Shown here one piece after another: positions 1 through 64,000 of a stretch of 64,000 nucleotides of DNA (positions are counted from its first letter, which is position 1; every line of letters begins with the position of its first letter). The translations under genes were made by a program, and so were the position numbers. Below the pieces are notes generated by a model that made no database searches, was not told where the DNA came from, and was given only the letters and a program-made list of their open reading frames with translations. Source of the DNA: Fibrobacterales bacterium. GTDB taxonomy: Bacteria; Fibrobacterota; Fibrobacteria; Fibrobacterales; JAOPTW01. The stretch covers positions 71,356 to 135,355 of the forward strand of contig JAOPTX010000003.1 of assembly GCA_051532055.1 (NCBI GenBank), in the 5' to 3' direction.

Positions 1-2
1 CA

Positions 3-1550
3 GATAATATTGTCAATAGAACCTATACTATCAATGGTTCTGCTCCTTATAGTTTTCTAACCTCAAGTGCAACGGTTGCATCATCTATTTTTGTTACAGC
101 AACAGCATCGGGGAGTACGATTTATTATAGTTCAACGACTAATGGTGCTGAGCCGGGAACCCCTGTGATTATGACGAGCACCCGTTGGTCAAATCGCACT
201 GTATCAGGTACTGCCACACATCGTTATAAGTTTCTTATCAGGCGTTCAGGGTATAGTGATAATATTGTAAGTAGAACCTATACAATCAATGGTCCAGCGC
301 CCTATACGAGTATAACAGGGACGAGAACTGTAGCTTCTTCAATTTTTGTCTCAGCAATAGCAAATGGTAGTTCGATCTATTTTAGTTCAACGACTAATGG
401 TGCTGAGCCGGGAACCCCTGTGATTACGACGAGCACCCGTTGGTCAAATCGCACTGTATTAGGTACTGCCACACATCGTTATAAGTTTCTTATCAGGCGT
501 TCAGGGTATAGTGATAATATTGTAAGTAGAACCTATACAATCAATGGTCCAGCGCCCTATACGAGTATAACAGGGACGAGTACGGCAGCATCCTCAATTC
601 CTGTTTCAGTTTCAGCAACAGGGAGCAGCATCTATTTTAGTGCAACTACGAATGGTTCAGAGCCTGGTACGCCTTCTACTTCCTCTCCATGGATTAATCG
701 CACTATAACAAGTGTTGGAAATCATCGTTATAAGTTTCTCATTAGGCGTTCAGGATATGCTGATAATATTGTAAGTAGAACCTATACAATAAATGGGCTC
801 GCACCCTATACGAGCATAACGGGAACGAGCTCTGCGGCATCGTCTATGACGATTTCAGCATCAGCATCAGGAAGTAGCATCTATTTTAGTTCAACCACCA
901 ATGGTTCAGAACCTGGTACGCCTTCAACGTCCTCTTCATGGTCTAACCGTACCATCTCAAGTGTTGGGACTCACCGCTATAAGTTTCTCATACGCCGAAC
1001 TGGGTTTGTGGATAATATAGTGAATAGAACTTATACGATCAATGGACTTGCACCGTATACGAATATATCTGGAACGAGCTCTGCGGCATCGTCTATGACG
1101 ATTTCAGCATCAGCATCAGGAAGTAGCATCTATTTTAGTTCAACCACCAATAGTTCAGAACCTGGTACGCCTTCAATGTCCTCACCATGGTCTAATCGTA
1201 CCATCTCAAGTGTTGGAACTCACCGCTATAAGTTTCTCATACGCCGAACTGGGTATGTAGATAATATAGTGAATAGAACCTATACTATAAATGGAAGACT
1301 CACTACCCCATCAATCAATATAACCAGTGGGTCAAGAGGTCATTATGAAATTACTATTACATCAGGTGTTTCAGGGAGTACTATATGGTATTCAGCTCCT
1401 GGCTTTGGAAAAAGAGTGTATACGGGTAAGTTTAATGTAACCTGTAATGGGGATTGTGGTTCTAGTAATGATGTTGGGAGAGTGGAGGCATATATCACTA
1501 AAACAAATTGGGTGACGAGTTCAGAGTCGTCTTTGAATTTAAATTTATGA
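3..1550 (+). CDS. Tandem-repeat surface protein, 5' end outside window; 83-85 aa repeats resembling chitobiase/beta-hexosaminidase C-terminal (Fn3-associated) domains
   Basis: Frame open from base 3 (DNIVNRTYTING...); repeats with IYFSxTTNGxEPGTP...HRYKFLIRRxGYxDNIVxRTYTING; DNA periods of 255 and 249 bp. Confidence 0.75.
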   Translation, partial: DNIVNRTYTINGSAPYSFLTSSATVASSIFVTATASGSTIYYSSTTNGAEPGTPVIMTSTRWSNRTVSGTATHRYKFLIRRSGYSDNIVSRTYTINGPAPYTSITGTRTVASSIFVSAIANGSSIYFSSTTNGAEPGTPVITTSTRWSNRTVLGTATHRYKFLIRRSGYSDNIVSRTYTINGPAPYTSITGTSTAASSIPVSVSATGSSIYFSATTNGSEPGTPSTSSPWINRTITSVGNHRYKFLIRRSGYADNIVSRTYTINGLAPYTSITGTSSAASSMTISASASGSSIYFSSTTNGSEPGTPSTSSSWSNRTISSVGTHRYKFLIRRTGFVDNIVNRTYTINGLAPYTNISGTSSAASSMTISASASGSSIYFSSTTNSSEPGTPSMSSPWSNRTISSVGTHRYKFLIRRTGYVDNIVNRTYTINGRLTTPSINITSGSRGHYEITITSGVSGSTIWYSAPGFGKRVYTGKFNVTCNGDCGSSNDVGRVEAYITKTNWVTSSESSLNLNL

Positions 1551-1617
1551 TACTAATTAGATGATGATCTATTTCTGGAAGTATTGAGGGGTAGTAATAA
1601 TTTTAAAACATTTGATT

Positions 1618-1658
1618 AAAGAGCCCTCTAATTAGGTAAATCTTGGAGGGCTCTTTTA
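1618..1658. terminator. Bidirectional intrinsic terminator between convergent genes
   Basis: AAAGAGCCCTC (1618-1628) / GAGGGCTCTTT (1646-1656) with A and T tails. Confidence 0.75.
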
Positions 1659-1696
1659 TAGACTGAATAATATTTTGTAAAATACAGTCTAATAAT

Positions 1697-4315
1697 TTAA
1701 TTTTCTATACACCGTAACGCCATCCCTGCGGGTCTAATTTGTGAAAATGCTTTGATATTATCAAGGTTATAATAGAAATAGAAGACATGGTTTTGAATTC
1801 CATTTTCTCTACTTTCATCGTGGGTAGCAGTCCAGTAATAGGCACTATATCCAAAACTCCAACAAACACCGCCAGAATAACAGTCTCCTACAGGAAATGC
1901 ATTAAACCCATACAAATCTTGCCCATTTAAGCCCTCTTCCCATCCATTTGTTGATTTTAATGTGATTCCTGATGGTAAATTACTGTCTGTATTAACGAAA
2001 AGAATCATTTCATTCCATTCTGATTTTGTTGGCACATGCCAGTTATTTGGACAAATACCCGTAGTGGTACCTGGGTTGCTTGTATCAGTGGGAGAGCCAT
2101 TCATGATGATATTCCCACTGTAAAGCATTCCATGCTTATCGCAATTTTTAGGCTGATCATTTGGGCACGAAAAGCTGTCTACACTTGAATATCTTAAATT
2201 TTCACTCATCCATTTTTGAGATCCAATTGTTGTCCAAGTATATTGTGAACTGTCTCTAATATCCACAAAGTCATTGACATCAAGAACATCGACTTCGATT
2301 TGTATTGTATCCATAAGAACTCCATCACTTGCTTGAACAGTTACATAATGTTTCGATGCAATCTCAAAATCTAATCTTTTAGTTAATATTATGTTGCCTG
2401 AAGTTTGATCGATTGTAAATCCATCGGCTAATGAGCCAATAAGTGAAAAATCTATTTGTTGTGAGGCATCAGGATCACTGGCATATACTGTTGCAATTGT
2501 ATCGTAAATATATTCGTTTTCGTTAATGGATACAGGTGAGAGGGCGGCAAATTCAGGGGTTTCGTTTATGTCATTCAATTGAACAGTTACACTAATTGTT
2601 TTTGAAAGTCCTTGTCCATCCTCTATGAGTACATTAAACTCCCTAAGAGCTGAGTTCGCTTCATAATTAAATGACCCTACTGTTATGATTTCACCATCAT
2701 TATTAACAGTAAACTCTCTATAAAAGTCTTGGCCATAGTATTCAAGTTCATCGCTATCAGGATCAACTGCATAAATTTGACCAATAATGGTGCCAATGGG
2801 TTCATTTTCATTGAGGGTCAAAAACTTATCATATGCGACAGGGGGTTCATTTACATTTTCAATAGAAATAGTTATGCTCTTCATCGATGTTGCCCCTTTT
2901 TCATCGTAGACTGTTACTTGAAATGAAAACTGGGTTAATTCTTCATAATTAAAAACAGAATTAGCTATCACGGTACCATCGTTAGTAATAATTATTTGAT
3001 CTATTGGTTGGGGAACTGAAAATGTTAAATTCCCGCCCTCTGGATCAATTGCAACAATGGTTCCAATTGTAGTACCTATCTCAGAGTTTTCTTTTAAACT
3101 TAATGTGTCTGTCGTAATTTGAGGGCTTTGATTTGTATGATAGATAGTAATTCTAGCATTAGAAGTGGATCGAGCCTTATTTGAATCTTCAACCACAATG
3201 ATAAACTTATATTCATTTTTTTCTAATACTGATTCAGTTGTATAGATCTGCCCCAATTTATTAATAGCAAATGGCCCATCTACAGATTCAAGAAAGTAAG
3301 ATATGCTATCCTGATCGATATCGATCGCATGAACTTTCCCTATGACGCTCCCTGTTGGTGTTAAATTATTAATGGTAACTGAGAATGCTGTAACCGTTGG
3401 TGCATTATTTAGTGATGAACTGGAGCTCGAACTTGAAATACTTGATGATGCTATGACTGTACTTGATATTGGATTACTAATACTGCTGTTATTCGAACTA
3501 TTAATGATTATGGCTTGACTAGAAGATAGTATATGATCTTTTGGTTGGCCCTTGGGTAAGTCTGTCGACGAAAATGACAGAGTGCTACTACTACTACTAC
3601 TACTACTTATAGCAATATGATTACTCGATTGCATTAGAGTATGAGCCGAGCTATCAGCGGTAGCGTTTGAAGAACTGGAAGGATGCTTGCCTTGCTGTTG
3701 ACTCAGTAAGACAAGCATAGAGAGTATATTGTCTGTTTCACTTTCTTGCTGTAATAGAAATTGTATTTTTTGATGGTTTGCATATTTGCTTGATGAATAA
3801 ATTGAATAAAAATGTTCTACATCATTTATTTCATTGTTGATTAGGCTGTGAACTATATATTCATTAAATACCAGCCCGGTATCAATATCTTTATTGCCGT
3901 TAATCTCATTGTGGAATTCTGAAACGATTTTTAGAAGTGAAGCATTTGGGTTGTTAAGTGGCGCGAAATTTTTATCCGTAATTTGAAATTGGCGTTGGTT
4001 TGAAATGATTGGAATACTATATGAATAAACTTTATACTCTAAAGTGTGAGGAGCATTGTTTTTACTTTCAATCTGAATATTCAGAAGAATATACAACGGA
4101 TCAGACTGCCAATGATCGGCATAATAAATAAATGTATTTGTGTCTAGAGTTGCGGCGTTTACATGATAGACTTGGATGCTATCAATGGGGAGGTTGTTAG
4201 CATTTTCAATATTAATAGTGTATGTTCTTGTATTCTCTTTTGAATTTTCAAAGAGACAAGAGTTGATCATTATTAGTATTGAGATTATAAATAAGTAATT
4301 AAGTGTATAAGTCAT
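1697..4315 (-). CDS. Lipoprotein with Ser-rich linker, four cadherin-like domains and C-terminal FISUMP (Fib_succ_major) domain
   Basis: Lipobox-like INSC; cadherin motifs (ENxxIGT, AxDPD, FNYE, DxNExP); C-terminal DIRD..Y....IGSQKWMSENL...GICPNNWHVP...YYW...LRCIEN. Start moved from 4366 to ATG at 4315. Confidence 0.8.
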   Translation of the reverse strand: MTYTLNYLFIISILIMINSCLFENSKENTRTYTINIENANNLPIDSIQVYHVNAATLDTNTFIYYADHWQSDPLYILLNIQIESKNNAPHTLEYKVYSYSIPIISNQRQFQITDKNFAPLNNPNASLLKIVSEFHNEINGNKDIDTGLVFNEYIVHSLINNEINDVEHFYSIYSSSKYANHQKIQFLLQQESETDNILSMLVLLSQQQGKHPSSSSNATADSSAHTLMQSSNHIAISSSSSSSSTLSFSSTDLPKGQPKDHILSSSQAIIINSSNNSSISNPISSTVIASSSISSSSSSSSLNNAPTVTAFSVTINNLTPTGSVIGKVHAIDIDQDSISYFLESVDGPFAINKLGQIYTTESVLEKNEYKFIIVVEDSNKARSTSNARITIYHTNQSPQITTDTLSLKENSEIGTTIGTIVAIDPEGGNLTFSVPQPIDQIIITNDGTVIANSVFNYEELTQFSFQVTVYDEKGATSMKSITISIENVNEPPVAYDKFLTLNENEPIGTIIGQIYAVDPDSDELEYYGQDFYREFTVNNDGEIITVGSFNYEANSALREFNVLIEDGQGLSKTISVTVQLNDINETPEFAALSPVSINENEYIYDTIATVYASDPDASQQIDFSLIGSLADGFTIDQTSGNIILTKRLDFEIASKHYVTVQASDGVLMDTIQIEVDVLDVNDFVDIRDSSQYTWTTIGSQKWMSENLRYSSVDSFSCPNDQPKNCDKHGMLYSGNIIMNGSPTDTSNPGTTTGICPNNWHVPTKSEWNEMILFVNTDSNLPSGITLKSTNGWEEGLNGQDLYGFNAFPVGDCYSGGVCWSFGYSAYYWTATHDESRENGIQNHVFYFYYNLDNIKAFSQIRPAGMALRCIEN

Positions 4316-4458
4316 AGTTTCGAAATTTTGATAAATATGCCCAAAATTAGGATTTAATCTATACATATCGACATATATTAATTTTAATTTACATACTTAA
4401 AGGTATCAGATTTAGATTCATTGCTCGTTATTAAGAAAATATAACAGAGGAGGATCTT

Positions 4459-5706
4459 ATGAAACTGTTACTTGCTGTTTTCATACTTAAAATGACCATT
4501 ATAACAGGATGCAATCCATTTAAAAACCGTCCAGTTGACTGCTCTGAATATGCGAGTACTCATAAACATTCCCCACAAAATCTCTACAGATATGCCAAAA
4601 GTCAATCATCTGATGAGTCTTGGGAGCGGTTACTCTTACCCGAAAAGGCAATGAACCTTGCGGCTATTAACACTGAGTGGGATGATTATAATTCTGCTGA
4701 TCCTGCGCTATCATGCAGAGACTGGTCATCAGGGGCTGAAGAGTATAGTAGTGAAGAAGGATCATCTGATGACTGGAACTATTCACATGAGATATATTTT
4801 TCTTCAGATGAATACGGAGATACTGATGGTTATACTCTACAAATTCCATTGATTTATTCGTCTAATAGAAAGTCCGGAGGAGAACACTTTGATTATGTAT
4901 TTGAAGGCCTTACTGTTGAGATAAATGAAAGAGAGCAGTTTCTACAATTAAACAAAGGCGAGATTACTAGCCAAAGGACCTTTCCTTATTGGGGCATTTC
5001 ATTTGATGCTTTTCTCAAACGGGTTAATACTGATGCAGATCAATTTGGGCCTTCCTTTGCCCAAGGTAAACGTTTCTCAACCTTTATGTATACTACAAAA
5101 GACCGAGGGAATTTGGATATTAGATTTTTAACGGAGTCTGGTGAATTTCCTGTTACAGGGTCTACTGGTGAAGAGATTGAAAATGATCCAGTATGGCTTG
5201 ATGCAATAAATGGTGATTTTGATGAAGCATACCCACATCTCTATTCGCAAAAAGAGCGGGCAGATCTCTATTTTAGCTCCAATCGAGCGGGCCAATTTGA
5301 TATATACTCAACTCGATTCGATATTGAACTTGCAGAATATTCATCTCAGTTTATTACAACTCAATTAAGAGATTCTATAACTACTGTAGCATCCCTTTCT
5401 AGTGATGGTGATGACACATGTCCTTTTATTTTTGGAGATTATATTTATTTTGTTTCAAATCGTGAGGGGGGATATGGTGGTTATGATATTTGGAGAGCTC
5501 GCTTTGACAAAGAGAAAAGAACTTTTGGCGAACCGATTAACCTAGGACCATCAGTCAATTCTTCTGCAAATGACTTCCGCCCAATAGTTATTGAATATTC
5601 TGTGCAGAACCTTTTGGTATTCTCTTCTGATCGAGAAGGTGGGAAGGGTGGTTTTGACCTCTACTATATGGGAGAGCCTGTAATAATAAATCAAGTTAAG
5701 CCTTAA
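4459..5706 (+). CDS. Lipoprotein with PD40 (TolB/WD40-like) beta-propeller repeats
   Basis: GGAGG RBS, ITGC lipobox; repeats LYFSSNRAGQFDIY, YFVSNREGGYGGYDIW, FSSDREGGKGGFDLY. Confidence 0.8.
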   Translation: MKLLLAVFILKMTIITGCNPFKNRPVDCSEYASTHKHSPQNLYRYAKSQSSDESWERLLLPEKAMNLAAINTEWDDYNSADPALSCRDWSSGAEEYSSEEGSSDDWNYSHEIYFSSDEYGDTDGYTLQIPLIYSSNRKSGGEHFDYVFEGLTVEINEREQFLQLNKGEITSQRTFPYWGISFDAFLKRVNTDADQFGPSFAQGKRFSTFMYTTKDRGNLDIRFLTESGEFPVTGSTGEEIENDPVWLDAINGDFDEAYPHLYSQKERADLYFSSNRAGQFDIYSTRFDIELAEYSSQFITTQLRDSITTVASLSSDGDDTCPFIFGDYIYFVSNREGGYGGYDIWRARFDKEKRTFGEPINLGPSVNSSANDFRPIVIEYSVQNLLVFSSDREGGKGGFDLYYMGEPVIINQVKP

Positions 5707-5811
5707 ATTATCATGTTGCATGATTACATGCTTATCTAAAGTAAGCTATTAGTATTAATAATGTAAAAATGGTTCACTGTAACCTGGAAATAACATTGAT
5801 TTCCACTTAAT

Positions 5812-5827
5812 AGTGATCTTGGTCACA
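5812..5827. promoter_or_regulatory. CRP/FNR-family-like palindrome upstream of the 5915-16372 gene run
   Basis: AGTGA-TCTTGG-TCACA followed by TTT, one mismatch from TGTGA-N6-TCACA. Confidence 0.35.
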
Positions 5828-5914
5828 TTTTCTCTATAATGGCCTTTAATGGAGTTTAATTCAAGCTGTGAATTGCTATACTTTTCGTGGGCTTGATTTT
5901 GTATTTGGAGGATT

Positions 5915-8734
5915 TTGTTGTATTACAAAAGATTCAACTGTAGTTTTTTTTCAAAAAACTTTCTTATAAGTATATTTGCAGTACTCACTTCACTAATAGC
6001 AGTAAGCTGTATTAATGACTCACCGGTTCAAGATTCAAGAGACTTTTCGATTTCAATAAGAAATGAAAATGCTTTGTATGTTGATTCTATCTTTGTAATA
6101 TCAATAGTAGGCCAGGATACCATTCCGAAAACCTATTATAATAGTCAATTGTCGCAATCTCAAGCGAAACAACCTGACTCTGGTACCATACTATCTCTTA
6201 CATTCCCAGTGTATGGAGAAAAAGGTGACCAAGTAGCGATTGTTTATACCGTTTATTCAGCAGGTTTTCCCATATTAACCAAAGAGACTTCTTTTGGATA
6301 TACAGATGATAAGCCAGGACACTCTGTACTGAATGTCAATGAGCCGATTGTAGCACTTCTGAACGAATATAAAGAGTTAGCATTAACAACAGCAAACAAG
6401 GAGGTGCTCTTTGATTCATTATTAATGGTGCATATTACAACCGAAAGTGATAGTAATGCTCAGGAGCTCGTTTCGAGTTACCTAGACCAACCAGGGGTTG
6501 ATAGTGCTGCTTTGGCAGTTAAGGTACGTAATGAGTTGTTAAAGATCTATAATGCTGAGACTGCAGGTCAAATATTAACCACGCGCTTTCCTGAAGGGTC
6601 TGATCCACAAGGGTTAATTGCTCGCGTAGATCCTGTAATTAATCCATCTTCGAGTACTCAAATACCGGTGAGCTCACAGATAAGTGTACCTGTATCATCT
6701 GGGGCATTGAGTTCATCAAACCTATCAAGTGTTCACGTTTCAAGCAGTATTCTTTTGAGTAGTTCCTCTACAATTGGAAGTTCTTCTACACAAATACCAC
6801 CTGTATCAAGTGGGGTTACTGTTACTCCTGTACCCGAAAATAGCGCTGCCCTTTGTGCGGATGGTTTTGATAATGATGGCAATAGTTTAATTGACTGTGC
6901 AGATCCAAGCTGTAGTACAGTATCAGTTTGTACAACAGTAGTTGCCGTGAGTGAGAAGTGCGGTGATACGTTGGATAACGATAATGATGGCCTTGTTGAC
7001 TGTGCTGACATTGTTGATTGTGCGGCAGATGCTGCATGTACTGCTCTTTCTAGTTCATCTGTGTCATCTTCAAGTGTCTCGTCTTCAGATATAGTTATCA
7101 GTGCAGAAAATACAGGGGCTCTTTGTCAAGATGGCAAGGATAACGATGGTGATGGTGCGATCGATTGTAACGATACTGAATGTTCTACATTAACAGAATG
7201 CCAAATTTCTGTTGCTGAAACAGGGGCATTCTGTAGCGATGTTATCGATAACGATAGAGATGGCTATATTGATTGCGAAGATTCGGATTGTGCAACGGAC
7301 TCTTTTTGTAGTGTCTCTTCATCATCAGGATCTTCTTCAAGTGCTCTTCCAACGGAAGGAACAATTCAATTTACCTGTGATCCTGATGGAGCATGTACCC
7401 ACAAAAGTACCGAAACACTATTAGTAGGGGAGAGCGTTACAAAGACCGCAGCTGCAGTCACTGGCTATAGCTTTAAGCTATGGGGTGTTGTAGGTTCTGG
7501 TATTACAAAAACAAATCCAGAGGATTCAGACTTTGAAACAATCACTATCAAACTTGACAATTCTAAGGGTGGAGAAGTACGAGCTAAATTTGAACCAAAA
7601 ACGTATTCTGTTGTTTTAGGTAATATTGAACATGGATCAGTGAGTGTCAATAATACTCCTGTTCAGAGTGTATTTACGATAGAGTATGGTGTTCAATATC
7701 AAATCGAAGCAATTGCAGAGTCTGGTTGGACGTTTGAAAACTGGAATACCCCGACTACTCTCAATATGGGTAGTGCAACAGATGGCGGAACAACAATAGC
7801 CAAAAGTGGGGTTACCCCTTCAGGGTCGATAGTACTAACCCCAACCTTTGTGGGCAGCCAATATCAAGGGAGTGTCACCATCGATAGTATGTTTACAGCG
7901 GGAGTGTCTTGTCCTGATGGTAGGTCACCAACATCTCCAACAAATTGTGGTTGGGGTAGTGGTCATGTAGAAATCAATGATGTTGAAGTTGACAATATTA
8001 CGTTCACTAATGGATCTACAGTGACGTTAACGGCAGTACCAAAAATGGGTAATAGGTTTAAAGAGTGGTCAATAGATCCCGCTATAGATGCTACGGTTAA
8101 TGGGACTTCGGTTACTATTAATGGTATGGGGCAGGATGCAACTATCCATGCGGTATTTGATTCTCTTACTGTTGGTACCGTTGCAGAGACTTCTAATCCA
8201 TCAAAAACCTATACATGGAAACGCTATGGTAATCAGATTTGGATGACCGAAAATTTAAATGTGGTTCCGGGGAGTGGATCATTGTGTTATCAGAGTGATT
8301 GCGATACCTATGGACGTTACTATAAGTATTCTTCTGCAAAAACAGTTTGTGAGGAACTTGATGGGAATTGGCTCTTACCAAATCATGCAGCGTGGGGAAA
8401 ATTTGAAATTCATATTGGATTAGATGCTGGAGTGGTTGATGACATGGGTTATAGAGGTGGCACAGATTTTGGAAAACGCATTGCTTCTATTTCAAGTTAC
8501 TGGCCTAATAATGTGACTGGCAATAATACCGAAGGGTTTTCAGCAGAGCCATTTGGTTATTATGAATCAAATCAGACAATATCATGGTTTGGAGAAAATG
8601 CCATGTTTTTAACTAATACCCCAGTTGGTACTAATGTTAAGACAAGGGATGTTAGTTCATCATATGACGGTATTGGAAATTATGAAGATGGACAGAATAA
8701 GTATTTTAATATTCGATGTGTATTAGAATATTGA
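5915..8734 (+). CDS. Lipoprotein with four Cys/Asp-rich Ca-binding-type repeats, InlB-B/Flg_new-like repeats and C-terminal FISUMP domain
   Basis: AVSC lipobox; CxDxxDNDxDGxxDCxDxxC x4; GYSFKLW, GWTFENW, GNRFKEW; YGNQIWMTENL...YGRYY...NIRCVLE. Confidence 0.8.
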   Translation: MLYYKRFNCSFFSKNFLISIFAVLTSLIAVSCINDSPVQDSRDFSISIRNENALYVDSIFVISIVGQDTIPKTYYNSQLSQSQAKQPDSGTILSLTFPVYGEKGDQVAIVYTVYSAGFPILTKETSFGYTDDKPGHSVLNVNEPIVALLNEYKELALTTANKEVLFDSLLMVHITTESDSNAQELVSSYLDQPGVDSAALAVKVRNELLKIYNAETAGQILTTRFPEGSDPQGLIARVDPVINPSSSTQIPVSSQISVPVSSGALSSSNLSSVHVSSSILLSSSSTIGSSSTQIPPVSSGVTVTPVPENSAALCADGFDNDGNSLIDCADPSCSTVSVCTTVVAVSEKCGDTLDNDNDGLVDCADIVDCAADAACTALSSSSVSSSSVSSSDIVISAENTGALCQDGKDNDGDGAIDCNDTECSTLTECQISVAETGAFCSDVIDNDRDGYIDCEDSDCATDSFCSVSSSSGSSSSALPTEGTIQFTCDPDGACTHKSTETLLVGESVTKTAAAVTGYSFKLWGVVGSGITKTNPEDSDFETITIKLDNSKGGEVRAKFEPKTYSVVLGNIEHGSVSVNNTPVQSVFTIEYGVQYQIEAIAESGWTFENWNTPTTLNMGSATDGGTTIAKSGVTPSGSIVLTPTFVGSQYQGSVTIDSMFTAGVSCPDGRSPTSPTNCGWGSGHVEINDVEVDNITFTNGSTVTLTAVPKMGNRFKEWSIDPAIDATVNGTSVTINGMGQDATIHAVFDSLTVGTVAETSNPSKTYTWKRYGNQIWMTENLNVVPGSGSLCYQSDCDTYGRYYKYSSAKTVCEELDGNWLLPNHAAWGKFEIHIGLDAGVVDDMGYRGGTDFGKRIASISSYWPNNVTGNNTEGFSAEPFGYYESNQTISWFGENAMFLTNTPVGTNVKTRDVSSSYDGIGNYEDGQNKYFNIRCVLEY

Positions 8735-8811
8735 TTTCGACGATATTGAGGTTTTCCTCAACTCAATATCTTAAGTAATAGAGGACACATAACTATTCAA
8801 TAGGAGATAAC

Positions 8812-11800
8812 GTGAAGAAAAAATTGTTAGCCTCACTTTTATTAAGTGCAATAGCAGTAACAGCAAGGCCTACGGTCCCAGTAGAGACCTTTAATTTATC
8901 GGTTTCATTATGGAGAAACCCAACTACTGCAGAAAAATTAATCTATGAAACTGTAGCGGATGAATTTGCAAAAGGTGTTTATCAAGCAACCAATGGTGGC
9001 GCAAAGATTGGGCGTCTTAATTTTTATGAAAATGGAAATACTGCAACAAATACTTCTGTAATGTGGAGTGAGCGAAGAGCACCGATGGCATATATCAATG
9101 GATACAAAGCCAATGGTTACATTCTCTTTGCTGATGAACTCGTTTTAGATGATAATGGAACTCAAGACCCAGCAGATGATACAACCATAAAGCTTTTTGA
9201 CGGGCTTGACGATGCTCTTGATGCTCAAAAAGCAGGTATGATACTTGCTCATGAATTTATGCACTATGTATATGGACTCTGTGATCAATATCGTGGTACA
9301 GAAGATTTGTCAGAAGCCAATACTCCTTGGTTACCTGACTTAAATGATCATGCAAGTCAATTTACCTTAATGTCTGATTTCATGACGGGAATAGCTACGT
9401 CAGAAGCATGGGCGAACCTTGATGTCTATGAAGATGTCGCTGAAGGGCATCGTTTTGAAGGAGAAAATGCACAAGGGCGTGTTTATAAAAAAAATATTGG
9501 AACACTTCAAGTACCTGAATATAAAGGTGCCTCTTCATGGGATGTATTGAGTCAAGATCCAACTCTTGAACCAGCTCTATGGGGTACTCGAGGTCCTATT
9601 GGTACAAATCAGTGGACAAGTCTCAGTGCTTTTGCTCCTTTGGTATCAGAGCTCATCGGTGCTGTTAAGTTTAGAGTTGATACAGATCTCCCGGTAGGTG
9701 AGGAGCCGTACAAAGCTTGGGTCGGTGATCAAATTGCCATTGAACTTGTTGTAGATATTTCGGGAAGTATGGATAACACTCCTGCGAGTCCAACTAAAAT
9801 GGAGCAGGCTACAGCGGCTGCACTTCATCTAACCTCCCAATATACGATTGGAACAGTTTGGTCGGGTTTAATATCATTTAGTGATATCTTGACAGAATTA
9901 CACCCTATGACATTTATTAATGATGCTTCCGCCCTTTCTACACTTCAAGGACATGTATCGGGCCTAGCTTCTGATAATGGAGATACTCATCTGTTCGATG
10001 CTGCCTATTTAGGATATGAGAAATTGAATAATACCATTTTTACACCAAGTGACCCTTTGAAAACAGCGTTTATTTTGACAGATGGAAAGGATAATAATAC
10101 TTCTGGTAGATCAGTACAAGAAGTTATAGATATTTATGAGCTTAATGGAATCTCTGCATTTACTTTTGGCTTTGGTACAGGAATAGCTAATATAGATGAA
10201 GTACCACTTAGAGCCATGGCCGAAGGAACAGGTGGGAAGTTTTTCCAAGGCTTAACAAGCCAATTGGAGCTTCAAAATGCATATGCTGACGCTATGAGCA
10301 TTGCTACAGGTAAAGAACTTATTGTGTCTTCAGAGCCTATACCTCCAACCGGTGCTTCGTATAATGTCGGTTCTCGTTGGTCTGAATACGAAGTTCGTAT
10401 GAAAAATACGTGTCCATCTTATACAACAGTTTTTGAAAAAGAAAATGTAGTACAAACTCCAATTCAAACCGGTGATGTATTTAAGTTTGACGTTTCAGGA
10501 GATAATTCAGAATTGAATTGGACAGTTGCTGTCACAGGATGCCCATCAATTACTTTTGATGTTTGGAAGAATCAATCAAATGGTGGTGTAATGTCACGTG
10601 CTGAAATTGATATTGATATAGAAGTTGTTTATCCTACCGCAGCCTTTATTACAGCTTCAGCATACGATAACGCTCCTCTAACAGGACTTGGTGTTCAAGC
10701 TAAAATCACTTCTCCAAGTAATGTTGAAACCGATATTGAGTTGAATGATAATGGTATTGAGGGTGATAAAATTGCTGGTGATGGTATCTATTCTATGGCG
10801 TGGGATGGATACACGGAAGATGGTGCTTATAAAGTAGAAGTAACATATGATAATGATGACGGTTTAGCGAGAACAACATACAATAAGCATGCTTTTGCAC
10901 ATGGCACAGACTTAATTAGTGATCCATATACTGAAGCCTATGATCGCGTGGTATTTGGGAGCATGTCTGTTGTTGGCGTAATTAGTGATGATCATGGTGA
11001 TGATATAATAAGTCCTTCAGATTTGTATGCAACCAATTCTGTCTATCCGTCAAGATTAGATACTGATGGAGATATTGATGTATTTAAAGTTATAAATTAC
11101 TCTGCAACAGATGAGTTGGTCATTAGAGTCACAAATATAGGTGATGAATTTGTTCCAGAAATAAGAGTTTTTGATGAAACTGGTATTGTTGTTATTGCTG
11201 AATACAACAAAGATAATGATTGTACAGATAATGGATATATAATTATTGATATCGATCCTGCCATAGTGAGCGTGAATGCTCACCTCTATGTTTCAGTTTC
11301 TCATTCAGTTTCTGACGGAGGATTAGCAAGTTATGATATCAGTGCTGGACTTCGGAACTCTACAGATATTGATGCAGAGTCTTGCCCTATACGTGGTGAC
11401 ATCGAAGGTGTTTTCTCTATTGTAAATGTTAATAGTGATAAATGTGTTGATGTTAAAGCTGCAGGTACCGATTATGGTGAAAATGTACAACAGTGGGATT
11501 GCAATGGAACAGGTGCCCAAAAATGGGAATTTATTAAAGTTGACGATACCTATGAAATTAAAAACGTTAATTCAGGGCTGTTACTTGATGTTGCATGGGG
11601 TGGATCAAATGAGAATGTGCAACAATGGGGAGATGTGAATTCATCAAGTCAGCGTTGGAGAGTTGAGAGATTTGCAGATGGTATTATTTCATTGAGACCC
11701 CAATCTGACTTTACTGAGTGTCTTGATGTTGAAGCACGAAGTACTACCTCAGGTGCAAATATTCAATCATACCCTTGTAATCTTACAGCTGCTCAACAGT

Positions 11801-12255
11801 TTAAACTGGTGGACTTGAATACTCAGGAATTTTCTGGTAATTATAAAATGGTTAATATAAATAGTGGAAAATGCGTTGAGGTACAAGGTGGTGCTCAATA
11901 TGATGGTGCAAATGTACAGCAGTATAATTGTAATGGCACCGGCCCGCAAAACTGGGAGTTTACACATCTCGGAGGGGCAGTATATGATATTCGAAATATC
12001 CATGCTGGGAAATTTTTAGATGTTGCCTATGGTGGTAATTCTGATAATGTACAAGTGTGGTGGTCATATCCAACGGGTTCAAGTCAACAGTGGAAAGTGG
12101 AATCCAATGGATACGGTTCATACACTCTTAAACCACTCAGTGATAACGCAGAATGTTTAACAGTACAAAGTTCTGCAACATGGTCTGGTGCGAATATGCA
12201 AAGTGTTAGCTGTAGTTCAAATAATTGGTCACAATTATTTGATATATTAAAATAA
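8812..12255 (+). CDS. Secreted CLCA-like protein: zinc metalloprotease domain, vWA domain, CLCA-type beta domain, two ricin-B lectin domains
   Basis: Signal peptide; HEFMHYVYGLCDQY; MIDAS DISGS and ILTDG; LNDNGIEGDKIAGDGIYS; QxW repeats in NVNSDKCVDV...QKW and NINSGKCVEV...QNW. Confidence 0.8.
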   Translation: MKKKLLASLLLSAIAVTARPTVPVETFNLSVSLWRNPTTAEKLIYETVADEFAKGVYQATNGGAKIGRLNFYENGNTATNTSVMWSERRAPMAYINGYKANGYILFADELVLDDNGTQDPADDTTIKLFDGLDDALDAQKAGMILAHEFMHYVYGLCDQYRGTEDLSEANTPWLPDLNDHASQFTLMSDFMTGIATSEAWANLDVYEDVAEGHRFEGENAQGRVYKKNIGTLQVPEYKGASSWDVLSQDPTLEPALWGTRGPIGTNQWTSLSAFAPLVSELIGAVKFRVDTDLPVGEEPYKAWVGDQIAIELVVDISGSMDNTPASPTKMEQATAAALHLTSQYTIGTVWSGLISFSDILTELHPMTFINDASALSTLQGHVSGLASDNGDTHLFDAAYLGYEKLNNTIFTPSDPLKTAFILTDGKDNNTSGRSVQEVIDIYELNGISAFTFGFGTGIANIDEVPLRAMAEGTGGKFFQGLTSQLELQNAYADAMSIATGKELIVSSEPIPPTGASYNVGSRWSEYEVRMKNTCPSYTTVFEKENVVQTPIQTGDVFKFDVSGDNSELNWTVAVTGCPSITFDVWKNQSNGGVMSRAEIDIDIEVVYPTAAFITASAYDNAPLTGLGVQAKITSPSNVETDIELNDNGIEGDKIAGDGIYSMAWDGYTEDGAYKVEVTYDNDDGLARTTYNKHAFAHGTDLISDPYTEAYDRVVFGSMSVVGVISDDHGDDIISPSDLYATNSVYPSRLDTDGDIDVFKVINYSATDELVIRVTNIGDEFVPEIRVFDETGIVVIAEYNKDNDCTDNGYIIIDIDPAIVSVNAHLYVSVSHSVSDGGLASYDISAGLRNSTDIDAESCPIRGDIEGVFSIVNVNSDKCVDVKAAGTDYGENVQQWDCNGTGAQKWEFIKVDDTYEIKNVNSGLLLDVAWGGSNENVQQWGDVNSSSQRWRVERFADGIISLRPQSDFTECLDVEARSTTSGANIQSYPCNLTAAQQFKLVDLNTQEFSGNYKMVNINSGKCVEVQGGAQYDGANVQQYNCNGTGPQNWEFTHLGGAVYDIRNIHAGKFLDVAYGGNSDNVQVWWSYPTGSSQQWKVESNGYGSYTLKPLSDNAECLTVQSSATWSGANMQSVSCSSNNWSQLFDILK

Positions 12256-12270
12256 TAGAATTATGACTAT

Positions 12271-12301
12271 CTGCTGAGGACACTCTCCTCAGCAGTATTT
12301 T
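12271..12301 (+). terminator. Intrinsic terminator
   Basis: CTGCTGAGGA-cactc-TCCTCAGCAG followed by TATTTT. Confidence 0.75.
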
Positions 12302-12360
12302 ACTTTAGTAACATAAAAATAGGCTATCTTTTAGTTAAGATAGCCACTCTTATTAAAAAT

Positions 12361-13968
12361 ATGAAATCAATATTACTATTACTTTTAGCTTTACTCTTTA
12401 TAAATTGCTCAGATACTGATGGCGATGTAGAGAACCTTACAAACGGGACTCATGACACCGTGTCATCCAATAGCCTACTATTAAACTCTAGTATCTCTAC
12501 TATTGATATCCCAATTTCGTCAAATACTACTATCGGTTTGACTTCTTCTTCAAAATTAACATCTACATCTTCAATAGATACTACTAAAAATAAAATTTCA
12601 AGTTCCACAGCGCATCATAGCTCATCTACTCTGTCCTCATATTCCTCAACTATAAGCAGTAGCCATGATTCATTGTTTCTTTCATCACAAAATATCCTTT
12701 CAAGTTCCCTTTTAAGTAGTGAACTAACCTCTTCATCGATCCTTCCAATTTCTTCAGAAGTAGTTCTCACCTCAAGCTCTGAAATATCATCGTGTAGTTC
12801 TCTTTCATCCTCGATAATAAGCTCTTCGCTATCAAGTTTAATAAGTGAATCTTCTTCCTTAACAAGTTCATCGAGTAGTTCATCGAGTTCTATCGGTGTG
12901 GTTACAGAAACAGCTCCAGAAGCTCACAATGTTTGCATAATAGGAAACCGGGCAGAGGGGGAGGTGCTTCAAGGAACCTATGATTATTATGACCTAGAAA
13001 ATGATATTGAAGGGGCATCACTCTTTAAATGGTATCGTGATGGTCTAGAAATCAGTGGTGCTGTTGATACTTTGTATACTCTGGTTCATGATGATATGGG
13101 AACCATTCTCACCTTTTCTGTTACGCCCATTGCACAGGATGGGAATGTATTAGTAGGAATTGAAGTAACCGTTTCTGATACTATTTATTATGAAAATCAC
13201 GTTATAGAAGGTGGTTTAGTGGATAGTCGTGATAATGAGAGTTATGACATCGTTCATATTGGAAGACAAATATGGATGGCTGAAAACCTTCGTTGGTTAC
13301 CACAGATTGATAGCGCTGAATATGGCTCAGAGCAAACTGGCTATGAGAATCACATGTTTTACTATGTCTATGAATATATTCCAAATGTCTCTTTAACAGA
13401 AAATGATCAAATTGTAGAGGCTCAACAAGCATTAAATTATCAAACCTATGGTGTACTGTATAATTTAAATGCAGCGATGGCTGGTGAGTCAATTACGAGT
13501 AATAATATTATACCTAGCGGAGTTAAGGGAGTTTGCCCTGAGCAGTATCATTTTCCTAGTGATGCAGAGTGGGAAGAATTATCACAATATATTGCTATTA
13601 CTACAGGGGATACAGAACGTTTTGCATTCGGAACCAAAATCACTTGGAATCTACTTGGAGACCATTTAAAAGGAAACAGTGATTTATGGTCAAAATATGC
13701 TAGCGGTAATGATAGTGTGGATAGTAAAGGTAATGATACATTCTACTTTGACGCTTTACCTGGGGGAAAACGGGAATCAAATATGGCAGCATTTTTTGGT
13801 AAAAATAGTAATTCAGAGTATTGGACTTCTGTAATTACCTTGGGCCAAAGTGGTTCGATGAATGAAACCTCTAGAGTATTGGGTCTATACAATTTTTTTA
13901 ACAGAGATAATTTCAATGATCAAAAAAATCATGGATTATCTGTTAGATGTATAAAGAACAGGCCCTAA
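12361..13968 (+). CDS. FISUMP-domain lipoprotein with long Ser-rich linker and Ig-like domain
   Basis: FINC lipobox; DSRDNESYDIVHIGRQIWMAENL, YGVLYN, GVCPEQYHFPSDAEW, SVRCIK. Confidence 0.85.
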   Translation: MKSILLLLLALLFINCSDTDGDVENLTNGTHDTVSSNSLLLNSSISTIDIPISSNTTIGLTSSSKLTSTSSIDTTKNKISSSTAHHSSSTLSSYSSTISSSHDSLFLSSQNILSSSLLSSELTSSSILPISSEVVLTSSSEISSCSSLSSSIISSSLSSLISESSSLTSSSSSSSSSIGVVTETAPEAHNVCIIGNRAEGEVLQGTYDYYDLENDIEGASLFKWYRDGLEISGAVDTLYTLVHDDMGTILTFSVTPIAQDGNVLVGIEVTVSDTIYYENHVIEGGLVDSRDNESYDIVHIGRQIWMAENLRWLPQIDSAEYGSEQTGYENHMFYYVYEYIPNVSLTENDQIVEAQQALNYQTYGVLYNLNAAMAGESITSNNIIPSGVKGVCPEQYHFPSDAEWEELSQYIAITTGDTERFAFGTKITWNLLGDHLKGNSDLWSKYASGNDSVDSKGNDTFYFDALPGGKRESNMAAFFGKNSNSEYWTSVITLGQSGSMNETSRVLGLYNFFNRDNFNDQKNHGLSVRCIKNRP

Positions 13969-13969
13969 A

Positions 13970-16372
13970 TTGAAAAAGATAGCGTGCTTTGTTTTACTTT
14001 TTTTTACAATATTGGTATCTGCCCCTAAAATCAATGTGGGTAACATTAACTTAGAAGACTTTCCTAGGATTTGTATAGAGGTTCAAGTTGTAGACACCCT
14101 GGCAACACCTCATGTATATTTTCCGAACCTAGATAGCACATCCTTTACCGTATGGGAAAAAAATAGAGTATTAGGTACAACATTAGTAAGCCCATCTAAT
14201 ATACAGCAGCCATTTGATATCAGAAGAGTGGGGTATGGTAACAATATCATGTTTGCCATAACTGGTGGGGCAGTTTTTGACCCATCTTGGCCTGAAGTTA
14301 AAGGTGCATTTGATAGATTTGTAGCTTCTATGGATGGATATGATAAAACAGGAATTCTTAGTTTCGGTAGAATACAGCCGAGGACAAATGGACCGGAATG
14401 GGTTGATACTATTGTAGATTTAACATCAGATAAATATGTTTTAGACAGCGTCTTAGATAATGCAGGCTCTATTTTACTTGGAGGGTATCATCCTCTTCTC
14501 AATGCGCTTTTTTACAGTTACCATATGCTCAAATTGCAAGCTGGCCCTAAAGCAGTAATCGCTTTAACAAGTATTCAAACTGTAGGTAGAGTTAATATAC
14601 ATTCATTCAATGAGCTTATTGATACCGCTTCTGTGTATGATATCGATACATATATGATCTCTACTGAAGGATCAATAGTGGATCCGGTGATTAATAGTCA
14701 AGATATTATAGATTCAACACTCTATATTTCTGATAGTTTAGGAGGTACAACTTTTGATGTGTCTACAAATATTGGCCAACGTCTTGATAGTGCTTTTCAA
14801 GAAGTGAGAAATAGGCTCAATGCCCAGTATAGTATTTGTTATGTGACAGAGGATACTATTATGAATGGAGATACTTATGATATTGCTGTTGGTATAGATT
14901 TACAAACGGGAGTATCGCATAAAGATAGTAGTTTTTGGATTGAAGATAATCTTTCACCAGTGGTTACGTTATCAGATAGTACTGAAAATCTATTAAGCGA
15001 AAATGTACCTGATAATGCAACGCTGACGGTGTTTGTGGATGTTGTAGATGATGGAAGTGTTAGTGAAGTATTACTTTTTTATAGAACAACAGGTACCAGT
15101 ACGTATACTCAAACAACAATGCGTTTATTTGGAGGAGATACTTATTATACTCGTATTCATCCTAATTCACTTTCAGCACCCGGCCTTGATTTTTACATAA
15201 TAGCCATCGATGACAAACGTTTAAAAGGAAAGTCACCGAGAAAACACTATCCTCAAATCTATCCCCACCATCTCTCAATAGGGAATACTCCCGCTACTGT
15301 TACACTTAATTTGGATGATTGTGCAGGAAACAATAGAGCACAAGTAATTGGCACAGTACTTGATCCTGAAGGATCGGATAAAATAGTGTTACACCATAAA
15401 CAATTTGGTGAGTCATATTTTTCTAATGATACCTTATCGGTTACCGCAAATACCTTTTCAGGATACTTTGAATATCATACGATGGCACCGTTCTTTGAAT
15501 ATTATCTTCATAGTATCGATGGGGCAGGTGGAATAACCCGCTATCCTTCAACAGGGGAATTATCGGATGTTGGTTGCACCGTACAAGGGAGTTCAAGTAG
15601 TAATCTAACCAGCTCATCAGTTGTTTCTAGTTCATCTATAATTGTTGTGAGCTCAAGTAGTGTCAGACAACCGCTCTCAAGTTCGCTAATGTCCTCTTCG
15701 TTAATTACCTTAAGTAGTTCTAGGTACTCAAGTTCTAGTTATATAGATCCATTATCAAGTAAAGAACCGAGCTCTTCTCAGCAAGTCAGTAGTTCATTGA
15801 AAGGTGGCTTGTCATCAAGTCTCAGTCTCTTTAACAGTTCATCCACAATTTTGAATCCTATAGAGGTGAGTTCTTCAGTTATAGCTGACCCTCAATCAAG
15901 TACCGTATCAGTTGCTTCATCTGCGGGCCTACAGGTTTCAGGGGCTGAAAGCGGAGCAACGGAAGGGAAGAGTAGCTCTTCTTATACTTCTGGTAGTTCT
16001 ATCCCAATTACGGTACCACAAGTCTCAATAGTACCAATTCAGATAATTGCAGATGGAACTCCTTTTTATGTACCAGAACTGTCTTCTGAATATCTTACAG
16101 GCACTGCTCTGGAAATTACATCTCTTGTTCAGGATTATACTGTGAGTGCCTGGGTGTTTGACTCTTTTGGCAATTATATTACGAACATTGAATTAGCTGT
16201 TGCAGAACCCCCCAAGGAAAGGCTGCAGGGCAAACAATATCTTTATTGGGGACTTACCGATGGCCAAGATCATAAAGTGGCTACAGGTGTCTATATCTGG
16301 AAAATCAAGGTTAAATTTGGTGATGGCAGGGTAGAGCGGTTTATGGCTAAAACTGGTGTATTGAGAAAATAG
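13970..16372 (+). CDS. Secreted protein with degenerate vWA-like domain, Ig-like domains, Ser-rich linker and FlgD-like C-terminal domain
   Basis: Signal peptide; vWA-like topology (DKTGILSF, KAVIALT, GGTTF, LNAQYSICY) without an intact DxSxS; C-terminal WGLTDGQDHKVATGVYIW. Confidence 0.6.
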   Translation: MKKIACFVLLFFTILVSAPKINVGNINLEDFPRICIEVQVVDTLATPHVYFPNLDSTSFTVWEKNRVLGTTLVSPSNIQQPFDIRRVGYGNNIMFAITGGAVFDPSWPEVKGAFDRFVASMDGYDKTGILSFGRIQPRTNGPEWVDTIVDLTSDKYVLDSVLDNAGSILLGGYHPLLNALFYSYHMLKLQAGPKAVIALTSIQTVGRVNIHSFNELIDTASVYDIDTYMISTEGSIVDPVINSQDIIDSTLYISDSLGGTTFDVSTNIGQRLDSAFQEVRNRLNAQYSICYVTEDTIMNGDTYDIAVGIDLQTGVSHKDSSFWIEDNLSPVVTLSDSTENLLSENVPDNATLTVFVDVVDDGSVSEVLLFYRTTGTSTYTQTTMRLFGGDTYYTRIHPNSLSAPGLDFYIIAIDDKRLKGKSPRKHYPQIYPHHLSIGNTPATVTLNLDDCAGNNRAQVIGTVLDPEGSDKIVLHHKQFGESYFSNDTLSVTANTFSGYFEYHTMAPFFEYYLHSIDGAGGITRYPSTGELSDVGCTVQGSSSSNLTSSSVVSSSSIIVVSSSSVRQPLSSSLMSSSLITLSSSRYSSSSYIDPLSSKEPSSSQQVSSSLKGGLSSSLSLFNSSSTILNPIEVSSSVIADPQSSTVSVASSAGLQVSGAESGATEGKSSSSYTSGSSIPITVPQVSIVPIQIIADGTPFYVPELSSEYLTGTALEITSLVQDYTVSAWVFDSFGNYITNIELAVAEPPKERLQGKQYLYWGLTDGQDHKVATGVYIWKIKVKFGDGRVERFMAKTGVLRK

Positions 16373-16377
16373 CATAT

Positions 16378-16406
16378 GAAAAGGCTGTAGTACCTTTTCT
16401 CTTTTG
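16378..16406. terminator. Possible bidirectional terminator between convergent genes
   Basis: GAAAAGG-ctgtagta-CCTTTTC followed by TCTTTT. Confidence 0.45.
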
Positions 16407-16412
16407 GGAGGC

Positions 16413-17630
16413 CTACACAAACTGCCCGGCAGCAAACCCAGATGACCAAGCCCACTGGAGATTAAATCCACCCAGATGTCCAGTTACATCAACTACTTCA
16501 CCAATAAAATAGAGTCCCGATTGTTTTTTACTTTCCATAGTTTTGGATGATAGTTCATTTGTGTCGACACCACCACGCGTCACTTCTGCCGTGCGATACC
16601 CCTCAGTGCCACAAGGTTTCAGCACCCAGTGGTTAAGGTGGTTGCCAAGAGTTTCGAGTACAGAATCTGGAATTTGTGCAATCGGTTGTTCTTTCCATTC
16701 ATACCAGAAAAAAGATTCCAACTCACCGACCATTTTCTTTGTGAGACTTTTTGTGAGTAGATTTCGTACAAGGGTTTTTGGGGTACTCTTTTTGGCTTCT
16801 ATTAACCAATAACTCATAGACGTATCGGGGAAGAGGTTCATATAGATGTCTTCACCAGGTGACCAGTAATTTGATACTTGAAGTGAAACAGGGCCACTCA
16901 GACCACGATGGGTAAAGAGGACGTTCTCTCTAAAACTTATTGAGTCAGTACCCATAACTACATCAAGGGCAAAACCTGAGACGTTCGAGAAAAGCTCTTT
17001 TAATTTATCCGAAAACATGAAAGGAACGAGCCCAGCTTGAAGGGGGGTGACTGCTAAACCAAATTGTTTGGCTATAGTATGCCCGTAATCACAGGCGCCC
17101 ACTCCTGGTATTGAAAGACCACCTGTAGCTATAACAACAGACTGTGTAGTGAAATCACCTTCTACTGTTTCGATTCGATACTGCGGTCTATCTGCCTCAG
17201 TTTCAGGAAGTGATTCGATTGCAGTTACTTCATATTTACAGGCAATTTCTACACCGGCTGATTGACAAAGGTCAATTAAGAGGTTAGAGATATCTTTTGC
17301 AGACACTGTACAGAAAAGCTGGCCGTGCAGTCGTTCTTCATAGGGGATACTATTCTTTTCGATGAGTTCTAAAAAGTCATATTGAGTGTAACGTTTAAGA
17401 GCGGATTTACAAAAATGCTCATTATTAGATACAAAGTTTGATGGCTCGGCAAACAGATTCGTGAAGTTACATTTGCCACCACCCGACATTAAAATCTTCC
17501 GGCCAGGCTTTTTACCTTTGTCCAAAATAAGTACACTCCGGCCGCGTTTTCCTGCTTCCCAGGCACACATAAGGCCCGCTGCTCCTGCACCTACAATTAT
17601 AACGTCATACTGATCCAACTCACTCTCCAT
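16413..17630 (-). CDS. NAD(P)/FAD-dependent oxidoreductase, HI0933/YhiN (BaiN-like) family
   Basis: GAGAAG, GRKILMSGGGKCNFTN, ATGGLS, LFTHRGLSGP, AEVTRGGV, GEVVDVTGHLGGFNLQWAWSSG. Confidence 0.92.
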   Translation of the reverse strand: MESELDQYDVIIVGAGAAGLMCAWEAGKRGRSVLILDKGKKPGRKILMSGGGKCNFTNLFAEPSNFVSNNEHFCKSALKRYTQYDFLELIEKNSIPYEERLHGQLFCTVSAKDISNLLIDLCQSAGVEIACKYEVTAIESLPETEADRPQYRIETVEGDFTTQSVVIATGGLSIPGVGACDYGHTIAKQFGLAVTPLQAGLVPFMFSDKLKELFSNVSGFALDVVMGTDSISFRENVLFTHRGLSGPVSLQVSNYWSPGEDIYMNLFPDTSMSYWLIEAKKSTPKTLVRNLLTKSLTKKMVGELESFFWYEWKEQPIAQIPDSVLETLGNHLNHWVLKPCGTEGYRTAEVTRGGVDTNELSSKTMESKKQSGLYFIGEVVDVTGHLGGFNLQWAWSSGFAAGQFV

Positions 17631-17723
17631 GGCAATGATTGCTTTGTAATCGCCAAAAATAGCTTTTTCAGCTAAAAATAGCGAGTGAGATTGCTTTCAG
17701 AAGGGGAATGAGGTTGCGAGTAC

Positions 17724-17758
17724 AAAAAAGGCCACTCACTGAATAGTAAGTGGCCTTT
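17724..17758 (-). terminator. Intrinsic terminator of the M6 protease gene
   Basis: AAAGGCCACT...AGTGGCCTTT stem with 6-T tail on the minus strand. Confidence 0.75.
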
Positions 17759-17821
17759 AAACTCCTTTATGGTAAAGGAATGTTCCTGGCTATAGGAATG
17801 GAATACAATATTTAAGCCAGA

Positions 17822-20800
17822 CTAAATCTCCTCAACTACTACGTTGTCAATGACAACATCGGCACTATTAACACCAAGATTAAACACAATACGAGCATTC
17901 ATATCTGTTTGGTTCATAGTAAATTCATAGCTATAGGTAGACATAGTTTCTGAAATGGAGGTTGCTGGGATTGAACCATAGTTTGTCCATGGTGACCCGT
18001 CAGTTTCTAGGTGTGCAGTAATCGAACGGCTGGTTGCTGCACGAGCATCAAAACTGAAGCGGTAGCTCTTACCAGACTCAAGTGGTATGCCACCCTGTCT
18101 AAACTGTACGTTCCAATCAGATGAACCACCTTGAGATATTACAATAGAACATTCCTCACTGGTTACTGAAGTATATGCGCTGCCACCCTCGTAGTTGTCT
18201 AATACCCAACTCGTTGTTGTATTACTGAAGTCACCGTTTGTTACTAAGTTAACCGAAGGATTATCATCAAGTACTGTTAATGATGCTGTTGCTTCAAAAC
18301 CTCCATAACTCATGGTCATAGTGAACGACCCAACTTCTGTCGCACTAAACTGAGTATATTTAAACCATCCACCACCTGTTGTAGTAAAGTTAGGGAGGCC
18401 AATTGACATGCTATTACCATACTGATCGATACCACGATACTGTACACTTGCACCATTATCAACAATAACTGTTATAGGGTCAACTTCAATTCCTGTTAAT
18501 ACAGGAGGCTCTTCAGCAACTTCAATGAGAACTACATTTCCAATAGTAACATCAGCATTGTTGTTACCAACATTAAACACAATTCTTGCATTCATATCAG
18601 TCTCGTTCATAGTGAATTCTTGAACAAAATGCTGCATTGATGTTGAAAGTGCAAAAGGAGATGTATTAGAGTAATTAGTCCATGGTGAACCATCGGTCTC
18701 TAGTGCTGCATCTATTGTACGAGCAGCTGTTGCGCGGGCATCAAAGCTCATTCGATAGGTTTTACCTGATTCAAGAGGAATTGCACCTTGTTTAAACTGT
18801 ACATGCCATGCTTCGGTACCGCCATCATTAATACCTAAAACAACACCTTCTGAGTTTGTTCCGGTTGAACCAGAAGCTGTGCCAGCCCAATCTGCATCCC
18901 AATGTGTAACACCCATGTTAAAGTTACCATTTGTAATCATATTAGTCGCTGACCCATCATTCTCTACAGTGATTTGAGCAGTAGCTGTTAGGCCGCCATA
19001 GTTCATAGTAAGGTTCCATGCACCTGCTTCTTCTGCATTAAATGTTGAGTATGAAAAAGTACCACCACCATTTACACTGAAAGCAGGTTGACCAATAGTC
19101 ATTAGATTACCATTTTGATCATAGCCACGATATGAAAGAGGGGCAGATGTACCAACTTGGAGAGTGAGATCGTCAACTTCAATTGATGTCAGTATCGGAC
19201 TTTCATCTTCAGTGAGCTCAATGAGTGAAACATTATCCAGATATACATTTCCGCTGTTGCCACCTACGTTAAAAACGATACGAGCATTAAGGTCTGTTTC
19301 ATCCATGATAAAATCATGCACATATGTTTTTTTATTATAGTCAGTATCAAAGAGTGTTGTTTTTGAATAGTTTGTCCATGGGGACCCATCTGTTTCAAGT
19401 TGTACAGCAATAGTACGCTCTCCAGCACTTGAGGCTGTGAAAGCAAGACGATATTGTTTGCCACTTTCTAATGAAATTGCGCCTTGTTTGAACTGTACAT
19501 TCCATTCTTCTGTACCACCATTAGTAATAGATAGAGTTGCACTTTCACCAGATACGGTGAATGTAGCAGCTGCATCACCAGCATTTTCAAGAGTCCATGC
19601 TGTTGTTGCTTGACTATAGTCGCCATTAGTAATTTTATTAAGAGGTGAGGCAACCGCAAAATCAAAACTCATTACATCAGCTATTTGAGAAACGCTTGAG
19701 ATTGTGAGTTCTGAATAATCACCATTCCACCAACGTGCTTCAGGAGATGTTTTTGCAGAAAAACTGGCATTGTTACCTTCAAAGAAAAAGTCATTAACGC
19801 CACCTGAGCTTTGATTATTTTCAAGTTGATACAGACCATCGGCTTGTACTACAGATACTCTGAAATGTTTGTTTACCCAGCGTTCATTAGCACTATTATT
19901 ACCATATTCATCAATATGCCAAATAAGAAGACCTTCACCAGGCATTGTAAGATGTCGGTTTTCTTTTTTTCGAGCTTCGATATAATATCGTTCTTGTGCG
20001 CGAGCAGCATTTTGATAGATAAAAATATCAGCATCATTGTTTGCTGTTACTGAATAGTCACCTTGATTATCTTGGGTTAATGCTTGAGGAGAAAACCAGC
20101 CTTCTTTATGTCTGAAGTATGGGTTCGGATATTTAGGATTTGTAGAGCCACTAGAAGACATTAAGTCAAATGCGCCTGTTCCTCTTGAATCATAATCATA
20201 ATCGTATGTATCAGGCCAGCTAAAAAGCATGTGACCGTTTTCGTGACAAAAGGTACCAAGAGTTAAATATGACTTCATATCAGTAATTTGGTAATCTTTT
20301 GATGAAACACCGTCGGCAGAAAATCCACTGACACTTGATCGGTGTGGCCATAAGCCTTTACTCCATCCTGAAGAGCGGTTCCCCGCATAAAACAAGTTGA
20401 TTGCATCAATATAGTTATTATTGTCAGAGTCAAATTGTGAGAACTCTAAGCCAACGACATCACGAAGATGTACGAGCGCTTCTAATATGAGCTCTCTCGC
20501 AGCAGAACCATATGGTTTTTCTGGATCATCGTAATAGGTTTTAGGGTGTATTGCTCTATAATAAGCAGTAACAACATTTGTATAGTTTACATTCCCGTTT
20601 GAAATATCCCAGAAAAAGTCATTTACTGACCCATTATTATTGTTTTCTGAGTATCCTTGAAGGTTGAGGAAGTCGCTCACATCAGATTGTGGTATAGTTC
20701 CTTCGTCATCACTAAAGTCTACTAATATAGTGAGACCTAGAATGTTTCCTGAGAGACCTGCTGGCGATATTGCCATTTGGGTTACAGGACTACTTCCACT

Positions 20801-21223
20801 GACTGAACTAGCCGAAAATTGTATATCATTTTCCATTCTTGTCTTGTTTGCTTTATTTCTCCGAGCTTTTTTATCAAGTTTGAGCCTTTTACGAAGTGCT
20901 TTCCCTTTTTTGTTTTTGTGAATTTTTTTGGCTTTTCTCAAAGCTTTAAATTCAGAAACAGTATAGCGTTCATTTGTTGCAACAAAATCGCTGCCGTTTT
21001 CAGCAACATCTGCATATACAATCCAACCATCAGTATCTCTGATGAGTGTATAGCCATCTATACTTTCTACACGCTGATAGAATTCATCCCCCCATACCTT
21101 TACGGGTACTAGTGAACCATCTGGTTGTTTAAAGTTAAATTGTTGTCCGTCTATGGGAGCTGAGATTGCCAAAACTGCAGTGAACAGTAGCAAGCAGAGT
21201 GCTCTAAAGCCTATTTTTTTCAT
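17822..21223 (-). CDS. Secreted M6-family (immune inhibitor A-like) metalloprotease with three CBM4/9-like domains
   Basis: Propeptide QPDG...GDEF; ILVDFSD; HENGHMLFSWPDTYD; GLLIWHIDE; three repeats NxxTNGDF...WNVQFxQGxIxLESGKxYRxxFxA...NARIVFN. Confidence 0.85.
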   Translation of the reverse strand: MKKIGFRALCLLLFTAVLAISAPIDGQQFNFKQPDGSLVPVKVWGDEFYQRVESIDGYTLIRDTDGWIVYADVAENGSDFVATNERYTVSEFKALRKAKKIHKNKKGKALRKRLKLDKKARRNKANKTRMENDIQFSASSVSGSSPVTQMAISPAGLSGNILGLTILVDFSDDEGTIPQSDVSDFLNLQGYSENNNNGSVNDFFWDISNGNVNYTNVVTAYYRAIHPKTYYDDPEKPYGSAARELILEALVHLRDVVGLEFSQFDSDNNNYIDAINLFYAGNRSSGWSKGLWPHRSSVSGFSADGVSSKDYQITDMKSYLTLGTFCHENGHMLFSWPDTYDYDYDSRGTGAFDLMSSSGSTNPKYPNPYFRHKEGWFSPQALTQDNQGDYSVTANNDADIFIYQNAARAQERYYIEARKKENRHLTMPGEGLLIWHIDEYGNNSANERWVNKHFRVSVVQADGLYQLENNQSSGGVNDFFFEGNNASFSAKTSPEARWWNGDYSELTISSVSQIADVMSFDFAVASPLNKITNGDYSQATTAWTLENAGDAAATFTVSGESATLSITNGGTEEWNVQFKQGAISLESGKQYRLAFTASSAGERTIAVQLETDGSPWTNYSKTTLFDTDYNKKTYVHDFIMDETDLNARIVFNVGGNSGNVYLDNVSLIELTEDESPILTSIEVDDLTLQVGTSAPLSYRGYDQNGNLMTIGQPAFSVNGGGTFSYSTFNAEEAGAWNLTMNYGGLTATAQITVENDGSATNMITNGNFNMGVTHWDADWAGTASGSTGTNSEGVVLGINDGGTEAWHVQFKQGAIPLESGKTYRMSFDARATAARTIDAALETDGSPWTNYSNTSPFALSTSMQHFVQEFTMNETDMNARIVFNVGNNNADVTIGNVVLIEVAEEPPVLTGIEVDPITVIVDNGASVQYRGIDQYGNSMSIGLPNFTTTGGGWFKYTQFSATEVGSFTMTMSYGGFEATASLTVLDDNPSVNLVTNGDFSNTTTSWVLDNYEGGSAYTSVTSEECSIVISQGGSSDWNVQFRQGGIPLESGKSYRFSFDARAATSRSITAHLETDGSPWTNYGSIPATSISETMSTYSYEFTMNQTDMNARIVFNLGVNSADVVIDNVVVEEI

Positions 21224-21465
21224 TTAATCCTCGTTATTTTAGTGTTATGCGGGCATAAATGTAGGTTGTGGCCATGAATTGTTCCAGTTGTGATCAAATA
21301 ACAACTAAGAAAGCGTACCGAAAACGTACTCATTTTTAAACAGGATGTACTTATTGTCATTATTGATACCTATCTGAAGCTTAGTGTCCTCTGGTGATCT
21401 ATTGACTCGTACAAACTTGAATTATATTTAGCGAGCACCTCCTTCAACACTGGGACACACGAGGG

Positions 21466-22305
21466 ATGACACAATTAAATATTTATAGTTTTTACGACTA
21501 TCGTGAATTTTTAAAAACCTATCTTCATTGGCAAAATGAGAATAATCCTCTATTTTCTCACCGATGGTTTACTCAAAAAGCTGGATACCGCTCAACGGGA
21601 TTGTATCTGGATATTGTACAGAGTAAAAGTAATTTAACAGTAAACATGGCGTCAAAATTTGCAAAGGCGATGAAGCTCAGTGAACGAGAGCACGAATATC
21701 TTGTGTTACTCATTCTCTACGACACTTGTAAAAATGATGCGGCTAAAGAGCAGTATCTTGAAGAGATTAAACGGTTTGTACCTACAAAATATACACAGCT
21801 CAAAGATCATCACCGACGCTATTATGAAAACTGGTATTATAGTGCAATTCGAGAGGCCCTATGTATTTTAGATATCGGTGATAATAGTGCTGACCTTGCG
21901 AGATATTTAAAACCTAATATTACCGGAGCTCAGGTTGATGAGGCCCTAGAAACACTGAAAGAACTCGATTTAATAGAACAGGATGATGATGGTTTTTGGA
22001 AGGCACGGAATAACTGCCTATCTGCGGGGGCTGAAATAGGAACCGAAAGTATTCGTACCTATCACCACAACATGATCACCCTTGCTCGAGAGTCCATTAC
22101 GCGATTTACACCAGACAAAAGATATGTGACCTCTCAATCATTAGCGATATCTCAGAATAAATACACAGAGCTTCTTACTAAGATTAAAGCCATATATATG
22201 GAACTGTTTGATAGTGTTGGTGAAGACACTGATGAACAGTTTGTCTATCAATTTAATATTCAATTTTTTCCACTCACGGAATCCGTAATTCGGTCTGATG
22301 GATAA
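21466..22305 (+). CDS. TIGR02147-family protein (HTH + DUF4423-like), putative regulator
   Basis: IYSFYDYREFL, FSHRWF..KAG, YYENWYYSAIRE, VYQFNIQFFPL. Confidence 0.85.
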   Translation: MTQLNIYSFYDYREFLKTYLHWQNENNPLFSHRWFTQKAGYRSTGLYLDIVQSKSNLTVNMASKFAKAMKLSEREHEYLVLLILYDTCKNDAAKEQYLEEIKRFVPTKYTQLKDHHRRYYENWYYSAIREALCILDIGDNSADLARYLKPNITGAQVDEALETLKELDLIEQDDDGFWKARNNCLSAGAEIGTESIRTYHHNMITLARESITRFTPDKRYVTSQSLAISQNKYTELLTKIKAIYMELFDSVGEDTDEQFVYQFNIQFFPLTESVIRSDG

Positions 22306-23923
22306 GGAATGTATGAAACAATCAATTTTTTCAATGGTAATTTTTTCTATAGCGTGCATTTTTTGGCACTGCTCTGTCTCTGAAACGAGTGGCACAGCAT
22401 CTGGTGCAGAAAATGCAATTGCAGGGGTTCTTTATAATCCTGATACAACAGTTGCTGTGGGAGTACCTATTTCGCTGCGCCAAGCAACGGATCAACCAGA
22501 CGAAAACACCTTAGTCTATTTTGATACAACCGATACATATGGCGAATTTTCCTTTAATCAAGGTATTTCTGAAGGGATTTTTGTTGCTACCTATACATAT
22601 GAATCTAAAGTTGTGGGTACCCGTACTATGGTTATACCTGGGGATAGTGATGTAGTGATTCTCCTCCAGCCAACCTATGATGCAACTATTGTGATACCAG
22701 AGAACATTGATAGTGCTGTGGTTTGGGTTGCAGGGGATAGTAGTGTGACTCCGGTGGGAGCGGGTGACACCCTTTACATTCAGTCACTTCCTATAGGAGT
22801 AAAAACTCTGTATCTACAACACGATTCAGTGGTAACTACTGAGACGGTTACCATTGTTGAAACGAGTAGTTCTTCTGTCAATAGAGTCTCTTCAGCTGAT
22901 GTACAGAACTATCATGGTTCTTCGAGTTCTATTGACATTGTTTTACCAGAACCAGATGTGTCATCACAATCGAATGCAATCCCAGTAATAACCACTGATA
23001 CGGTACCAGTACATCCTATTGACACAGCCCATCCCATTCATCTTCAGTGGAGTGATACCATAGATGTTGCTATCAATCATCCATCGTACCCCCTCACTTC
23101 ATTTATGTTTAAAGAGGAGCAAGAATTTAAACATCTTGTATGGGAACAACTTGATAGTTCGGTATATTTTATCAGAAACGATACTGTTATCTACAAAGAT
23201 TATGGCATAGGAACACTGAGAGCTGTTGATACGGTTACGTGGCGTGAAGGTATTTTTTATATACGAGTAGAAAAATATTTTGATCCACGACTCAATGTTC
23301 ATGGTGGTGTACATACTTATGAGAGTGTTATGATAGATACTCTTCGTATTATGAAAACTAATATGGCTGTAAATACTGATTCAGGAAGTAGTTGTTATGA
23401 GGACGATGAAGGACTTTGTTCACTGTATGGAAAACTATACGATTGGGAAGCCGCAAAAGACATTTGCCCTGTTGGGTGGAGGCTTCCTTGGAATAGTGAG
23501 TGGAGGGCGATCGGCGAATATATAACTGCGCAAGAAACCTTGAATAGAGCCTATAGTGATATTTGGCTAGTGGGCCCTCAATTGATGGATACGCTTAAAT
23601 TATGGTGGGATGAGAGTGGTGATACCATAGAGGTCTCGGGAGATCATTATGGCTTTTCAGCCTTTCCGGCAGGGTATTATGATGAAACAACTGAAGAGTA
23701 CAAAGAGCTCCATACGAGTGGTACCTTTTGGGGGATCGATGATTCAGACATAGAAGAGCGTACTACAATAGCATGGGCCCTCCGCTCAAATAGCAAAAAC
23801 TTCTCTCGATCAGCTATTCAACCTTTAAGGAGTTATGATATGGATACGGGAGAAACTATAGTGGTCGAGTATCCAGATATCTCTAAAAATAGATATTCAG
23901 TTCGCTGTGTTCTTGATCGATAA
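22298..23923 (+). CDS. Lipoprotein with carboxypeptidase-regulatory-like N-domain and C-terminal FISUMP domain
   Basis: Overlaps TIGR02147 stop; FWHC followed by GTASGAEN; YGKLYDW, ICPVGWRLP, YGFSAFPAG, SVRCVLD. True start may be the second Met (22313). Confidence 0.8.
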   Translation: MDKECMKQSIFSMVIFSIACIFWHCSVSETSGTASGAENAIAGVLYNPDTTVAVGVPISLRQATDQPDENTLVYFDTTDTYGEFSFNQGISEGIFVATYTYESKVVGTRTMVIPGDSDVVILLQPTYDATIVIPENIDSAVVWVAGDSSVTPVGAGDTLYIQSLPIGVKTLYLQHDSVVTTETVTIVETSSSSVNRVSSADVQNYHGSSSSIDIVLPEPDVSSQSNAIPVITTDTVPVHPIDTAHPIHLQWSDTIDVAINHPSYPLTSFMFKEEQEFKHLVWEQLDSSVYFIRNDTVIYKDYGIGTLRAVDTVTWREGIFYIRVEKYFDPRLNVHGGVHTYESVMIDTLRIMKTNMAVNTDSGSSCYEDDEGLCSLYGKLYDWEAAKDICPVGWRLPWNSEWRAIGEYITAQETLNRAYSDIWLVGPQLMDTLKLWWDESGDTIEVSGDHYGFSAFPAGYYDETTEEYKELHTSGTFWGIDDSDIEERTTIAWALRSNSKNFSRSAIQPLRSYDMDTGETIVVEYPDISKNRYSVRCVLDR

Positions 23924-23998
23924 AAGGAGGGGGATTCAATATTTTACAGCTTTTAATTCATTCAGAAGCTTCGGAACATCTTCGGAACGATAGATCGC

Positions 23999-24038
23999 GG
24001 GATATCTTGGTAATACATGATATCCCATTTTTATTTTT
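23999..24038 (+). terminator. Intrinsic terminator
   Basis: GGGATATC...GATATCCC followed by ATTTTTATTTTT. Confidence 0.65.
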
Positions 24039-24108
24039 ACCTCAAATGATACCTTTGGTTTTAGCGACACACGCTTAATGTAACACAAAAAATCAAAAGG
24101 GATTTATA

Positions 24109-24834
24109 ATGAATTTTTCAAAACTAATGGTTATTACCACTACTTCAATGCTTCTTGCATTTGGTTCAGCTTCAGCAAAAGAGTACACACATATTTCAAA
24201 TGCTTATACAAAAATTACTGCTTCATCAGTAGAAGGTGATATGTATCCAGTATCACACCTAGTAGATGGGGATAATGAGAGTCGTTGGGCTTCAGCATGG
24301 TCTGATGTACAAACAATTGAGATGGATTTTGATGGAGCGAAACCTATTGATAAAATTGTACTCAATTGGGAAGATGCCTTTGCTCATTCACTCAAGATTT
24401 ATGGTAAAAAGTATAATGAAAATTCAAATTGGGAATTAGTGAGAGAATTAAGTAGTCTTAATGGCGGCGAGACTGTTATTGAAGATAACCTTGGCAGTTT
24501 TCGTATGCTTAAATTTGAAATGTCTGATAGAGAGCTTTCACAATACGGTATTTCTCTCTATGAAATCGAAGTATTCTCTGAAGTAAATCATATTCTTGCT
24601 AAAGAAGTTACTCTTCAAGCACAGAGTACTTATAACTATGGCCAATATGATGAGTGTAATAGCGCTAATCATGGAAAAATGGTTATGGTAACAAGTAATT
24701 ACAAAACTTCTCAACCGCATAGTTATATCAAGGCATGTTTGATGAGTTCAACGCATGAAGCAGGGTCATCACCATGGTCAGCAAATGTATATTTTGAATG
24801 GGTTAAGCTTGCTACAGGTACATTCTCAGAATAA
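24109..24834 (+). CDS. Secreted discoidin (F5/8 type C, CBM32-like) domain protein
   Basis: Signal peptide; TASS...HLVDGDNESRWAS...IVLNWE...YGISLYEIEVF. Confidence 0.8.
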   Translation: MNFSKLMVITTTSMLLAFGSASAKEYTHISNAYTKITASSVEGDMYPVSHLVDGDNESRWASAWSDVQTIEMDFDGAKPIDKIVLNWEDAFAHSLKIYGKKYNENSNWELVRELSSLNGGETVIEDNLGSFRMLKFEMSDRELSQYGISLYEIEVFSEVNHILAKEVTLQAQSTYNYGQYDECNSANHGKMVMVTSNYKTSQPHSYIKACLMSSTHEAGSSPWSANVYFEWVKLATGTFSE

Positions 24835-24891
24835 TGAAAACCGTCACTGTGATTGTATCATAGAGACATATGCACAATTACAGTGAATTTG

Positions 24892-24926
24892 AGAGAGTGG
24901 TAATGCTATTACCGCTCTCTTTTTTT
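24892..24926 (+). terminator. Intrinsic terminator
   Basis: AGAGAGTGGTAAT-gct-ATTACCGCTCTCT followed by T run. Confidence 0.8.
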
Positions 24927-24960
24927 ATGTTTCTTTGTGGAATTTATTTGGAAACCTACA

Positions 24961-25410
24961 ATGAACACTCCTACAATTATTTCTTTACTCCTTATGACTC
25001 AGTTCCTTTCTGCCGCATCATCAGACAAACAAAACTATGGAACACTCATTTGTGATGAAGTCACCTCAATCTATGATGGTGACACATTTAGATGTAGTAT
25101 AAAGGATGTGCATCCACTCATTGGGAATAGAGTCAGTATTAGGGTTAATGGAGTTGACACTCCTGAGATCAAAGGTAAAAGCAAGAAAGAGATTGTTCTA
25201 GCCAGAAAAGCAAAGAAACGAACCGTCTCCTTTGTGAGAAACTGCCCTGAGAAGATTACCCTAAAAAATGTGCGTAGAGGAAAGTATTTTAGAATTGCTG
25301 CTGACGTCTATTGTGGTAACGTATCTTTGGCGAAGATGCTTATTAAAGAGGGATTAGGGTATGAGTATTATGGGGGCAGAAAAAAGAAGTGGTTCTCTAA
25401 GGGTAAGTAA
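24961..25410 (+). CDS. Thermonuclease (SNase) family protein
   Basis: YDGDTF, IRVNGVDTPE, GKYFRIAADV, LIKEGLG; ATG at 24961 preferred. Confidence 0.88.
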   Translation: MNTPTIISLLLMTQFLSAASSDKQNYGTLICDEVTSIYDGDTFRCSIKDVHPLIGNRVSIRVNGVDTPEIKGKSKKEIVLARKAKKRTVSFVRNCPEKITLKNVRRGKYFRIAADVYCGNVSLAKMLIKEGLGYEYYGGRKKKWFSKGK

Positions 25411-25452
25411 CAATTGAATACTGATAGTAGGTACTTTTGCAGTTGTTGATTT

Positions 25453-25491
25453 AAATGCACTGATTAGATTATCCTAATCAGTGCATTTTTT
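25453..25491. terminator. Bidirectional intrinsic terminator
   Basis: Perfect 15-bp inverted repeat AAATGCACTGATTAG / CTAATCAGTGCATTT between convergent genes. Confidence 0.85.
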
Positions 25492-25501
25492 GATCTATTG
25501 C

Positions 25502-31939
<6,438 letters not shown>

Positions 31940-32198
31940 AGGGAGGTCCTTTAAAGAGGTATTGAATAAAAAAGTATGGATTAGATAAGGAAATAAATAT
32001 ACTAAAGCAAAAGAGTGTTTGAATTGTGGGTAAGCATATATGCATATACCTGTTTATAAACTGATAATTTTATGTGGATTTTAAGATAGTTTGCCCCGTA
32101 AGTGCTTACTTGTGGTAAACGCTTGGAGTGGTGATCGCTATTTGTGTACTACGGTTATTTTAATGAACAAAGATAATAGAAGCATGTTACCGGTGTTT

Positions 32199-33689
32199 CT
32201 AAATACTATACCAACCAGAAACTAATGGTTTTTGGTTGGGTGTAGTATCCATAGTAACAGTCTTTTTGCGACTGTAAGATTTTAGACTATCCAGACCAAG
32301 TTCTTTTCCATATCCACTATTCTTAAAGCCACCAAAGGGAACTTCACTCGAAAATGCCCCATAGGTGTTCACCCAGACCGTTCCTACATTTAAGGCTCTT
32401 ATTGCGCGCTGTATATATGCTTGATTATTGGTCCATATTGAAGCGGCGAGGCCATACTCAGAACTATTAGCCAGTGTTATAGCGTTATTAATTGAATTAT
32501 AAGGCGCGGTAATCAGAACGGGCCCAAATACCTCTTCATTCCATATATCCATATCCGATGTTACGTTACTTAATATGGTAGGTGGGAAGAAAGCACCTTT
32601 TGTAGGTATTTCACTCAGTTGGAGTGGGGTTATTCTCACAGCACCTTGGCCAATAGCTTGAGCAACCATTTTTGATACTTTCTCTCTATGGGTTGTACTG
32701 ATGAGTGGCCCCATATCTGTTGTGGGTCGCTCTCCTGAGGCTATTACTAATGCAGAGGCTTTCTGTGCAAGAAGCTCGGTAAATTTTTTGTAGATAGATT
32801 CATGAATGAGAAGACGTGATCCTGCGACACACATCTGCCCTTGGTTCATAAAGATGGTTGTTAAAATGGTGCGAGCAGTGCTTTCTAAGTTACAATCTTC
32901 ACATACAATAGTGGGGGACTTCCCCCCAAGTTCAAGAGTAACGGGTGCAAGATTAATTGCGGTGCTCTCTACAATTGCTCGTCCTGTTTTGGTAGACCCC
33001 GTAAAGGATACTTTAGCGATACCCATATGACCAGTCAGTGTTGGACCGATCTCTTCGCCAATGCCGGTTACTACATTAAGTGCTCCTTTGGGCAGGACTG
33101 TATCACTTAGTTTTTCACACAACGTTAAAAGTGACGCTGAGGTGAGCTCTGATGGTTTCATCACGATAGTATTGCCCGCAGCAAGGGCAGGTGCAATTTT
33201 CCACGCGGCCATTAAGAGTGGATAGTTCCAGGGTACAATCTGTGCAACAACGCCAAGGGGTTCATACTGAGTGTACGTGAAGGTACTGCCGTCTGTAGGG
33301 AATGTCTCACCCTTAAGTGAGAGTACCAGTGATGCATAGGTTCTAAAAACCTTTGCCGCTTCGGGAATATCAATAAGTGATGACTCTTTGATGGGTTTGC
33401 CATTTTCCTGAGTCTCTATTTGCGAGAGTAACCCTGAGTGCTCTTCAATAACTTCAGCAATTTCCCGTAGGATGTCGGCTCTGTCGTGATACGAAAGTGA
33501 CTGCCACTCACCTGAGTAATAGCACTCTTTTGCAGCTGTTATTGCTTTATTGATATCCTCAGGGGTTCCTTGTTGAATAGTCCACAGCAGCGCACCAGTG
33601 GCAGGGTTAATAGAATCAATAGTGTTCTCTGTAGTGCCTGTGCACCACTCGCCACCAATAAAGTGGCCATACTCTTTAGACACGATCAA
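32199..33689 (-). CDS. NAD(P)-dependent aldehyde dehydrogenase
   Basis: PWNYP, KPSELT, FTGST, LELGGKSP, GQMCVAG, EEVFGP, FGGFKNSGYG. Confidence 0.95.
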   Translation of the reverse strand: MIVSKEYGHFIGGEWCTGTTENTIDSINPATGALLWTIQQGTPEDINKAITAAKECYYSGEWQSLSYHDRADILREIAEVIEEHSGLLSQIETQENGKPIKESSLIDIPEAAKVFRTYASLVLSLKGETFPTDGSTFTYTQYEPLGVVAQIVPWNYPLLMAAWKIAPALAAGNTIVMKPSELTSASLLTLCEKLSDTVLPKGALNVVTGIGEEIGPTLTGHMGIAKVSFTGSTKTGRAIVESTAINLAPVTLELGGKSPTIVCEDCNLESTARTILTTIFMNQGQMCVAGSRLLIHESIYKKFTELLAQKASALVIASGERPTTDMGPLISTTHREKVSKMVAQAIGQGAVRITPLQLSEIPTKGAFFPPTILSNVTSDMDIWNEEVFGPVLITAPYNSINNAITLANSSEYGLAASIWTNNQAYIQRAIRALNVGTVWVNTYGAFSSEVPFGGFKNSGYGKELGLDSLKSYSRKKTVTMDTTPNQKPLVSGWYSI

Positions 33690-34680
33690 GCTCCTTTACG
33701 GGAGCAGCTTTCCAGAGTTCAAAGATTCGATAGAAAGGAGCGTACCATTTTGAGAGATCGCCTATATGTCCTTTAATGAGTTTTAGTTTTTTCTGACTGG
33801 TTGCGGCAAAAGGATCGAGCCTTCCATTAAAAACATGAATCCAAATTTCTCGTTTACCCATGTTAATAAAATCGGCATCATCATCATTGGTGATTTTTGT
33901 AAGGACACCTTTATTGAAATGCATGTTGTAGATAGTCCCATCATCAGTGAGTTTAATCGCGTAGCGTGTGGTCAAGTCAGAAGCTTCTCCTAGTGAGAGT
34001 GCTTCAGGGTCATTATTAATGAGGGTCTGTAGTTTTTCAATGTGGGCATCAGTAAAGACCTCATAGCTCTCACTAGGTTTTTCAGGGGCTTCTTCTACTC
34101 GTTTTGTATTTTGGTGCCCAAGGAGGACTGAATTAAGGGTAATCTTGGCTGCTGATTCTGCAGTGTCAGCCAAAGAATATGCCTCAATGAGGGTTTCACC
34201 GGCTGCTACGAGACCATGTTTTTCAAGAAAAACTATGGAGCTCGTTTGAAATGCGTTAAGTAGTGCAGGGATGTCGGTCACCGTTGGACTTTTCTGTGCG
34301 AGCACTGGGGGCTTTCCTAAGATGAGTGATGACTCATAGGTGCTTGACTCAAGTTCTCTGTTGCAGTTTAATAGGGATAATAGTGTAGTGGGATGGAGAT
34401 GGACGACTGCCTTGTAGCTTTCAGTGTTATAGAGCGCAAGATGCATATCGCTTTCAGTAGAGGTTCGTTTGCTGTTTGGTTCAATTAATGAGCCGGTATT
34501 ATCGATAAGAAGTAGGTCATCTTCAGTTATAAAACCAAGTGATGTTTGATGTGCCGTTATTAGAATTTCATTCTCATTAAGGCGACAGGATATATTTCCA
34601 CCCCAACCTGAAGTGAGTCCTTTGGTAAAGGCCATTTTTCCGATCTCTATTATCTGTTCTATACAACGTTGTTTGCTCAT
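33676..34680 (-). CDS. Class II aldolase/adducin-family protein fused to a C-terminal SCP2-like domain
   Basis: GGNISCR, STESDMH, VHLHP, EKHG; C-terminal DADF...W..VFNGRLDPFAA..QKKLKL.KG. Confidence 0.82.
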   Translation of the reverse strand: MSKQRCIEQIIEIGKMAFTKGLTSGWGGNISCRLNENEILITAHQTSLGFITEDDLLLIDNTGSLIEPNSKRTSTESDMHLALYNTESYKAVVHLHPTTLLSLLNCNRELESSTYESSLILGKPPVLAQKSPTVTDIPALLNAFQTSSIVFLEKHGLVAAGETLIEAYSLADTAESAAKITLNSVLLGHQNTKRVEEAPEKPSESYEVFTDAHIEKLQTLINNDPEALSLGEASDLTTRYAIKLTDDGTIYNMHFNKGVLTKITNDDDADFINMGKREIWIHVFNGRLDPFAATSQKKLKLIKGHIGDLSKWYAPFYRIFELWKAAPVKELDRV

Positions 34681-35189
34681 TGGCTATTCTCTGAAATAAG
34701 TTGGCTGGTAAGGTTTGGTAACATAATGTCTTTTTCTGGAATAAGGTCGTACTTAAAGGCTATGGTTGTAACGTTTGTAGGTATTATGTCACAATCAAAA
34801 AAGGTTTGGTCAGGAATATTTGACGTATCAATAGGAATGGTATAGGCTGGGATATTTAACTGTTTTGAAAAGAGCAACCCAATGGCACTACCAGGAAGGG
34901 TATTCCATTCAGTATCGGTTTTTTTATGGCCCTGAATATACAGGGCACTTATCTCTCTGTTCTGAAAGAGTGACCCAATCATATTGTCAGTTATGAGAGT
35001 GAGTGAAATGTTATGTTCACCGTAGTTTTGTATTGCATCAGAAACATCCTTTTCAAAAGGGCGTGTTTCAGTCACATAGAGGGTTGAACAGTCAGCATGA
35101 TTGGAAAAGATGGTATCAAGTGTCTCTTCTGTAGGGATGCCAATAAGAAGTATATGCATAGTTGACCTTAAATAAGGAGTCGTATCCAA
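34677..35189 (-). CDS. Short MtnA/eIF2B-like protein (C-terminal domain only, catalytic residues absent)
   Basis: YVTETRPF, LTLITDN, LNIPAY, YDLIP align by eye with the neighbouring MtnA (YATETRPY, VTLIPDN, CGIPFF, FDMTP). Confidence 0.7.
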   Translation of the reverse strand: MDTTPYLRSTMHILLIGIPTEETLDTIFSNHADCSTLYVTETRPFEKDVSDAIQNYGEHNISLTLITDNMIGSLFQNREISALYIQGHKKTDTEWNTLPGSAIGLLFSKQLNIPAYTIPIDTSNIPDQTFFDCDIIPTNVTTIAFKYDLIPEKDIMLPNLTSQLISENSQ

Positions 35190-35212
35190 ATGAGGGTACG
35201 ACTCCTAAAGTG

Positions 35213-36712
35213 TTATTGTGCTGGGGTTGCTTCTGACGATGCTTCAGCTGGAGCAACCGCTGCTTCACCACTTGCTGCTTGAGCATAATCATCCATCGAA
35301 CGCATATAGCTTTGGAAGATTTTGAGAGGAAATGAGTTAATGGTTTCACTTTCTAGAATGCGTTGTACACGCCCTCTAGCCGAGTAAAATTCACGGTTTG
35401 CCCATGCGGCAATTTGTCCGAGCTCTTCTCTTTTTAAGTGTTTGGTTCGTACCACTGGCTCATGGAAATTCCAACGATCGAAGTCCGTGATTTCACAAAA
35501 CTCCTTTACTTCTTCGTACATAGGGATTCCCGGTACAGGGAGAAGCATTTGTAGTGCCATGATATCTGGATCGATATCGTCGAGAACTGCAAAACGTTTT
35601 TTTAAACTCCGCGCACTGTCATCAGGGAAGCCAATGATCCATGTGATTACTGAAGTAATATTCATTTCACGAAGTGCTTCAGTGACCTCTTTTATTTCAG
35701 CGACTGTTGTACCTTTTTTCACTTTCTTTAACTCTGCATCATCGGTTACTTCTAATCCATATATCACTGCACCGAGGCCGCATTTTTGAAGCTCGGGGAG
35801 TAAATCAAGGTCACGTTTGAGTGAATGGGCATTACCGAGGAAATTAAAGTTTACGGGAAGCTTACGTTCTTGAAGTTCTGTAAGGAATGCTTCAGTACGT
35901 TTACGCGATGGGTTAAAGTTAAGATCAAAAATACTGATATTATCAACACCATAATTAACGTAAAGATGCTCCATTTCATCAACAACTCGTTTTGCTGATT
36001 TGTAGCGATGTTTCATCCAGTCATTATTTCCCCGTGGATCCATAGTAACCCAGTCGATACAAAAGCTGCAGCCAAATGGGCAGCCACGCGAAGTAAAAAT
36101 CTCTTGGTAAGTATCGATCTGATCATACCCGATATATTTATCCATAGGGAAGAGTTCATAGGCTGGCATTGGTAACGAGTCGAGGTCTTTAATGAGTGGT
36201 CTATACTCATTGACGATGAGCTCATCTAAATCAGATCGGTGACAAAGCCCTTTAATGGTAGAGAGGTCGCCATCATCTGTTGCAAGTGTTGCTACAAGTT
36301 CGGTAACGGTGAGGTCTGGTTCGCCAGCAATGACATAGTCATACTGTGGCGTTTCATTGGCGATATCTTTATAGTTAGCTGCGATGTAGAAACCACCAGC
36401 GCAGATGCTCACTTCAGGGAACATTTCTTTAATCATTACTGCTGCACGTTCATAGTGAGGAATAATTGAGAGCGTCTGTGTCATTTGATACGCATCACCA
36501 AGATATATGAGGTCGGGTTGACGTGTATCAATTTCTTGAAGCATTTGCTCGTGTTGAAAGTCCTCCGCTCTACAGTCGAGTGCTTCAACGGTTACATCTT
36601 TTACATCGCGCTGTATGCATGCTGCTATTTGTGCATGACTTACGTTGATTGCAATGTGCTTTCCCCATGTGACCCATGATCCCATGGGAGGTTGTAAAAA
36701 TAGTACTTTCAT
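35213..36712 (-). CDS. Cobalamin (B12)-binding radical SAM enzyme
   Basis: Start MKVLFLQPP at 36712 with GAGGA RBS; B12-domain motifs GG, DYVIAGE, DLDSLPMP; SRGCPFGCSFC; YGLE, IIGFP, PVPGIP. Confidence 0.9.
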   Translation of the reverse strand: MKVLFLQPPMGSWVTWGKHIAINVSHAQIAACIQRDVKDVTVEALDCRAEDFQHEQMLQEIDTRQPDLIYLGDAYQMTQTLSIIPHYERAAVMIKEMFPEVSICAGGFYIAANYKDIANETPQYDYVIAGEPDLTVTELVATLATDDGDLSTIKGLCHRSDLDELIVNEYRPLIKDLDSLPMPAYELFPMDKYIGYDQIDTYQEIFTSRGCPFGCSFCIDWVTMDPRGNNDWMKHRYKSAKRVVDEMEHLYVNYGVDNISIFDLNFNPSRKRTEAFLTELQERKLPVNFNFLGNAHSLKRDLDLLPELQKCGLGAVIYGLEVTDDAELKKVKKGTTVAEIKEVTEALREMNITSVITWIIGFPDDSARSLKKRFAVLDDIDPDIMALQMLLPVPGIPMYEEVKEFCEITDFDRWNFHEPVVRTKHLKREELGQIAAWANREFYSARGRVQRILESETINSFPLKIFQSYMRSMDDYAQAASGEAAVAPAEASSEATPAQ

Positions 36713-36725
36713 TGTGTCCTCTTGG

Positions 36726-37721
36726 TTATTTACTCCAGGCTTCTGGTAATTCAGAAGGCGATAGAGCAGCATTAAATGTTATTAGTTTTGTTATAAGGGT
36801 GTGTGGAGTCATATCAAATGCAGGGTAATAGGCATCAGTATGCTCTGGATATATTTTTCTATCTTTAAAGGTTGTTACCTCACGACTATCACGGTGTTCA
36901 ATAGGAACTTCTTCACCTGTTTCCGTAGAACCAGGATCTTGCACTAATGAAAAGAAGGGAATACCGCACTCTTTTGCGATTGTTGCAATTTGAAAGGTAC
37001 CCGTTTTATTGACCACATCACCATTAAGCGCGACTCTATCGGCTCCGGTAATGACTTTAGTAATGGTTCCTGATATAATAATCGAAGCGGTTCTATTATC
37101 TGGTATGAGCGTTACTGAAAATCCTTCTTTCTGTAATTCCCATGCGGTCAACCGTCCTTGAAAGTAAGGGCGGGTCTCAGTTGCATAAAATGAGAGTGAC
37201 TTACCTTGTGCTTTGCAAAGCTGTGCAATGAGCAGTAATTCACCACTTGTATTACAGTGAGTTAATACAATATCACCATCATCAAATAGTTCAGTCGCAA
37301 GCTTTGCTCGGTGGAGGCGCATCTGTTTGATGCGCTCTAAAAATCCTAAGACTTTAGTCTCTGCAAACTCTTTTGTGTCTTTCTCATTTTGAGTAATACC
37401 TTCATAAACCCACTGCTTAACCATAGCCGTGTATGTTTTAAAGCTAAATGTTGGCCTGCTCTTATTGAGTGCTTCAACAGCATCGGCTATTGTTACTTCA
37501 AGAACATCTTCTTCAGTATTTCTTATGGTTATGATAAGAGCATAAAATACGGTGAGAAGTTGTCCAAATGCGCGGGTCTTCATGTCTCGTATAACGGTCA
37601 CCGCTTCTGAATAATCAGAAACGGTGATGTAGGTTATCGCTTCAGGAAGCGCAGTCTCATCAAGTACTTCAAACGTCTTATGCTGTAGTCGCGCCGACCA
37701 ACCCAGAAGTGGAAATTCCAT
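36726..37721 (-). CDS. mtnA: S-methyl-5-thioribose-1-phosphate isomerase-family (MtnA/DrdI-like) aldose-ketose isomerase
   Basis: LDETALP, SRPT, LTHCN, ETRPYFQGRLTAWEL, GADRVALNGDVVNKTGT, PIEHR, PAFDMTP; ATG at 37721. Confidence 0.85.
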   Translation of the reverse strand: MEFPLLGWSARLQHKTFEVLDETALPEAITYITVSDYSEAVTVIRDMKTRAFGQLLTVFYALIITIRNTEEDVLEVTIADAVEALNKSRPTFSFKTYTAMVKQWVYEGITQNEKDTKEFAETKVLGFLERIKQMRLHRAKLATELFDDGDIVLTHCNTSGELLLIAQLCKAQGKSLSFYATETRPYFQGRLTAWELQKEGFSVTLIPDNRTASIIISGTITKVITGADRVALNGDVVNKTGTFQIATIAKECGIPFFSLVQDPGSTETGEEVPIEHRDSREVTTFKDRKIYPEHTDAYYPAFDMTPHTLITKLITFNAALSPSELPEAWSK

Positions 37722-38469
37722 GGGCACCTTTAGACTCTAAAATGTTAATGGCTTCGAATGCGATATCAATAGTTTTAGATTCAGCTTCAAAAAATTTGAG
37801 ACTGCCAAAACCTAGTTCACCTGTGATAAGGTTATCACTTACTGCGAGTACTGCACCTGCTTTAAGACCTTTGACTTGTGCAACGGTAAGAAGTGCTGAC
37901 GTTACCATATCGACACCGATACATTTAAGGTCGCACATCTCTGCGATAAGCTCTTTGGTTTCTCTCAGAAGTGCATCGGTACTCCAAGTAAGACCCACAT
38001 GGTAGGTGACCCCAAGGTTTTCACAGGCCTCTACGAGTGCTGAAGTAGTCATGAGGTCAACTACTGTGGAGAAGTTGGCAGGAACATAGTAGGGTGAAGT
38101 ACCTTCACCACGAATCGCACCATTGGCAATGATGATATCACCAACAGCAATATCTTCACGCATTGCGCCACATGACCCTGTTCTGATTACTGTTTCTGTG
38201 CCACCGGCTGCAAGAATTTCTGTGGTGATTGCTGCGGGAGGAGCATACATGCCACTATTTGCAGTGCTCACCAACAGCTCACCAATCTCACCAGTGTGCA
38301 TCTCAACACCTGCAAAAGAGAAGTCTCTCACTGGGTCTGTTAATTTTGCTTTTACTGCATCAAGTCTATCAATGGGTCCTGGTACTACAGCGTACTTACC
38401 CAGCGATCCTGGTTGAAGTTGAACCATTTTTAAAAGGTCTTGTGCGTCCATGTGAACATTCTTACTCAT
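37678..38469 (-). CDS. Nucleoside phosphorylase (PNP/UDP family 1, uridine phosphorylase-like)
   Basis: VPGPIDR, IRTGSCG, AIRGEGTSPYY, STDALLRE, VDMVTSA, VSDN. Confidence 0.85.
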   Translation of the reverse strand: MSKNVHMDAQDLLKMVQLQPGSLGKYAVVPGPIDRLDAVKAKLTDPVRDFSFAGVEMHTGEIGELLVSTANSGMYAPPAAITTEILAAGGTETVIRTGSCGAMREDIAVGDIIIANGAIRGEGTSPYYVPANFSTVVDLMTTSALVEACENLGVTYHVGLTWSTDALLRETKELIAEMCDLKCIGVDMVTSALLTVAQVKGLKAGAVLAVSDNLITGELGFGSLKFFEAESKTIDIAFEAINILESKGAHGISTSGLVGATTA

Positions 38470-38699
38470 CTGTCCCTCTTGATTAATGTGGAATTGTTGT
38501 TTTCAATTATATATTTACAAACTTGTATTTACCCTAAAAGAGTACTAGTGAAATGTGAAGTAGTTTTAACATTTGATCCTGAATTGTTTCTCTAGCTTAT
38601 ATAAAACAGTCCTTAACGCTCAATTCCAGAATGAAATTGAAGCGGTATTCAGTATGATACTCAGTGCTTTTTATTTTTAAGAAGCAGTGGTGTGAAGAG

Positions 38700-38963
38700 T
38701 TACTGCGCTGACTTTTTTTCTGACTCTATATAATCATTCATGATCGTCAGCATTCCACCAAGAGTTGTAATTGATGAAACTGAAGAGAGCGGTACATTGA
38801 TTTTAAACGTTGTTTGTAGTCGTACCCCAAGAGTCATGATGCCGAGTGAGTCAATACCGATATCTTCATAGATATTGGTTTCTTCACTAATTTCATCAGA
38901 CTCCATACCAAGGTGATCACATATTACGGGTGAAAAATCTTTCCAAGAAATAGTACTCATCAT
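38700..38963 (-). CDS. Acyl/aryl carrier protein
   Basis: 87 aa acidic protein with phosphopantetheine motif DIGIDSL. Confidence 0.9.
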   Translation of the reverse strand: MMSTISWKDFSPVICDHLGMESDEISEETNIYEDIGIDSLGIMTLGVRLQTTFKINVPLSSVSSITTLGGMLTIMNDYIESEKKSAQ

Positions 38964-40546
38964 TACTCCTGTGTTACGCTCATCATGCGGGTTAACTCTT
39001 CTTTTGATTGATCGATCAGTTGTTGAAAATTCACTTTTCCTACACCTGGATTTTTGGGTATTTCATCAATAAAGATGATATTGTCGGGCACCATATACGG
39101 AGCGAGGTTTTCTCTACACACTCTCATGATAGCTCCTGTTTTTAATTCAGCCTGTGGGTCTTTAACGACATACGCCCATACCATTTCACCATAGAGTTCA
39201 TGGGGCACACCAACGACCGCTGTACTGAGTACTTCAGGTAAGGTTTCAATCATCTCTTTGATCACTACTGGGGAGACACTTTTGCCTCCACGTTTAATGA
39301 GGTATTTATTTCTACCGAGTAGGGCGATAGTGTTGTCGCCAATCATTTTCGCATGATCACCAGTCTTGAACCATCCATCACAAAAAGCGGTTTTGTTCTC
39401 ATCAATGTTGCCGAGATATTGTTTGATAACCCCTTTTCCTTTAATCCAGAGTTCACCTTCAATGCCATCTTCTACACTTGTACCATCAGCATTAAAAATG
39501 CCGATTTCATTTCCAGTACCATTTACCAAAGTAAGTTCATTAGTGGTATTAATAAAGTCAGCTTCACTCTTCGCTTTCCAAACCATGATGACTGTTGCAG
39601 TTTCAATGAGACCATAGCCAATGCCAACATGGTTGAGGTTTGTAAATTTCTCTTTAATTCTATTGAGGAGTTTATTGGGGAAGAAGTCCATGCCTGTATA
39701 AAGACCTTGTACTGTTGAAAGGTCAAATTGACCAAGCATAGGGAGTCCAAGGATTGCCTCATAATAGGCTGGTGGCGCTGCAATTGAGTCGGCCTTCCAT
39801 TTTTGAACCTGTTGAAGATAGGTGACCGGAGACATATCTGACGTTGAGATTTGTTTAACTCCTGCCATCATCATACCACTCAGTACCAATATCCCCGAAG
39901 TAGAGAGGGGGAAGGCGAGCATGCATGAGTAGTGATTGCCTTGTGGCATAGCCATTTCAAAAGACGATTTAAGGACCGATGCGCCACTGCCTTGTGACAT
40001 CATAACCATTTTAGGTTTGCCTGTCGTTCCAGAACTGGTTGCCATCATAAAAGGATGGTTTTCATCGGTACCTTTAAAAAGGTGCTCTTTTATAACAAGA
40101 GCACTGACTGCTTCGTCAGTATCACTTTTAAATGAACTTACTGGAACTACGGTAAATGGTGCTTGCAACTGTTGTGCTGTTTCGGTGAACGTTTCACACT
40201 CTTTATCTGAGGTTACGACATGACCAACGCGACAACCGAGATAGATGCCTACGCGTGCTTGTGCAGGAATCATGTTAAAGAGGGGGACCGCTATAGCTCC
40301 AAGTCGCGATATGGAGAGTAATAGGTAAAAGGTCTCAGCACAGTTGGGGAGGGTATACCCCACACCAGCACCTGGTTTAATACCAAGAGCAATGAGTTTT
40401 TTTGTGTAGCAATCAACATTTGTTTTAAGAGTATCAAGAGTGATAATCTCATCGTTTATGATCAGAAGTTCTGTACTCCCTTCTTTGGTGTACAATATGT
40501 TTTCTATTATGTCATTAAAGGTATTACATGAGAATATGTCACTCAT
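38963..40546 (-). CDS. Class I adenylate-forming enzyme (acyl-AMP/CoA/ACP ligase) 2
   Basis: TSSGTTGKPK, GYGLIE, WFKTGD, GRNKYLIKRGG, IPKNPGVGKV. Confidence 0.9.
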   Translation of the reverse strand: MSDIFSCNTFNDIIENILYTKEGSTELLIINDEIITLDTLKTNVDCYTKKLIALGIKPGAGVGYTLPNCAETFYLLLSISRLGAIAVPLFNMIPAQARVGIYLGCRVGHVVTSDKECETFTETAQQLQAPFTVVPVSSFKSDTDEAVSALVIKEHLFKGTDENHPFMMATSSGTTGKPKMVMMSQGSGASVLKSSFEMAMPQGNHYSCMLAFPLSTSGILVLSGMMMAGVKQISTSDMSPVTYLQQVQKWKADSIAAPPAYYEAILGLPMLGQFDLSTVQGLYTGMDFFPNKLLNRIKEKFTNLNHVGIGYGLIETATVIMVWKAKSEADFINTTNELTLVNGTGNEIGIFNADGTSVEDGIEGELWIKGKGVIKQYLGNIDENKTAFCDGWFKTGDHAKMIGDNTIALLGRNKYLIKRGGKSVSPVVIKEMIETLPEVLSTAVVGVPHELYGEMVWAYVVKDPQAELKTGAIMRVCRENLAPYMVPDNIIFIDEIPKNPGVGKVNFQQLIDQSKEELTRMMSVTQE

Positions 40547-42105
40547 ACGGTCTCCTTGTGTTCTCGTATTGATTTATATTGAATTTTTCCAATTTCTTTG
40601 GGGAGTTCAAGGGTAATAAGGAACTCATCCGGGATTTTGTAGCTTGAAAGATTACCACTGCAGTATCGGCGGAGTTTACCGCCATTTAACACGCACCCCG
40701 ATCTTGGTTGTACGTGGGCTTTTATCATTTCACCCAACAAGTCATGGGGTTCAACGGTTATTGCTACGGCAACAATATCATTGTGGGTTAATAGAAATGC
40801 CTCAATATCTTCGGGGAATATGAGGTTTGCACCTCTTTTGAGAACTCGTTTTTTACGTCCCAAGAATGCAACGCGGCCCGTTTCATCGTACTGACCTAAA
40901 TCACCTGTTCGAAACCAACGCATTGAATCATTTTCGTAAAGAGCTCTTTCAGTTTCTGCACTATTATTATGGTAGTTGTGTAAGATACCATCTGTATGAA
41001 TATGGATCATACCAATTTCGCCATGGGGGACGATTTTGTCGTTGTCGTCACAGAGTTTCACTTGAGTAAAAGGGGGTGTGCGATAGACGTTACAATCGAC
41101 GGCACTATCAACGTCGGAATCCCACACAAGCATAGTAGCGGTCTCTGTAGAACCAATAATGTTAACCACACGAATACCGAAGTCATCGACAAAACGGTGT
41201 GCGATTTTATTGGGGAGCACTTCTCCCGCAAAATAACAGAGGCGGAGACTCGAGATATCATAGCTCTCAAAATCGGGAACCGAAAGAAGTATTTTGGCAA
41301 GCGTACTGCTTAGTTGGAGAACCGTTACTCGGTTCTCTTGAATAGTTTTAAGCATGGTTACTGGGTCAAAGGAGCCCAAGTAGATTACTGATCCACCCAT
41401 CAAACTATTCTGAAGGCCCATACCAAAGCCACCGAGGTGAAAGAGAGGCATCCCCATGAGCATCACATCAATTGGGTTTAAATCGAGGTAGCGGGCCATA
41501 TCTGTCTGAGATGTATAAAAACCCTCTTTTGAAACCGTGATAATTTTGGGGTTACTTGTTGAACCAGAAGTACTTGCGAGCATTAAGGTATCACTGTGTA
41601 CCTGATTTGTGGTTATTGAAAGAGTTGTTTCGTTACTCAATATATCACTATACCAAAGAACCTTGTCGTTTTCTGGTAGTGTAATGTCGGCGTCTAAGAA
41701 CACCAATGTTTTAATATCAGTAAAGGTATCTGAGAGGGCTGTGAGGTTCGCAAGGTGATTGATGTTTCGAAACTTCACGCACGCTATAGCCAATTTGATA
41801 GAGAGTGTTTTTAAAAGCCCTTCGAGTTCCCACTTTCCAATTTGAGGATTGAGCGGCACGGGAAGTGCTTCTAATGTAATAAGAGCCCAGTAGGTTGTAT
41901 ACCACTCAATGCAGTTGGGGAGTATCAGCATGACTTGGTCGCCCGCTCCAACTCCTTGACGAGACAATGCCTCTGCAACACTCTGTATTTCGGAGTTCAG
42001 CTCTGCACGAGTGTGAGATCGACCGTCAACAGTAATAGCATCTCCTTGAGGATTTTCTGTACTGAGGGAATCTATCCATACATGAAAAGGGTTTGGGATA
42101 TTCAC
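40543..42105 (-). CDS. Class I adenylate-forming enzyme (acyl-AMP/CoA/ACP ligase) 1
   Basis: STSGSTSNPK, PLFHLGG, GSTE, WFRTGDLG, GRKKRVLKRGA, LPKEIGKI. Confidence 0.9.
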   Translation of the reverse strand: MNIPNPFHVWIDSLSTENPQGDAITVDGRSHTRAELNSEIQSVAEALSRQGVGAGDQVMLILPNCIEWYTTYWALITLEALPVPLNPQIGKWELEGLLKTLSIKLAIACVKFRNINHLANLTALSDTFTDIKTLVFLDADITLPENDKVLWYSDILSNETTLSITTNQVHSDTLMLASTSGSTSNPKIITVSKEGFYTSQTDMARYLDLNPIDVMLMGMPLFHLGGFGMGLQNSLMGGSVIYLGSFDPVTMLKTIQENRVTVLQLSSTLAKILLSVPDFESYDISSLRLCYFAGEVLPNKIAHRFVDDFGIRVVNIIGSTETATMLVWDSDVDSAVDCNVYRTPPFTQVKLCDDNDKIVPHGEIGMIHIHTDGILHNYHNNSAETERALYENDSMRWFRTGDLGQYDETGRVAFLGRKKRVLKRGANLIFPEDIEAFLLTHNDIVAVAITVEPHDLLGEMIKAHVQPRSGCVLNGGKLRRYCSGNLSSYKIPDEFLITLELPKEIGKIQYKSIREHKETV

Positions 42106-43265
42106 TCTGCTATTACTCCTTCAGCTACAGTCGATGTGATTGCTTGAGTTGCGATCCAATCTGCAAAGACATGTTTAATCCAGTGGAGTTGTTCGCCTAC
42201 AGGCATTGTGTGAGTTACCTGAATACCTTGATAGTAGACGGGTTCATCTTCAAGTATAAGAAGTTCTTTTGGACCGGTTGCTTTTTCATGGAGTTCGAGT
42301 GCATTGTCGATAGTCATCCAGTTGTCGTGTCTGCCATGAATGAGAAAATAAGGGCAGGCAACCTTTTCTTCACTGCCGAGTCCCATTTCAGCAACGAAAG
42401 TCTTTGCATCTACGCCACCTGTCTGAAAGTTGTAAGCAGGTCCTTGACGCATCCATGCAGGCGTTACACTTTCGTCGACTTGATCAATATAGAGGGGGAA
42501 GAGTGTTGCACACCATGCGAAGCGCTTATCGAGGCTTGCTGCTTTATACGCATAACCACCTCCCATACAGAGCCCTGATACGCCAATTCTTTCTGAATCG
42601 ATCATATCTAATGCACACGCATAGTCCATGGTGCTTTTAAATGTCTCTAGGATAGATACCATACGGCACTTAATGTCGCGATCAAAGAGTGCTTCTCCAC
42701 AACCAGGCATGTCAGGTACGAGCACTGCAATACCTCTTTTTAAGAGGGGCATTGCGAGAATATGCATCTCTTCTTTACAGCTACCGAGGCCTTCAAAGAG
42801 GATTGTGCAAGGAAAGGGACCTTCACCTTCAGGAAAATGGAGATATGCAGGGACAGAAGTCTCGCCAATAGATATATCAACCTTCTTTGATTCTGTCGTT
42901 AGGAAGGTGAGTGCTTTGTCATAATACCGTGCATACTGAAGATAGACATTCTTCTTATCTTCGATTTTAACAAAGTTAATAAGGAACACCGCATAGTAAC
43001 ACTGGGCCGTTTGAAGGTACATGTCATAGGCGGTAATGGTATCGCCACGAGTTTCAGCATTCTGTGCTATATTCAGATATCGCTCTGCTTTTGTCTCCCA
43101 TAGAGCGAGCCATTTTTTCTGTAATACATTGGAGTTGATGATGTTTGTGTTCTCTACCTCTTTGAGGATCGCTTCTATGTCGAATGGATTGGTACCATAT
43201 ATTAACATACGCGTAATAACAGGGGCTAAAAAGGTGCGGATACTCCATTCTACAGGTGCGGTCAT
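42102..43265 (-). CDS. Alpha/beta hydrolase (FrsA/DHPON-hydrolase-like) with Cys at the nucleophile elbow
   Basis: PAYLHFP, GLGSCKEE, DMPGCGE, RIGVSGLCMGGGYA, IHGRHD, THT; start at TAATG overlap 43265. Confidence 0.85.
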   Translation of the reverse strand: MTAPVEWSIRTFLAPVITRMLIYGTNPFDIEAILKEVENTNIINSNVLQKKWLALWETKAERYLNIAQNAETRGDTITAYDMYLQTAQCYYAVFLINFVKIEDKKNVYLQYARYYDKALTFLTTESKKVDISIGETSVPAYLHFPEGEGPFPCTILFEGLGSCKEEMHILAMPLLKRGIAVLVPDMPGCGEALFDRDIKCRMVSILETFKSTMDYACALDMIDSERIGVSGLCMGGGYAYKAASLDKRFAWCATLFPLYIDQVDESVTPAWMRQGPAYNFQTGGVDAKTFVAEMGLGSEEKVACPYFLIHGRHDNWMTIDNALELHEKATGPKELLILEDEPVYYQGIQVTHTMPVGEQLHWIKHVFADWIATQAITSTVAEGVIAE

Positions 43266-44362
43266 TAACGTCTCCTTTGGGGAATTGTACAATGCATTAC
43301 TGCAAGTAAGGGGGTAGACTTGTAGGCAATTGAGGTGTAGCTATCGGCTTCATGTGTAACACAGTTACATTCAAGTGCATCTGTTTCGGATTGTACCTGA
43401 TTTACTGAACACTCTTGTATAGTAAATCCACTCTCTATTAAGCGGTCGAGCCATTGTTGGGCAGTGTTGTGCCCTTCGCGGATATACTCAGTTTTATTTC
43501 CAATAATGTCGATGATTTCAAAAACAAAGATTTCCTTAATTGACAAGCGTACGGACTCAGTAAGATGTTTGAGGGTGTCGATATAGTCAAAAATTCCTTT
43601 GAAATGGGTGTAACAGTTCTTTATACGTTCAGGGTAAGGTATGGTGATATGATCGACATCGGGTTCGGCAATATAGAGCGATGCAGGGTTTAGAACGTTC
43701 ATGTGGGTAGTCATTTGCTCACGAATAATGGTGTCATTACTACAGTGATGGAGTGAGAGGAGCGCAGTGATAATAAGCGGTCCCGTAATACTTTCTTGAA
43801 TTTCATCCCACTCTTTGGCGTTAAGTTTATCAATTGAACTATTAAAGCTGAGGAGTGAAAGAGTGATGGTACACTGAGTGCAGAGATCTTGTAGAGATCG
43901 CTGCCCGAGACCCAAAAGCTGTTTCGATGGTTCACAAGCAATTATGGTGACTGAATGAAGCTTAGGATTATGAATATACAGTGCTGATATGATTTCTCGG
44001 AGCAATCCTCCAGTCTTAAAGCCTGTATCAAAAAGGGTTATTTCTTCTTCTTCACCATAGAGTGTGAGTATCGAATCTATGAGAGATTGTTTTACGAGTG
44101 AGAGGATAGGGAAGTGTTCTAGGAAGAGTGCAACGCACTGTGCTGTTGAGTAGGGGGATAAGTGAAGGTTTTGTTGGTCTTCTTTAGTAATTGGTTTGTT
44201 ATAGTGTAGTTTAATTGCGTAAGAAAAACATCGAGCGAGAATAGCATCATTAGAATTGTAGGATTGGAGGTCCTCACTTTGTAGAGAGAGGCTCAATGCA
44301 TCAGTATCGATAGGGGGCTCTGTCAACGTAAGGGTTTCTATGAGTTGCTTTATTGGGCTCAT
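43265..44362 (-). CDS. Bacterial GRAS-domain protein (Rossmann methyltransferase-like fold)
   Basis: ITLFDTGFKTG (VHIID-equivalent), VTIIACEP, LSLHH, LNPASLYIAEPDVDH, RIKNCYTHF..IFDYID, EIIDIIG, REGH....WLDRLIESGF. Confidence 0.75.
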   Translation of the reverse strand: MSPIKQLIETLTLTEPPIDTDALSLSLQSEDLQSYNSNDAILARCFSYAIKLHYNKPITKEDQQNLHLSPYSTAQCVALFLEHFPILSLVKQSLIDSILTLYGEEEEITLFDTGFKTGGLLREIISALYIHNPKLHSVTIIACEPSKQLLGLGQRSLQDLCTQCTITLSLLSFNSSIDKLNAKEWDEIQESITGPLIITALLSLHHCSNDTIIREQMTTHMNVLNPASLYIAEPDVDHITIPYPERIKNCYTHFKGIFDYIDTLKHLTESVRLSIKEIFVFEIIDIIGNKTEYIREGHNTAQQWLDRLIESGFTIQECSVNQVQSETDALECNCVTHEADSYTSIAYKSTPLLAVMHCTIPQRRR

Positions 44363-45600
44363 GGGGTGACTACCCCTGCAGTACATCGCTCTACGATCAT
44401 GGGCAGTTGTGTTAAAGCGTTTGAAACTGTCTCATCAGAGACACAGGTCGAGAGACGAATATATCGTTCAAATCGACTTCCGCCAAATACTGAACCCGGC
44501 ATATACACAAGTGCTGGGTTGCTACTAAAGGCGGCCTCTCGAAAGAGTGCCTCACTCTCAATAGCTTCAGGAAGCTTTGCCCATATATAGAAGGTCCCTT
44601 TGGGTGGAACTACGGTGAAACCGAGCTCTTGCAAGGTTACCGTAAGGGCATCAGTGTATTCGTTATAAAAATAGCAGCTGGTGTCATCCAGTAACCCGAT
44701 TTGAGAGATTACCTTTTGTTGTATTACCGAGGGGTGTACAACTCTACTTCTTATTCTGAGCCGTAGGGCTTCAAGGAGGGTAGAGCACTCAAGGTCACCT
44801 TCATAATGAGGGTTAACGGCAATATATCCAATCCGTTCTCCCGGGATTCTGAGTGATTTTGAGAATGAATCGACTCGTATTGTTTCACTCCAGAGGAGCA
44901 TCATTGAAGGAACCGTTACCGCTGATGGGATAACTCTATCATAGACAGCATCCTCAATGATACTTATTGAGGTACCAGTAGTGAGCTCCATCTCTTTAAG
45001 GAGTTGTGCTAAGTTTTCTAATGAGCTCTCGGAATAAATTGCACCTGTAGGATTGTTGGGAGAATTCAAGAGAATCGCTACACAATCTGCGGTCAATGCA
45101 TTTCGAATGCTGGTACTATTTAAGGAACAGTCATCATTAGTGCTGACTCGTATGACCGTTGCCCCTGCTTGTTCGATGATAGTATCATATTCGACAAAGT
45201 GAGGGGTCAGTACAATCACTTCTGGGGTCGTTTCTCTTTTGGTAGCTCGTTTATTGTCTACAATGGTACTGATGACTGCATCCAATGCGCCTGTAGCGCC
45301 GACAGTCATGATTACTTGTTCTTGAGTAAAGGGTATGGAAAACCGTTTTTGTAAATCCAGAGAGATTCTATCGCTCGCATCACCACTTCCAAAACCTGTT
45401 TGATACAGAAAGCTATTGTGATCAGTCTCGATCATTTGCTTTGTTGTCGCAAGCAATACCTCTCGATAGTATTGTGGTGGTTTTTCTGCGGGGTTTCCGA
45501 GAGATAGGTCAATTACCTTTCCTGGTGCGTTTTTCACCTGAGAAAAAAGGTCGTAAATTGTCTGGTTATTTTTAACCTGATCAAGTGCGCTTTTTATCAT
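44359..45600 (-). CDS. PLP-dependent aminotransferase class I/II
   Basis: DLSLGNP, GATGAL, LNSPNNPTG, EDAVYD, SFSKSLRIPGERIGY, PGSVFG, YIRLS; ATG at 45600 with AAGGA RBS. Confidence 0.9.
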   Translation of the reverse strand: MIKSALDQVKNNQTIYDLFSQVKNAPGKVIDLSLGNPAEKPPQYYREVLLATTKQMIETDHNSFLYQTGFGSGDASDRISLDLQKRFSIPFTQEQVIMTVGATGALDAVISTIVDNKRATKRETTPEVIVLTPHFVEYDTIIEQAGATVIRVSTNDDCSLNSTSIRNALTADCVAILLNSPNNPTGAIYSESSLENLAQLLKEMELTTGTSISIIEDAVYDRVIPSAVTVPSMMLLWSETIRVDSFSKSLRIPGERIGYIAVNPHYEGDLECSTLLEALRLRIRSRVVHPSVIQQKVISQIGLLDDTSCYFYNEYTDALTVTLQELGFTVVPPKGTFYIWAKLPEAIESEALFREAAFSSNPALVYMPGSVFGGSRFERYIRLSTCVSDETVSNALTQLPMIVERCTAGVVTP

Positions 45601-45862
45601 GTCCCAATTCCTTAAAGCTAACAAAAAGATAGTACAGGTTTGTAATTTGGGACTTATTTGTCATGATATTGGTGTAATGTATGTGTCTTATTTACAGTGC
45701 TACCTCAAATATTTCTTTTGATTAGTGATAACTATTTTGTGCTGATTAGTAAATGCAAGGGTTTCATAAGTTGACATGGCTTCATTTGTGATTTCAGTTC
45801 GTGCTGCACTGCGATTCGAGGGTTGATAAATTAATTGAAATGCGCTTGATATCCTTAATTAT

Positions 45863-48800
45863 TTGGGCATTATGTGCAATGTATCTGTTATAATTATGTC
45901 TAGGCCTTTTAAAATATTTGACTACCATTCTATGTTGCAAACCACTCTATCTTCAGGACTTATAAAAATGATTGCACTGCTGCTATTAATTGCTGGTGTA
46001 TCAGTGAGTAATGCCAATTTCCGTGTGTTATATGTCAGTGCCTATCATCCTGGTTTTTCAACCTTTGATGATCAGGTCCAAGGTATTAAGGAGGGTTTAG
46101 GCGACCTGAACGTTTCCCTTGATGTTGAATTTATGGATACTAAACGATTACCGTATACTGCAAATACGGACCTTTTTAGAGAGTATTTAGGGTACAAGCT
46201 TTCGGTTGTATCTCCATATGATCTTATTATAGTGGGTGATGATAATGCTCTCACTTTTGCACTTACAGAAATCGACGGATTATTTGCATATAAACCGATT
46301 GTATTTCTTGGCGTTAATAATGTAACTCAAGCAAGAAAAATGGATGGTCAGCCAAGGATTACTGGAGTAATTGAAGCGGTATCTATACAGGGAACTATAG
46401 AAGTAATGCAAAGGATGATTCCAGAGGCTGATACTATTGTTGCCCTCGTTGATAACATGCCCAGTGGTCAGGGAGATCTTGTAACGTATTATAATCAGGC
46501 AGCTGCATTTAAAGATGTAACCTTTACTGATATTAACCTTTCGGATTATACCTGGTCGGATTATCAAGAAATTTTAAAGAATGATACTCAGGGTAAAATG
46601 TATTTATTACTCTCAGCATATAAAGACAGCACTGGGATGAGCGTACAGTTTGATGAGGGTGTTAAACGTATTACCCAATCATTGAATGCCCCACTCTTTC
46701 ATTTATGGAAGCATGGCATAGGCTCTGGTTTGATTGGAGGAAAAGTAGTTGATCATTATTATCAAGGAAAATCTGCTGGGAGCATCGCTGCATCTATTCT
46801 TGAAGGAAAGGATGTAAATACTATTCCAGTGAGTGTAGAAAGTCCCAATGCTTATTGGTTTGATTATACAATACTCTCCAAATATTCTATTGCTATCAAT
46901 AGCGTGCCGAGTGGCGCTATAATTATAAATAAACCGAGTACTTTTTATACTCAAAATAAGGGATTAATTAAAACCGTTATTGGAGTAATAGGGTTTCTGT
47001 TTCTTTCTCTCATTATTGCATTAGTAAATATAAAGAAGCGGAAATCAGTAGAGGAAAAACTTCGAGAAAGTGATCAAAAGCACCAATCACTGATTGCCGG
47101 TATTGCAGATGTTATTGTTGTTATTAATACCGATAATATAATTATTTATCAGAGCCCCAATGTTGAGCGCTTGTTAGGGTGGACTTCTGAAGATGTTTCT
47201 GGTACTGATGCCAATATCTATATCCATAAAGATGATGCTGAACGCCTCGCTCCTTATTTTGAAAAGATTATACATAATCCCAACAAAATATTTCAGGCTG
47301 AGTTTCGGCTCATTTGTAAAGATGGGAGTGAAAAATATGTGGCATCGAATGCAATAAATATGTTAGCAGATCCGCTCATAGGGGGGATTTTATTTAGTTA
47401 TCATGACATTACTGATAAAAGACAAGCTGATGAAGAACGACTAGCGTTACAACACTATTTCAGTAGTGTTATTAATGTTATGCCTTCATGGATAATTGGG
47501 TTAACAGCAGAAGGAATTATAACTCATTGGAATGCTATAGTGGCCGATGCATCAGGATTATCATCAGAGGCGGCAGTGGGGAATAACCTTTTTGAACTTA
47601 TTCCTGAGTTTAATATAATATATAAAAATGTAACCACCAGCCTTGCGATTGATGAAAGCCAAACGATGTATAATATTGATTTGGGATATAGCGCGGCCCC
47701 TGTACATTGCGACCTTACAATTTATCCTGTCACAATAAGGGAGGGCAATGAAGTAGTACTTCGGATTGATGATGTTTCAGAAAAACATCACCTCGAAGAT
47801 CAGTTGAGGCATACGGTTAAAATGGATGCCATAGGCCAATTATCTGGAGGCGTAGCCCATGATTTTAATAATATGCTTGGGGGAATTATTGGCGCGGCTC
47901 AGTTACTGAAGAAACCAAAATTTAATTTAACTACCGATGCTATGAAATATGTGGATCTTCTCCTCTCTGCTGCGAATCGAGCAGCCGATCTTACAGCAAA
48001 GCTTCTCGCCTTTGGAAGAACAGGGCCACTTGTTAAAGAATCGATATCTGTAGATGCATTGATTGAAGATACGCTCGTAATGATCAATGCATCGTTATTA
48101 GATAAGAATATTAACGTTCAATATAAGAGAATCTTTAAATACTGTACTATAACAGGCGAAGATTCAGCGTTACAGAATGCACTACTCAATCTTTCATTGA
48201 ATGGAATACAAGCAATGAAAGATGGCGGTGCTCTTACGATTACCCTATCAAATATCCTACTGAATAGCTCTAACAATAAGGTTAACGGAATTGCATTAGT
48301 ACCCGGTGATTATGTTTGTATTTCGGTTAGTGATACTGGAATGGGTATAGACACAAAAGATTTTACCCGCATCTTTGAACCTTTTTTCACTACGAAAGGC
48401 AAAGGAGAGGGGACAGGTTTGGGGCTTGCAGCAGTATATGGGACCGTCCTCGATCATGGTGGTGCGATTGATGTTCAGAGCAGTATTGGAGTAGGCACTA
48501 CCTTTAGTATCTATATACCCCTTATGAAAGATGCAGTACAGGAATCTCATGCTATTGAAAACGTTGCAGCGGGGAGTGGTTTGATACTCGTAGCTGATGA
48601 TGAGGAAGTGCTACGGGTAACGATAACCGACATGCTGGAAGATCTGGAGTATTCTGTTATTACGGCTACGAATGGACAGGAAGCAGTTGAGTTGTTTGAA
48701 AAACATCAAAATGATATATCAGTAGTATTACTTGATATGATTATGCCAATAATGAAGGGTAGTGAAGCCTTTTATGCTATTAAAAATATCAAAAGTTCTG

Positions 48801-48937
48801 CCAAAATTATTATTGCATCGGGTTATACTGACAGTGAAATAATGGAAGACCTGCTGGATGCAGGTTTATATGCATTTATATCCAAACCATTTAAGCGCAA
48901 TGAATTGGTTGAGTTGTTACAAAATGCCCATAAGTAG
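45863..48937 (+). CDS. Hybrid sensor histidine kinase/response regulator (periplasmic ABC-binding-like sensor, two PAS, HisKA, HATPase, receiver)
   Basis: GVAHDFNN, NLSLNG, DTGMG, FEPFFTTK, GTGLGL, VADDE, LLDMIMP, SKPF; start codon uncertain (may be 45932 or 45968). Confidence 0.9.
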   Translation: MGIMCNVSVIIMSRPFKIFDYHSMLQTTLSSGLIKMIALLLLIAGVSVSNANFRVLYVSAYHPGFSTFDDQVQGIKEGLGDLNVSLDVEFMDTKRLPYTANTDLFREYLGYKLSVVSPYDLIIVGDDNALTFALTEIDGLFAYKPIVFLGVNNVTQARKMDGQPRITGVIEAVSIQGTIEVMQRMIPEADTIVALVDNMPSGQGDLVTYYNQAAAFKDVTFTDINLSDYTWSDYQEILKNDTQGKMYLLLSAYKDSTGMSVQFDEGVKRITQSLNAPLFHLWKHGIGSGLIGGKVVDHYYQGKSAGSIAASILEGKDVNTIPVSVESPNAYWFDYTILSKYSIAINSVPSGAIIINKPSTFYTQNKGLIKTVIGVIGFLFLSLIIALVNIKKRKSVEEKLRESDQKHQSLIAGIADVIVVINTDNIIIYQSPNVERLLGWTSEDVSGTDANIYIHKDDAERLAPYFEKIIHNPNKIFQAEFRLICKDGSEKYVASNAINMLADPLIGGILFSYHDITDKRQADEERLALQHYFSSVINVMPSWIIGLTAEGIITHWNAIVADASGLSSEAAVGNNLFELIPEFNIIYKNVTTSLAIDESQTMYNIDLGYSAAPVHCDLTIYPVTIREGNEVVLRIDDVSEKHHLEDQLRHTVKMDAIGQLSGGVAHDFNNMLGGIIGAAQLLKKPKFNLTTDAMKYVDLLLSAANRAADLTAKLLAFGRTGPLVKESISVDALIEDTLVMINASLLDKNINVQYKRIFKYCTITGEDSALQNALLNLSLNGIQAMKDGGALTITLSNILLNSSNNKVNGIALVPGDYVCISVSDTGMGIDTKDFTRIFEPFFTTKGKGEGTGLGLAAVYGTVLDHGGAIDVQSSIGVGTTFSIYIPLMKDAVQESHAIENVAAGSGLILVADDEEVLRVTITDMLEDLEYSVITATNGQEAVELFEKHQNDISVVLLDMIMPIMKGSEAFYAIKNIKSSAKIIIASGYTDSEIMEDLLDAGLYAFISKPFKRNELVELLQNAHK

Positions 48938-48946
48938 AATAGGACT

Positions 48947-51900
48947 TTAATCCTCCCCGCGCAACAACGCCATAAGCTCACTCGCATTGAGCTTGCCGGC
49001 CTTTGAGGTTCCCTCCAATAAACTATCTGCAAGATCCTTTTTTTCTTTATGGAGTTCAAGGATTTTCTCTTCAATGGTCCCTTTTGCAACCATGCGATAG
49101 ATGGTAACCGGGCGTTTTTGACCAATACGATGGGCACGATCTGAGGCTTGATCTTCGACGGCTGGGTTCCACCAAGGGTCCATGTGAATCACATAGTCCG
49201 CTGCAGTGAGATTGAGTCCTGAGCCACCGGCCTTGAGACTAATAAGGAAGAGATCGCCTTCGCCCCGTTGAAAGGCTTCTACGGCTTTTTTACGCTTCGC
49301 CTGAGGGACAGAGCCATCGAGGTATTGATAAGTAATCTTTTGACGGTCGAGGTACTCTCTAATAAGCGCAAGGTGCGAAGTGAATTGAGAGAAAACCAAT
49401 GTTTTATGATTATTCTCTATTAACTCAGTCACGATGTCACCAAAAAGATTGAGTTTGGAACTGGAGATGGTGCTACTTGAATCAATAAGTCGTGGATGAC
49501 AACATGCTTGACGAAGTCGCATGATCTCTTTTAAGATCTCAAGGTGTTTTTGCCCTTTGGCTTTAGAGGGCTCAGCTGCGATATTGTCGGTAAGGGCTTC
49601 TGCTTTTTGTCTTACGGCTTCATAGAGGGCTCGTTCATCTGGATTCATCTCGACACTGAGAGTGATCTCTGTTTTTTCGGGGAGCTCGGTCAGTACCGCA
49701 CTTTTGAGGCGACGGAGTATAAAGGGCGATACGATTCTTTTGAGAGAGACCCGTTTCTTATGACTCTGTTCAATAGCTATGGGTACACCAAATCGATTGC
49801 TAAATTGTTCTTGACTCCCCAACAGGCCTGGATTAATAAGGTCAAAAAGATTCCAGAGTTCACCAATATGGTTCTCAATAGGGGTACCAGTCGTTATAAC
49901 TTTGTGGGCTGCAGGGATAGACTTCGCTGCTTTTGAGCGTTTGGTGTTACTGTTTTTAAGTGCTTGCGCTTCATCATAAATAACGGTATTCCAGCTCACT
50001 TCTTTGAGGCGTTTGATTTCATAATTGAGAAGACCATAGGTACAAATAATAAGGTCGTAGGGTTTGGCCTCTGAAATTATTGTTGCACGATGGCCTTCAC
50101 TGAGAATGACTGGATTGAGAGTAGGGGCGAAGCGTCGGCACTCTTGTTCCCAGTTAAAACAGACTGATACTGGCGCGAGAATAAGTGATGGGCCTTTTTC
50201 GGCCACGGATACTAGAAGTGCAAGGGATTGGATTGTTTTACCGAGACCCATGTCGTCGGCAAGGCATGCGCCAACACCCCATTCGTAAAGGGTAGAGAGC
50301 CAGTCAAAACCTTCACGTTGGTAGTCACGGAGTTCAGCCTGAAAGGTTGAGGGGAGCACAGGGACAAATTCGTTGAGGGCATCCATCTTTTCAATCTGTT
50401 TTTTCCAACCGGCATTGCGCGTTGCATTGCCCGATTCTTCGAGGAGCTCTTCCACTTGAGGGAGGAGCAGGCTATTTACCTGAAGGAGGTCATCTTTTAC
50501 GGTGCCCAGGTCATTGAGTGCTTGTAGGTGGTTGTGGAGTTCATCGGTTATGGCGAGGTATTTATCGCCGTCGAGTTGGATAAACCCTTTCGTGGGGCTT
50601 CTATCGAGTCGTTCAAGGAGCTCACTCATGGCAAAGACTGTATCTGAATCAATTTTTAGTTTACCCTCAAGAGTAAACCAATCTTTTTCCTTTTTTGCCT
50701 TCATCTTCATAGAAGAGTAGTCGACAACCGAGGAGATCGTGACCGCTTTTTTGTCGGGCCACTCAACAGTTATGCTGTCTTGGAGAGGGAAGAGTTCCCG
50801 GAGTACGGTTAGGCACTCTTCAAGGTCGGGAATAGTGCCCCCTTGTTGGAGCACTGCATGATTAAAGGTAGGTGCACTGTTGAGTATATGATTGAATTCA
50901 GTAGTTTCGGTGCTCAGGGAACGTGTAGTAACATGAGGCTTTTTATCAATGGTTGCAAAGACGGTTTGAGCACCTTCACCTGGAGGGTAGGAGGTACCTT
51001 GATCACCAAAGGGTCGAACGAGTATTTCTATTGACCACCCTTCTTCTTGTTCAGTAAAGCGACAGATGAGTCCACTCTGTGGGTCGATGGGGGTTGCTTC
51101 AATCTGTTGTCCACCAATGCTACTCCCACTTTCAGAATGAATTGTTATGGTATTGGCGACGCCATTAAGTACTTCGTAGAGTTGTTTTTCGGCAGCGAGT
51201 GGAATTTCTGTATTGCTATTTTTAAAGGCTGCAGCGATAGTTTGCAGTTTGTTTGATATCTCTATGACCCCAAATCTATTTTTACCGGTCTCAATCAGTT
51301 GGGTAGTTGCATGGCCCATTGGAATATTAAAAGAGAGGCCGTATCCTGTGTCTGATTTTCTTAAGGTGAGCTCTGGCTCTGCCTTGTGGAGGTCAATAAA
51401 AATGTCACGATCTACATGGTAAATGTAAGGGTGCCCCATAAGGGCAATAAGTGCTTTTGATGTATTGAGTTCATAATCCTTACCTGAACCCCAGTAACCA
51501 CGGTGTGAGCTCTCAGTAATACAGCGTCCTGCATCTTTATCCTGCTGAAGCATATTGGGGACTTTATGCTCTTTCAATTTCTTCAGTGCAATAGCGCGCC
51601 CTTTTGTCCAGCCTCCTGATTTTGTTCTTTTCTGTTCGGTAGGGACAAGATCTATTTCTTCATAATTGTAGATCGTAGATGGGGGGAGGAGCTTCCATAT
51701 AATTCTACTTTCAGGTTCATCATCTTCGAGTTCTTCTGGTCTATCTGTTGGCGCTAAGAGTGATAATGTCGAGAGTACCTTCTCCCAGTCTTGCTGTACT
51801 ACATAGAGACCTTTGAGTGAGCGTATATCAGGAAATAATTTTTTTAGATGTTCTATTTCTTTCGCATCATAGTGTTCGGGGTAGAGATCAGAAAGGTGTA

Positions 51901-53122
51901 AACCCAAAAGAGGAGCACCATGATTAAAATAGTCTTGCGCTAAGTGACGGGTAAAATTGGGTAGGATCGATTGCTTATCTGAGCCTTTATAAAACCAATA
52001 CCAGGCGAGGCTATTAAAGAGGCCTGACCACATACAGGTATTGTCCACACGGGCGATAAAATGTTTCGGAAACGTGTCTTTGAGTCCTCTCACTAAATGG
52101 GCAAACCACAAACGATGCTCAAAAAAGTCATCAATAGTATCACTTTGCTTGTGATACACTTCACTATTGAGAGGATCAGAGATTGCTTTGAGAAATAAGT
52201 AGATAATGGTAAAGGGGGTATTGGGAATTTTGCTGCGTTTTTTTGTTTTCTTTCGCCATGCGGTGATCGTTTCGTCATAGAGAGACAGAGCCTTTGAAGA
52301 ATCAGCATGAATGAATGCTTGCATGGTAAAGGGATAGAGGGTCGATCCTGTTTGGGTATCGTACACGCGTAACAAACGCTCAGAGTGTGAGAGATTGCCA
52401 TTAAGTAAGAGTGCAAGTCCGAGGCCCGGAAGCAGTTCTTGGTCTTCTTCTATTAAGTTGAGGACAGGAGTGAGCACGTCGGTATGTAGGAGCTTCGGAG
52501 AAAAATCATGAAAAAGAAAGGTATTGTTCGTGTATCTCAGTTGAAAGAGGCTTAACAGAAGTCGATTATTGCGTGATTTGAGGAATGCTTCACTCAAGTG
52601 CTCGATGATAGTGTTCATCATGGTTGAATACTGAATATAGAGTGGAGGTGTCCCAAACTTTAGGGAGCTTATGTAGTCATCAGCATGATTAACGTAAAAG
52701 AGTATTCTTAAAAAGTAGTTGTTAAAAATGCCATTTGATATCCCGGCAGAGTAGAGATAGTCGATACACCACGCATTTTGGTGACTGAGGCAGCACTCAA
52801 TCAGAGCTTTGTGGTACGAGTGCAGAGTGATCTCTTCCATCAACGCATTTTTAGCACCATCGGTCAGTGTTAATTGTGTGCTCGAAACAACATCGATGAG
52901 TTCAGGAAAGTCCGAGAGGCGTATGACGCATTCTTTAATCGTTTTGAGAGTGATTTCTTCCCAAACATCCATATAGATTAAACGAATATTCGCTATTTTC
53001 ATAGATGGCACGCCACAGATTGCCGCAATTTGAATGATTCTTAGATCATCCTCATTCATCTCGTATGAGGTGAGGGTAATTGATGGGTATTTTTCGTGTA
53101 TATTGAGAGGGTTTTCTGACAC
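48947..53122 (-). CDS. SNF2-family helicase/ATPase
   Basis: LRDYQ, LADDMGLGKT, DEAQ, TGTPIEN, ILRRLK, LVFSQF, ISLKAGGSGLNL, PWWNPAVEDQASDRAHRIGQ. Confidence 0.93.
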   Translation of the reverse strand: MSENPLNIHEKYPSITLTSYEMNEDDLRIIQIAAICGVPSMKIANIRLIYMDVWEEITLKTIKECVIRLSDFPELIDVVSSTQLTLTDGAKNALMEEITLHSYHKALIECCLSHQNAWCIDYLYSAGISNGIFNNYFLRILFYVNHADDYISSLKFGTPPLYIQYSTMMNTIIEHLSEAFLKSRNNRLLLSLFQLRYTNNTFLFHDFSPKLLHTDVLTPVLNLIEEDQELLPGLGLALLLNGNLSHSERLLRVYDTQTGSTLYPFTMQAFIHADSSKALSLYDETITAWRKKTKKRSKIPNTPFTIIYLFLKAISDPLNSEVYHKQSDTIDDFFEHRLWFAHLVRGLKDTFPKHFIARVDNTCMWSGLFNSLAWYWFYKGSDKQSILPNFTRHLAQDYFNHGAPLLGLHLSDLYPEHYDAKEIEHLKKLFPDIRSLKGLYVVQQDWEKVLSTLSLLAPTDRPEELEDDEPESRIIWKLLPPSTIYNYEEIDLVPTEQKRTKSGGWTKGRAIALKKLKEHKVPNMLQQDKDAGRCITESSHRGYWGSGKDYELNTSKALIALMGHPYIYHVDRDIFIDLHKAEPELTLRKSDTGYGLSFNIPMGHATTQLIETGKNRFGVIEISNKLQTIAAAFKNSNTEIPLAAEKQLYEVLNGVANTITIHSESGSSIGGQQIEATPIDPQSGLICRFTEQEEGWSIEILVRPFGDQGTSYPPGEGAQTVFATIDKKPHVTTRSLSTETTEFNHILNSAPTFNHAVLQQGGTIPDLEECLTVLRELFPLQDSITVEWPDKKAVTISSVVDYSSMKMKAKKEKDWFTLEGKLKIDSDTVFAMSELLERLDRSPTKGFIQLDGDKYLAITDELHNHLQALNDLGTVKDDLLQVNSLLLPQVEELLEESGNATRNAGWKKQIEKMDALNEFVPVLPSTFQAELRDYQREGFDWLSTLYEWGVGACLADDMGLGKTIQSLALLVSVAEKGPSLILAPVSVCFNWEQECRRFAPTLNPVILSEGHRATIISEAKPYDLIICTYGLLNYEIKRLKEVSWNTVIYDEAQALKNSNTKRSKAAKSIPAAHKVITTGTPIENHIGELWNLFDLINPGLLGSQEQFSNRFGVPIAIEQSHKKRVSLKRIVSPFILRRLKSAVLTELPEKTEITLSVEMNPDERALYEAVRQKAEALTDNIAAEPSKAKGQKHLEILKEIMRLRQACCHPRLIDSSSTISSSKLNLFGDIVTELIENNHKTLVFSQFTSHLALIREYLDRQKITYQYLDGSVPQAKRKKAVEAFQRGEGDLFLISLKAGGSGLNLTAADYVIHMDPWWNPAVEDQASDRAHRIGQKRPVTIYRMVAKGTIEEKILELHKEKKDLADSLLEGTSKAGKLNASELMALLRGED

Positions 53123-53295
53123 GTGTTACCTGATTTCATGGGAGAGAGCGTTGCGCAAAAGATAGTTATTATTTGTGGGTATTCTAGAGAACAATTTGCC
53201 TTGAATAGGGGCGTAATTGGGGCTTAAGGCGTTAAAAAATGAAAATTTGTCTAGATTTAAATAATTATTACCATTTTCTCTTTAGGGCCCTGTCT

Positions 53296-53643
53296 ATGAA
53301 TAAATCAAACAGCATATTCTCTTTTGCCATCTTTTCACTCACGCTAATGATTTCAATTTTCACTGCATTTGGCACTGCGGGGATGATTCGGCTTGAGGTT
53401 GCAGACTATCATACGTATTACTGGCTTCTTGTAGTACTCCTCGGAGCAGGCGTTATCTATTCATATATGCTGAATGATCTCAAGCCATTAACGTGTGTTG
53501 CCGTTTTAAATGTGCCGATGGTATTGTTGATGGTGGGGCTCCTCTTTATTGAAATAGGGAGTTATGATTCGTCACTCATTTTTGTGCCGTATTTCGTGAG
53601 TCTCTCGATACAGCTTTTTATGGTGAGACGTATTAATGGGTAA
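53296..53643 (+). CDS. Small membrane protein, unknown function
   Basis: About four hydrophobic segments; ATG at 53296 preferred over 53239. Confidence 0.6.
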   Translation: MNKSNSIFSFAIFSLTLMISIFTAFGTAGMIRLEVADYHTYYWLLVVLLGAGVIYSYMLNDLKPLTCVAVLNVPMVLLMVGLLFIEIGSYDSSLIFVPYFVSLSIQLFMVRRING

Positions 53644-53695
53644 GGTCGTTTTATAACATAATACTCTATACTCTATTCACCCTCTCATCAGCCCT

Positions 53696-55642
53696 TTATC
53701 CTATAGGCAGTCGTATTACAAATTTAGTGCCGGTTCCGGGAGTAGATTCTACGATCATTTCACCATCATGATTTTCGGTAATGATGAAAAAAGAGACACT
53801 TAACCCGAGGCCTGTACCTGTGCCTACCGGCTTCGTCGTAAAAAATGGTTCAAATATACGCTTTTGAGTAACCATATCTATACCGGGTCCGTTGTCTTCA
53901 ATTTCAATACAGACCATGGACTTTTCCTGATCCTTTTTTGTGCGGAGTATAAAGGTCGGCGGTGCACTATCTTTATTCGTTTTTTTACATTCTTCATAGT
54001 ATTCACTCATGGCTTGTGCGCCATTCCGTAAAATATTCAATAGGACTTGATGTATTTTTGCAACTTCGCAGGGGACTAAAGGGAGGTCTTCTTCGTATTC
54101 CCTAATAAAGCGTATTGTTTTAAAGTCATATGATTTTTTTAGATCATAATCAGATTCTGCAAGTTCAATTGCAGTATCAAGCATATGAGGTACGTCTTCA
54201 GAGGACCGAATATTGTCATTTTTCCGTGAAAAATTGAGCATGTTCGTGATAATGGTTGTCGCACGGTTTCCTGCCTCTGTTATGGTGTCAATCATGCGTA
54301 CTACTTCACGTTTTTCCAGATATTCATTCATTTGTGAAAGAGAGAGGCCAATGTCCTCTGCCATTTTTTTATTTGCTGCTAATTCAAAGTTTGTTAAACG
54401 GTTCTTAAGGTTATTGGTGTTTTGAATAATCCCCGCCAAAGGGTTATTTATCTCGTGGGCCATTCCAGCCGCAAGGCCGCCGAGTGAGAGCATCTTTTCT
54501 GATTGGATCATCATTTCTTCGAGTTTTACTCGATGAGTGGCATCATCAATTCGAATGACTGCTCCCTGTATTCCATTTGCTATGAGTGGAAATATGGTAA
54601 GGTCTTCATAATGATGTTGACCATTAACAATACTGAAGCGCTTCGGATCAAATTGTTCTTTTCTTGTTGCAATTGCCTCAAGTATGCGGGGCATTTCAGA
54701 TACTAATGGTGGGTATATTGTTTTGAGGGGAAAGCCTACGGCATTATTTGATGCAACTCCTGAAGCCATAATTGCACCATCATTCCATTGAGTAATAGTA
54801 CCTTCAGTATCGACACCTATGAGGATAGAAGGCATTGAATTGATGATATTTGTGAGATAGTTCCTTGTTTCATTGAGGTCATCAATTTGCTTCTTAATTG
54901 TTGTATGCATATTAATAAAGCTTTCTGCAAGGTACCCGACCTCGTCACTTCTGTTAATACTGAGTGTAACGCTGGTACTTCCCTGGGCAAAGGATTGAGC
55001 CGCGTCACTTAATTGAGTAACGGGGTTTGTGACAAAATGTTTCAGGAGTATGCTTATGAGACCAAAGGATAGGAGTAAGAAAATGAAAAATGAGATACCC
55101 GTATAGAGGACTATATTGAAGATGGTATCATCGATTGATTTCTTGGAAATGCCTATGTCAATGGCTGCGACAGGACGCTTATTGTTATTTAACACGGGTA
55201 TTAACACATGGTACGATGAAGTGGTATTGAGTGTTTGAATCGAATCACTTTTGAAGAGGTCACTCAAAAGAGTATTGGTGCGAATGTCATTCCATGCTGA
55301 TGCGTCGGTATAGGTAATGATGGTGCCATCTATTCCAATAACACCGACATGGGTTATGTCTTGTTCGGTATTTGACTTCATTACTTTGTGGCAATCAATG
55401 TTCAGACCCAGGGTTTGTTGCATTTTTGCTGTATAGCCACTTAAATCAACAACGCGCTTCTGTAAATTTTTGGTAATAGTCTGGGAACGCCATTCAATAA
55501 TTTTTTTATTATCGTGCTGTAATTGACCAATGTAGAGCCATGCCGCAATAGAGAGAAGTACTATTTGAACGATAGCAACCGAGAGGGTTACCTTGGTTCC
55601 CAATCGCAATGAACGAATACTCTTCGTGTTGGATTTATTCAT
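53696..55642 (-). CDS. Sensor histidine kinase (two TM, HAMP, PAS, HisKA, HATPase)
   Basis: NPVTQL...DEVGYLAESF, GMAHEINNP, NILRNG, DNGPG, FEPFFTTK, GTGLGL. Confidence 0.92.
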   Translation of the reverse strand: MNKSNTKSIRSLRLGTKVTLSVAIVQIVLLSIAAWLYIGQLQHDNKKIIEWRSQTITKNLQKRVVDLSGYTAKMQQTLGLNIDCHKVMKSNTEQDITHVGVIGIDGTIITYTDASAWNDIRTNTLLSDLFKSDSIQTLNTTSSYHVLIPVLNNNKRPVAAIDIGISKKSIDDTIFNIVLYTGISFFIFLLLSFGLISILLKHFVTNPVTQLSDAAQSFAQGSTSVTLSINRSDEVGYLAESFINMHTTIKKQIDDLNETRNYLTNIINSMPSILIGVDTEGTITQWNDGAIMASGVASNNAVGFPLKTIYPPLVSEMPRILEAIATRKEQFDPKRFSIVNGQHHYEDLTIFPLIANGIQGAVIRIDDATHRVKLEEMMIQSEKMLSLGGLAAGMAHEINNPLAGIIQNTNNLKNRLTNFELAANKKMAEDIGLSLSQMNEYLEKREVVRMIDTITEAGNRATTIITNMLNFSRKNDNIRSSEDVPHMLDTAIELAESDYDLKKSYDFKTIRFIREYEEDLPLVPCEVAKIHQVLLNILRNGAQAMSEYYEECKKTNKDSAPPTFILRTKKDQEKSMVCIEIEDNGPGIDMVTQKRIFEPFFTTKPVGTGTGLGLSVSFFIITENHDGEMIVESTPGTGTKFVIRLPIG

Positions 55643-57041
55643 TGGTTAGCCCTTTGGGGTAATGGGGCTCTAATATCTCTGTGTTTGCTTTTTGAGCAGC
55701 TGCCCGCATCACCTCTGAAATTGGGGCTCCATGAAGTAACGCAGAGTGAAACGCGGTATAAAAAACACGACTGACTGCTGGATACTCAGGAATATTAGGC
55801 CGACACCGACCGGTTTGCATACCTTTTTGAATGGCTTTTAAATAGGGGAACCTTTTAATAGCATTTTTTGAAAAATGTGAAAGTCGAAAAGGGCGTCCGC
55901 CTCTTTTAATATATTCTTGACCAATTTGAATGCTTGTTAAAAATTGTATCACTAAATACGCTTCTTGTGCATTGTTACTGTACCGATTTATTGCAAGACT
56001 ATGTGCGCCGAGTCCTGGTCGTGGTGGACCAATGGAACCATCCACTTGTTGCTTTCCAGGTAAGTTTGCATAGCCTATTTTGCCTATTACTTTTGAAGCG
56101 GTAGAATCTTCCATGGGGGCGCCAATTCCTTCTGCGGGCATTATTCCCATTGCGACCTTCCCACTTTGAAATGCACCAATATAGCGCGCATGGTCGAATT
56201 CTAGTGTATTGGGGGGAGTGAGGCCTTCTGTATAGAGTGATGCATAGAATTCAAGTGCAGCGAGTCCTTCGGGGGTATCCCATGCAACGCGATACCGGGG
56301 GAGCCCTGGGATATCAACATCACTTCCATTGATAAGTCCTGCCCCCCAAGACCAGAGAAACGGAGCAGCATCAGCAGTGATGTATTCACCCACGTGGGCA
56401 AAAAGAGCAGTTCCATACAGTGTTGGTGGAGTATTTATTTTTCGGGCATTATCTCTGAATTCCGTAAATGTTTTGGGAGGCTTTAGACCGGCAGCTTTTA
56501 AAATATCAGATCGGTAGGTAAAGAGTGAGCCATAACTTCCGAGGGGGATCGCATATTGTTTATTGTCCCACTCGCCCCCTGATTTTCTTAACACGGGTAC
56601 AATGTCATCTAAATCAAGAGAGGGGAGTGCAGGGTTTTGCATGAATGGATTGAGTGGTTGCACCCAGCCTTGAGTAAAATAATACCCCAGTGATGGCTGA
56701 TCGATGGATACAATGTCATAGTACCCTTTTTTAGAGGACAGTTCAAGTTCATGTGCTTGAAGCATTGGTTCGAATTCAAGTAAAATTGCATTAACAGCAA
56801 TACCGGTACGTTTTTCAAAATCAGATTCTTTAAGGAGCTGGAGTGCCACTTCGAAACTATGGTCTTTTAATGCGCAGATCGTGACGGTTACCGTTTCACT
56901 CTTTAGAGGTGCGTTCTGTGTGCTCTCTTTTTTTATGAGAGGAGGAGTGTCACAAGTATTTGATACATTACAAATCATAATACCAGTGATTATTGTGAGC
57001 GCTGCAATACCCGTTATTCTGGCGATTTTTTTCATCTTCAA
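55635..57041 (-). CDS. Extracellular solute-binding protein (family 1, sugar-type)
   Basis: N-terminal anchor; YDIV, YAIP, YRSDIL..AGL.PPKT, FQSGKVAM, AYLVIQFLTS. Confidence 0.85.
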   Translation of the reverse strand: MKMKKIARITGIAALTIITGIMICNVSNTCDTPPLIKKESTQNAPLKSETVTVTICALKDHSFEVALQLLKESDFEKRTGIAVNAILLEFEPMLQAHELELSSKKGYYDIVSIDQPSLGYYFTQGWVQPLNPFMQNPALPSLDLDDIVPVLRKSGGEWDNKQYAIPLGSYGSLFTYRSDILKAAGLKPPKTFTEFRDNARKINTPPTLYGTALFAHVGEYITADAAPFLWSWGAGLINGSDVDIPGLPRYRVAWDTPEGLAALEFYASLYTEGLTPPNTLEFDHARYIGAFQSGKVAMGIMPAEGIGAPMEDSTASKVIGKIGYANLPGKQQVDGSIGPPRPGLGAHSLAINRYSNNAQEAYLVIQFLTSIQIGQEYIKRGGRPFRLSHFSKNAIKRFPYLKAIQKGMQTGRCRPNIPEYPAVSRVFYTAFHSALLHGAPISEVMRAAAQKANTEILEPHYPKGLTNE

Positions 57042-57454
57042 TCTCTTGTAATTAAAGAATATGGTGAATTTCTATTATACAATTATTATGTAAATATTGC
57101 GAGAATCAGTCAATTTCCTAGAGTTTTTTTAGTTTCGGACAGTGATATCATGCATTTTCTGCACACACAGGTCTACAGAAAATGCATACCTAGAATCCAG
57201 GCCATTGAGGGAGGTTCTTCTTTGAATGTTGTTATGGACTTAATATCAGGGCGCTTTTGAAAATAAGCAACAAGTGCCTCGTTACTAAAAGGTAATGAAT
57301 GATATAAGCGGTGTTCTGGTTCTTTAAATACGGATATTTTTTTTGGTCTTTTTTTAGTTTTGCCGGTTTCCACATTAAATAGACAACACGTAATTGCGGC
57401 ATAAAAGGTTGTACAATATCTGAAGAACTTGTTAATGCATAAATCGATGTGGCA

Positions 57455-57652
57455 TTAATTGTCGTCATTCACTTCTACACAGTCGACAATATATTTTTGT
57501 ACTGCATCTCCATCTACACAAACATAATCCTGACAGCCGTCTTTAAAACTCTCTCCATCTGAATATGTTTTGCCATTAACTTCACATTCACCTAAGAAAA
57601 ATGAGCAAGAAGTAAAAAGTGTTAGTAAAAACATGATAATTATTGTTTTCAT
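57455..57652 (-). CDS. Small lipoprotein with VWC/pacifastin-like Cys motif
   Basis: AAGGA RBS, MKTII...FTSC lipobox; CEVNGKTYSDGESFKDGC...CVDG...C. Confidence 0.7.
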   Translation of the reverse strand: MKTIIIMFLLTLFTSCSFFLGECEVNGKTYSDGESFKDGCQDYVCVDGDAVQKYIVDCVEVNDDN

Positions 57653-57718
57653 AATAGATTCCTTAAATAATAGATAAGTCAAAATTTAATAAAATATCCC
57701 CATCTGATCACCCAGCTC

Positions 57719-57832
57719 TAAAAATAATCGTTGCGTGTTTGCCCTGTTGGTGGGGCGTTGGAATGGGCACGCCTTTGCATGATGTTTATTTGAGAGAAAA
57801 GAAAATATTTTTGTTTAATGAGTAAAGGGATC
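57719..57832. repeat. Partial, degenerate copy (copy 3) of the ~170-bp structured intergenic repeat
   Basis: CTGTTGGTGG..CGTTGGAATGGGCACGCCTT..CATGATGTTTATTTGAGAGAAAAGAAAATATTTTTGTTT matches 63120-63192. Confidence 0.8.
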
Positions 57833-57868
57833 ATTATGAAAATAGAACCCTTACACACAACACATGGT

Positions 57869-59263
57869 CTATTCTAGCGTTTTCAAAAAAGTAATTTCAA
57901 TAAGGTCTGACATGGTACTTCCATTAGGCTCAAAAACACACAATCGATAAGTTTTAAATGCATTTGGCCATTGAGTCATAAAAGTTAATTCTGCAACTTC
58001 AGTATTTGAATCCCAATGTGTATTGAGCTCTATATCTTTTCTGGCATCAACAGTAATCCAATTGCTAGAATCATACGGATCATCAATTGTTGCATCAACG
58101 GTATCAGCTCCTTGCACCACCCAGTTTTTTGGTAATCGTTCACGAAATTGATCAAATCTACCAGTCATAGTGTAATATTCGACTCTTTGTGGTTCATCAA
58201 AACTGTAACTCACATTTGCAGTATGCGGGTATACGATATTATCCGAAACCCAATGAGTCCAATCTTCATAAGGAGATTTTCCATCAAAGAGCTTCCATGC
58301 TTTATATTCTGAACTATAAGTACTATTAGTCTGAACACGTATATCGTCTTTAACAGTTGGTATCATCAGATTGATTCTTTTGTTCTCCATAAAATATAGG
58401 TCGATAATATCCGCCTCAATTGCGCCATTTACTTCCATTATACAAATACGATATGCGTTATAGATTCCTGGATCTTTTACTGTGAACGCAATAGTATCCG
58501 CTAGATTATCTGAATACCACTCAGATCCTATTTCAATATTTTCTCTTGAATCTATGGTTGTCCAATCAGAGTCATCCATAGGATCATCAGTAGTTGCACC
58601 TTCACTATTAGAGCCTTGTACAATCCATTTCTTAGGAAGTCTATCCTTATATTCATCATATCTACCATGAATCCTATATTCTCGTATACTTCTTTCTTCG
58701 TGGAAGTCATACATAATAACCGCAGGAAACACTTGCTTGCTATCAGACACCCAAAGAGTCCAAAGGGAGTCAACTGCATCAAATGCCTGCCACGCCTCAT
58801 AATCACTAGTGAAAACAGAACTTGCTGTAGCATTATTTTTATAATCAATTGTTCTATCAATTGCATCTACTAGATCAGGATTAATATATGCAGGTAGTCC
58901 ATTATCAAGGACATTTTGGTTCGATGATTGATCTACTTGCTGCTCTATGACACTACTAAAAGGACTACTTTCTAAGGAAGAATTATTGGACGTTTCATCT
59001 AAAGATGAAGGAGTTGCATTCGTAGCGGATGATGCTATAGAATTTGAACTCATAGAAGCATTTATACTAGACACCCCAGTATTAACCCCCGAAGAAAATT
59101 GGGTGTTGGGGGTAGAGGAATATACTATTAATGTACTACTCGAAATTGATGTTTGTTGACTACTTGAAAGCGTATCATCTTCAGTGACATTAATCTGACA
59201 TGACATAGAAAGGAAGGTAAGTAAAGGCAAAAAATATTTTATGGCAATTTTCATATCAATCAT
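57869..59263 (-). CDS. Lipoprotein with Ser-rich linker and two discoidin (F5/8 type C)-like domains
   Basis: SMSC lipobox; duplicated YxAWxxFD...WVSD...GRxD..xRLPKxWxVQG...WxTxDxR...YRxC..E.NG. Confidence 0.8.
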   Translation of the reverse strand: MIDMKIAIKYFLPLLTFLSMSCQINVTEDDTLSSSQQTSISSSTLIVYSSTPNTQFSSGVNTGVSSINASMSSNSIASSATNATPSSLDETSNNSSLESSPFSSVIEQQVDQSSNQNVLDNGLPAYINPDLVDAIDRTIDYKNNATASSVFTSDYEAWQAFDAVDSLWTLWVSDSKQVFPAVIMYDFHEERSIREYRIHGRYDEYKDRLPKKWIVQGSNSEGATTDDPMDDSDWTTIDSRENIEIGSEWYSDNLADTIAFTVKDPGIYNAYRICIMEVNGAIEADIIDLYFMENKRINLMIPTVKDDIRVQTNSTYSSEYKAWKLFDGKSPYEDWTHWVSDNIVYPHTANVSYSFDEPQRVEYYTMTGRFDQFRERLPKNWVVQGADTVDATIDDPYDSSNWITVDARKDIELNTHWDSNTEVAELTFMTQWPNAFKTYRLCVFEPNGSTMSDLIEITFLKTLE

Positions 59264-59351
59264 TTTAATATGACTCCTTTGAATTATTAAACCATAAATA
59301 TAGCCCCCCCTAAAGAGCTTTCCCTAAATCATGAGTGGCTGTGTAAAATAC

Positions 59352-59370
59352 TGTTCACCACCAGTGAACA
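59352..59370. promoter_or_regulatory. Palindromic putative operator
   Basis: TGTTCAC-N5-GTGAACA about 90 bp upstream of the 59263 start. Confidence 0.3.
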
Positions 59371-59620
59371 CTCGTTGTTGAGGTTTGGAACAAAACAAAT
59401 TGCTTATGTTTGTGAATTATTATTGATAACCATTAATTTATAACCAAAATAAATGGTTAAATCTTTACCACTCAAGTTTTTAATCCAATGTCTTGTTTTC
59501 ATTGGAATCAAAAGCTCTTCTTCGCCATTATGCGTAAACTCTTTTTCCCAAAACTTATATAGACACTCCCCTTTATCAAGATAAACCAGTTCATCACATT
59601 CAATATGTAACGCCTATTCT

Positions 59621-60068
59621 ATGATGGCATCTGTTTTGAAAGTGCCTTTACGGAAAGAGAAACCCCTTTCTATCCAATCATTTTTTAAAAGTGGATGCCC
59701 ATTCGCCAGGATCGGAATTTTCAGTAAAGAGGAGCAAGTACATCTGAGTGGTACTTCCTATGCCAATATTCTCGTATCATGGTTCTATTTTCACTCAAGA
59801 ATGCCTTCATTTCAACTCATTAATAGACCTAAAGGGCTTTTCTTTAGGAGTAACAAAAAAGTCACCATTTATACCCATTTATCAAAAACATAACCTAGAG
59901 TATAATGAAGTTGAGACCCCAATGCAGTTATTCAATAAAACATTACTTAATAGAGAAGATTTTTTTGAAGCAACATTTCTCACGGGGTATTTACTTGGAG
60001 GTAAAAAGGAAAAAAGTATACAAGATGACTTACGAGCAGTCGTTTGGATTTTAATTATCAAAATATGA
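59621..60068 (+). pseudogene. Frameshifted remnant of a periplasmic substrate-binding (family 3-like) protein
   Basis: Two overlapping same-strand ORFs that join plausibly near 59800-59810 (..LVSWFYF / FNSLIDLKGFSLGV...QLFNKTLLNREDFF); no signal peptide. Confidence 0.45.
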
Positions 60069-60135
60069 ATATCGAAAATTTTGATGCTTCAGATTTTTTT
60101 AAATACCAACGAGATCATACCGGAAAAATTATACC

Positions 60136-60327
60136 CTAATACAAACGGTCGCACGCTTCATTAAAGCATACAACCCCCATCTTCTCCGTAAAGCTCTCTG
60201 ATTTACCTGATTCAATGTTCAACACCACATGCCAGATGTACACACCCTGATCTATAACGGTTCCCGATTTCATTTCAGTCAGTAATACACCGCCCTCATT
60301 ATATACCGGTATATCCTCTGAGGCATC
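60136..60327 (-). pseudogene. C-terminal remnant of a secreted protein, cut at the edge of repeat copy 2
   Basis: GVYIWHVVLNIESGKSESFTEKMGV resembles the C-terminus of 13970-16372 (GVYIWKIKVKFGDGRVERFMAKTGV); coding-like sequence starts at GAT 60327. Confidence 0.65.
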
Positions 60328-60496
60328 GTTTGGCGAATCTACGCAGCGTTTTTGCACTTCAGTGCATAGAAAAAACGTTGTGTGCTTCGGCTGTGTGTGG
60401 ATCGTTGGAATGGGTATGCCTTGGCATGATATCTATTTGGGATAAAAGAAAGTATTTTTGTTTCGTGAGCGCAGTCGGGGAGGGCGGAACGATTTT
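60325..60496. repeat. ~170-bp structured repeat, copy 2 (long attC-like element or structured non-coding element)
   Basis: Colinear, highly similar to 63050-63224 over its whole length. Confidence 0.9.
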
Positions 60497-60598
60497 TTTA
60501 GAATGTTTACCAAGTGACATCACCACAAGAAGCGTTATCAAAAGTATTACTTTCATAGTTCCTTGGACTACAAGTACCTGAAGTTATTTTATTTTTTC

Positions 60599-60631
60599 CA
60601 CCTGTGATGCTGTTCCAATGCTTTGTTATAC
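60599..60631 (-). mobile_element. Truncated attC (R''-L'' half only) after the toxin gene
   Basis: Minus strand GTATAACAAAGCATTGGAACAGCATCAC vs GTATAACAAAACATTGGAGCGGCATCAC at 63880; begins 2 nt after the stop codon. Confidence 0.7.
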
Positions 60632-60633
60632 AT

Positions 60634-60957
60634 TTATCTTCCTAGTGATCTATTTAGAAGTGCATCATCAATATTTCTTCTACTATCAATAACTGCTAAA
60701 ATTACAATTTTCTTATTTTTTACTTTGTACATTATTCGCCACGGTGCAACAACTAATTCTCGATAAGATTTTATGTTCTGTAATTGTAATTCAGGAATAA
60801 CCCTCCCTACTTTGGGGGTATCTACTAATTTCACACAGCGTTCTTGTATTTTAGAAAATTGTTTCTTTGCTGCGTCAATACTATCAGAGCTAATGTAATC
60901 AAGAATAGACTCTAAATCATATTGGGCACTCGGAGACCAAGCTACTGAATACTTCAT
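60634..60957 (-). CDS. Type II toxin, RelE/ParE superfamily
   Basis: VAWSPSAQYDLESILDYI, PKVGRVIPE, YRELVVAPWRIMY, ILAVIDSRR. Confidence 0.9.
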   Translation of the reverse strand: MKYSVAWSPSAQYDLESILDYISSDSIDAAKKQFSKIQERCVKLVDTPKVGRVIPELQLQNIKSYRELVVAPWRIMYKVKNKKIVILAVIDSRRNIDDALLNRSLGR

Positions 60958-61226
60958 TACTTATACTTTGATTTTAGTTTAGCGAAAAACTTGGTCTGAG
61001 TTTCAAAATCTCCATTTTCATATTCTTTTTCACTTTGTGACAAAAGCTTAAGAATTTTTAAACTATCTTGCATATTTTGATAGCTTTCAGGATCTACAAT
61101 AACACCTTTAGCCTCTCCATTCTGGGTGATGAAAATGGGCCTATGTGTCTCATTGATTTGATTCAACACTTCTGAGGCATGTGCTTTTATATATGAAATT
61201 GGTTTTATATCTTGGACTAGATTCAT
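60957..61226 (-). CDS. Type II antitoxin, Phd/YefM family
   Basis: IKPISYIKAHASEVL, PIFITQNGEAKGV; GGAGG RBS; TAATG coupling to the toxin. Confidence 0.9.
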   Translation of the reverse strand: MNLVQDIKPISYIKAHASEVLNQINETHRPIFITQNGEAKGVIVDPESYQNMQDSLKILKLLSQSEKEYENGDFETQTKFFAKLKSKYK

Positions 61227-61293
61227 AATATCCTCCAGTCTAAATATAGTACTTAATATGGTTCGATGTAATCTATTCTTTATATTATCATAA

Positions 61294-61516
61294 TTAAATA
61301 ATTTCAGTTATATATTTGTCTCAAATAGCCACATTCTGGATGATGGGGCGTACACAAAAACATTTTCTTCCCTGCATGCCTATGCAGCTCATGATACTAT
61401 AGTATGGAGTATTTTGGACCATAAAGGCATTGATGGCTTAACCGTTCAAGCTATTGATACTGGAGATGGGTTTGAAAAATTAATTGATAAACTAAAAGTC
61501 CAATACATGCCTAAAC
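61294..61516 (+). pseudogene. Start-less gene fragment in opposite orientation, ending at the attC-like site
   Basis: Frame open 61294-61593 (LNNFSYIFVSNSHILDDGAY...FEKLIDKLKVQYMPK), no early start, runs into the hairpin at 61509. Confidence 0.4.
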
Positions 61517-61582
61517 GTTCCGAAAACGGCAGCAGTGAATTCCATATTTATGGGAATTTATTGATGCCTTTTCGTGTTGGGC
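61509..61582 (-). mobile_element. attC-like recombination site
   Basis: Minus strand GCCCAAC-A-CGAAAAGGCATCAATAAATTCC...GGAATTCACTGCTGCCGTTTTCG-GAAC-GTTTAGG; long imperfect hairpin with a single bulged base, downstream of the RDD gene. Confidence 0.7.
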
Positions 61583-61655
61583 CCAGTAGGTGATTATCGA
61601 TACTTTATCTTTTTAAATTAACAGAAGATGATAATTTGAAATAAATAGACATCTA

Positions 61656-62414
61656 TTATTTATTAATATCTTGTAACAATAATTGTTTTTTATTTACAAC
61701 CAAAGTTCCAGCCATAAAATCATGTATTGCTCTACGATCTTTATTTAATTGCATAACAATTATTTCACTACACATCCAATATGTTTGAAATACTCCAATA
61801 ACTATCATAATCATTGTCCTACTTTGTGCTATTACAATATTTCTCTCTGTAAATGTTAATTCTGAAAATTTATACAAATCAATATCTGTAAATATCAAGT
61901 ATGTTGAAAAAGCAGTTATAAATGCGAGACTCAAATCAATAGAAGTTCGAATCATAGCATTTGAAAACTTAATTGAATTGTTGTCAAGTTTAACAACTTG
62001 TAAACCCATTATCATTTTGCCAATTGATGCACCAAATTTTGTTAATAAATAAATATTTAGACTCAAACACAATAACCAAAAAAACGACTGAAATACAGGG
62101 TATAGTCTTACAACATTATTTAGTATTAAGGGTTGTAGCAGAAAAAACGGAATCATAAAAACAAAACCATCAATTAAAACTGCACAAACTCTTCTTCCTG
62201 TACTGGCCAAATATGTTTTTTTACCTTTAGTATTTTCACCATTCCACAATCTGTATGATAAAATAAAACTCACAATTCCTAGCGGGATAGTAAAATACTT
62301 ATCGACACCTTCAAAAGCTTGATTTGGATTGGCTTGACTTCCCATATCAGTAAATGGCATCATCACATATATAAATCCAAATATAAAAGCAAATACTGCT
62401 AACGTTTTTTTCAT
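61656..62414 (-). CDS. RDD-family membrane protein (cassette gene)
   Basis: LASTGRRVCAVLID, GASIGKMIMGLQVV, RRAIHDFMAGTLVV; ATG at 62414 with GGAG RBS. Confidence 0.88.
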   Translation of the reverse strand: MKKTLAVFAFIFGFIYVMMPFTDMGSQANPNQAFEGVDKYFTIPLGIVSFILSYRLWNGENTKGKKTYLASTGRRVCAVLIDGFVFMIPFFLLQPLILNNVVRLYPVFQSFFWLLCLSLNIYLLTKFGASIGKMIMGLQVVKLDNNSIKFSNAMIRTSIDLSLAFITAFSTYLIFTDIDLYKFSELTFTERNIVIAQSRTMIMIVIGVFQTYWMCSEIIVMQLNKDRRAIHDFMAGTLVVNKKQLLLQDINK

Positions 62415-62564
62415 AAATTCTCCAATAGTTATGCCTATAAACAAGTTACACAAAAAGCCTATATCAAATTAAGATAGTAAATTAGCATTACATATACAGG
62501 GCTTCGATACTCTTTTAAAATTCATCAATTTGTTCAAACAGTTCTCTCTCCTATCGCCTATTGG

Positions 62565-62614
62565 GCCCAACGTTCTCTATTTATAGAAAACATTGCCTGC
62601 TATCGTTGTTGAGC
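62565..62614 (-). mobile_element. Short/degenerate attC-like site
   Basis: Minus strand GCTCAAC (RYYYAAC) ... GAGAAC-GTTGGGC (GTTRRRY); L boxes pair poorly, suggesting an internal deletion. Confidence 0.55.
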
Positions 62615-62697
62615 CCAGTAGGTGATTGTCGATACTGTATCACTTAAAATATTATTACAAAATTTATGTATAACTAGGTTTATGTCAGCCTAAGCAA

Positions 62698-63054
62698 TTA
62701 TTTAGCTGACACCCACCCTCCACTTCTTACCCATCCTGGATTATTAAACAATGGTTCTTCTCCAGAAACAAGTAATAAGATAGCTTTTGTAGCGTCATAG
62801 ATTAATTCAGCATCCTTATCATTAACATGAATTCCTGCGTGGATAAGATTATTTCGTTTAATTCTTAATTCATTTATGAGGTTATATATTTTTTCTGGTA
62901 GTAATTCTAATGAATAGAGAAATTCAATCCTTACAGAAGCTGTATAAACATTAAAATCAGAATATTTTTTCTTTCTTTTTTGATCTTCCGATGCAACTCC
63001 CTCAATAACTTTCAATTTCCATAATTTTTCAAGAACAACTTCAATAAATGACCA
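62698..63054 (-). pseudogene. 5'-truncated HEPN-like domain gene
   Basis: WSFIEVVLEKLW...INELRIKRNNLIHAG (RxxxxH); frame has no proper start and begins at the GTT ending repeat copy 1. Confidence 0.6.
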
Positions 63055-63224
63055 ACGCTTTGGCGGAGTACGCAGTGTTTTTGCACTTCAGTGCGTAGAA
63101 AAAACATTGTGTGCTACGGCTGTTGGTGGATCGTAGGAATGGGCATGCCTTGCCATAATGTCTATTTGGGAGAAAAGAAAATATTTTTGTTTACTGAGCG
63201 TAAGCAGGGATGTTGGAGCGATTT
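63050..63224. repeat. ~170-bp structured repeat, copy 1 (long attC-like element or structured non-coding element)
   Basis: Begins 8 nt after the 63227 stop; minus-strand ends CTCCAAC ... GTTGGTC; internal hairpins. Confidence 0.9.
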
Positions 63225-63226
63225 AT

Positions 63227-63814
63227 TTAGTCTATATTTCTTGTATTATATTGGGCAAATACTTTGTTAGCTATTGGTTGAATTGTCCACAATCCAATTG
63301 GGAAAAACCAAAATAGAAACATACTACCTATAGATTCACCCCTAGAAGCAACTCTTCCCAACTCTATGGATTTCAAAACTCTCCCTGGAAAATAAAGCAT
63401 ATACAGCATCCCAAACATAGCAGTTAAGTGCATTGGTATAATCAAAAATATCATCCATGATACATTTGGAATAATTTCAAATAATGTAGAGGCCATGAAC
63501 ATATAACAAAAAGAAAATGAAGATAAAAATATAAACTTCTTTACTTTCATTTGTTCCAGTCCAGAAACGAAAGATCTCAATCTTACACCGATCGATATAA
63601 ACCATGTTATACCAATTAAAAATGCAAAGGCACTAAACAACCAAAGGTATTTAAAAGATTCGAAAACTTGTTCTGGATTTTCAAAATTTTGTTTTGAATT
63701 TGATGATATAAATTCTTGGACCATCAAAACTTGTACCGCCAATGGAACCAAAAACATCCCAATAAATAACTGCCAATGCTTAGCTTTAAGCAAAATATCA
63801 AATATTTTATTCAT
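63227..63814 (-). CDS. Multi-pass membrane protein, unknown function (cassette gene)
   Basis: LLKAKHWQLF...FLFWFFPIGLWTIQP; AAGGAG RBS directly after attC R'. Confidence 0.8.
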   Translation of the reverse strand: MNKIFDILLKAKHWQLFIGMFLVPLAVQVLMVQEFISSNSKQNFENPEQVFESFKYLWLFSAFAFLIGITWFISIGVRLRSFVSGLEQMKVKKFIFLSSFSFCYMFMASTLFEIIPNVSWMIFLIIPMHLTAMFGMLYMLYFPGRVLKSIELGRVASRGESIGSMFLFWFFPIGLWTIQPIANKVFAQYNTRNID

Positions 63815-63823
63815 TCTTTCTCC

Positions 63824-63880
63824 TTATAACGCCTTAATTGAGCGGATCACTAGTGATGCCGCTCCAATGTTTTGTTATAC
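63824..63880 (-). mobile_element. Canonical-looking 57-bp integron attC site
   Basis: Minus strand GTATAAC-AAAACA-TTGGAGCGGC-ATCACTAGTGAT-CCGCTCAA-TTAAGGC-GTTATAA; extra G in L''; starts directly after an upstream stop and ends directly before the next RBS. Confidence 0.85.
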
Positions 63881-64000
63881 TCAATCCCAATATTCGTATT
63901 CATAACTAAATTTTCTCTGAAAACCTCTTTCAGATCCAATATATTTTTGAAACACCACATCACCTACATCATTATAGTCAAATATATTTTTTGTTTTAGA
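63881..64000 (-). CDS. 3' end of a cassette gene continuing beyond the window
   Basis: Open frame SKTKNIFDYNDVGDVVFQKYIGSERGFQRKFSYEYEYWD* with TGA abutting the attC. Confidence 0.65.
   Translation of the reverse strand, partial: SKTKNIFDYNDVGDVVFQKYIGSERGFQRKFSYEYEYWD

Follow-up and report, generated by a model that had tools for sequence, protein, structure and literature searches.

On the way to fluoroacetate in Streptomyces cattleya and in the chloroethylmalonyl-CoA branch of salinosporamide biosynthesis, a SAM-derived 5'-substituted 5'-deoxyadenosine is phosphorolyzed and trimmed, such that C4' and C5' of the ribose, along with the substituent, become a building block. The first enzyme of either is a SAM halide adenosyltransferase, a fluorinase or a chlorinase, and X-CH2-COOH arises in the fluoro route by way of an isomerase, an aldolase, and finally an aldehyde dehydrogenase (ALDH). 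In the adenosylhopane (HpnH, HpnG) and futalosine (MqnE, MqnB) routes, a radical SAM enzyme (HpnH or MqnE, neither of which is a B12-domain enzyme) couples a carbon skeleton to the 5'-deoxyadenosyl radical, after which a member of the PNP_UDP_1 family takes off the base, leaving the ribose carbons in the product; we know of no MtnA-type isomerase or aldolase in these two routes. The DHAP shunt, in the account of PMC6079011 that also mentions the fluoro route, comprises removal of the base to give a sugar 1-phosphate, isomerization of this aldose to the ketose, and cleavage by a class II aldolase into DHAP and an aldehyde. Class B (cobalamin-dependent) radical SAM enzymes typically methylate unactivated sp3 carbons, some of them iteratively, and the available part of a 2026 review of the class describes no adenosyl-transfer reaction, with zero occurrences of the word "adenosylation" (PMC12931638).

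A six-gene cassette within a 12-gene cluster

In the window, the 64,000-nt stretch of Fibrobacterales DNA analyzed here, the ORF listing confirms six minus-strand ORFs (Table 1), neighbors among which overlap by 4 to 50 nt or are separated by a gap of 23 nt. The initial annotation read these tightly packed genes as a phosphorylase, an MtnA, a radical SAM enzyme, a half-MtnA, an aldolase/SCP2 fusion, and an ALDH, and the ORFs and Pfam matches bear out these identities. We also concur that the operon is uncharacterized, the annotations of homologs being generic and a full-text literature search having recovered no published description. The accompanying analogy with the hopanoid enzymes HpnH and HpnG, in contrast, has to be given up because no squalene-hopene cyclase was found in any of the six cassette genomes tested; the HpnG and HpnH scores are also below their cutoffs.

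We propose, at a rough probability of 0.45, that the six genes represent, in Fibrobacterales, a widespread, uncharacterized "nucleoside-to-acyl" module that acts on a hydrophobic 5'-substituted adenosine. The phosphorylase would remove the purine base from a 5'-substituted 5'-deoxyadenosine to yield a sugar 1-phosphate, which an MtnA/half-MtnA heterodimer would convert to a ketose 1-phosphate; the class II aldolase would split the latter into DHAP and an aldehyde, X-CH2-CHO, the hydrophobic tail X of which would be held by the fused SCP2 domain. The ALDH would then generate X-CH2-COOH, and an adenylating ligase, in the window LigA together with the ACP, would activate this acid toward a lipid-like or polyketide-like product, while the B12 radical SAM enzyme would supply the unusual 5'-substituted nucleoside. 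Flux would presumably run in this direction, and X appears to be hydrophobic.

The first three steps and their protein superfamilies are identical to those of the DHAP shunt and 5-deoxyribose disposal (MtnP or MtnN plus MtnK/DrdK, MtnA/DrdI, and Ald2/DrdA), as far as these are covered in the source cited above. Unlike those systems, the cassette has a hexameric uridine/DeoD-type phosphorylase with no match to MtnP, a divergent MtnA with a shortened active-site loop and an apparently dead half-size partner, an SCP2 domain on the aldolase, an extension by an ALDH and an adenylating ligase, and an embedded B12 radical SAM gene, and its host keeps a separate canonical MtnA. It differs from the fluorinase and chlorinase routes in that the SAM halide adenosyltransferase domain (PF01887) is not detected in the genome (94% complete), the candidate first enzyme being the B12 radical SAM protein, and in that the substituent appears to be lipophilic.

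The same-strand cluster continues upstream of the six genes up to position 45624 and has 12 genes altogether, with an ACP, two adenylating ligases, an alpha/beta hydrolase, a GRAS-like protein, and an aminotransferase constituting its upstream half. All 12 genes are present in unchanged order in a Fibrobacterales relative (locus L001), and the hydrolase, GRAS-like, and aminotransferase genes are common only to the window and this close relative. Both LigA and LigB resemble the PRK06187 long-chain-fatty-acid--CoA ligase model (NCBIfam); the single ligase of other cassette loci scores better against LigA than against LigB, LigA being its closer relative. Pfam searches recovered no ketosynthase in the 64-kb window.

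Table 1. Genes of the cluster, with positions in the window
Gene product	Position	Strand	Domain or evidence
Aldehyde dehydrogenase (ALDH), NAD(P)-dependent, non-acylating	32199..33689	-	Pfam Aldedh
Class II (FucA/DrdA-like) aldolase::SCP2 lipid-binding domain fusion	33676..34680	-	Aldolase_II + SCP2
Half-MtnA, 170 aa, standalone paralog of MtnA C-terminal domain	34677..35189	-	Weak IF-2B
BchE-like B12 radical SAM enzyme	35213..36712 (ORF open to 36772)	-	Radical_SAM + B12-binding
Divergent MtnA-type (eIF-2B-related) sugar-1-phosphate isomerase	36726..37727	-	Pfam IF-2B
Nucleoside phosphorylase, hexameric NP-I type, 263 aa	37678..38469	-	Pfam PNP_UDP_1
Acyl carrier protein (ACP), DSL serine motif	38700..38963	-	PP-binding, E 1.4e-10
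LigB, adenylate-forming ligase	38963-40546	-	AMP-binding + AMP-binding_C
LigA, adenylate-forming ligase	40543-42105	-	AMP-binding + AMP-binding_C
FrsA-like alpha/beta hydrolase	42102-43292	-	Pfam
GRAS-like Rossmann protein	43265-44386	-	Pfam
Class I/II aminotransferase	44359-45624	-	Pfam

Enzymes of the proposed trimming route

The phosphorylase (PNP_UDP_1, E 2.9e-33) has uridine phosphorylase as its best NCBIfam match (130.5 bits against a cutoff of 280.3). Its subfamily motifs, IRxGSCGAL, WxTDALLRET, DMV, and VSDNxITGE, are kept in an alignment of 25 rows; this conservation, along with alignments to PDB entries, reveals an Asp in VSDN and the absence of the uridine-type GQxR stretch. We take this Asp to be equivalent to that in the purine-specific SDH of DeoD. 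With the HpnG model (34.5 bits against 187.1) and the MTA/SAH nucleosidase models of NCBIfam, its scores are likewise far under the cutoffs.

The cassette MtnA (IF-2B, E 2.1e-53), which probably starts at the ATG at 37721, clears the cutoff of the eIF-2B_rel subfamily (189.4 against 185.85 bits) and falls below that of the MtnA equivalog (202.1 against 279 bits). Residues at the positions of the HCN and GADR motifs (Cys and Asp) of solved MtnA are retained, with the loop past the Cys being about seven residues shorter. As the catalytic residues of the MtnA, aldolase, and phosphorylase are retained, these enzymes look competent. A canonical MtnA is separately encoded in the genome (395.8 bits against the cutoff of 279), next to another Aldolase_II-family gene. 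Given this second MtnA, the sub-cutoff score of the cassette version, its single copy in the genome, and its rarity in Fibrobacterota, the cassette does not appear to be the housekeeping route.

The half-MtnA is a weak IF-2B match (21.9 bits against a cutoff of 22.4) that retains the E-x-R-P and D-N-M-x-G motifs of the MtnA C-domain, its only invariant residues being E41, R43, P44, D68, N69, and M70. Lacking the Cys and GADR motifs, it appears to be catalytically dead, and we predict that it serves as a pseudo-dimer partner of MtnA. The modeled MtnA/half-MtnA complex scores 0.88, with the best of three controls at 0.00; of 157 solved complexes, 116 attain this mark, as do 2 of 215 mismatched pairs. 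At least 91% of contacts are common to the runs, and the partner pLDDT is at least 77. The high score may stem only from likeness to solved MtnA and eIF2B dimers. The pairing is nevertheless supported by natural MtnA::half-MtnA fusions: five fusion-length relatives (467 to 511 aa) are found among the 150 half-MtnA matches listed, and BLASTP confirmed one protein, P0121, as such a fusion.

The aldolase domain (Aldolase_II, E 8.2e-32) has E76, H94, H96, and H155 invariant across the family. In the window protein the SCP2 match is just below threshold (20.6 bits against 21.3), and it is recovered in 21 of the 22 members of the fused family. In an AF2 model of the full protein (pLDDT 90.2), the C-domain (residues 206 to 327) superimposes on Thermus thermophilus SCP2 (2cx7) with a Z score of 17.0 and an rmsd of 2.0 A over 120 residues and on UbiJ-SCP2 with a Z score of 7.0, and on this modeling basis we firmly predict an SCP2 fold. 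The same fold occurs attached to or working with soluble enzymes in UbiJ and in further SCP2 domains shielding hydrophobic intermediates; no published account of a class II aldolase::SCP2 fusion was found in the literature search. The aldolase domain itself matches FucA (Z 24.4) and APIP/MtnB (Z 21.1), and such modeling does not distinguish it from a dehydratase, epimerase, or decarboxylase sharing this fold. The 5-deoxyribose aldolase DrdA ranks fourth among its structural matches, which we count against our main reading. The ALDH (Aldedh, E 9.7e-164) scores best, albeit below every cutoff, with the betaine-, aminobutyr-, and phenylacet-aldehyde dehydrogenase models of NCBIfam.

Distribution and lipophilic context

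Loci were fetched through the radical SAM enzyme; among the 79 obtained, of which 45 were informative, 24 contain the cassette, defined as at least two core genes beside the radical SAM homolog, with shuffled gene order. They come from Thermodesulfobacteriota, Omnitrophota, Desulfofervidaceae, and one Fibrobacterales relative, and the full set is present in the complete genome of "Ca. Velamenicoccus archaeovorus." This recurrence in several phyla with rearranged order indicates that the six-gene arrangement is not due to chance. In Fibrobacterota the cassette is patchy (2/201 genomes). Homologs of the radical SAM enzyme do not usually lack these neighbors, with 24 of the 45 informative loci having the cassette and 21 being without it. 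These 21 (of 79 in all), devoid of any cassette gene over at least 8 kb read on either side, do count against the main reading, as does a genome with two cassette-less radical SAM homologs (G210) in which the fused aldolase is absent. In the clade of the window's enzyme, 16 of 24 rows have the cassette, 6 lie on truncated contigs, and the other 2 are additional copies, their genomes having the cassette elsewhere; a quick tree spreads the cassette over three separate radical SAM subclades.

The invariant core consists of the phosphorylase, MtnA, half-MtnA, and aldolase-SCP2, and the variable parts are the ALDH, the FadD-like ligase, the radical SAM enzyme, MMPL/LolA-like/DUF1302 transport genes, and ketosynthases. 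The ALDH (present in 18 of the 24 cassette loci) is missing in 6 and the ligase in 8, both of which weigh against our reading. Conversely, two genomes group the phosphorylase, aldolase-SCP2, and ligase genes with an MtnA::half-MtnA fusion and genes for MarR and a CCG Fe-S protein, while neither a radical SAM gene nor an ALDH gene lies within 5 to 7 kb; hence, the nucleoside may be a common one. This occurrence of the module counts against the interpretation in the initial annotation.

Several neighbors point to lipids. MMPL, LolA-like, and DUF1302 genes lie within or next to the cassette (L003, L005, L014, L015, L017, and L050), pairs of FabF-like ketosynthases are found downstream in Omnitrophota, and a FadD-like ligase immediately follows the aldolase in some variants, one ligase (L048) scoring 463 bits on a long-chain-fatty-acid--CoA ligase model. 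All 20 aligned ligases have a Gly two residues ahead of the TE/SE/IE motif, at what we take to be the position of the pocket-closing Trp of acetyl-CoA synthetase. Taken with the SCP2 fold, the dead MtnA paralog as a partner, and the separate housekeeping MtnA, this context strengthens the earlier suggestion of a nonstandard, lipophilic substrate.

Source of the nucleoside and competing readings

The radical SAM protein (Radical_SAM, E 1.4e-15; B12-binding, 28.2 bits, below the cutoff of 32.1) probably starts at Met21 of its ORF, position 36712, since homologs of about 486 aa align there with 93 to 94% query coverage. BchE is its best curated family (220 bits against 481; NCBIfam), all being sub-cutoff. 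C211, C215, and C218 of its CX3CX2C motif are invariant in 18 sequences. In sequence and in the order of an N-terminal B12-type Rossmann domain and a CX3CX2C core, it resembles the class B enzymes BchE, HpnJ, TokK, CysS, and OxsB; it differs in falling below every curated family cutoff and in a neighborhood described for none of them in the available part of PMC12931638. Its closest solved relatives are AprD4, TokK, CysS, and OxsB; that the solved or named proteins nearest to it comprise methylases along with AprD4, OxsB, and BchE counts against the main reading. We consider it the most probable candidate for making the unusual nucleoside, as it is the sole nearby enzyme handling the adenosyl moiety of SAM; as for other makers of a 5'-modified adenosine, neither a PF01887 protein nor HpnH above cutoff was detected in the genome (94% complete). 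Putative adenosylation of its substrate, followed by trimming by the other enzymes, would result in the net carboxymethylation suggested in the initial annotation.

The strongest alternative, which we regard as somewhat less likely than our own reading, is dedicated recycling of ordinary SAM by-products: the radical SAM protein, as a class B methylase or some different kind of radical enzyme, would work on the lipid or polyketide of the cluster, and the released 5'-deoxyadenosine would yield adenine, DHAP, and acetaldehyde, the last being converted to acetate, which the ligase may turn into an acetyl thioester priming chain synthesis. Every cassette step also fits such a conversion of 5'-deoxyadenosine to acetate, a point against our own reading; all the required enzyme types are present and apparently active, DrdA is a top structural match of the aldolase domain, and no canonical MTA/SAH nucleosidase is detected above cutoff in the genome. 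Further, the 5-deoxyribose/DHAP shunt has an established variant that uses a phosphorylase (PMC6079011, in the part available), and the characterized radical SAM relatives are mostly methylases (in part from PMC12931638). However, recycling leaves unexplained the SCP2 fusion in 21/22 aldolases, the dead MtnA partner, and the module without an adjacent radical SAM gene, and the genome already has a canonical MtnA beside an aldolase-family gene. It also does not account for the FadD-like ligases with Gly at the presumed acetate-pocket gate, or for a cassette restricted to 2/201 Fibrobacterota genomes when radical SAM enzymes are, to our knowledge, found in essentially all bacteria.

An improbable alternative has the radical SAM enzyme placing one or several methyl groups on C5' of 5'-deoxyadenosine or its sugar phosphate, with the module delivering propionate, isobutyrate, or pivalate as a small branched starter that the ligase loads onto ketosynthases or the ACP. 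Ligases that are presumably not acetate-type, the ketosynthase pairs after the cassette in Omnitrophota, and TokK and CysS among the relatives are consistent with this, as is the iterative sp3-carbon methylation of some class B enzymes (PMC12931638, available part). Yet a C1-C3 substituent would have little need for SCP2 or in-operon MMPL/LolA-like lipid transport genes, the window has no ketosynthase, and primary metabolism would offer propionate and isobutyrate cheaply. Scarcely credible is a catabolic module in which MMPL/LolA-like/DUF1302 proteins import a hydrophobic compound or exogenous lipophilic nucleoside for activation or degradation to an acyl-CoA for beta-oxidation: operon-embedded transport genes, the ligase right after the aldolase in some variants, and the MarR or PadR regulators upstream in some loci would suit it, against which stand the very small size (1.4 to 2.0 Mb) of some cassette-bearing genomes (G209 and G005), the biosynthetic appearance of the ACP, two ligases, and aminotransferase in the window, and the great cost that spending SAM on a growth substrate would entail.

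Returning to the nucleoside-to-acyl module, we propose that this cassette, common to many uncultured anaerobes, probably serves to build a greasy product rather than just to clear waste.

Architecture of the cassette and its surroundings

The row of six genes described in the initial annotation at 32199 to 38469 is present as such: six open reading frames (ORFs) follow each other head to tail on the minus strand, with overlaps of 4 to 50 nt or a spacing of 23 nt, and their products show the Pfam affinities in the table. Met21 (36712) is the probable start of the radical SAM gene, since the homologous proteins, of about 486 residues, cover 93 to 94% of its ORF. The cluster extends past 38469, where, after a gap of 230 nt, genes on the same strand continue as far as 45624; these encode an ACP, two adenylating ligases (one being LigA), a FrsA-like hydrolase, a GRAS-like protein, and an aminotransferase. 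A locus from another Fibrobacterales metagenome-assembled genome (MAG), L001, is 95% identical to this cluster.

Features of the window
Feature	Positions	Strand	Matches and remarks
Phosphorylase	37678-38469	-	Pfam PNP_UDP_1, E 2.9e-33
MtnA	36726-37727	-	Pfam IF-2B, E 2.1e-53
Radical SAM protein	35213-36772 (ORF)	-	Radical_SAM, E 1.4e-15; B12-binding (PF02310), 28.2 bits (cut-off 32.1)
Half-MtnA, 170 aa	34677-35189	-	weak IF-2B, 21.9 bits (cut-off 22.4)
Aldolase-SCP2	33676-34680	-	Aldolase_II, E 8.2e-32; SCP2, 20.6 bits (cut-off 21.3)
ALDH	32199-33689	-	Aldedh, E 9.7e-164
LigA	40543-42105	-	adenylating ligase
GRAS-domain protein	43265-44386	-	PF03514, E 1.7e-16; without NCBIfam match
Hybrid sensor kinase/response regulator	45863-48937	+	N-terminal ABC_sub_bind periplasmic domain, PAS domains
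2145-aa protein	25502-31939	-	four Flg_new_2 (InlB B-repeat-like) stretches
1147-aa protein	8812-12255	+	VWA domain, several ricin-type lectin repeats
Large proteins ending in Fib_succ_major	1697-4366; 5915-8734; 12361-13968; 22298-23923		domain typical of Fibrobacter

The bacterial GRAS-domain protein is encoded between the alpha/beta hydrolase and the aminotransferase and is common only to the close relative L001. The hybrid sensor kinase is divergent from the aminotransferase end of the cluster, making it a possible regulator. Directly downstream of ALDH lies the gene for the 2145-aa Flg_new_2 protein, probably a surface protein unrelated to the cassette. Elsewhere in the window, the weak, sub-threshold CDtoxinA match of the 1147-aa VWA protein most likely reflects a common lectin fold, and Fib_succ_major domains are numerous. 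These domains, together with the L001 locus, assign the organism to Fibrobacterota.

Scans of the region from 31800 to 46000 were uninformative on operon structure: promoter-like sites numbered 25 (31.4 expected) and terminator-like sites 15 (10.5 expected). There is a weak hint of expression from one marine metatranscriptome run, which holds identical contigs over parts of 6 of the 12 cluster genes (ALDH, radical SAM, MtnA, phosphorylase, ACP, and the aminotransferase/GRAS-like genes), one of them crossing the MtnA/phosphorylase junction; such libraries may contain DNA, contigs are no proof of transcripts, and the uncovered parts carry no meaning.

Affinities of the encoded enzymes

The phosphorylase belongs to the hexameric NP-I group, with uridine phosphorylases, the Thermus PNP, and the Sulfolobus MTA phosphorylase as its best solved relatives. 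All curated NCBIfam models score below their cut-offs on it. The best are uridine phosphorylase, with 130.5 bits against 280.3, and DeoD-type PNP; the model for MTA/SAH nucleosidase reaches 43.1 against 169, and an MtnP model is not among the matches listed. In an alignment of 25 orthologues, the motifs IRxGSCGAL and VSDNxITGE are kept; the protein lacks the stretch aligned to GQxR of the uridine phosphorylases and has D-M-V in place of the E-M-E of the solved enzymes. As in DeoD, the Asp in SDN would indicate a purine base. Phosphorylase function as such is plausible.

In MtnA, the presumed catalytic pair C158 and D230, aligned with HCN and GADR in solved MtnA structures, is invariant in 22 sequences. 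The protein passes the eIF-2B_rel subfamily cut-off (189.4 versus 185.85) and falls below that of the MtnA equivalog (202.1 versus 279); TRAFGQ replaces the RGAPAIG of canonical MtnA, and some 7 residues are missing from the loop that follows the Cys. Half-MtnA, a standalone paralogue of the MtnA C-terminal domain, keeps only E-x-R-P and D-N-M-x-G, both catalytic motifs being gone. In a predicted complex, it docks on the C-domain of MtnA via these two motifs on both sides. The model scores 0.88, and the best of 3 controls 0.00; of solved complexes, 116 of 157 attain this mark, and of mismatched pairs, 2 of 215. Runs share at least 91% of their contacts, with a partner pLDDT of at least 77. Since solved dimers of MtnA and eIF2B exist, resemblance to them could by itself account for this pass. 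The pairing is independently supported by natural fusions: 5 of the 150 half-MtnA relatives listed have the length of an MtnA::half-MtnA fusion (467 to 511 aa), BLASTP resolves the listed homologue P0121 into an MtnA (45% identical to that of the window) followed by a half-MtnA, and genes at two loci of other genomes, L099 and L100, are likewise fusions of the two.

The aldolase has invariant E76, H94, H96, and H155, and its AlphaFold model (pLDDT 90.2) retrieves FucA with a Z score of 24.4 and the 5-deoxyribose aldolase DrdA at Foldseek rank 4. This fold and the conserved residues fit the metal-dependent class II aldolase (Ald2/DrdA) of the DHAP shunt, but enzymes that share the fold and have other activities (dehydratases, epimerases, decarboxylases) score nearly as high; all NCBIfam matches are under cut-off. 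The C-terminal domain of the model has the SCP2 fold and is a putative lipid carrier. Its residues 206 to 327 superimpose on 2cx7_B (Z score 17.0, rmsd 2.0 Å over 120 residues) and also match a palmitate-bound mosquito SCP2 and UbiJ-SCP2. The SCP2 fusion first suspected from the sequence is borne out by this structural match together with Pfam SCP2 (PF02036) matches in 21 of 22 aldolase orthologues (best E 2.7e-7).

In the radical SAM protein, the cysteines of the CX3CX2C motif (C211, C215, and C218), a feature of the cobalamin-dependent (class B) enzymes, are invariant in 18 aligned sequences. The N-terminal B12-binding domain, sub-threshold in the window protein, is annotated in 113 of the 120 homologues listed; the class B review describes AprD4 as a relative that has this domain yet does not bind cobalamin (PMC12931638). 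Other solved relatives are TokK, CysS, and OxsB. The protein is not a BchE by the equivalog (TIGR02026, 220 bits, cut-off 481.35); it most resembles BchE and HpnJ and then P- and C-methylases, and no curated family claims it. A search for long radical SAM fusions (875 to 2495 aa) found none at E <= 1e-60, which is weak evidence.

Considered together, the six proteins would work like a phosphorylase variant of the DHAP shunt (the MtnP/MtnA/Ald2 route; PMC6079011), extended as in the fluoroacetate route. By curated scores, they fall outside the MtnP, MtnA, and Ald2 equivalogs. The cassette MtnA shares the Cys and Asp of the MtnA/DrdI-type isomerase of the shunt; the PNP_UDP_1 protein of the cassette does not correspond to MtnP, the MTA/5'-dAdo phosphorylase (or to a nucleosidase plus kinase).

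Distribution, core, and variant forms

A usual absence of the other genes around radical SAM homologues, which would have refuted the initial reading, was not observed. Using tblastn with twelve window proteins, we surveyed 79 loci around radical SAM homologues on contigs from one genome per species, with phosphorylase, MtnA, and aldolase-SCP2 as the three core genes of the tally. At least two of these were found in 24 loci and one, at a contig end, in 3; none was found in 21 loci despite at least 8 kb read on both sides, and none in 31 further loci with a short flank. Going by record titles, the hosts comprise Omnitrophota (in some cases under the label Planctomycetes), Ca. Desulfofervidaceae, Thermodesulfobacteriota and “delta proteobacterium” MAGs, and the Fibrobacterales relative; the module also occurs in Ca. 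Desulfofervidus auxilii (Desulfofervidaceae), an ANME partner, in other Thermodesulfobacteriota, and in Binatia. Gene orders vary by group (Lig-PNP-MtnA-half-Ald-ALDH-rSAM, rSAM-PNP-MtnA-half-Ald-ALDH, and Lig-MMPL-MtnA-half-rSAM-PNP-Ald), as is expected from selection for co-location as opposed to shared descent of one operon.

According to a quick maximum-likelihood tree (77 radical SAM sequences), the cassette is found in three subclades, between which lie others that are free of it. The clade of the window's protein has 24 rows, namely, 16 with the cassette, 6 on cut contigs, and 2 second copies, both from genomes with the cassette elsewhere. Likewise, 4 of 5 genomes with “cassette-free” radical SAM homologues encode a full-length fused aldolase elsewhere; Ca. 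Velamenicoccus archaeovorus, whose genome is complete, has the whole set about 11 kb upstream of its second radical SAM gene. Another genome, G210, has two radical SAM homologues and no fused aldolase.

Of the 24 cassette loci, 18 have ALDH and 16 a ligase. A third version of the module is seen in a Syntrophobacteraceae MAG (L099, 5548-11627) and a Binatia MAG (L100, 7611-13925), with genes for MarR, a CCG/4Fe-4S protein (TfrB/GlpC-like), the phosphorylase, the MtnA::half-MtnA fusion, aldolase-SCP2, and the ligase; the radical SAM gene and ALDH are both absent within 5 to 7 kb, and the Fe-S protein may replace one of them. Given the variable presence of ALDH, the ligase, and the radical SAM gene, the constant core consists of phosphorylase, MtnA, half-MtnA, and aldolase-SCP2.

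Frequent companions, seen at six loci (L003, L005, L014, L015, L017, and L050), are an MMPL-type RND transporter, a LolA-like/DUF1329 protein, and a DUF1302 protein. Those of the Omnitrophota are a PadR regulator, a PanE/ApbA-like reductase, two FabF-like ketosynthases, a cyclase-family protein, an MFS transporter, an SDR, an amidohydrolase, and a second radical SAM paralogue. At two Omnitrophota locus pairs (L040/L078, on one contig, and L041/L092), the cassette lies about 10 to 11 kb from this paralogue, which is flanked by genes for an Amidohydro_2 protein and a HypF-C-like protein; with the ketosynthases, cyclase, MFS transporter, and SDR in between, the whole looks like one supercluster. 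A radical SAM homologue is also found in another lipid-type operon (L075, 5533-16225), with MMPL, LolA-like, FMN reductase, aldehyde:ferredoxin oxidoreductase, ApbA-like reductase, TIGR04076, and ketosynthase genes; the fused aldolase of that genome is on a separate small contig (L084).

The fused aldolase is matched by at least 166 protein clusters at 90% identity (E <= 1e-40), and standalone half-MtnA of the right size by about 120 clusters at 50% identity among the matches listed. Within Fibrobacterota, only 2 of 201 genomes, that of the window and one of the same genus, have the fused aldolase, a third match being a plain 207-aa aldolase; such patchiness suggests that the cassette was acquired laterally. 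Beyond the genus, the closest radical SAM sequence in the quick tree is from a Desulfococcus MAG. The GC content of the cluster (0.41 to 0.43 over 32000-46000, against 0.37 in the bin at 30 to 32 kb just before it and 0.32 to 0.40 in much of the window) would fit its having been acquired from another lineage. We do not count archaea among the hosts on the present evidence: a 2-kb Methanomethylovorans MAG contig (L028) has the radical SAM gene and a cut phosphorylase gene, and the fused aldolase is absent from the remainder of that genome and from each of 201 genomes of its order. One radical SAM homologue (P0050) is named Methanoperedenaceae.

A proposed nucleoside-to-acyl route and its alternatives

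We propose that the cassette is a lipophilic nucleoside-to-acyl module with the radical SAM enzyme as nucleoside source, a reading to which we assign a probability of about 0.45. A 5'-substituted nucleoside would be converted to a sugar-1-phosphate, a ketose-1-phosphate, and then DHAP plus X-CH2-CHO, X being the 5' substituent; the aldehyde would be oxidized to X-CH2-COOH and passed on as an acyl-adenylate or thioester. The conversion of nucleoside to aldehyde has precedent for these families (PMC6079011). X would be hydrophobic and the acid used as a building block, as suggested by the SCP2 domain, the FadD-like ligases (that of L048 scores 463 bits on the long-chain model), the lipid-type transport genes, the ketosynthases, and a Gly at the candidate acyl-pocket position in 20 of 20 aligned ligases. 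This Gly occupies what is presumably the position of the pocket-closing Trp in acetyl-CoA synthetase. The later steps follow the general chemistry of the respective families. In the window, the acid would pass via LigA and the ACP, together with the second ligase, hydrolase, GRAS-like protein, and aminotransferase.

Among the enzymes encoded nearby, the B12-domain radical SAM protein is the only candidate for producing an unusual adenosine. A halogenase-type (fluorinase/chlorinase) start is rejected, PF01887 having no matches in the window's genome (94% complete) and the control being found in 8 of 14 named genomes. The analogy to HpnH/HpnG of the hopanoid pathway, drawn earlier, is likewise abandoned: squalene-hopene cyclase (PF13243) is absent from the window's own 94%-complete genome and from five other cassette genomes, the HpnG model scores 34.5 against 187.1 on the phosphorylase, and the best HpnH match in the genome reaches 48.9 bits against 225. 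PMC12324291 mentions MtnA only in a list of hopanoid-correlated domains. With neither a fluorinase-type enzyme nor HpnH in the genome, the radical SAM enzyme is left as the candidate maker of the nucleoside, a purely inferred role. The variant lacking the radical SAM gene weakens it, and so does the lack of a precedent in the consulted passages of the class B review (PMC12931638). A more specific and, in our estimate, unlikely version is that the enzyme joins the adenosyl C5' of SAM to an unactivated lipid carbon or alkene, in a radical C-adenosylation catalysed by a cobalamin-domain protein, and that the module trims the adduct, giving a net carboxymethyl extension by two carbons (lipid-CH2-COOH). 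Many uncultured anaerobes would then re-activate this acid and incorporate it into an envelope lipid or an acyl natural product.

The foremost alternative, which we hold to be possible if somewhat doubtful, is that ordinary 5'-deoxyadenosine, released by the radical enzyme encoded next to these genes, is recycled to acetate or an acetyl starter. This would account for the enzyme set while leaving the SCP2 domain, half-MtnA, the ligase type, and the distribution unexplained. The genome itself encodes a second, canonical MtnA (395.8 bits, cut-off 279) on another contig (C23:7076-8747; L082, L103), adjoining a divergent 231-aa Aldolase_II-family gene; the pair may constitute the organism's own route for MTA/5'-deoxyadenosine. 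Also encoded are a futalosine hydrolase and a PNP of the inosine/guanosine type, and no MTA/SAH nucleosidase scores above cut-off in this 94%-complete genome. The cassette is single copy; with a canonical MtnA elsewhere and a rare, probably acquired cluster, the cassette MtnA is an extra, divergent paralogue, which argues against housekeeping salvage and leaves clean-up for the cassette's own radical SAM enzyme unaffected. A small-alkyl starter made by C5' methylation is improbable, and a catabolic or uptake role more improbable still.

In keeping with the initial view that the operon is uncharacterized, source names for the radical SAM and fused-aldolase homologues are all generic, and full-text searches of the article literature returned no paper on the cassette. 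To our knowledge, SAM ribose is a source of product carbon only in fluoroacetate, chloroethylmalonyl-CoA, futalosine, and adenosylhopane. Were 5'-deoxyadenosine simply recycled into a chain starter, this would still be a new link from radical SAM waste to biosynthesis. If the lipophilic nucleoside-to-acyl reading is true, the cassette would be a widespread version of the use of SAM ribose as a carbon source, in hardly studied anaerobes; solving it could explain the odd design of an isomerase whose partner is an inactive, half-size version of the same protein and could reveal a new reaction of a B12-domain radical SAM enzyme and an unknown class of lipids or polyketides.

Follow-up and report, generated by a model that had tools for sequence, protein, structure and literature searches.

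What does a GRAS-domain protein do in a bacterium when its gene sits in a metabolic operon? This question is raised by a locus of a Fibrobacterales bacterium, contained in the window analyzed here, a stretch of 64,000 nucleotides (positions 71,356 to 135,355 of contig JAOPTX010000003.1) to which all coordinates below refer. Plant GRAS proteins (DELLA, SCR, SHR, NSP) are central regulators of growth and symbiosis, and their bacterial relatives are Rossmann-fold proteins, kin of SAM-dependent methyltransferases, that carry the plant-type helical cap and insert. Bacterial GRAS-domain proteins (Pfam PF03514) have been described before (Zhang, Iyer & Aravind, 2012, Bioinformatics 28:2407), and our literature search found no tested biochemical function for them in the accessible text of the sources retrieved. 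With the bacterial family already known, what is unusual at this locus, as read from the sequence, is the changed cofactor-binding loop of the protein.

A divergent member of the GRAS family

The minus strand is open without interruption between 43265 and 44386 (373 aa). Use of the upstream ATG at 44386 would add eight residues to the protein, and the second in-frame methionine (MSPI...) is the start in all three close homologues, which places the gene at 43265..44362 (-), encoding 365 aa, exactly as in the sequence-only reading from which this analysis departed. That reading had proposed a bacterial GRAS-domain protein on the basis of the order of its motifs, all of which were found in the translation at confirmed positions; judged on sequence, the agreement of this motif set with GRAS is far beyond chance. 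The proposal is supported by HMM, profile and fold. The Pfam GRAS model PF03514 matched residues 73-333 with an E value of 1.7e-16 (60.6 bits, against a cut-off of 27 bits), and no second gene with this domain is present in the genome. A PDB search with the single protein sequence gave plant SCL3 (E 1e-3), and the family profile reached plant GRAS at E 1e-37, while 15 plant GRAS sequences, and nothing else, were retrieved at E<=0.01 when the PDB was searched with the A2 profile. All of the top 10 Foldseek matches of the predicted structure were plant GRAS proteins as well. The model shows an N-terminal helical cap, a seven-stranded Rossmann-like methyltransferase core and a helical insert after beta5, and residues 1-362 of the 365 align with the GRAS domain alone. 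Outside its own cluster, no representative is more than 32% identical to the protein. We are nearly certain that the gene product is a true, if divergent, member of the family.

The GRAS gene is embedded in a 12-gene operon

The operon setting that had been claimed for the gene was borne out, with 12 co-directional genes on the minus strand between 45624 and 32199. The gene upstream of GRAS, at 44359..45624 (-), encodes an AspC-like class I/II PLP aminotransferase (Pfam Aminotran_1_2, E 1e-30; best PDB match 3ele, 2e-36), which scored 270 bits with NCBIfam PRK06836, under the cut-off of 376. Its residues K248 and R382, presumably the PLP lysine and the carboxylate-binding arginine, are invariant in an alignment of 50 sequences. 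The gene downstream, at 42102..43265 (-), encodes an alpha/beta hydrolase of the FrsA / DHPON-hydrolase type (Pfam FrsA-like), whose PDB matches are 2,6-dihydroxy-pseudo-oxynicotine hydrolase (2jbw, 1e-23) followed by AntI and Ayg1. The TGA stop of the aminotransferase gene overlaps the GRAS ATG as ATGA, and the likely ATG of the hydrolase (43265-43263), with AAGGAG 7 nt upstream, overlaps the GRAS TAA stop as TAATG; the longest ORF of the hydrolase begins at a TTG at 43292. These stop/start overlaps show that the GRAS protein is made together with both enzymes.

Two adenylate-forming enzymes (Pfam AMP-binding) follow. The first, of the acyl-CoA/ACP ligase type, is encoded at 40543..42105 (-) and has oxalyl-CoA synthetase (6qjz, 4.5e-41) as its best PDB match, and the second, at 38963..40546 (-), has oxalate-CoA ligase (5ie0, 7e-35). 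An acyl carrier protein (Pfam PP-binding) with the phosphopantetheine site GIDSLG is encoded at 38700..38963 (-). The remaining genes encode a PNP_UDP_1 nucleoside phosphorylase similar to uridine, purine and MTA phosphorylases (37678..38469, -), an MtnA-like sugar-1-phosphate isomerase (36726..37727, -; Pfam IF-2B, E 2e-53, below the NCBIfam equivalog cut-offs), a BchE-like B12-binding radical SAM enzyme (35213..36772, -), a small 170-aa ORF that weakly matches part of the IF-2B/MtnA fold (34677..35189, -), a fusion of a class II aldolase with an SCP2-like domain (33676..34680, -) and, as the last gene of the block, an aldehyde dehydrogenase (32199..33689, -; Pfam Aldedh, E 1e-163). No Rfam RNA, riboswitches included, was detected in the window at gathering thresholds, and scans for promoters and terminators gave fewer promoter-like sites than shuffled sequences did.

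The operon was present in two of the 296 genomes of the phylum and is restricted to one uncultured genus. All 12 genes occur in unchanged order in a second species of this genus (G238). Full-length matches to the aldolase-SCP2 fusion were obtained, among the 296 genomes, in G000 and G238 only, and the radical SAM enzyme is 97% identical to its G238 orthologue in the best tblastn segment and 94.8% identical in the full-length alignment. Close relatives of the aminotransferase and of the GRAS protein were found on contigs of equal size (140338 and 32270 bases). Purifying selection acts on the GRAS gene (dN/dS 0.10), and within the block constraint is weakest on the 170-aa ORF (dN/dS 0.26); apart from this ORF, the highest dN values of the block correspond to GRAS (0.143) and the aminotransferase (0.131). 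The downstream flank, with F5/8-type and nuclease genes, is syntenic with G238. The sole flank differences are a 2145-aa gene and an upstream histidine kinase, neither of which was found in the G238 stretch. At each of 80 loci with other bacterial GRAS genes, the remaining 11 proteins of the operon gave two weak matches at most. A metagenome search with the radical SAM enzyme as probe returned 21 loci, all at 29% identity or less and without other operon genes, except for a weak aminotransferase match in one of them (L087).

Altered cofactor loop and conserved pocket

The equivalent of the SAM loop (motif I) reads DTGFKTG (residues 112-118; 44009..44029, -) and occurs together with ITLFD, the loop being the one quoted in the sequence-only reading. 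It keeps two of the three glycines of the motif. The central one is replaced by Lys116 (44015-44017), a position occupied by glycine in 74 of 74 and, in a larger set, in 145 of 145 other bacterial GRAS representatives with a residue there; in addition, position 120 is leucine in DTGFKTGGL and glutamine in 140 of 146 other representatives. Because Lys116 and Leu120 replace this glycine and glutamine, the canonical bacterial loop, DxGxGxGxQ, is not intact. Such a loss is no bar to membership of the family, since plant members also lack the loop. Other residues of the SAM site are retained, namely D112, G114, G118, E144 and D178 (glutamate in the family at the latter position). Glu144 (43931..43933, -) lies at the end of strand beta2, after residues 137-143 of the predicted model, and we take it to occupy the place of the acid that binds ribose in class I methyltransferases; of the 147 other representatives in which this position is filled, 123 have glutamate and 19 aspartate. 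Asp178 follows beta3 in the model, where the acid presumably has the adenine role in those enzymes. These five residues and the Lys116 loop region are invariant in the four members of the clade to which the protein belongs, whose overall identity is 69-77%.

The pocket is better preserved than the loop. His205 and His206 (43745..43750, -), which form the LHH motif of the family right after strand beta4, correspond to positions that are histidine in 147 and 146 of 149 other representatives, respectively. The PFYRE-like motif that had been proposed is present in the translation as LNP...EPDVDH; its EPDVDH segment (residues 233-238; 43649..43666, -) follows strand beta5, with E233 found in 149 and H238 in 125 of 149 other representatives. 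Altogether, H205, H206, E233, H238, R246, N249, H253, K276, E282, D285, E296, H298 and W304 are retained, and the motifs LHH, EPxxDH, R..N...H, K....E..D and E.H....W are all present and invariant in the clade. The RxERHE region of the family is changed. As had been pointed out from the sequence, it is replaced by REGHN (residues 295-299; 43466..43480, -), followed by W...R...GF. Glu296, His298 and Trp304 are kept in this region, while Arg294 (now isoleucine), Arg297 (now glycine) and Glu299 are lost. The two lost arginines might hold the substrate carboxylate in the canonical family. Gly297 and Asn299 have their only match in P0006.

In the tree, P0006, P0028 and P0034 are the nearest outgroups of the clade, and the seven sequences form a separate group (SH-aLRT 95-99). 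The three outgroups lack G114, G118 and/or E144 and retain H205, H206, E233, H238, R246, N249, H253, E282, D285, E296, H298 and W304, so that this lineage seems to tolerate the loss of SAM binding. The grouping may in part result from long-branch attraction because of its long branches (1.78 for the end branch of P0006 and 0.56-1.49 for the internal branches of the group), and P0006, which comes from a single contig of 1502 bases with no neighboring context, may be a decayed gene.

Aminotransferases next to other bacterial GRAS genes

In a sample of 80 other bacterial GRAS loci, found with an 8-sequence alignment of canonical members, limited to loci encoding FFGREIED and biased towards Bacteroidota, GRAS was followed in 55 cases, within 700 nt and in the same orientation, by a gene for a HisC-like class I/II aminotransferase; among the loci with at least 1200 nt downstream, an aminotransferase was present in 53 of 73. 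Nearly all of the 55 loci belong to Bacteroidota, with one labelled Bifidobacterium, and since the sampled aminotransferase loci fall in one tree clade, they represent roughly one evolutionary event. Fusions exist in both orders, GRAS-aminotransferase in P0079 and in the ORF of L072, and aminotransferase-GRAS in P0105. The local aminotransferase is only 24-31% identical to the HisC-like partners over 87-174 residues and belongs to a different subfamily, because of which the association may differ in meaning here. Two other ideas on GRAS partners were discarded: a CobD/PduX relationship for the aminotransferase and GHMP kinase found near some Bacteroidales GRAS genes, in which the kinase turned out to be IspE and the aminotransferase HisC-like, and a D-2-hydroxyacid dehydrogenase, found in just one of the 80 loci, from Paenibacillus.

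A possible methyltransferase of 2-oxo or amino acids

Taken together, the gene overlaps, the aminotransferase neighbors in 55 of 80 loci and the fusions suggest that the ligands of the conserved GRAS pocket belong to the 2-oxo or amino acids. Our preferred reading, which we hold tentatively and at slightly below even chances, is that the GRAS protein may methylate a 2-oxo or amino acid intermediate. The aminotransferase would convert an amino acid to the corresponding 2-oxo acid and back; the GRAS protein would bind the acid in its conserved pocket, lined by His, Glu, Asp and Arg, and transfer to it a methyl group from SAM; and the adenylating enzymes would then activate the methylated product for loading on the ACP. 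MppJ, SgvM and MrsA are 2-oxo acid C-methyltransferases that are paired with an aminotransferase and make beta-methyl amino acids, and the first form of the model would be a similar C-methylation beside the keto group. In the second, the product would be a transient carboxyl methyl ester, cleaved later by the adjacent hydrolase, as with CysG, CysF and CysE. According to the accessible text of the cystargolide report, CysG converts a carboxylate into a masking methyl ester, which is acted on by an adenylate-forming enzyme and removed by the hydrolase CysE (PMC11427300). The nearest solved relatives of the hydrolase encoded here cleave C-C bonds and not methyl esters, which counts against the ester form, and the loss of Arg294 and Arg297 and the separate subfamily of the aminotransferase also weigh against the preferred reading. 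Lys116 and Leu120 in the loop, and the further losses of SAM-site residues in the outgroups with the pocket retained, count against methyl transfer in general.

The loop changes and the outgroup losses favor a second explanation, whose ligand-binder form was already suggested in the sequence-only reading and which is in our view unlikely but serious: SAM is no longer used, and the retained pocket belongs to a subunit that binds a ligand, serves as a scaffold or catalyzes without SAM, perhaps with a metal. Its task would be to hold a labile intermediate, a 2-oxo acid or an acyl species, between aminotransferase and hydrolase, a bacterial parallel to the proposal made for plant GRAS. The separate grouping of the seven sequences in the tree and the high dN of the GRAS and aminotransferase genes are in line with it. 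Nevertheless, the clade-invariant retention of D112, G114, G118, E144 and D178 is hard to explain with an idle cofactor site, and at least one active methyltransferase tolerates a bulky residue at the central glycine, as the loop of catechol O-methyltransferase reads GAYCG. The possible decay of P0006 and the long branches weaken the argument from the outgroups. A shift from methylase to cofactor-free ligand binder is thought to have occurred in plant GRAS. That it happened in bacteria too, with the clade and P0006, P0028 and P0034 as a lineage in which the SAM site is eroding around a preserved pocket, leaving a non-methylating binder or a metal-dependent catalyst for a 2-oxo acid, is a doubtful proposition at present.

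It is improbable that the protein binds SAM for a different chemistry, such as 3-amino-3-carboxypropyl transfer, with release of methylthioadenosine to be processed by the operon's phosphorylase, isomerase, aldolase and aldehyde dehydrogenase. The nucleoside phosphorylase, the MtnA-like isomerase and the class II aldolase, of the fuculose-phosphate type, do make up a DHAP shunt set for SAM by-products, and the Lys116 loop is presumably located where class I methyltransferases hold the methionine part of SAM. But the radical SAM enzyme of the operon already explains the processing of 5'-deoxyadenosine or an adenosylated intermediate, such chemistry is known for no member of the GRAS family, and the match to CmoA is tied with many ordinary methyltransferases. 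Finally, a transcriptional regulator comparable to plant GRAS proteins is very hard to credit, for only the likeness in fold and motifs to SCL3, DELLA, SCR and SHR speaks for it, against a gene translationally coupled to operon enzymes, a GRAS domain that alone accounts for nearly the whole model, no DNA-binding or additional domain in Pfam, and the plant-specific partner transcription factors through which plant GRAS proteins act.

Comparison with known systems

With about 360 aa and the motifs LHH, EPxxDH, R..N...HF, K..F..EI.D and E.H....W..RL...GF, the protein resembles other bacterial GRAS proteins, from which it differs in the lysine and leucine that replace glycine and glutamine in the loop and in REGHN instead of RxERHE. 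The loci differ too, as the partner aminotransferase is encoded upstream here and is of another subfamily, whereas elsewhere it is HisC-like and downstream. Compared with plant GRAS (SCL3, 6kpb/6kpd; DELLA RGA, 9lum; SCL7, 5hyz; SCR/SHR, 5b3g), it lacks the N-terminal regulatory region, is encoded in a bacterial metabolic operon, and retains E144, the acid of beta2, along with two of the loop's three glycines.

CysG and BelI act with CysF and CysE in the assembly of the beta-lactones cystargolide and belactosin, and use a His-His-Asp metal site, according to the accessible parts of the corresponding reports (PMC11427300; PMC11408123). By residue spacing rather than residue-by-residue alignment, His205-His206 after beta4 looks like a candidate counterpart of His122-His123 of CysG as given in that text. 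No CysG or BelI chain was retrieved from the PDB with the A2 profile at E<=0.01, and the likeness of these enzymes to the GRAS protein is at the level of the general fold only. Their systems differ from the present one in the hydrolase, which here comes nearest to C-C hydrolases, and in the additional ACP, aminotransferase and radical SAM / sugar-phosphate set of this operon.

This locus offers a way to test the role of GRAS proteins before their acquisition by plants. The ligand class suggested by the gene neighborhood, 2-oxo or amino acids, provides defined substrates for in vitro trials, and the natural lysine at the most invariant position of the loop makes it a test of whether a GRAS pocket works without SAM, a question relevant to the way in which plant GRAS proteins lost their enzymatic role.

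The GRAS gene and the fold of its product

The protein under study is encoded on the minus strand within an uninterrupted open reading frame of 373 aa (43265-44386). Its three close homologues, with 77, 70 and 69% identity, all begin at what is here the second Met, so that the gene likely spans 43265-44362 and encodes 365 aa. These coordinates are the ones proposed in a sequence-only reading of this DNA, and their exact translation contains every GRAS motif quoted there, including the loop DTGFKTG and REGHN in place of R.ERHE. The source record of one of the close homologues names it 'GRAS family protein [Fibrobacterales bacterium]'.

The assignment to the GRAS family made in that reading was borne out by profile and structure comparisons. 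The Pfam GRAS model (PF03514) matched residues 73-333 with E 1.7e-16 and a score of 60.6 bits, above the cut-off of 27; no NCBIfam model covers the protein. The single sequence reached plant SCL3 in the PDB (E 1e-3). When 1.84 billion cluster representatives were searched exhaustively with HMMER, 277 matched at E<=1e-3, of which 191 reached E<=1e-10, and the best match outside the protein's own cluster showed 32% identity. With the profile of an alignment of the protein and 77 relatives (A2), 15 distinct PDB sequences were found at E<=0.01, all of them plant GRAS (SCL3, 1.3e-37, DELLA, SCL7, SCR, SHR, NSP2, and NSP1, 2.7e-15), with no methyltransferase among them. The AlphaFold2 model obtained from A2 was confident (mean pLDDT 91.9, pTM 0.91), and its ten best Foldseek matches in the PDB were all plant GRAS domains (E 4e-18 to 1e-14), ordinary methyltransferases first being listed at rank 13 (E 4e-7). 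These HMM, profile and Foldseek results rule out an ordinary class I methyltransferase, and the protein has a GRAS fold.

The family is already known in bacteria and annotated as such. In PMC4279901 and bioRxiv 10.1101/398883, Zhang, Iyer and Aravind (2012) appear as the first to describe bacterial GRAS proteins as relatives of Rossmann-fold methyltransferases. A literature search returned only plant papers or papers merely citing that work; among these there was no experimental work on a GRAS protein from bacteria, nor any mention of a link between GRAS and aminotransferases.

Altered cofactor loop and conserved pocket

In A2, the clade formed by the protein and its close homologues agrees with the other 74 sequences in most columns where these reach 70% conservation or more, and departs from them at a few nearly invariant ones. 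Residues were counted after re-alignment of all 153 listed sequences (the clade of four and the others). Position 116 is Gly in all 145 others with a residue there (four gaps) and Lys in the four clade members. In the window protein, Leu120 stands where 140 of 146 others have Gln, Ile294 where 136/149 have Arg, Gly297 where Arg (111), Lys (21) or Gln (10) are found, and Asn299 where 131/149 have Glu; Gly297 is found in just one sequence beyond the clade, and Asn299 in one other sequence only. Lys116 is a unique substitution at the most invariant cofactor-loop position of the family, and the protein a divergent bacterial GRAS protein.

The loop keeps Asp112, Gly114 and Gly118. Also present are Glu144, where strand beta2 ends, and Asp178, which is Glu in the rest of the family; these would correspond to the positions that hold the SAM ribose and adenine in class I methyltransferases. 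The pocket is also kept (His205, His206, Glu233, His238, Arg246, Asn249, His253, Lys276, Glu282, Asp285, Glu296, His298 and Trp304).

A quick maximum-likelihood tree built from 62 sequences placed the clade with P0006, another representative from the GRAS search (SH-aLRT 97), followed by P0028 and P0034 (95), separate from the 55 canonical sequences. The end branch of P0006 was flagged as long and the internal branches of the group are also long, so this grouping should be taken cautiously. Asp112, Gly114 and Glu144 are missing from P0006, and Gly114, Gly118 and Glu144 from P0028 and P0034; the three keep the pocket, with more of the cofactor site gone than in the clade.

A 12-gene operon

The GRAS gene is the second of 12 co-directional genes running from 45624 down to 32199 on the minus strand. 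A class I/II aminotransferase gene comes first; GRAS is followed by genes for a FrsA-like alpha/beta hydrolase (42102-43265, minus), two successive adenylate-forming enzymes, an ACP with a GIDSLG site, a PNP/UDP-type nucleoside phosphorylase, an MtnA-like isomerase, a B12-binding radical SAM enzyme, a 170-aa product (34677-35189, minus), a class II aldolase fused to an SCP2-like domain and, last, an aldehyde dehydrogenase. The aminotransferase stop overlaps the GRAS start (ATGA), and the GRAS stop overlaps the hydrolase ATG at 43265-43263 (TAATG); this overlap, and an AAGGAG 7 nt upstream, make that ATG look like the real hydrolase start (387 aa), the longest hydrolase ORF beginning at a TTG at 43292. 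The location in an operon and the tight coupling initially proposed hold, and the overlaps amount to translational coupling.

The same 12 genes occur in identical order in another species of the genus (genome G238), with tblastn protein identities from 72% (the 170-aa ORF) to 97% (GRAS, 77%; aminotransferase, 79%), and the downstream flank is partly syntenic. The operon is followed directly by a 2145-aa gene with InlB B-repeat-like domains (25502-31939, minus); tblastn did not recover this gene in the matching part of G238, in which the adjoining F5/8-type and nuclease genes are syntenic. Matches to PF03514 were obtained in two of the 296 genomes of the phylum (G000 and G238) and in none of 14 control genomes, and the full-length aldolase-SCP2 protein was found only in the same two. 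The operon is restricted to a single uncultured genus of Fibrobacterales.

Compared with the G238 orthologue, the GRAS gene shows a dN/dS of 0.10; it is a working gene under purifying selection, although among the large genes of the block it and the aminotransferase evolve fastest. Between the two species (window positions 43265-45624 against L003:13651-15983 for this pair), dS was 1.16 and 1.43 for the aminotransferase and GRAS genes, and 0.48-1.04 for the other ten. This could reflect a history of the pair that is in part its own, or no more than saturation of dS. Constraint is weakest for the 170-aa ORF (dN/dS 0.26), which matches just a short stretch of the MtnA/IF-2B fold (E about 1e-4) and could represent either a remnant or a small subunit.

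The aminotransferase is AspC-like (best PDB match 3ele, 2e-36), with a score under the cut-off of NCBIfam PRK06836 and with Lys248 and Arg382 invariant in a 50-sequence alignment. The nearest solved relative of the hydrolase is 2,6-dihydroxy-pseudo-oxynicotine (DHPON) hydrolase (1e-23), then AntI and Ayg1, both of which cleave C-C bonds; this proximity to C-C bond hydrolases rather than simple esterases suggests that the intermediate might be a beta-diketone or a beta-keto acid. Both adenylate-forming enzymes are nearest to oxalate-CoA ligases and FadD13. The aldolase resembles fuculose-phosphate-type aldolases and the phosphorylase uridine, purine or MTA phosphorylases, which fits a DHAP-shunt-like reading of this half of the operon.

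GRAS and aminotransferases in other bacteria

Scanning species-representative genomes with an alignment of canonical members yielded 80 further GRAS loci, from Saprospiraceae and other Bacteroidota, cyanobacteria, Paenibacillaceae, a myxobacterium and a Methanoperedens MAG; the window operon was absent from all of them. The association with aminotransferases is family-wide: in 55/80 loci a HisC-like class I/II aminotransferase is encoded on the same strand no more than 700 nt downstream of GRAS, and this holds for 53 of the 73 loci whose downstream sequence extends for 1200 nt or more. The 55 loci come almost entirely from Bacteroidota and their sampled members form one tree clade, so that they represent roughly one evolutionary event and not 55. 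Natural fusions of both proteins exist in either domain order: GRAS-aminotransferase in L072 (a single 755-aa ORF, about 8700-11000, plus strand) and P0079 (735 aa), and aminotransferase-GRAS in P0105 (partial, 651 aa, from a GC-rich organism). The window pair resembles P0105 in order but differs from the 55 loci in that its aminotransferase belongs to another subfamily and lies upstream of GRAS; it is therefore at least the third independent pairing of GRAS with a PLP aminotransferase.

Other fusions were seen among 15 long proteins scanned, with a C-terminal CBS pair in five (P0084, P0088, P0109, P0137, P0145) and a TerB-like domain in four (P0023, P0030, P0043, P0052). CBS pairs usually bind adenosyl ligands. 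In many Bacteroidota loci, genes for propeller/Y_Y_Y histidine kinases (31/80 loci) and LytTR response regulators (32/80) are near the GRAS-aminotransferase pair, directly upstream in L019, L029, L030, L031, L047, L056, L059, L065, L068 and others, and downstream or on the opposite strand in further loci. Another 2-oxo acid enzyme, a D-2-hydroxyacid dehydrogenase, is encoded 5 nt after GRAS in a Paenibacillus genome (L006:10965-12065, plus), yet in this locus only of the 80.

Possible function of the GRAS protein

The conserved pocket would bind a 2-oxo or amino acid, to which canonical members would pass a methyl group from SAM. For the window protein, our leading but tentative reading is that it methylates a pathway intermediate, either a 2-oxo acid or an amino acid; we give this slightly less than an even chance, with no choice made between C- and O-methylation. 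Two documented schemes fit the local gene set. One is that of MppJ, SgvM and MrsA, in which an aminotransferase and a 2-oxo acid C-methyltransferase together yield beta-methyl amino acids. The other is carboxylate protection of the cystargolide type: there, CysG masks a carboxylate by methylation, the resulting ester is the substrate of an adenylate-forming enzyme, and the hydrolase CysE demethylates it (PMC11427300). The metal site of CysG/BelI is His-His-Asp (PMC11408123), and its first two residues would lie just after strand beta4, like His205-His206 of GRAS, as judged by residue spacing.

A SAM-independent binder or catalyst seems less likely, if still a serious competitor of methyl transfer. 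SAM-dependent chemistry other than methylation we regard as improbable, and a small share of the probability is assigned to none of these readings. A role as a regulator, known for the plant proteins that share this fold, can practically be dismissed for a protein encoded among enzymes of this operon.

The locus, together with the pairing with aminotransferases, provides a concrete route to experiments on the ancestral function of the GRAS domain.
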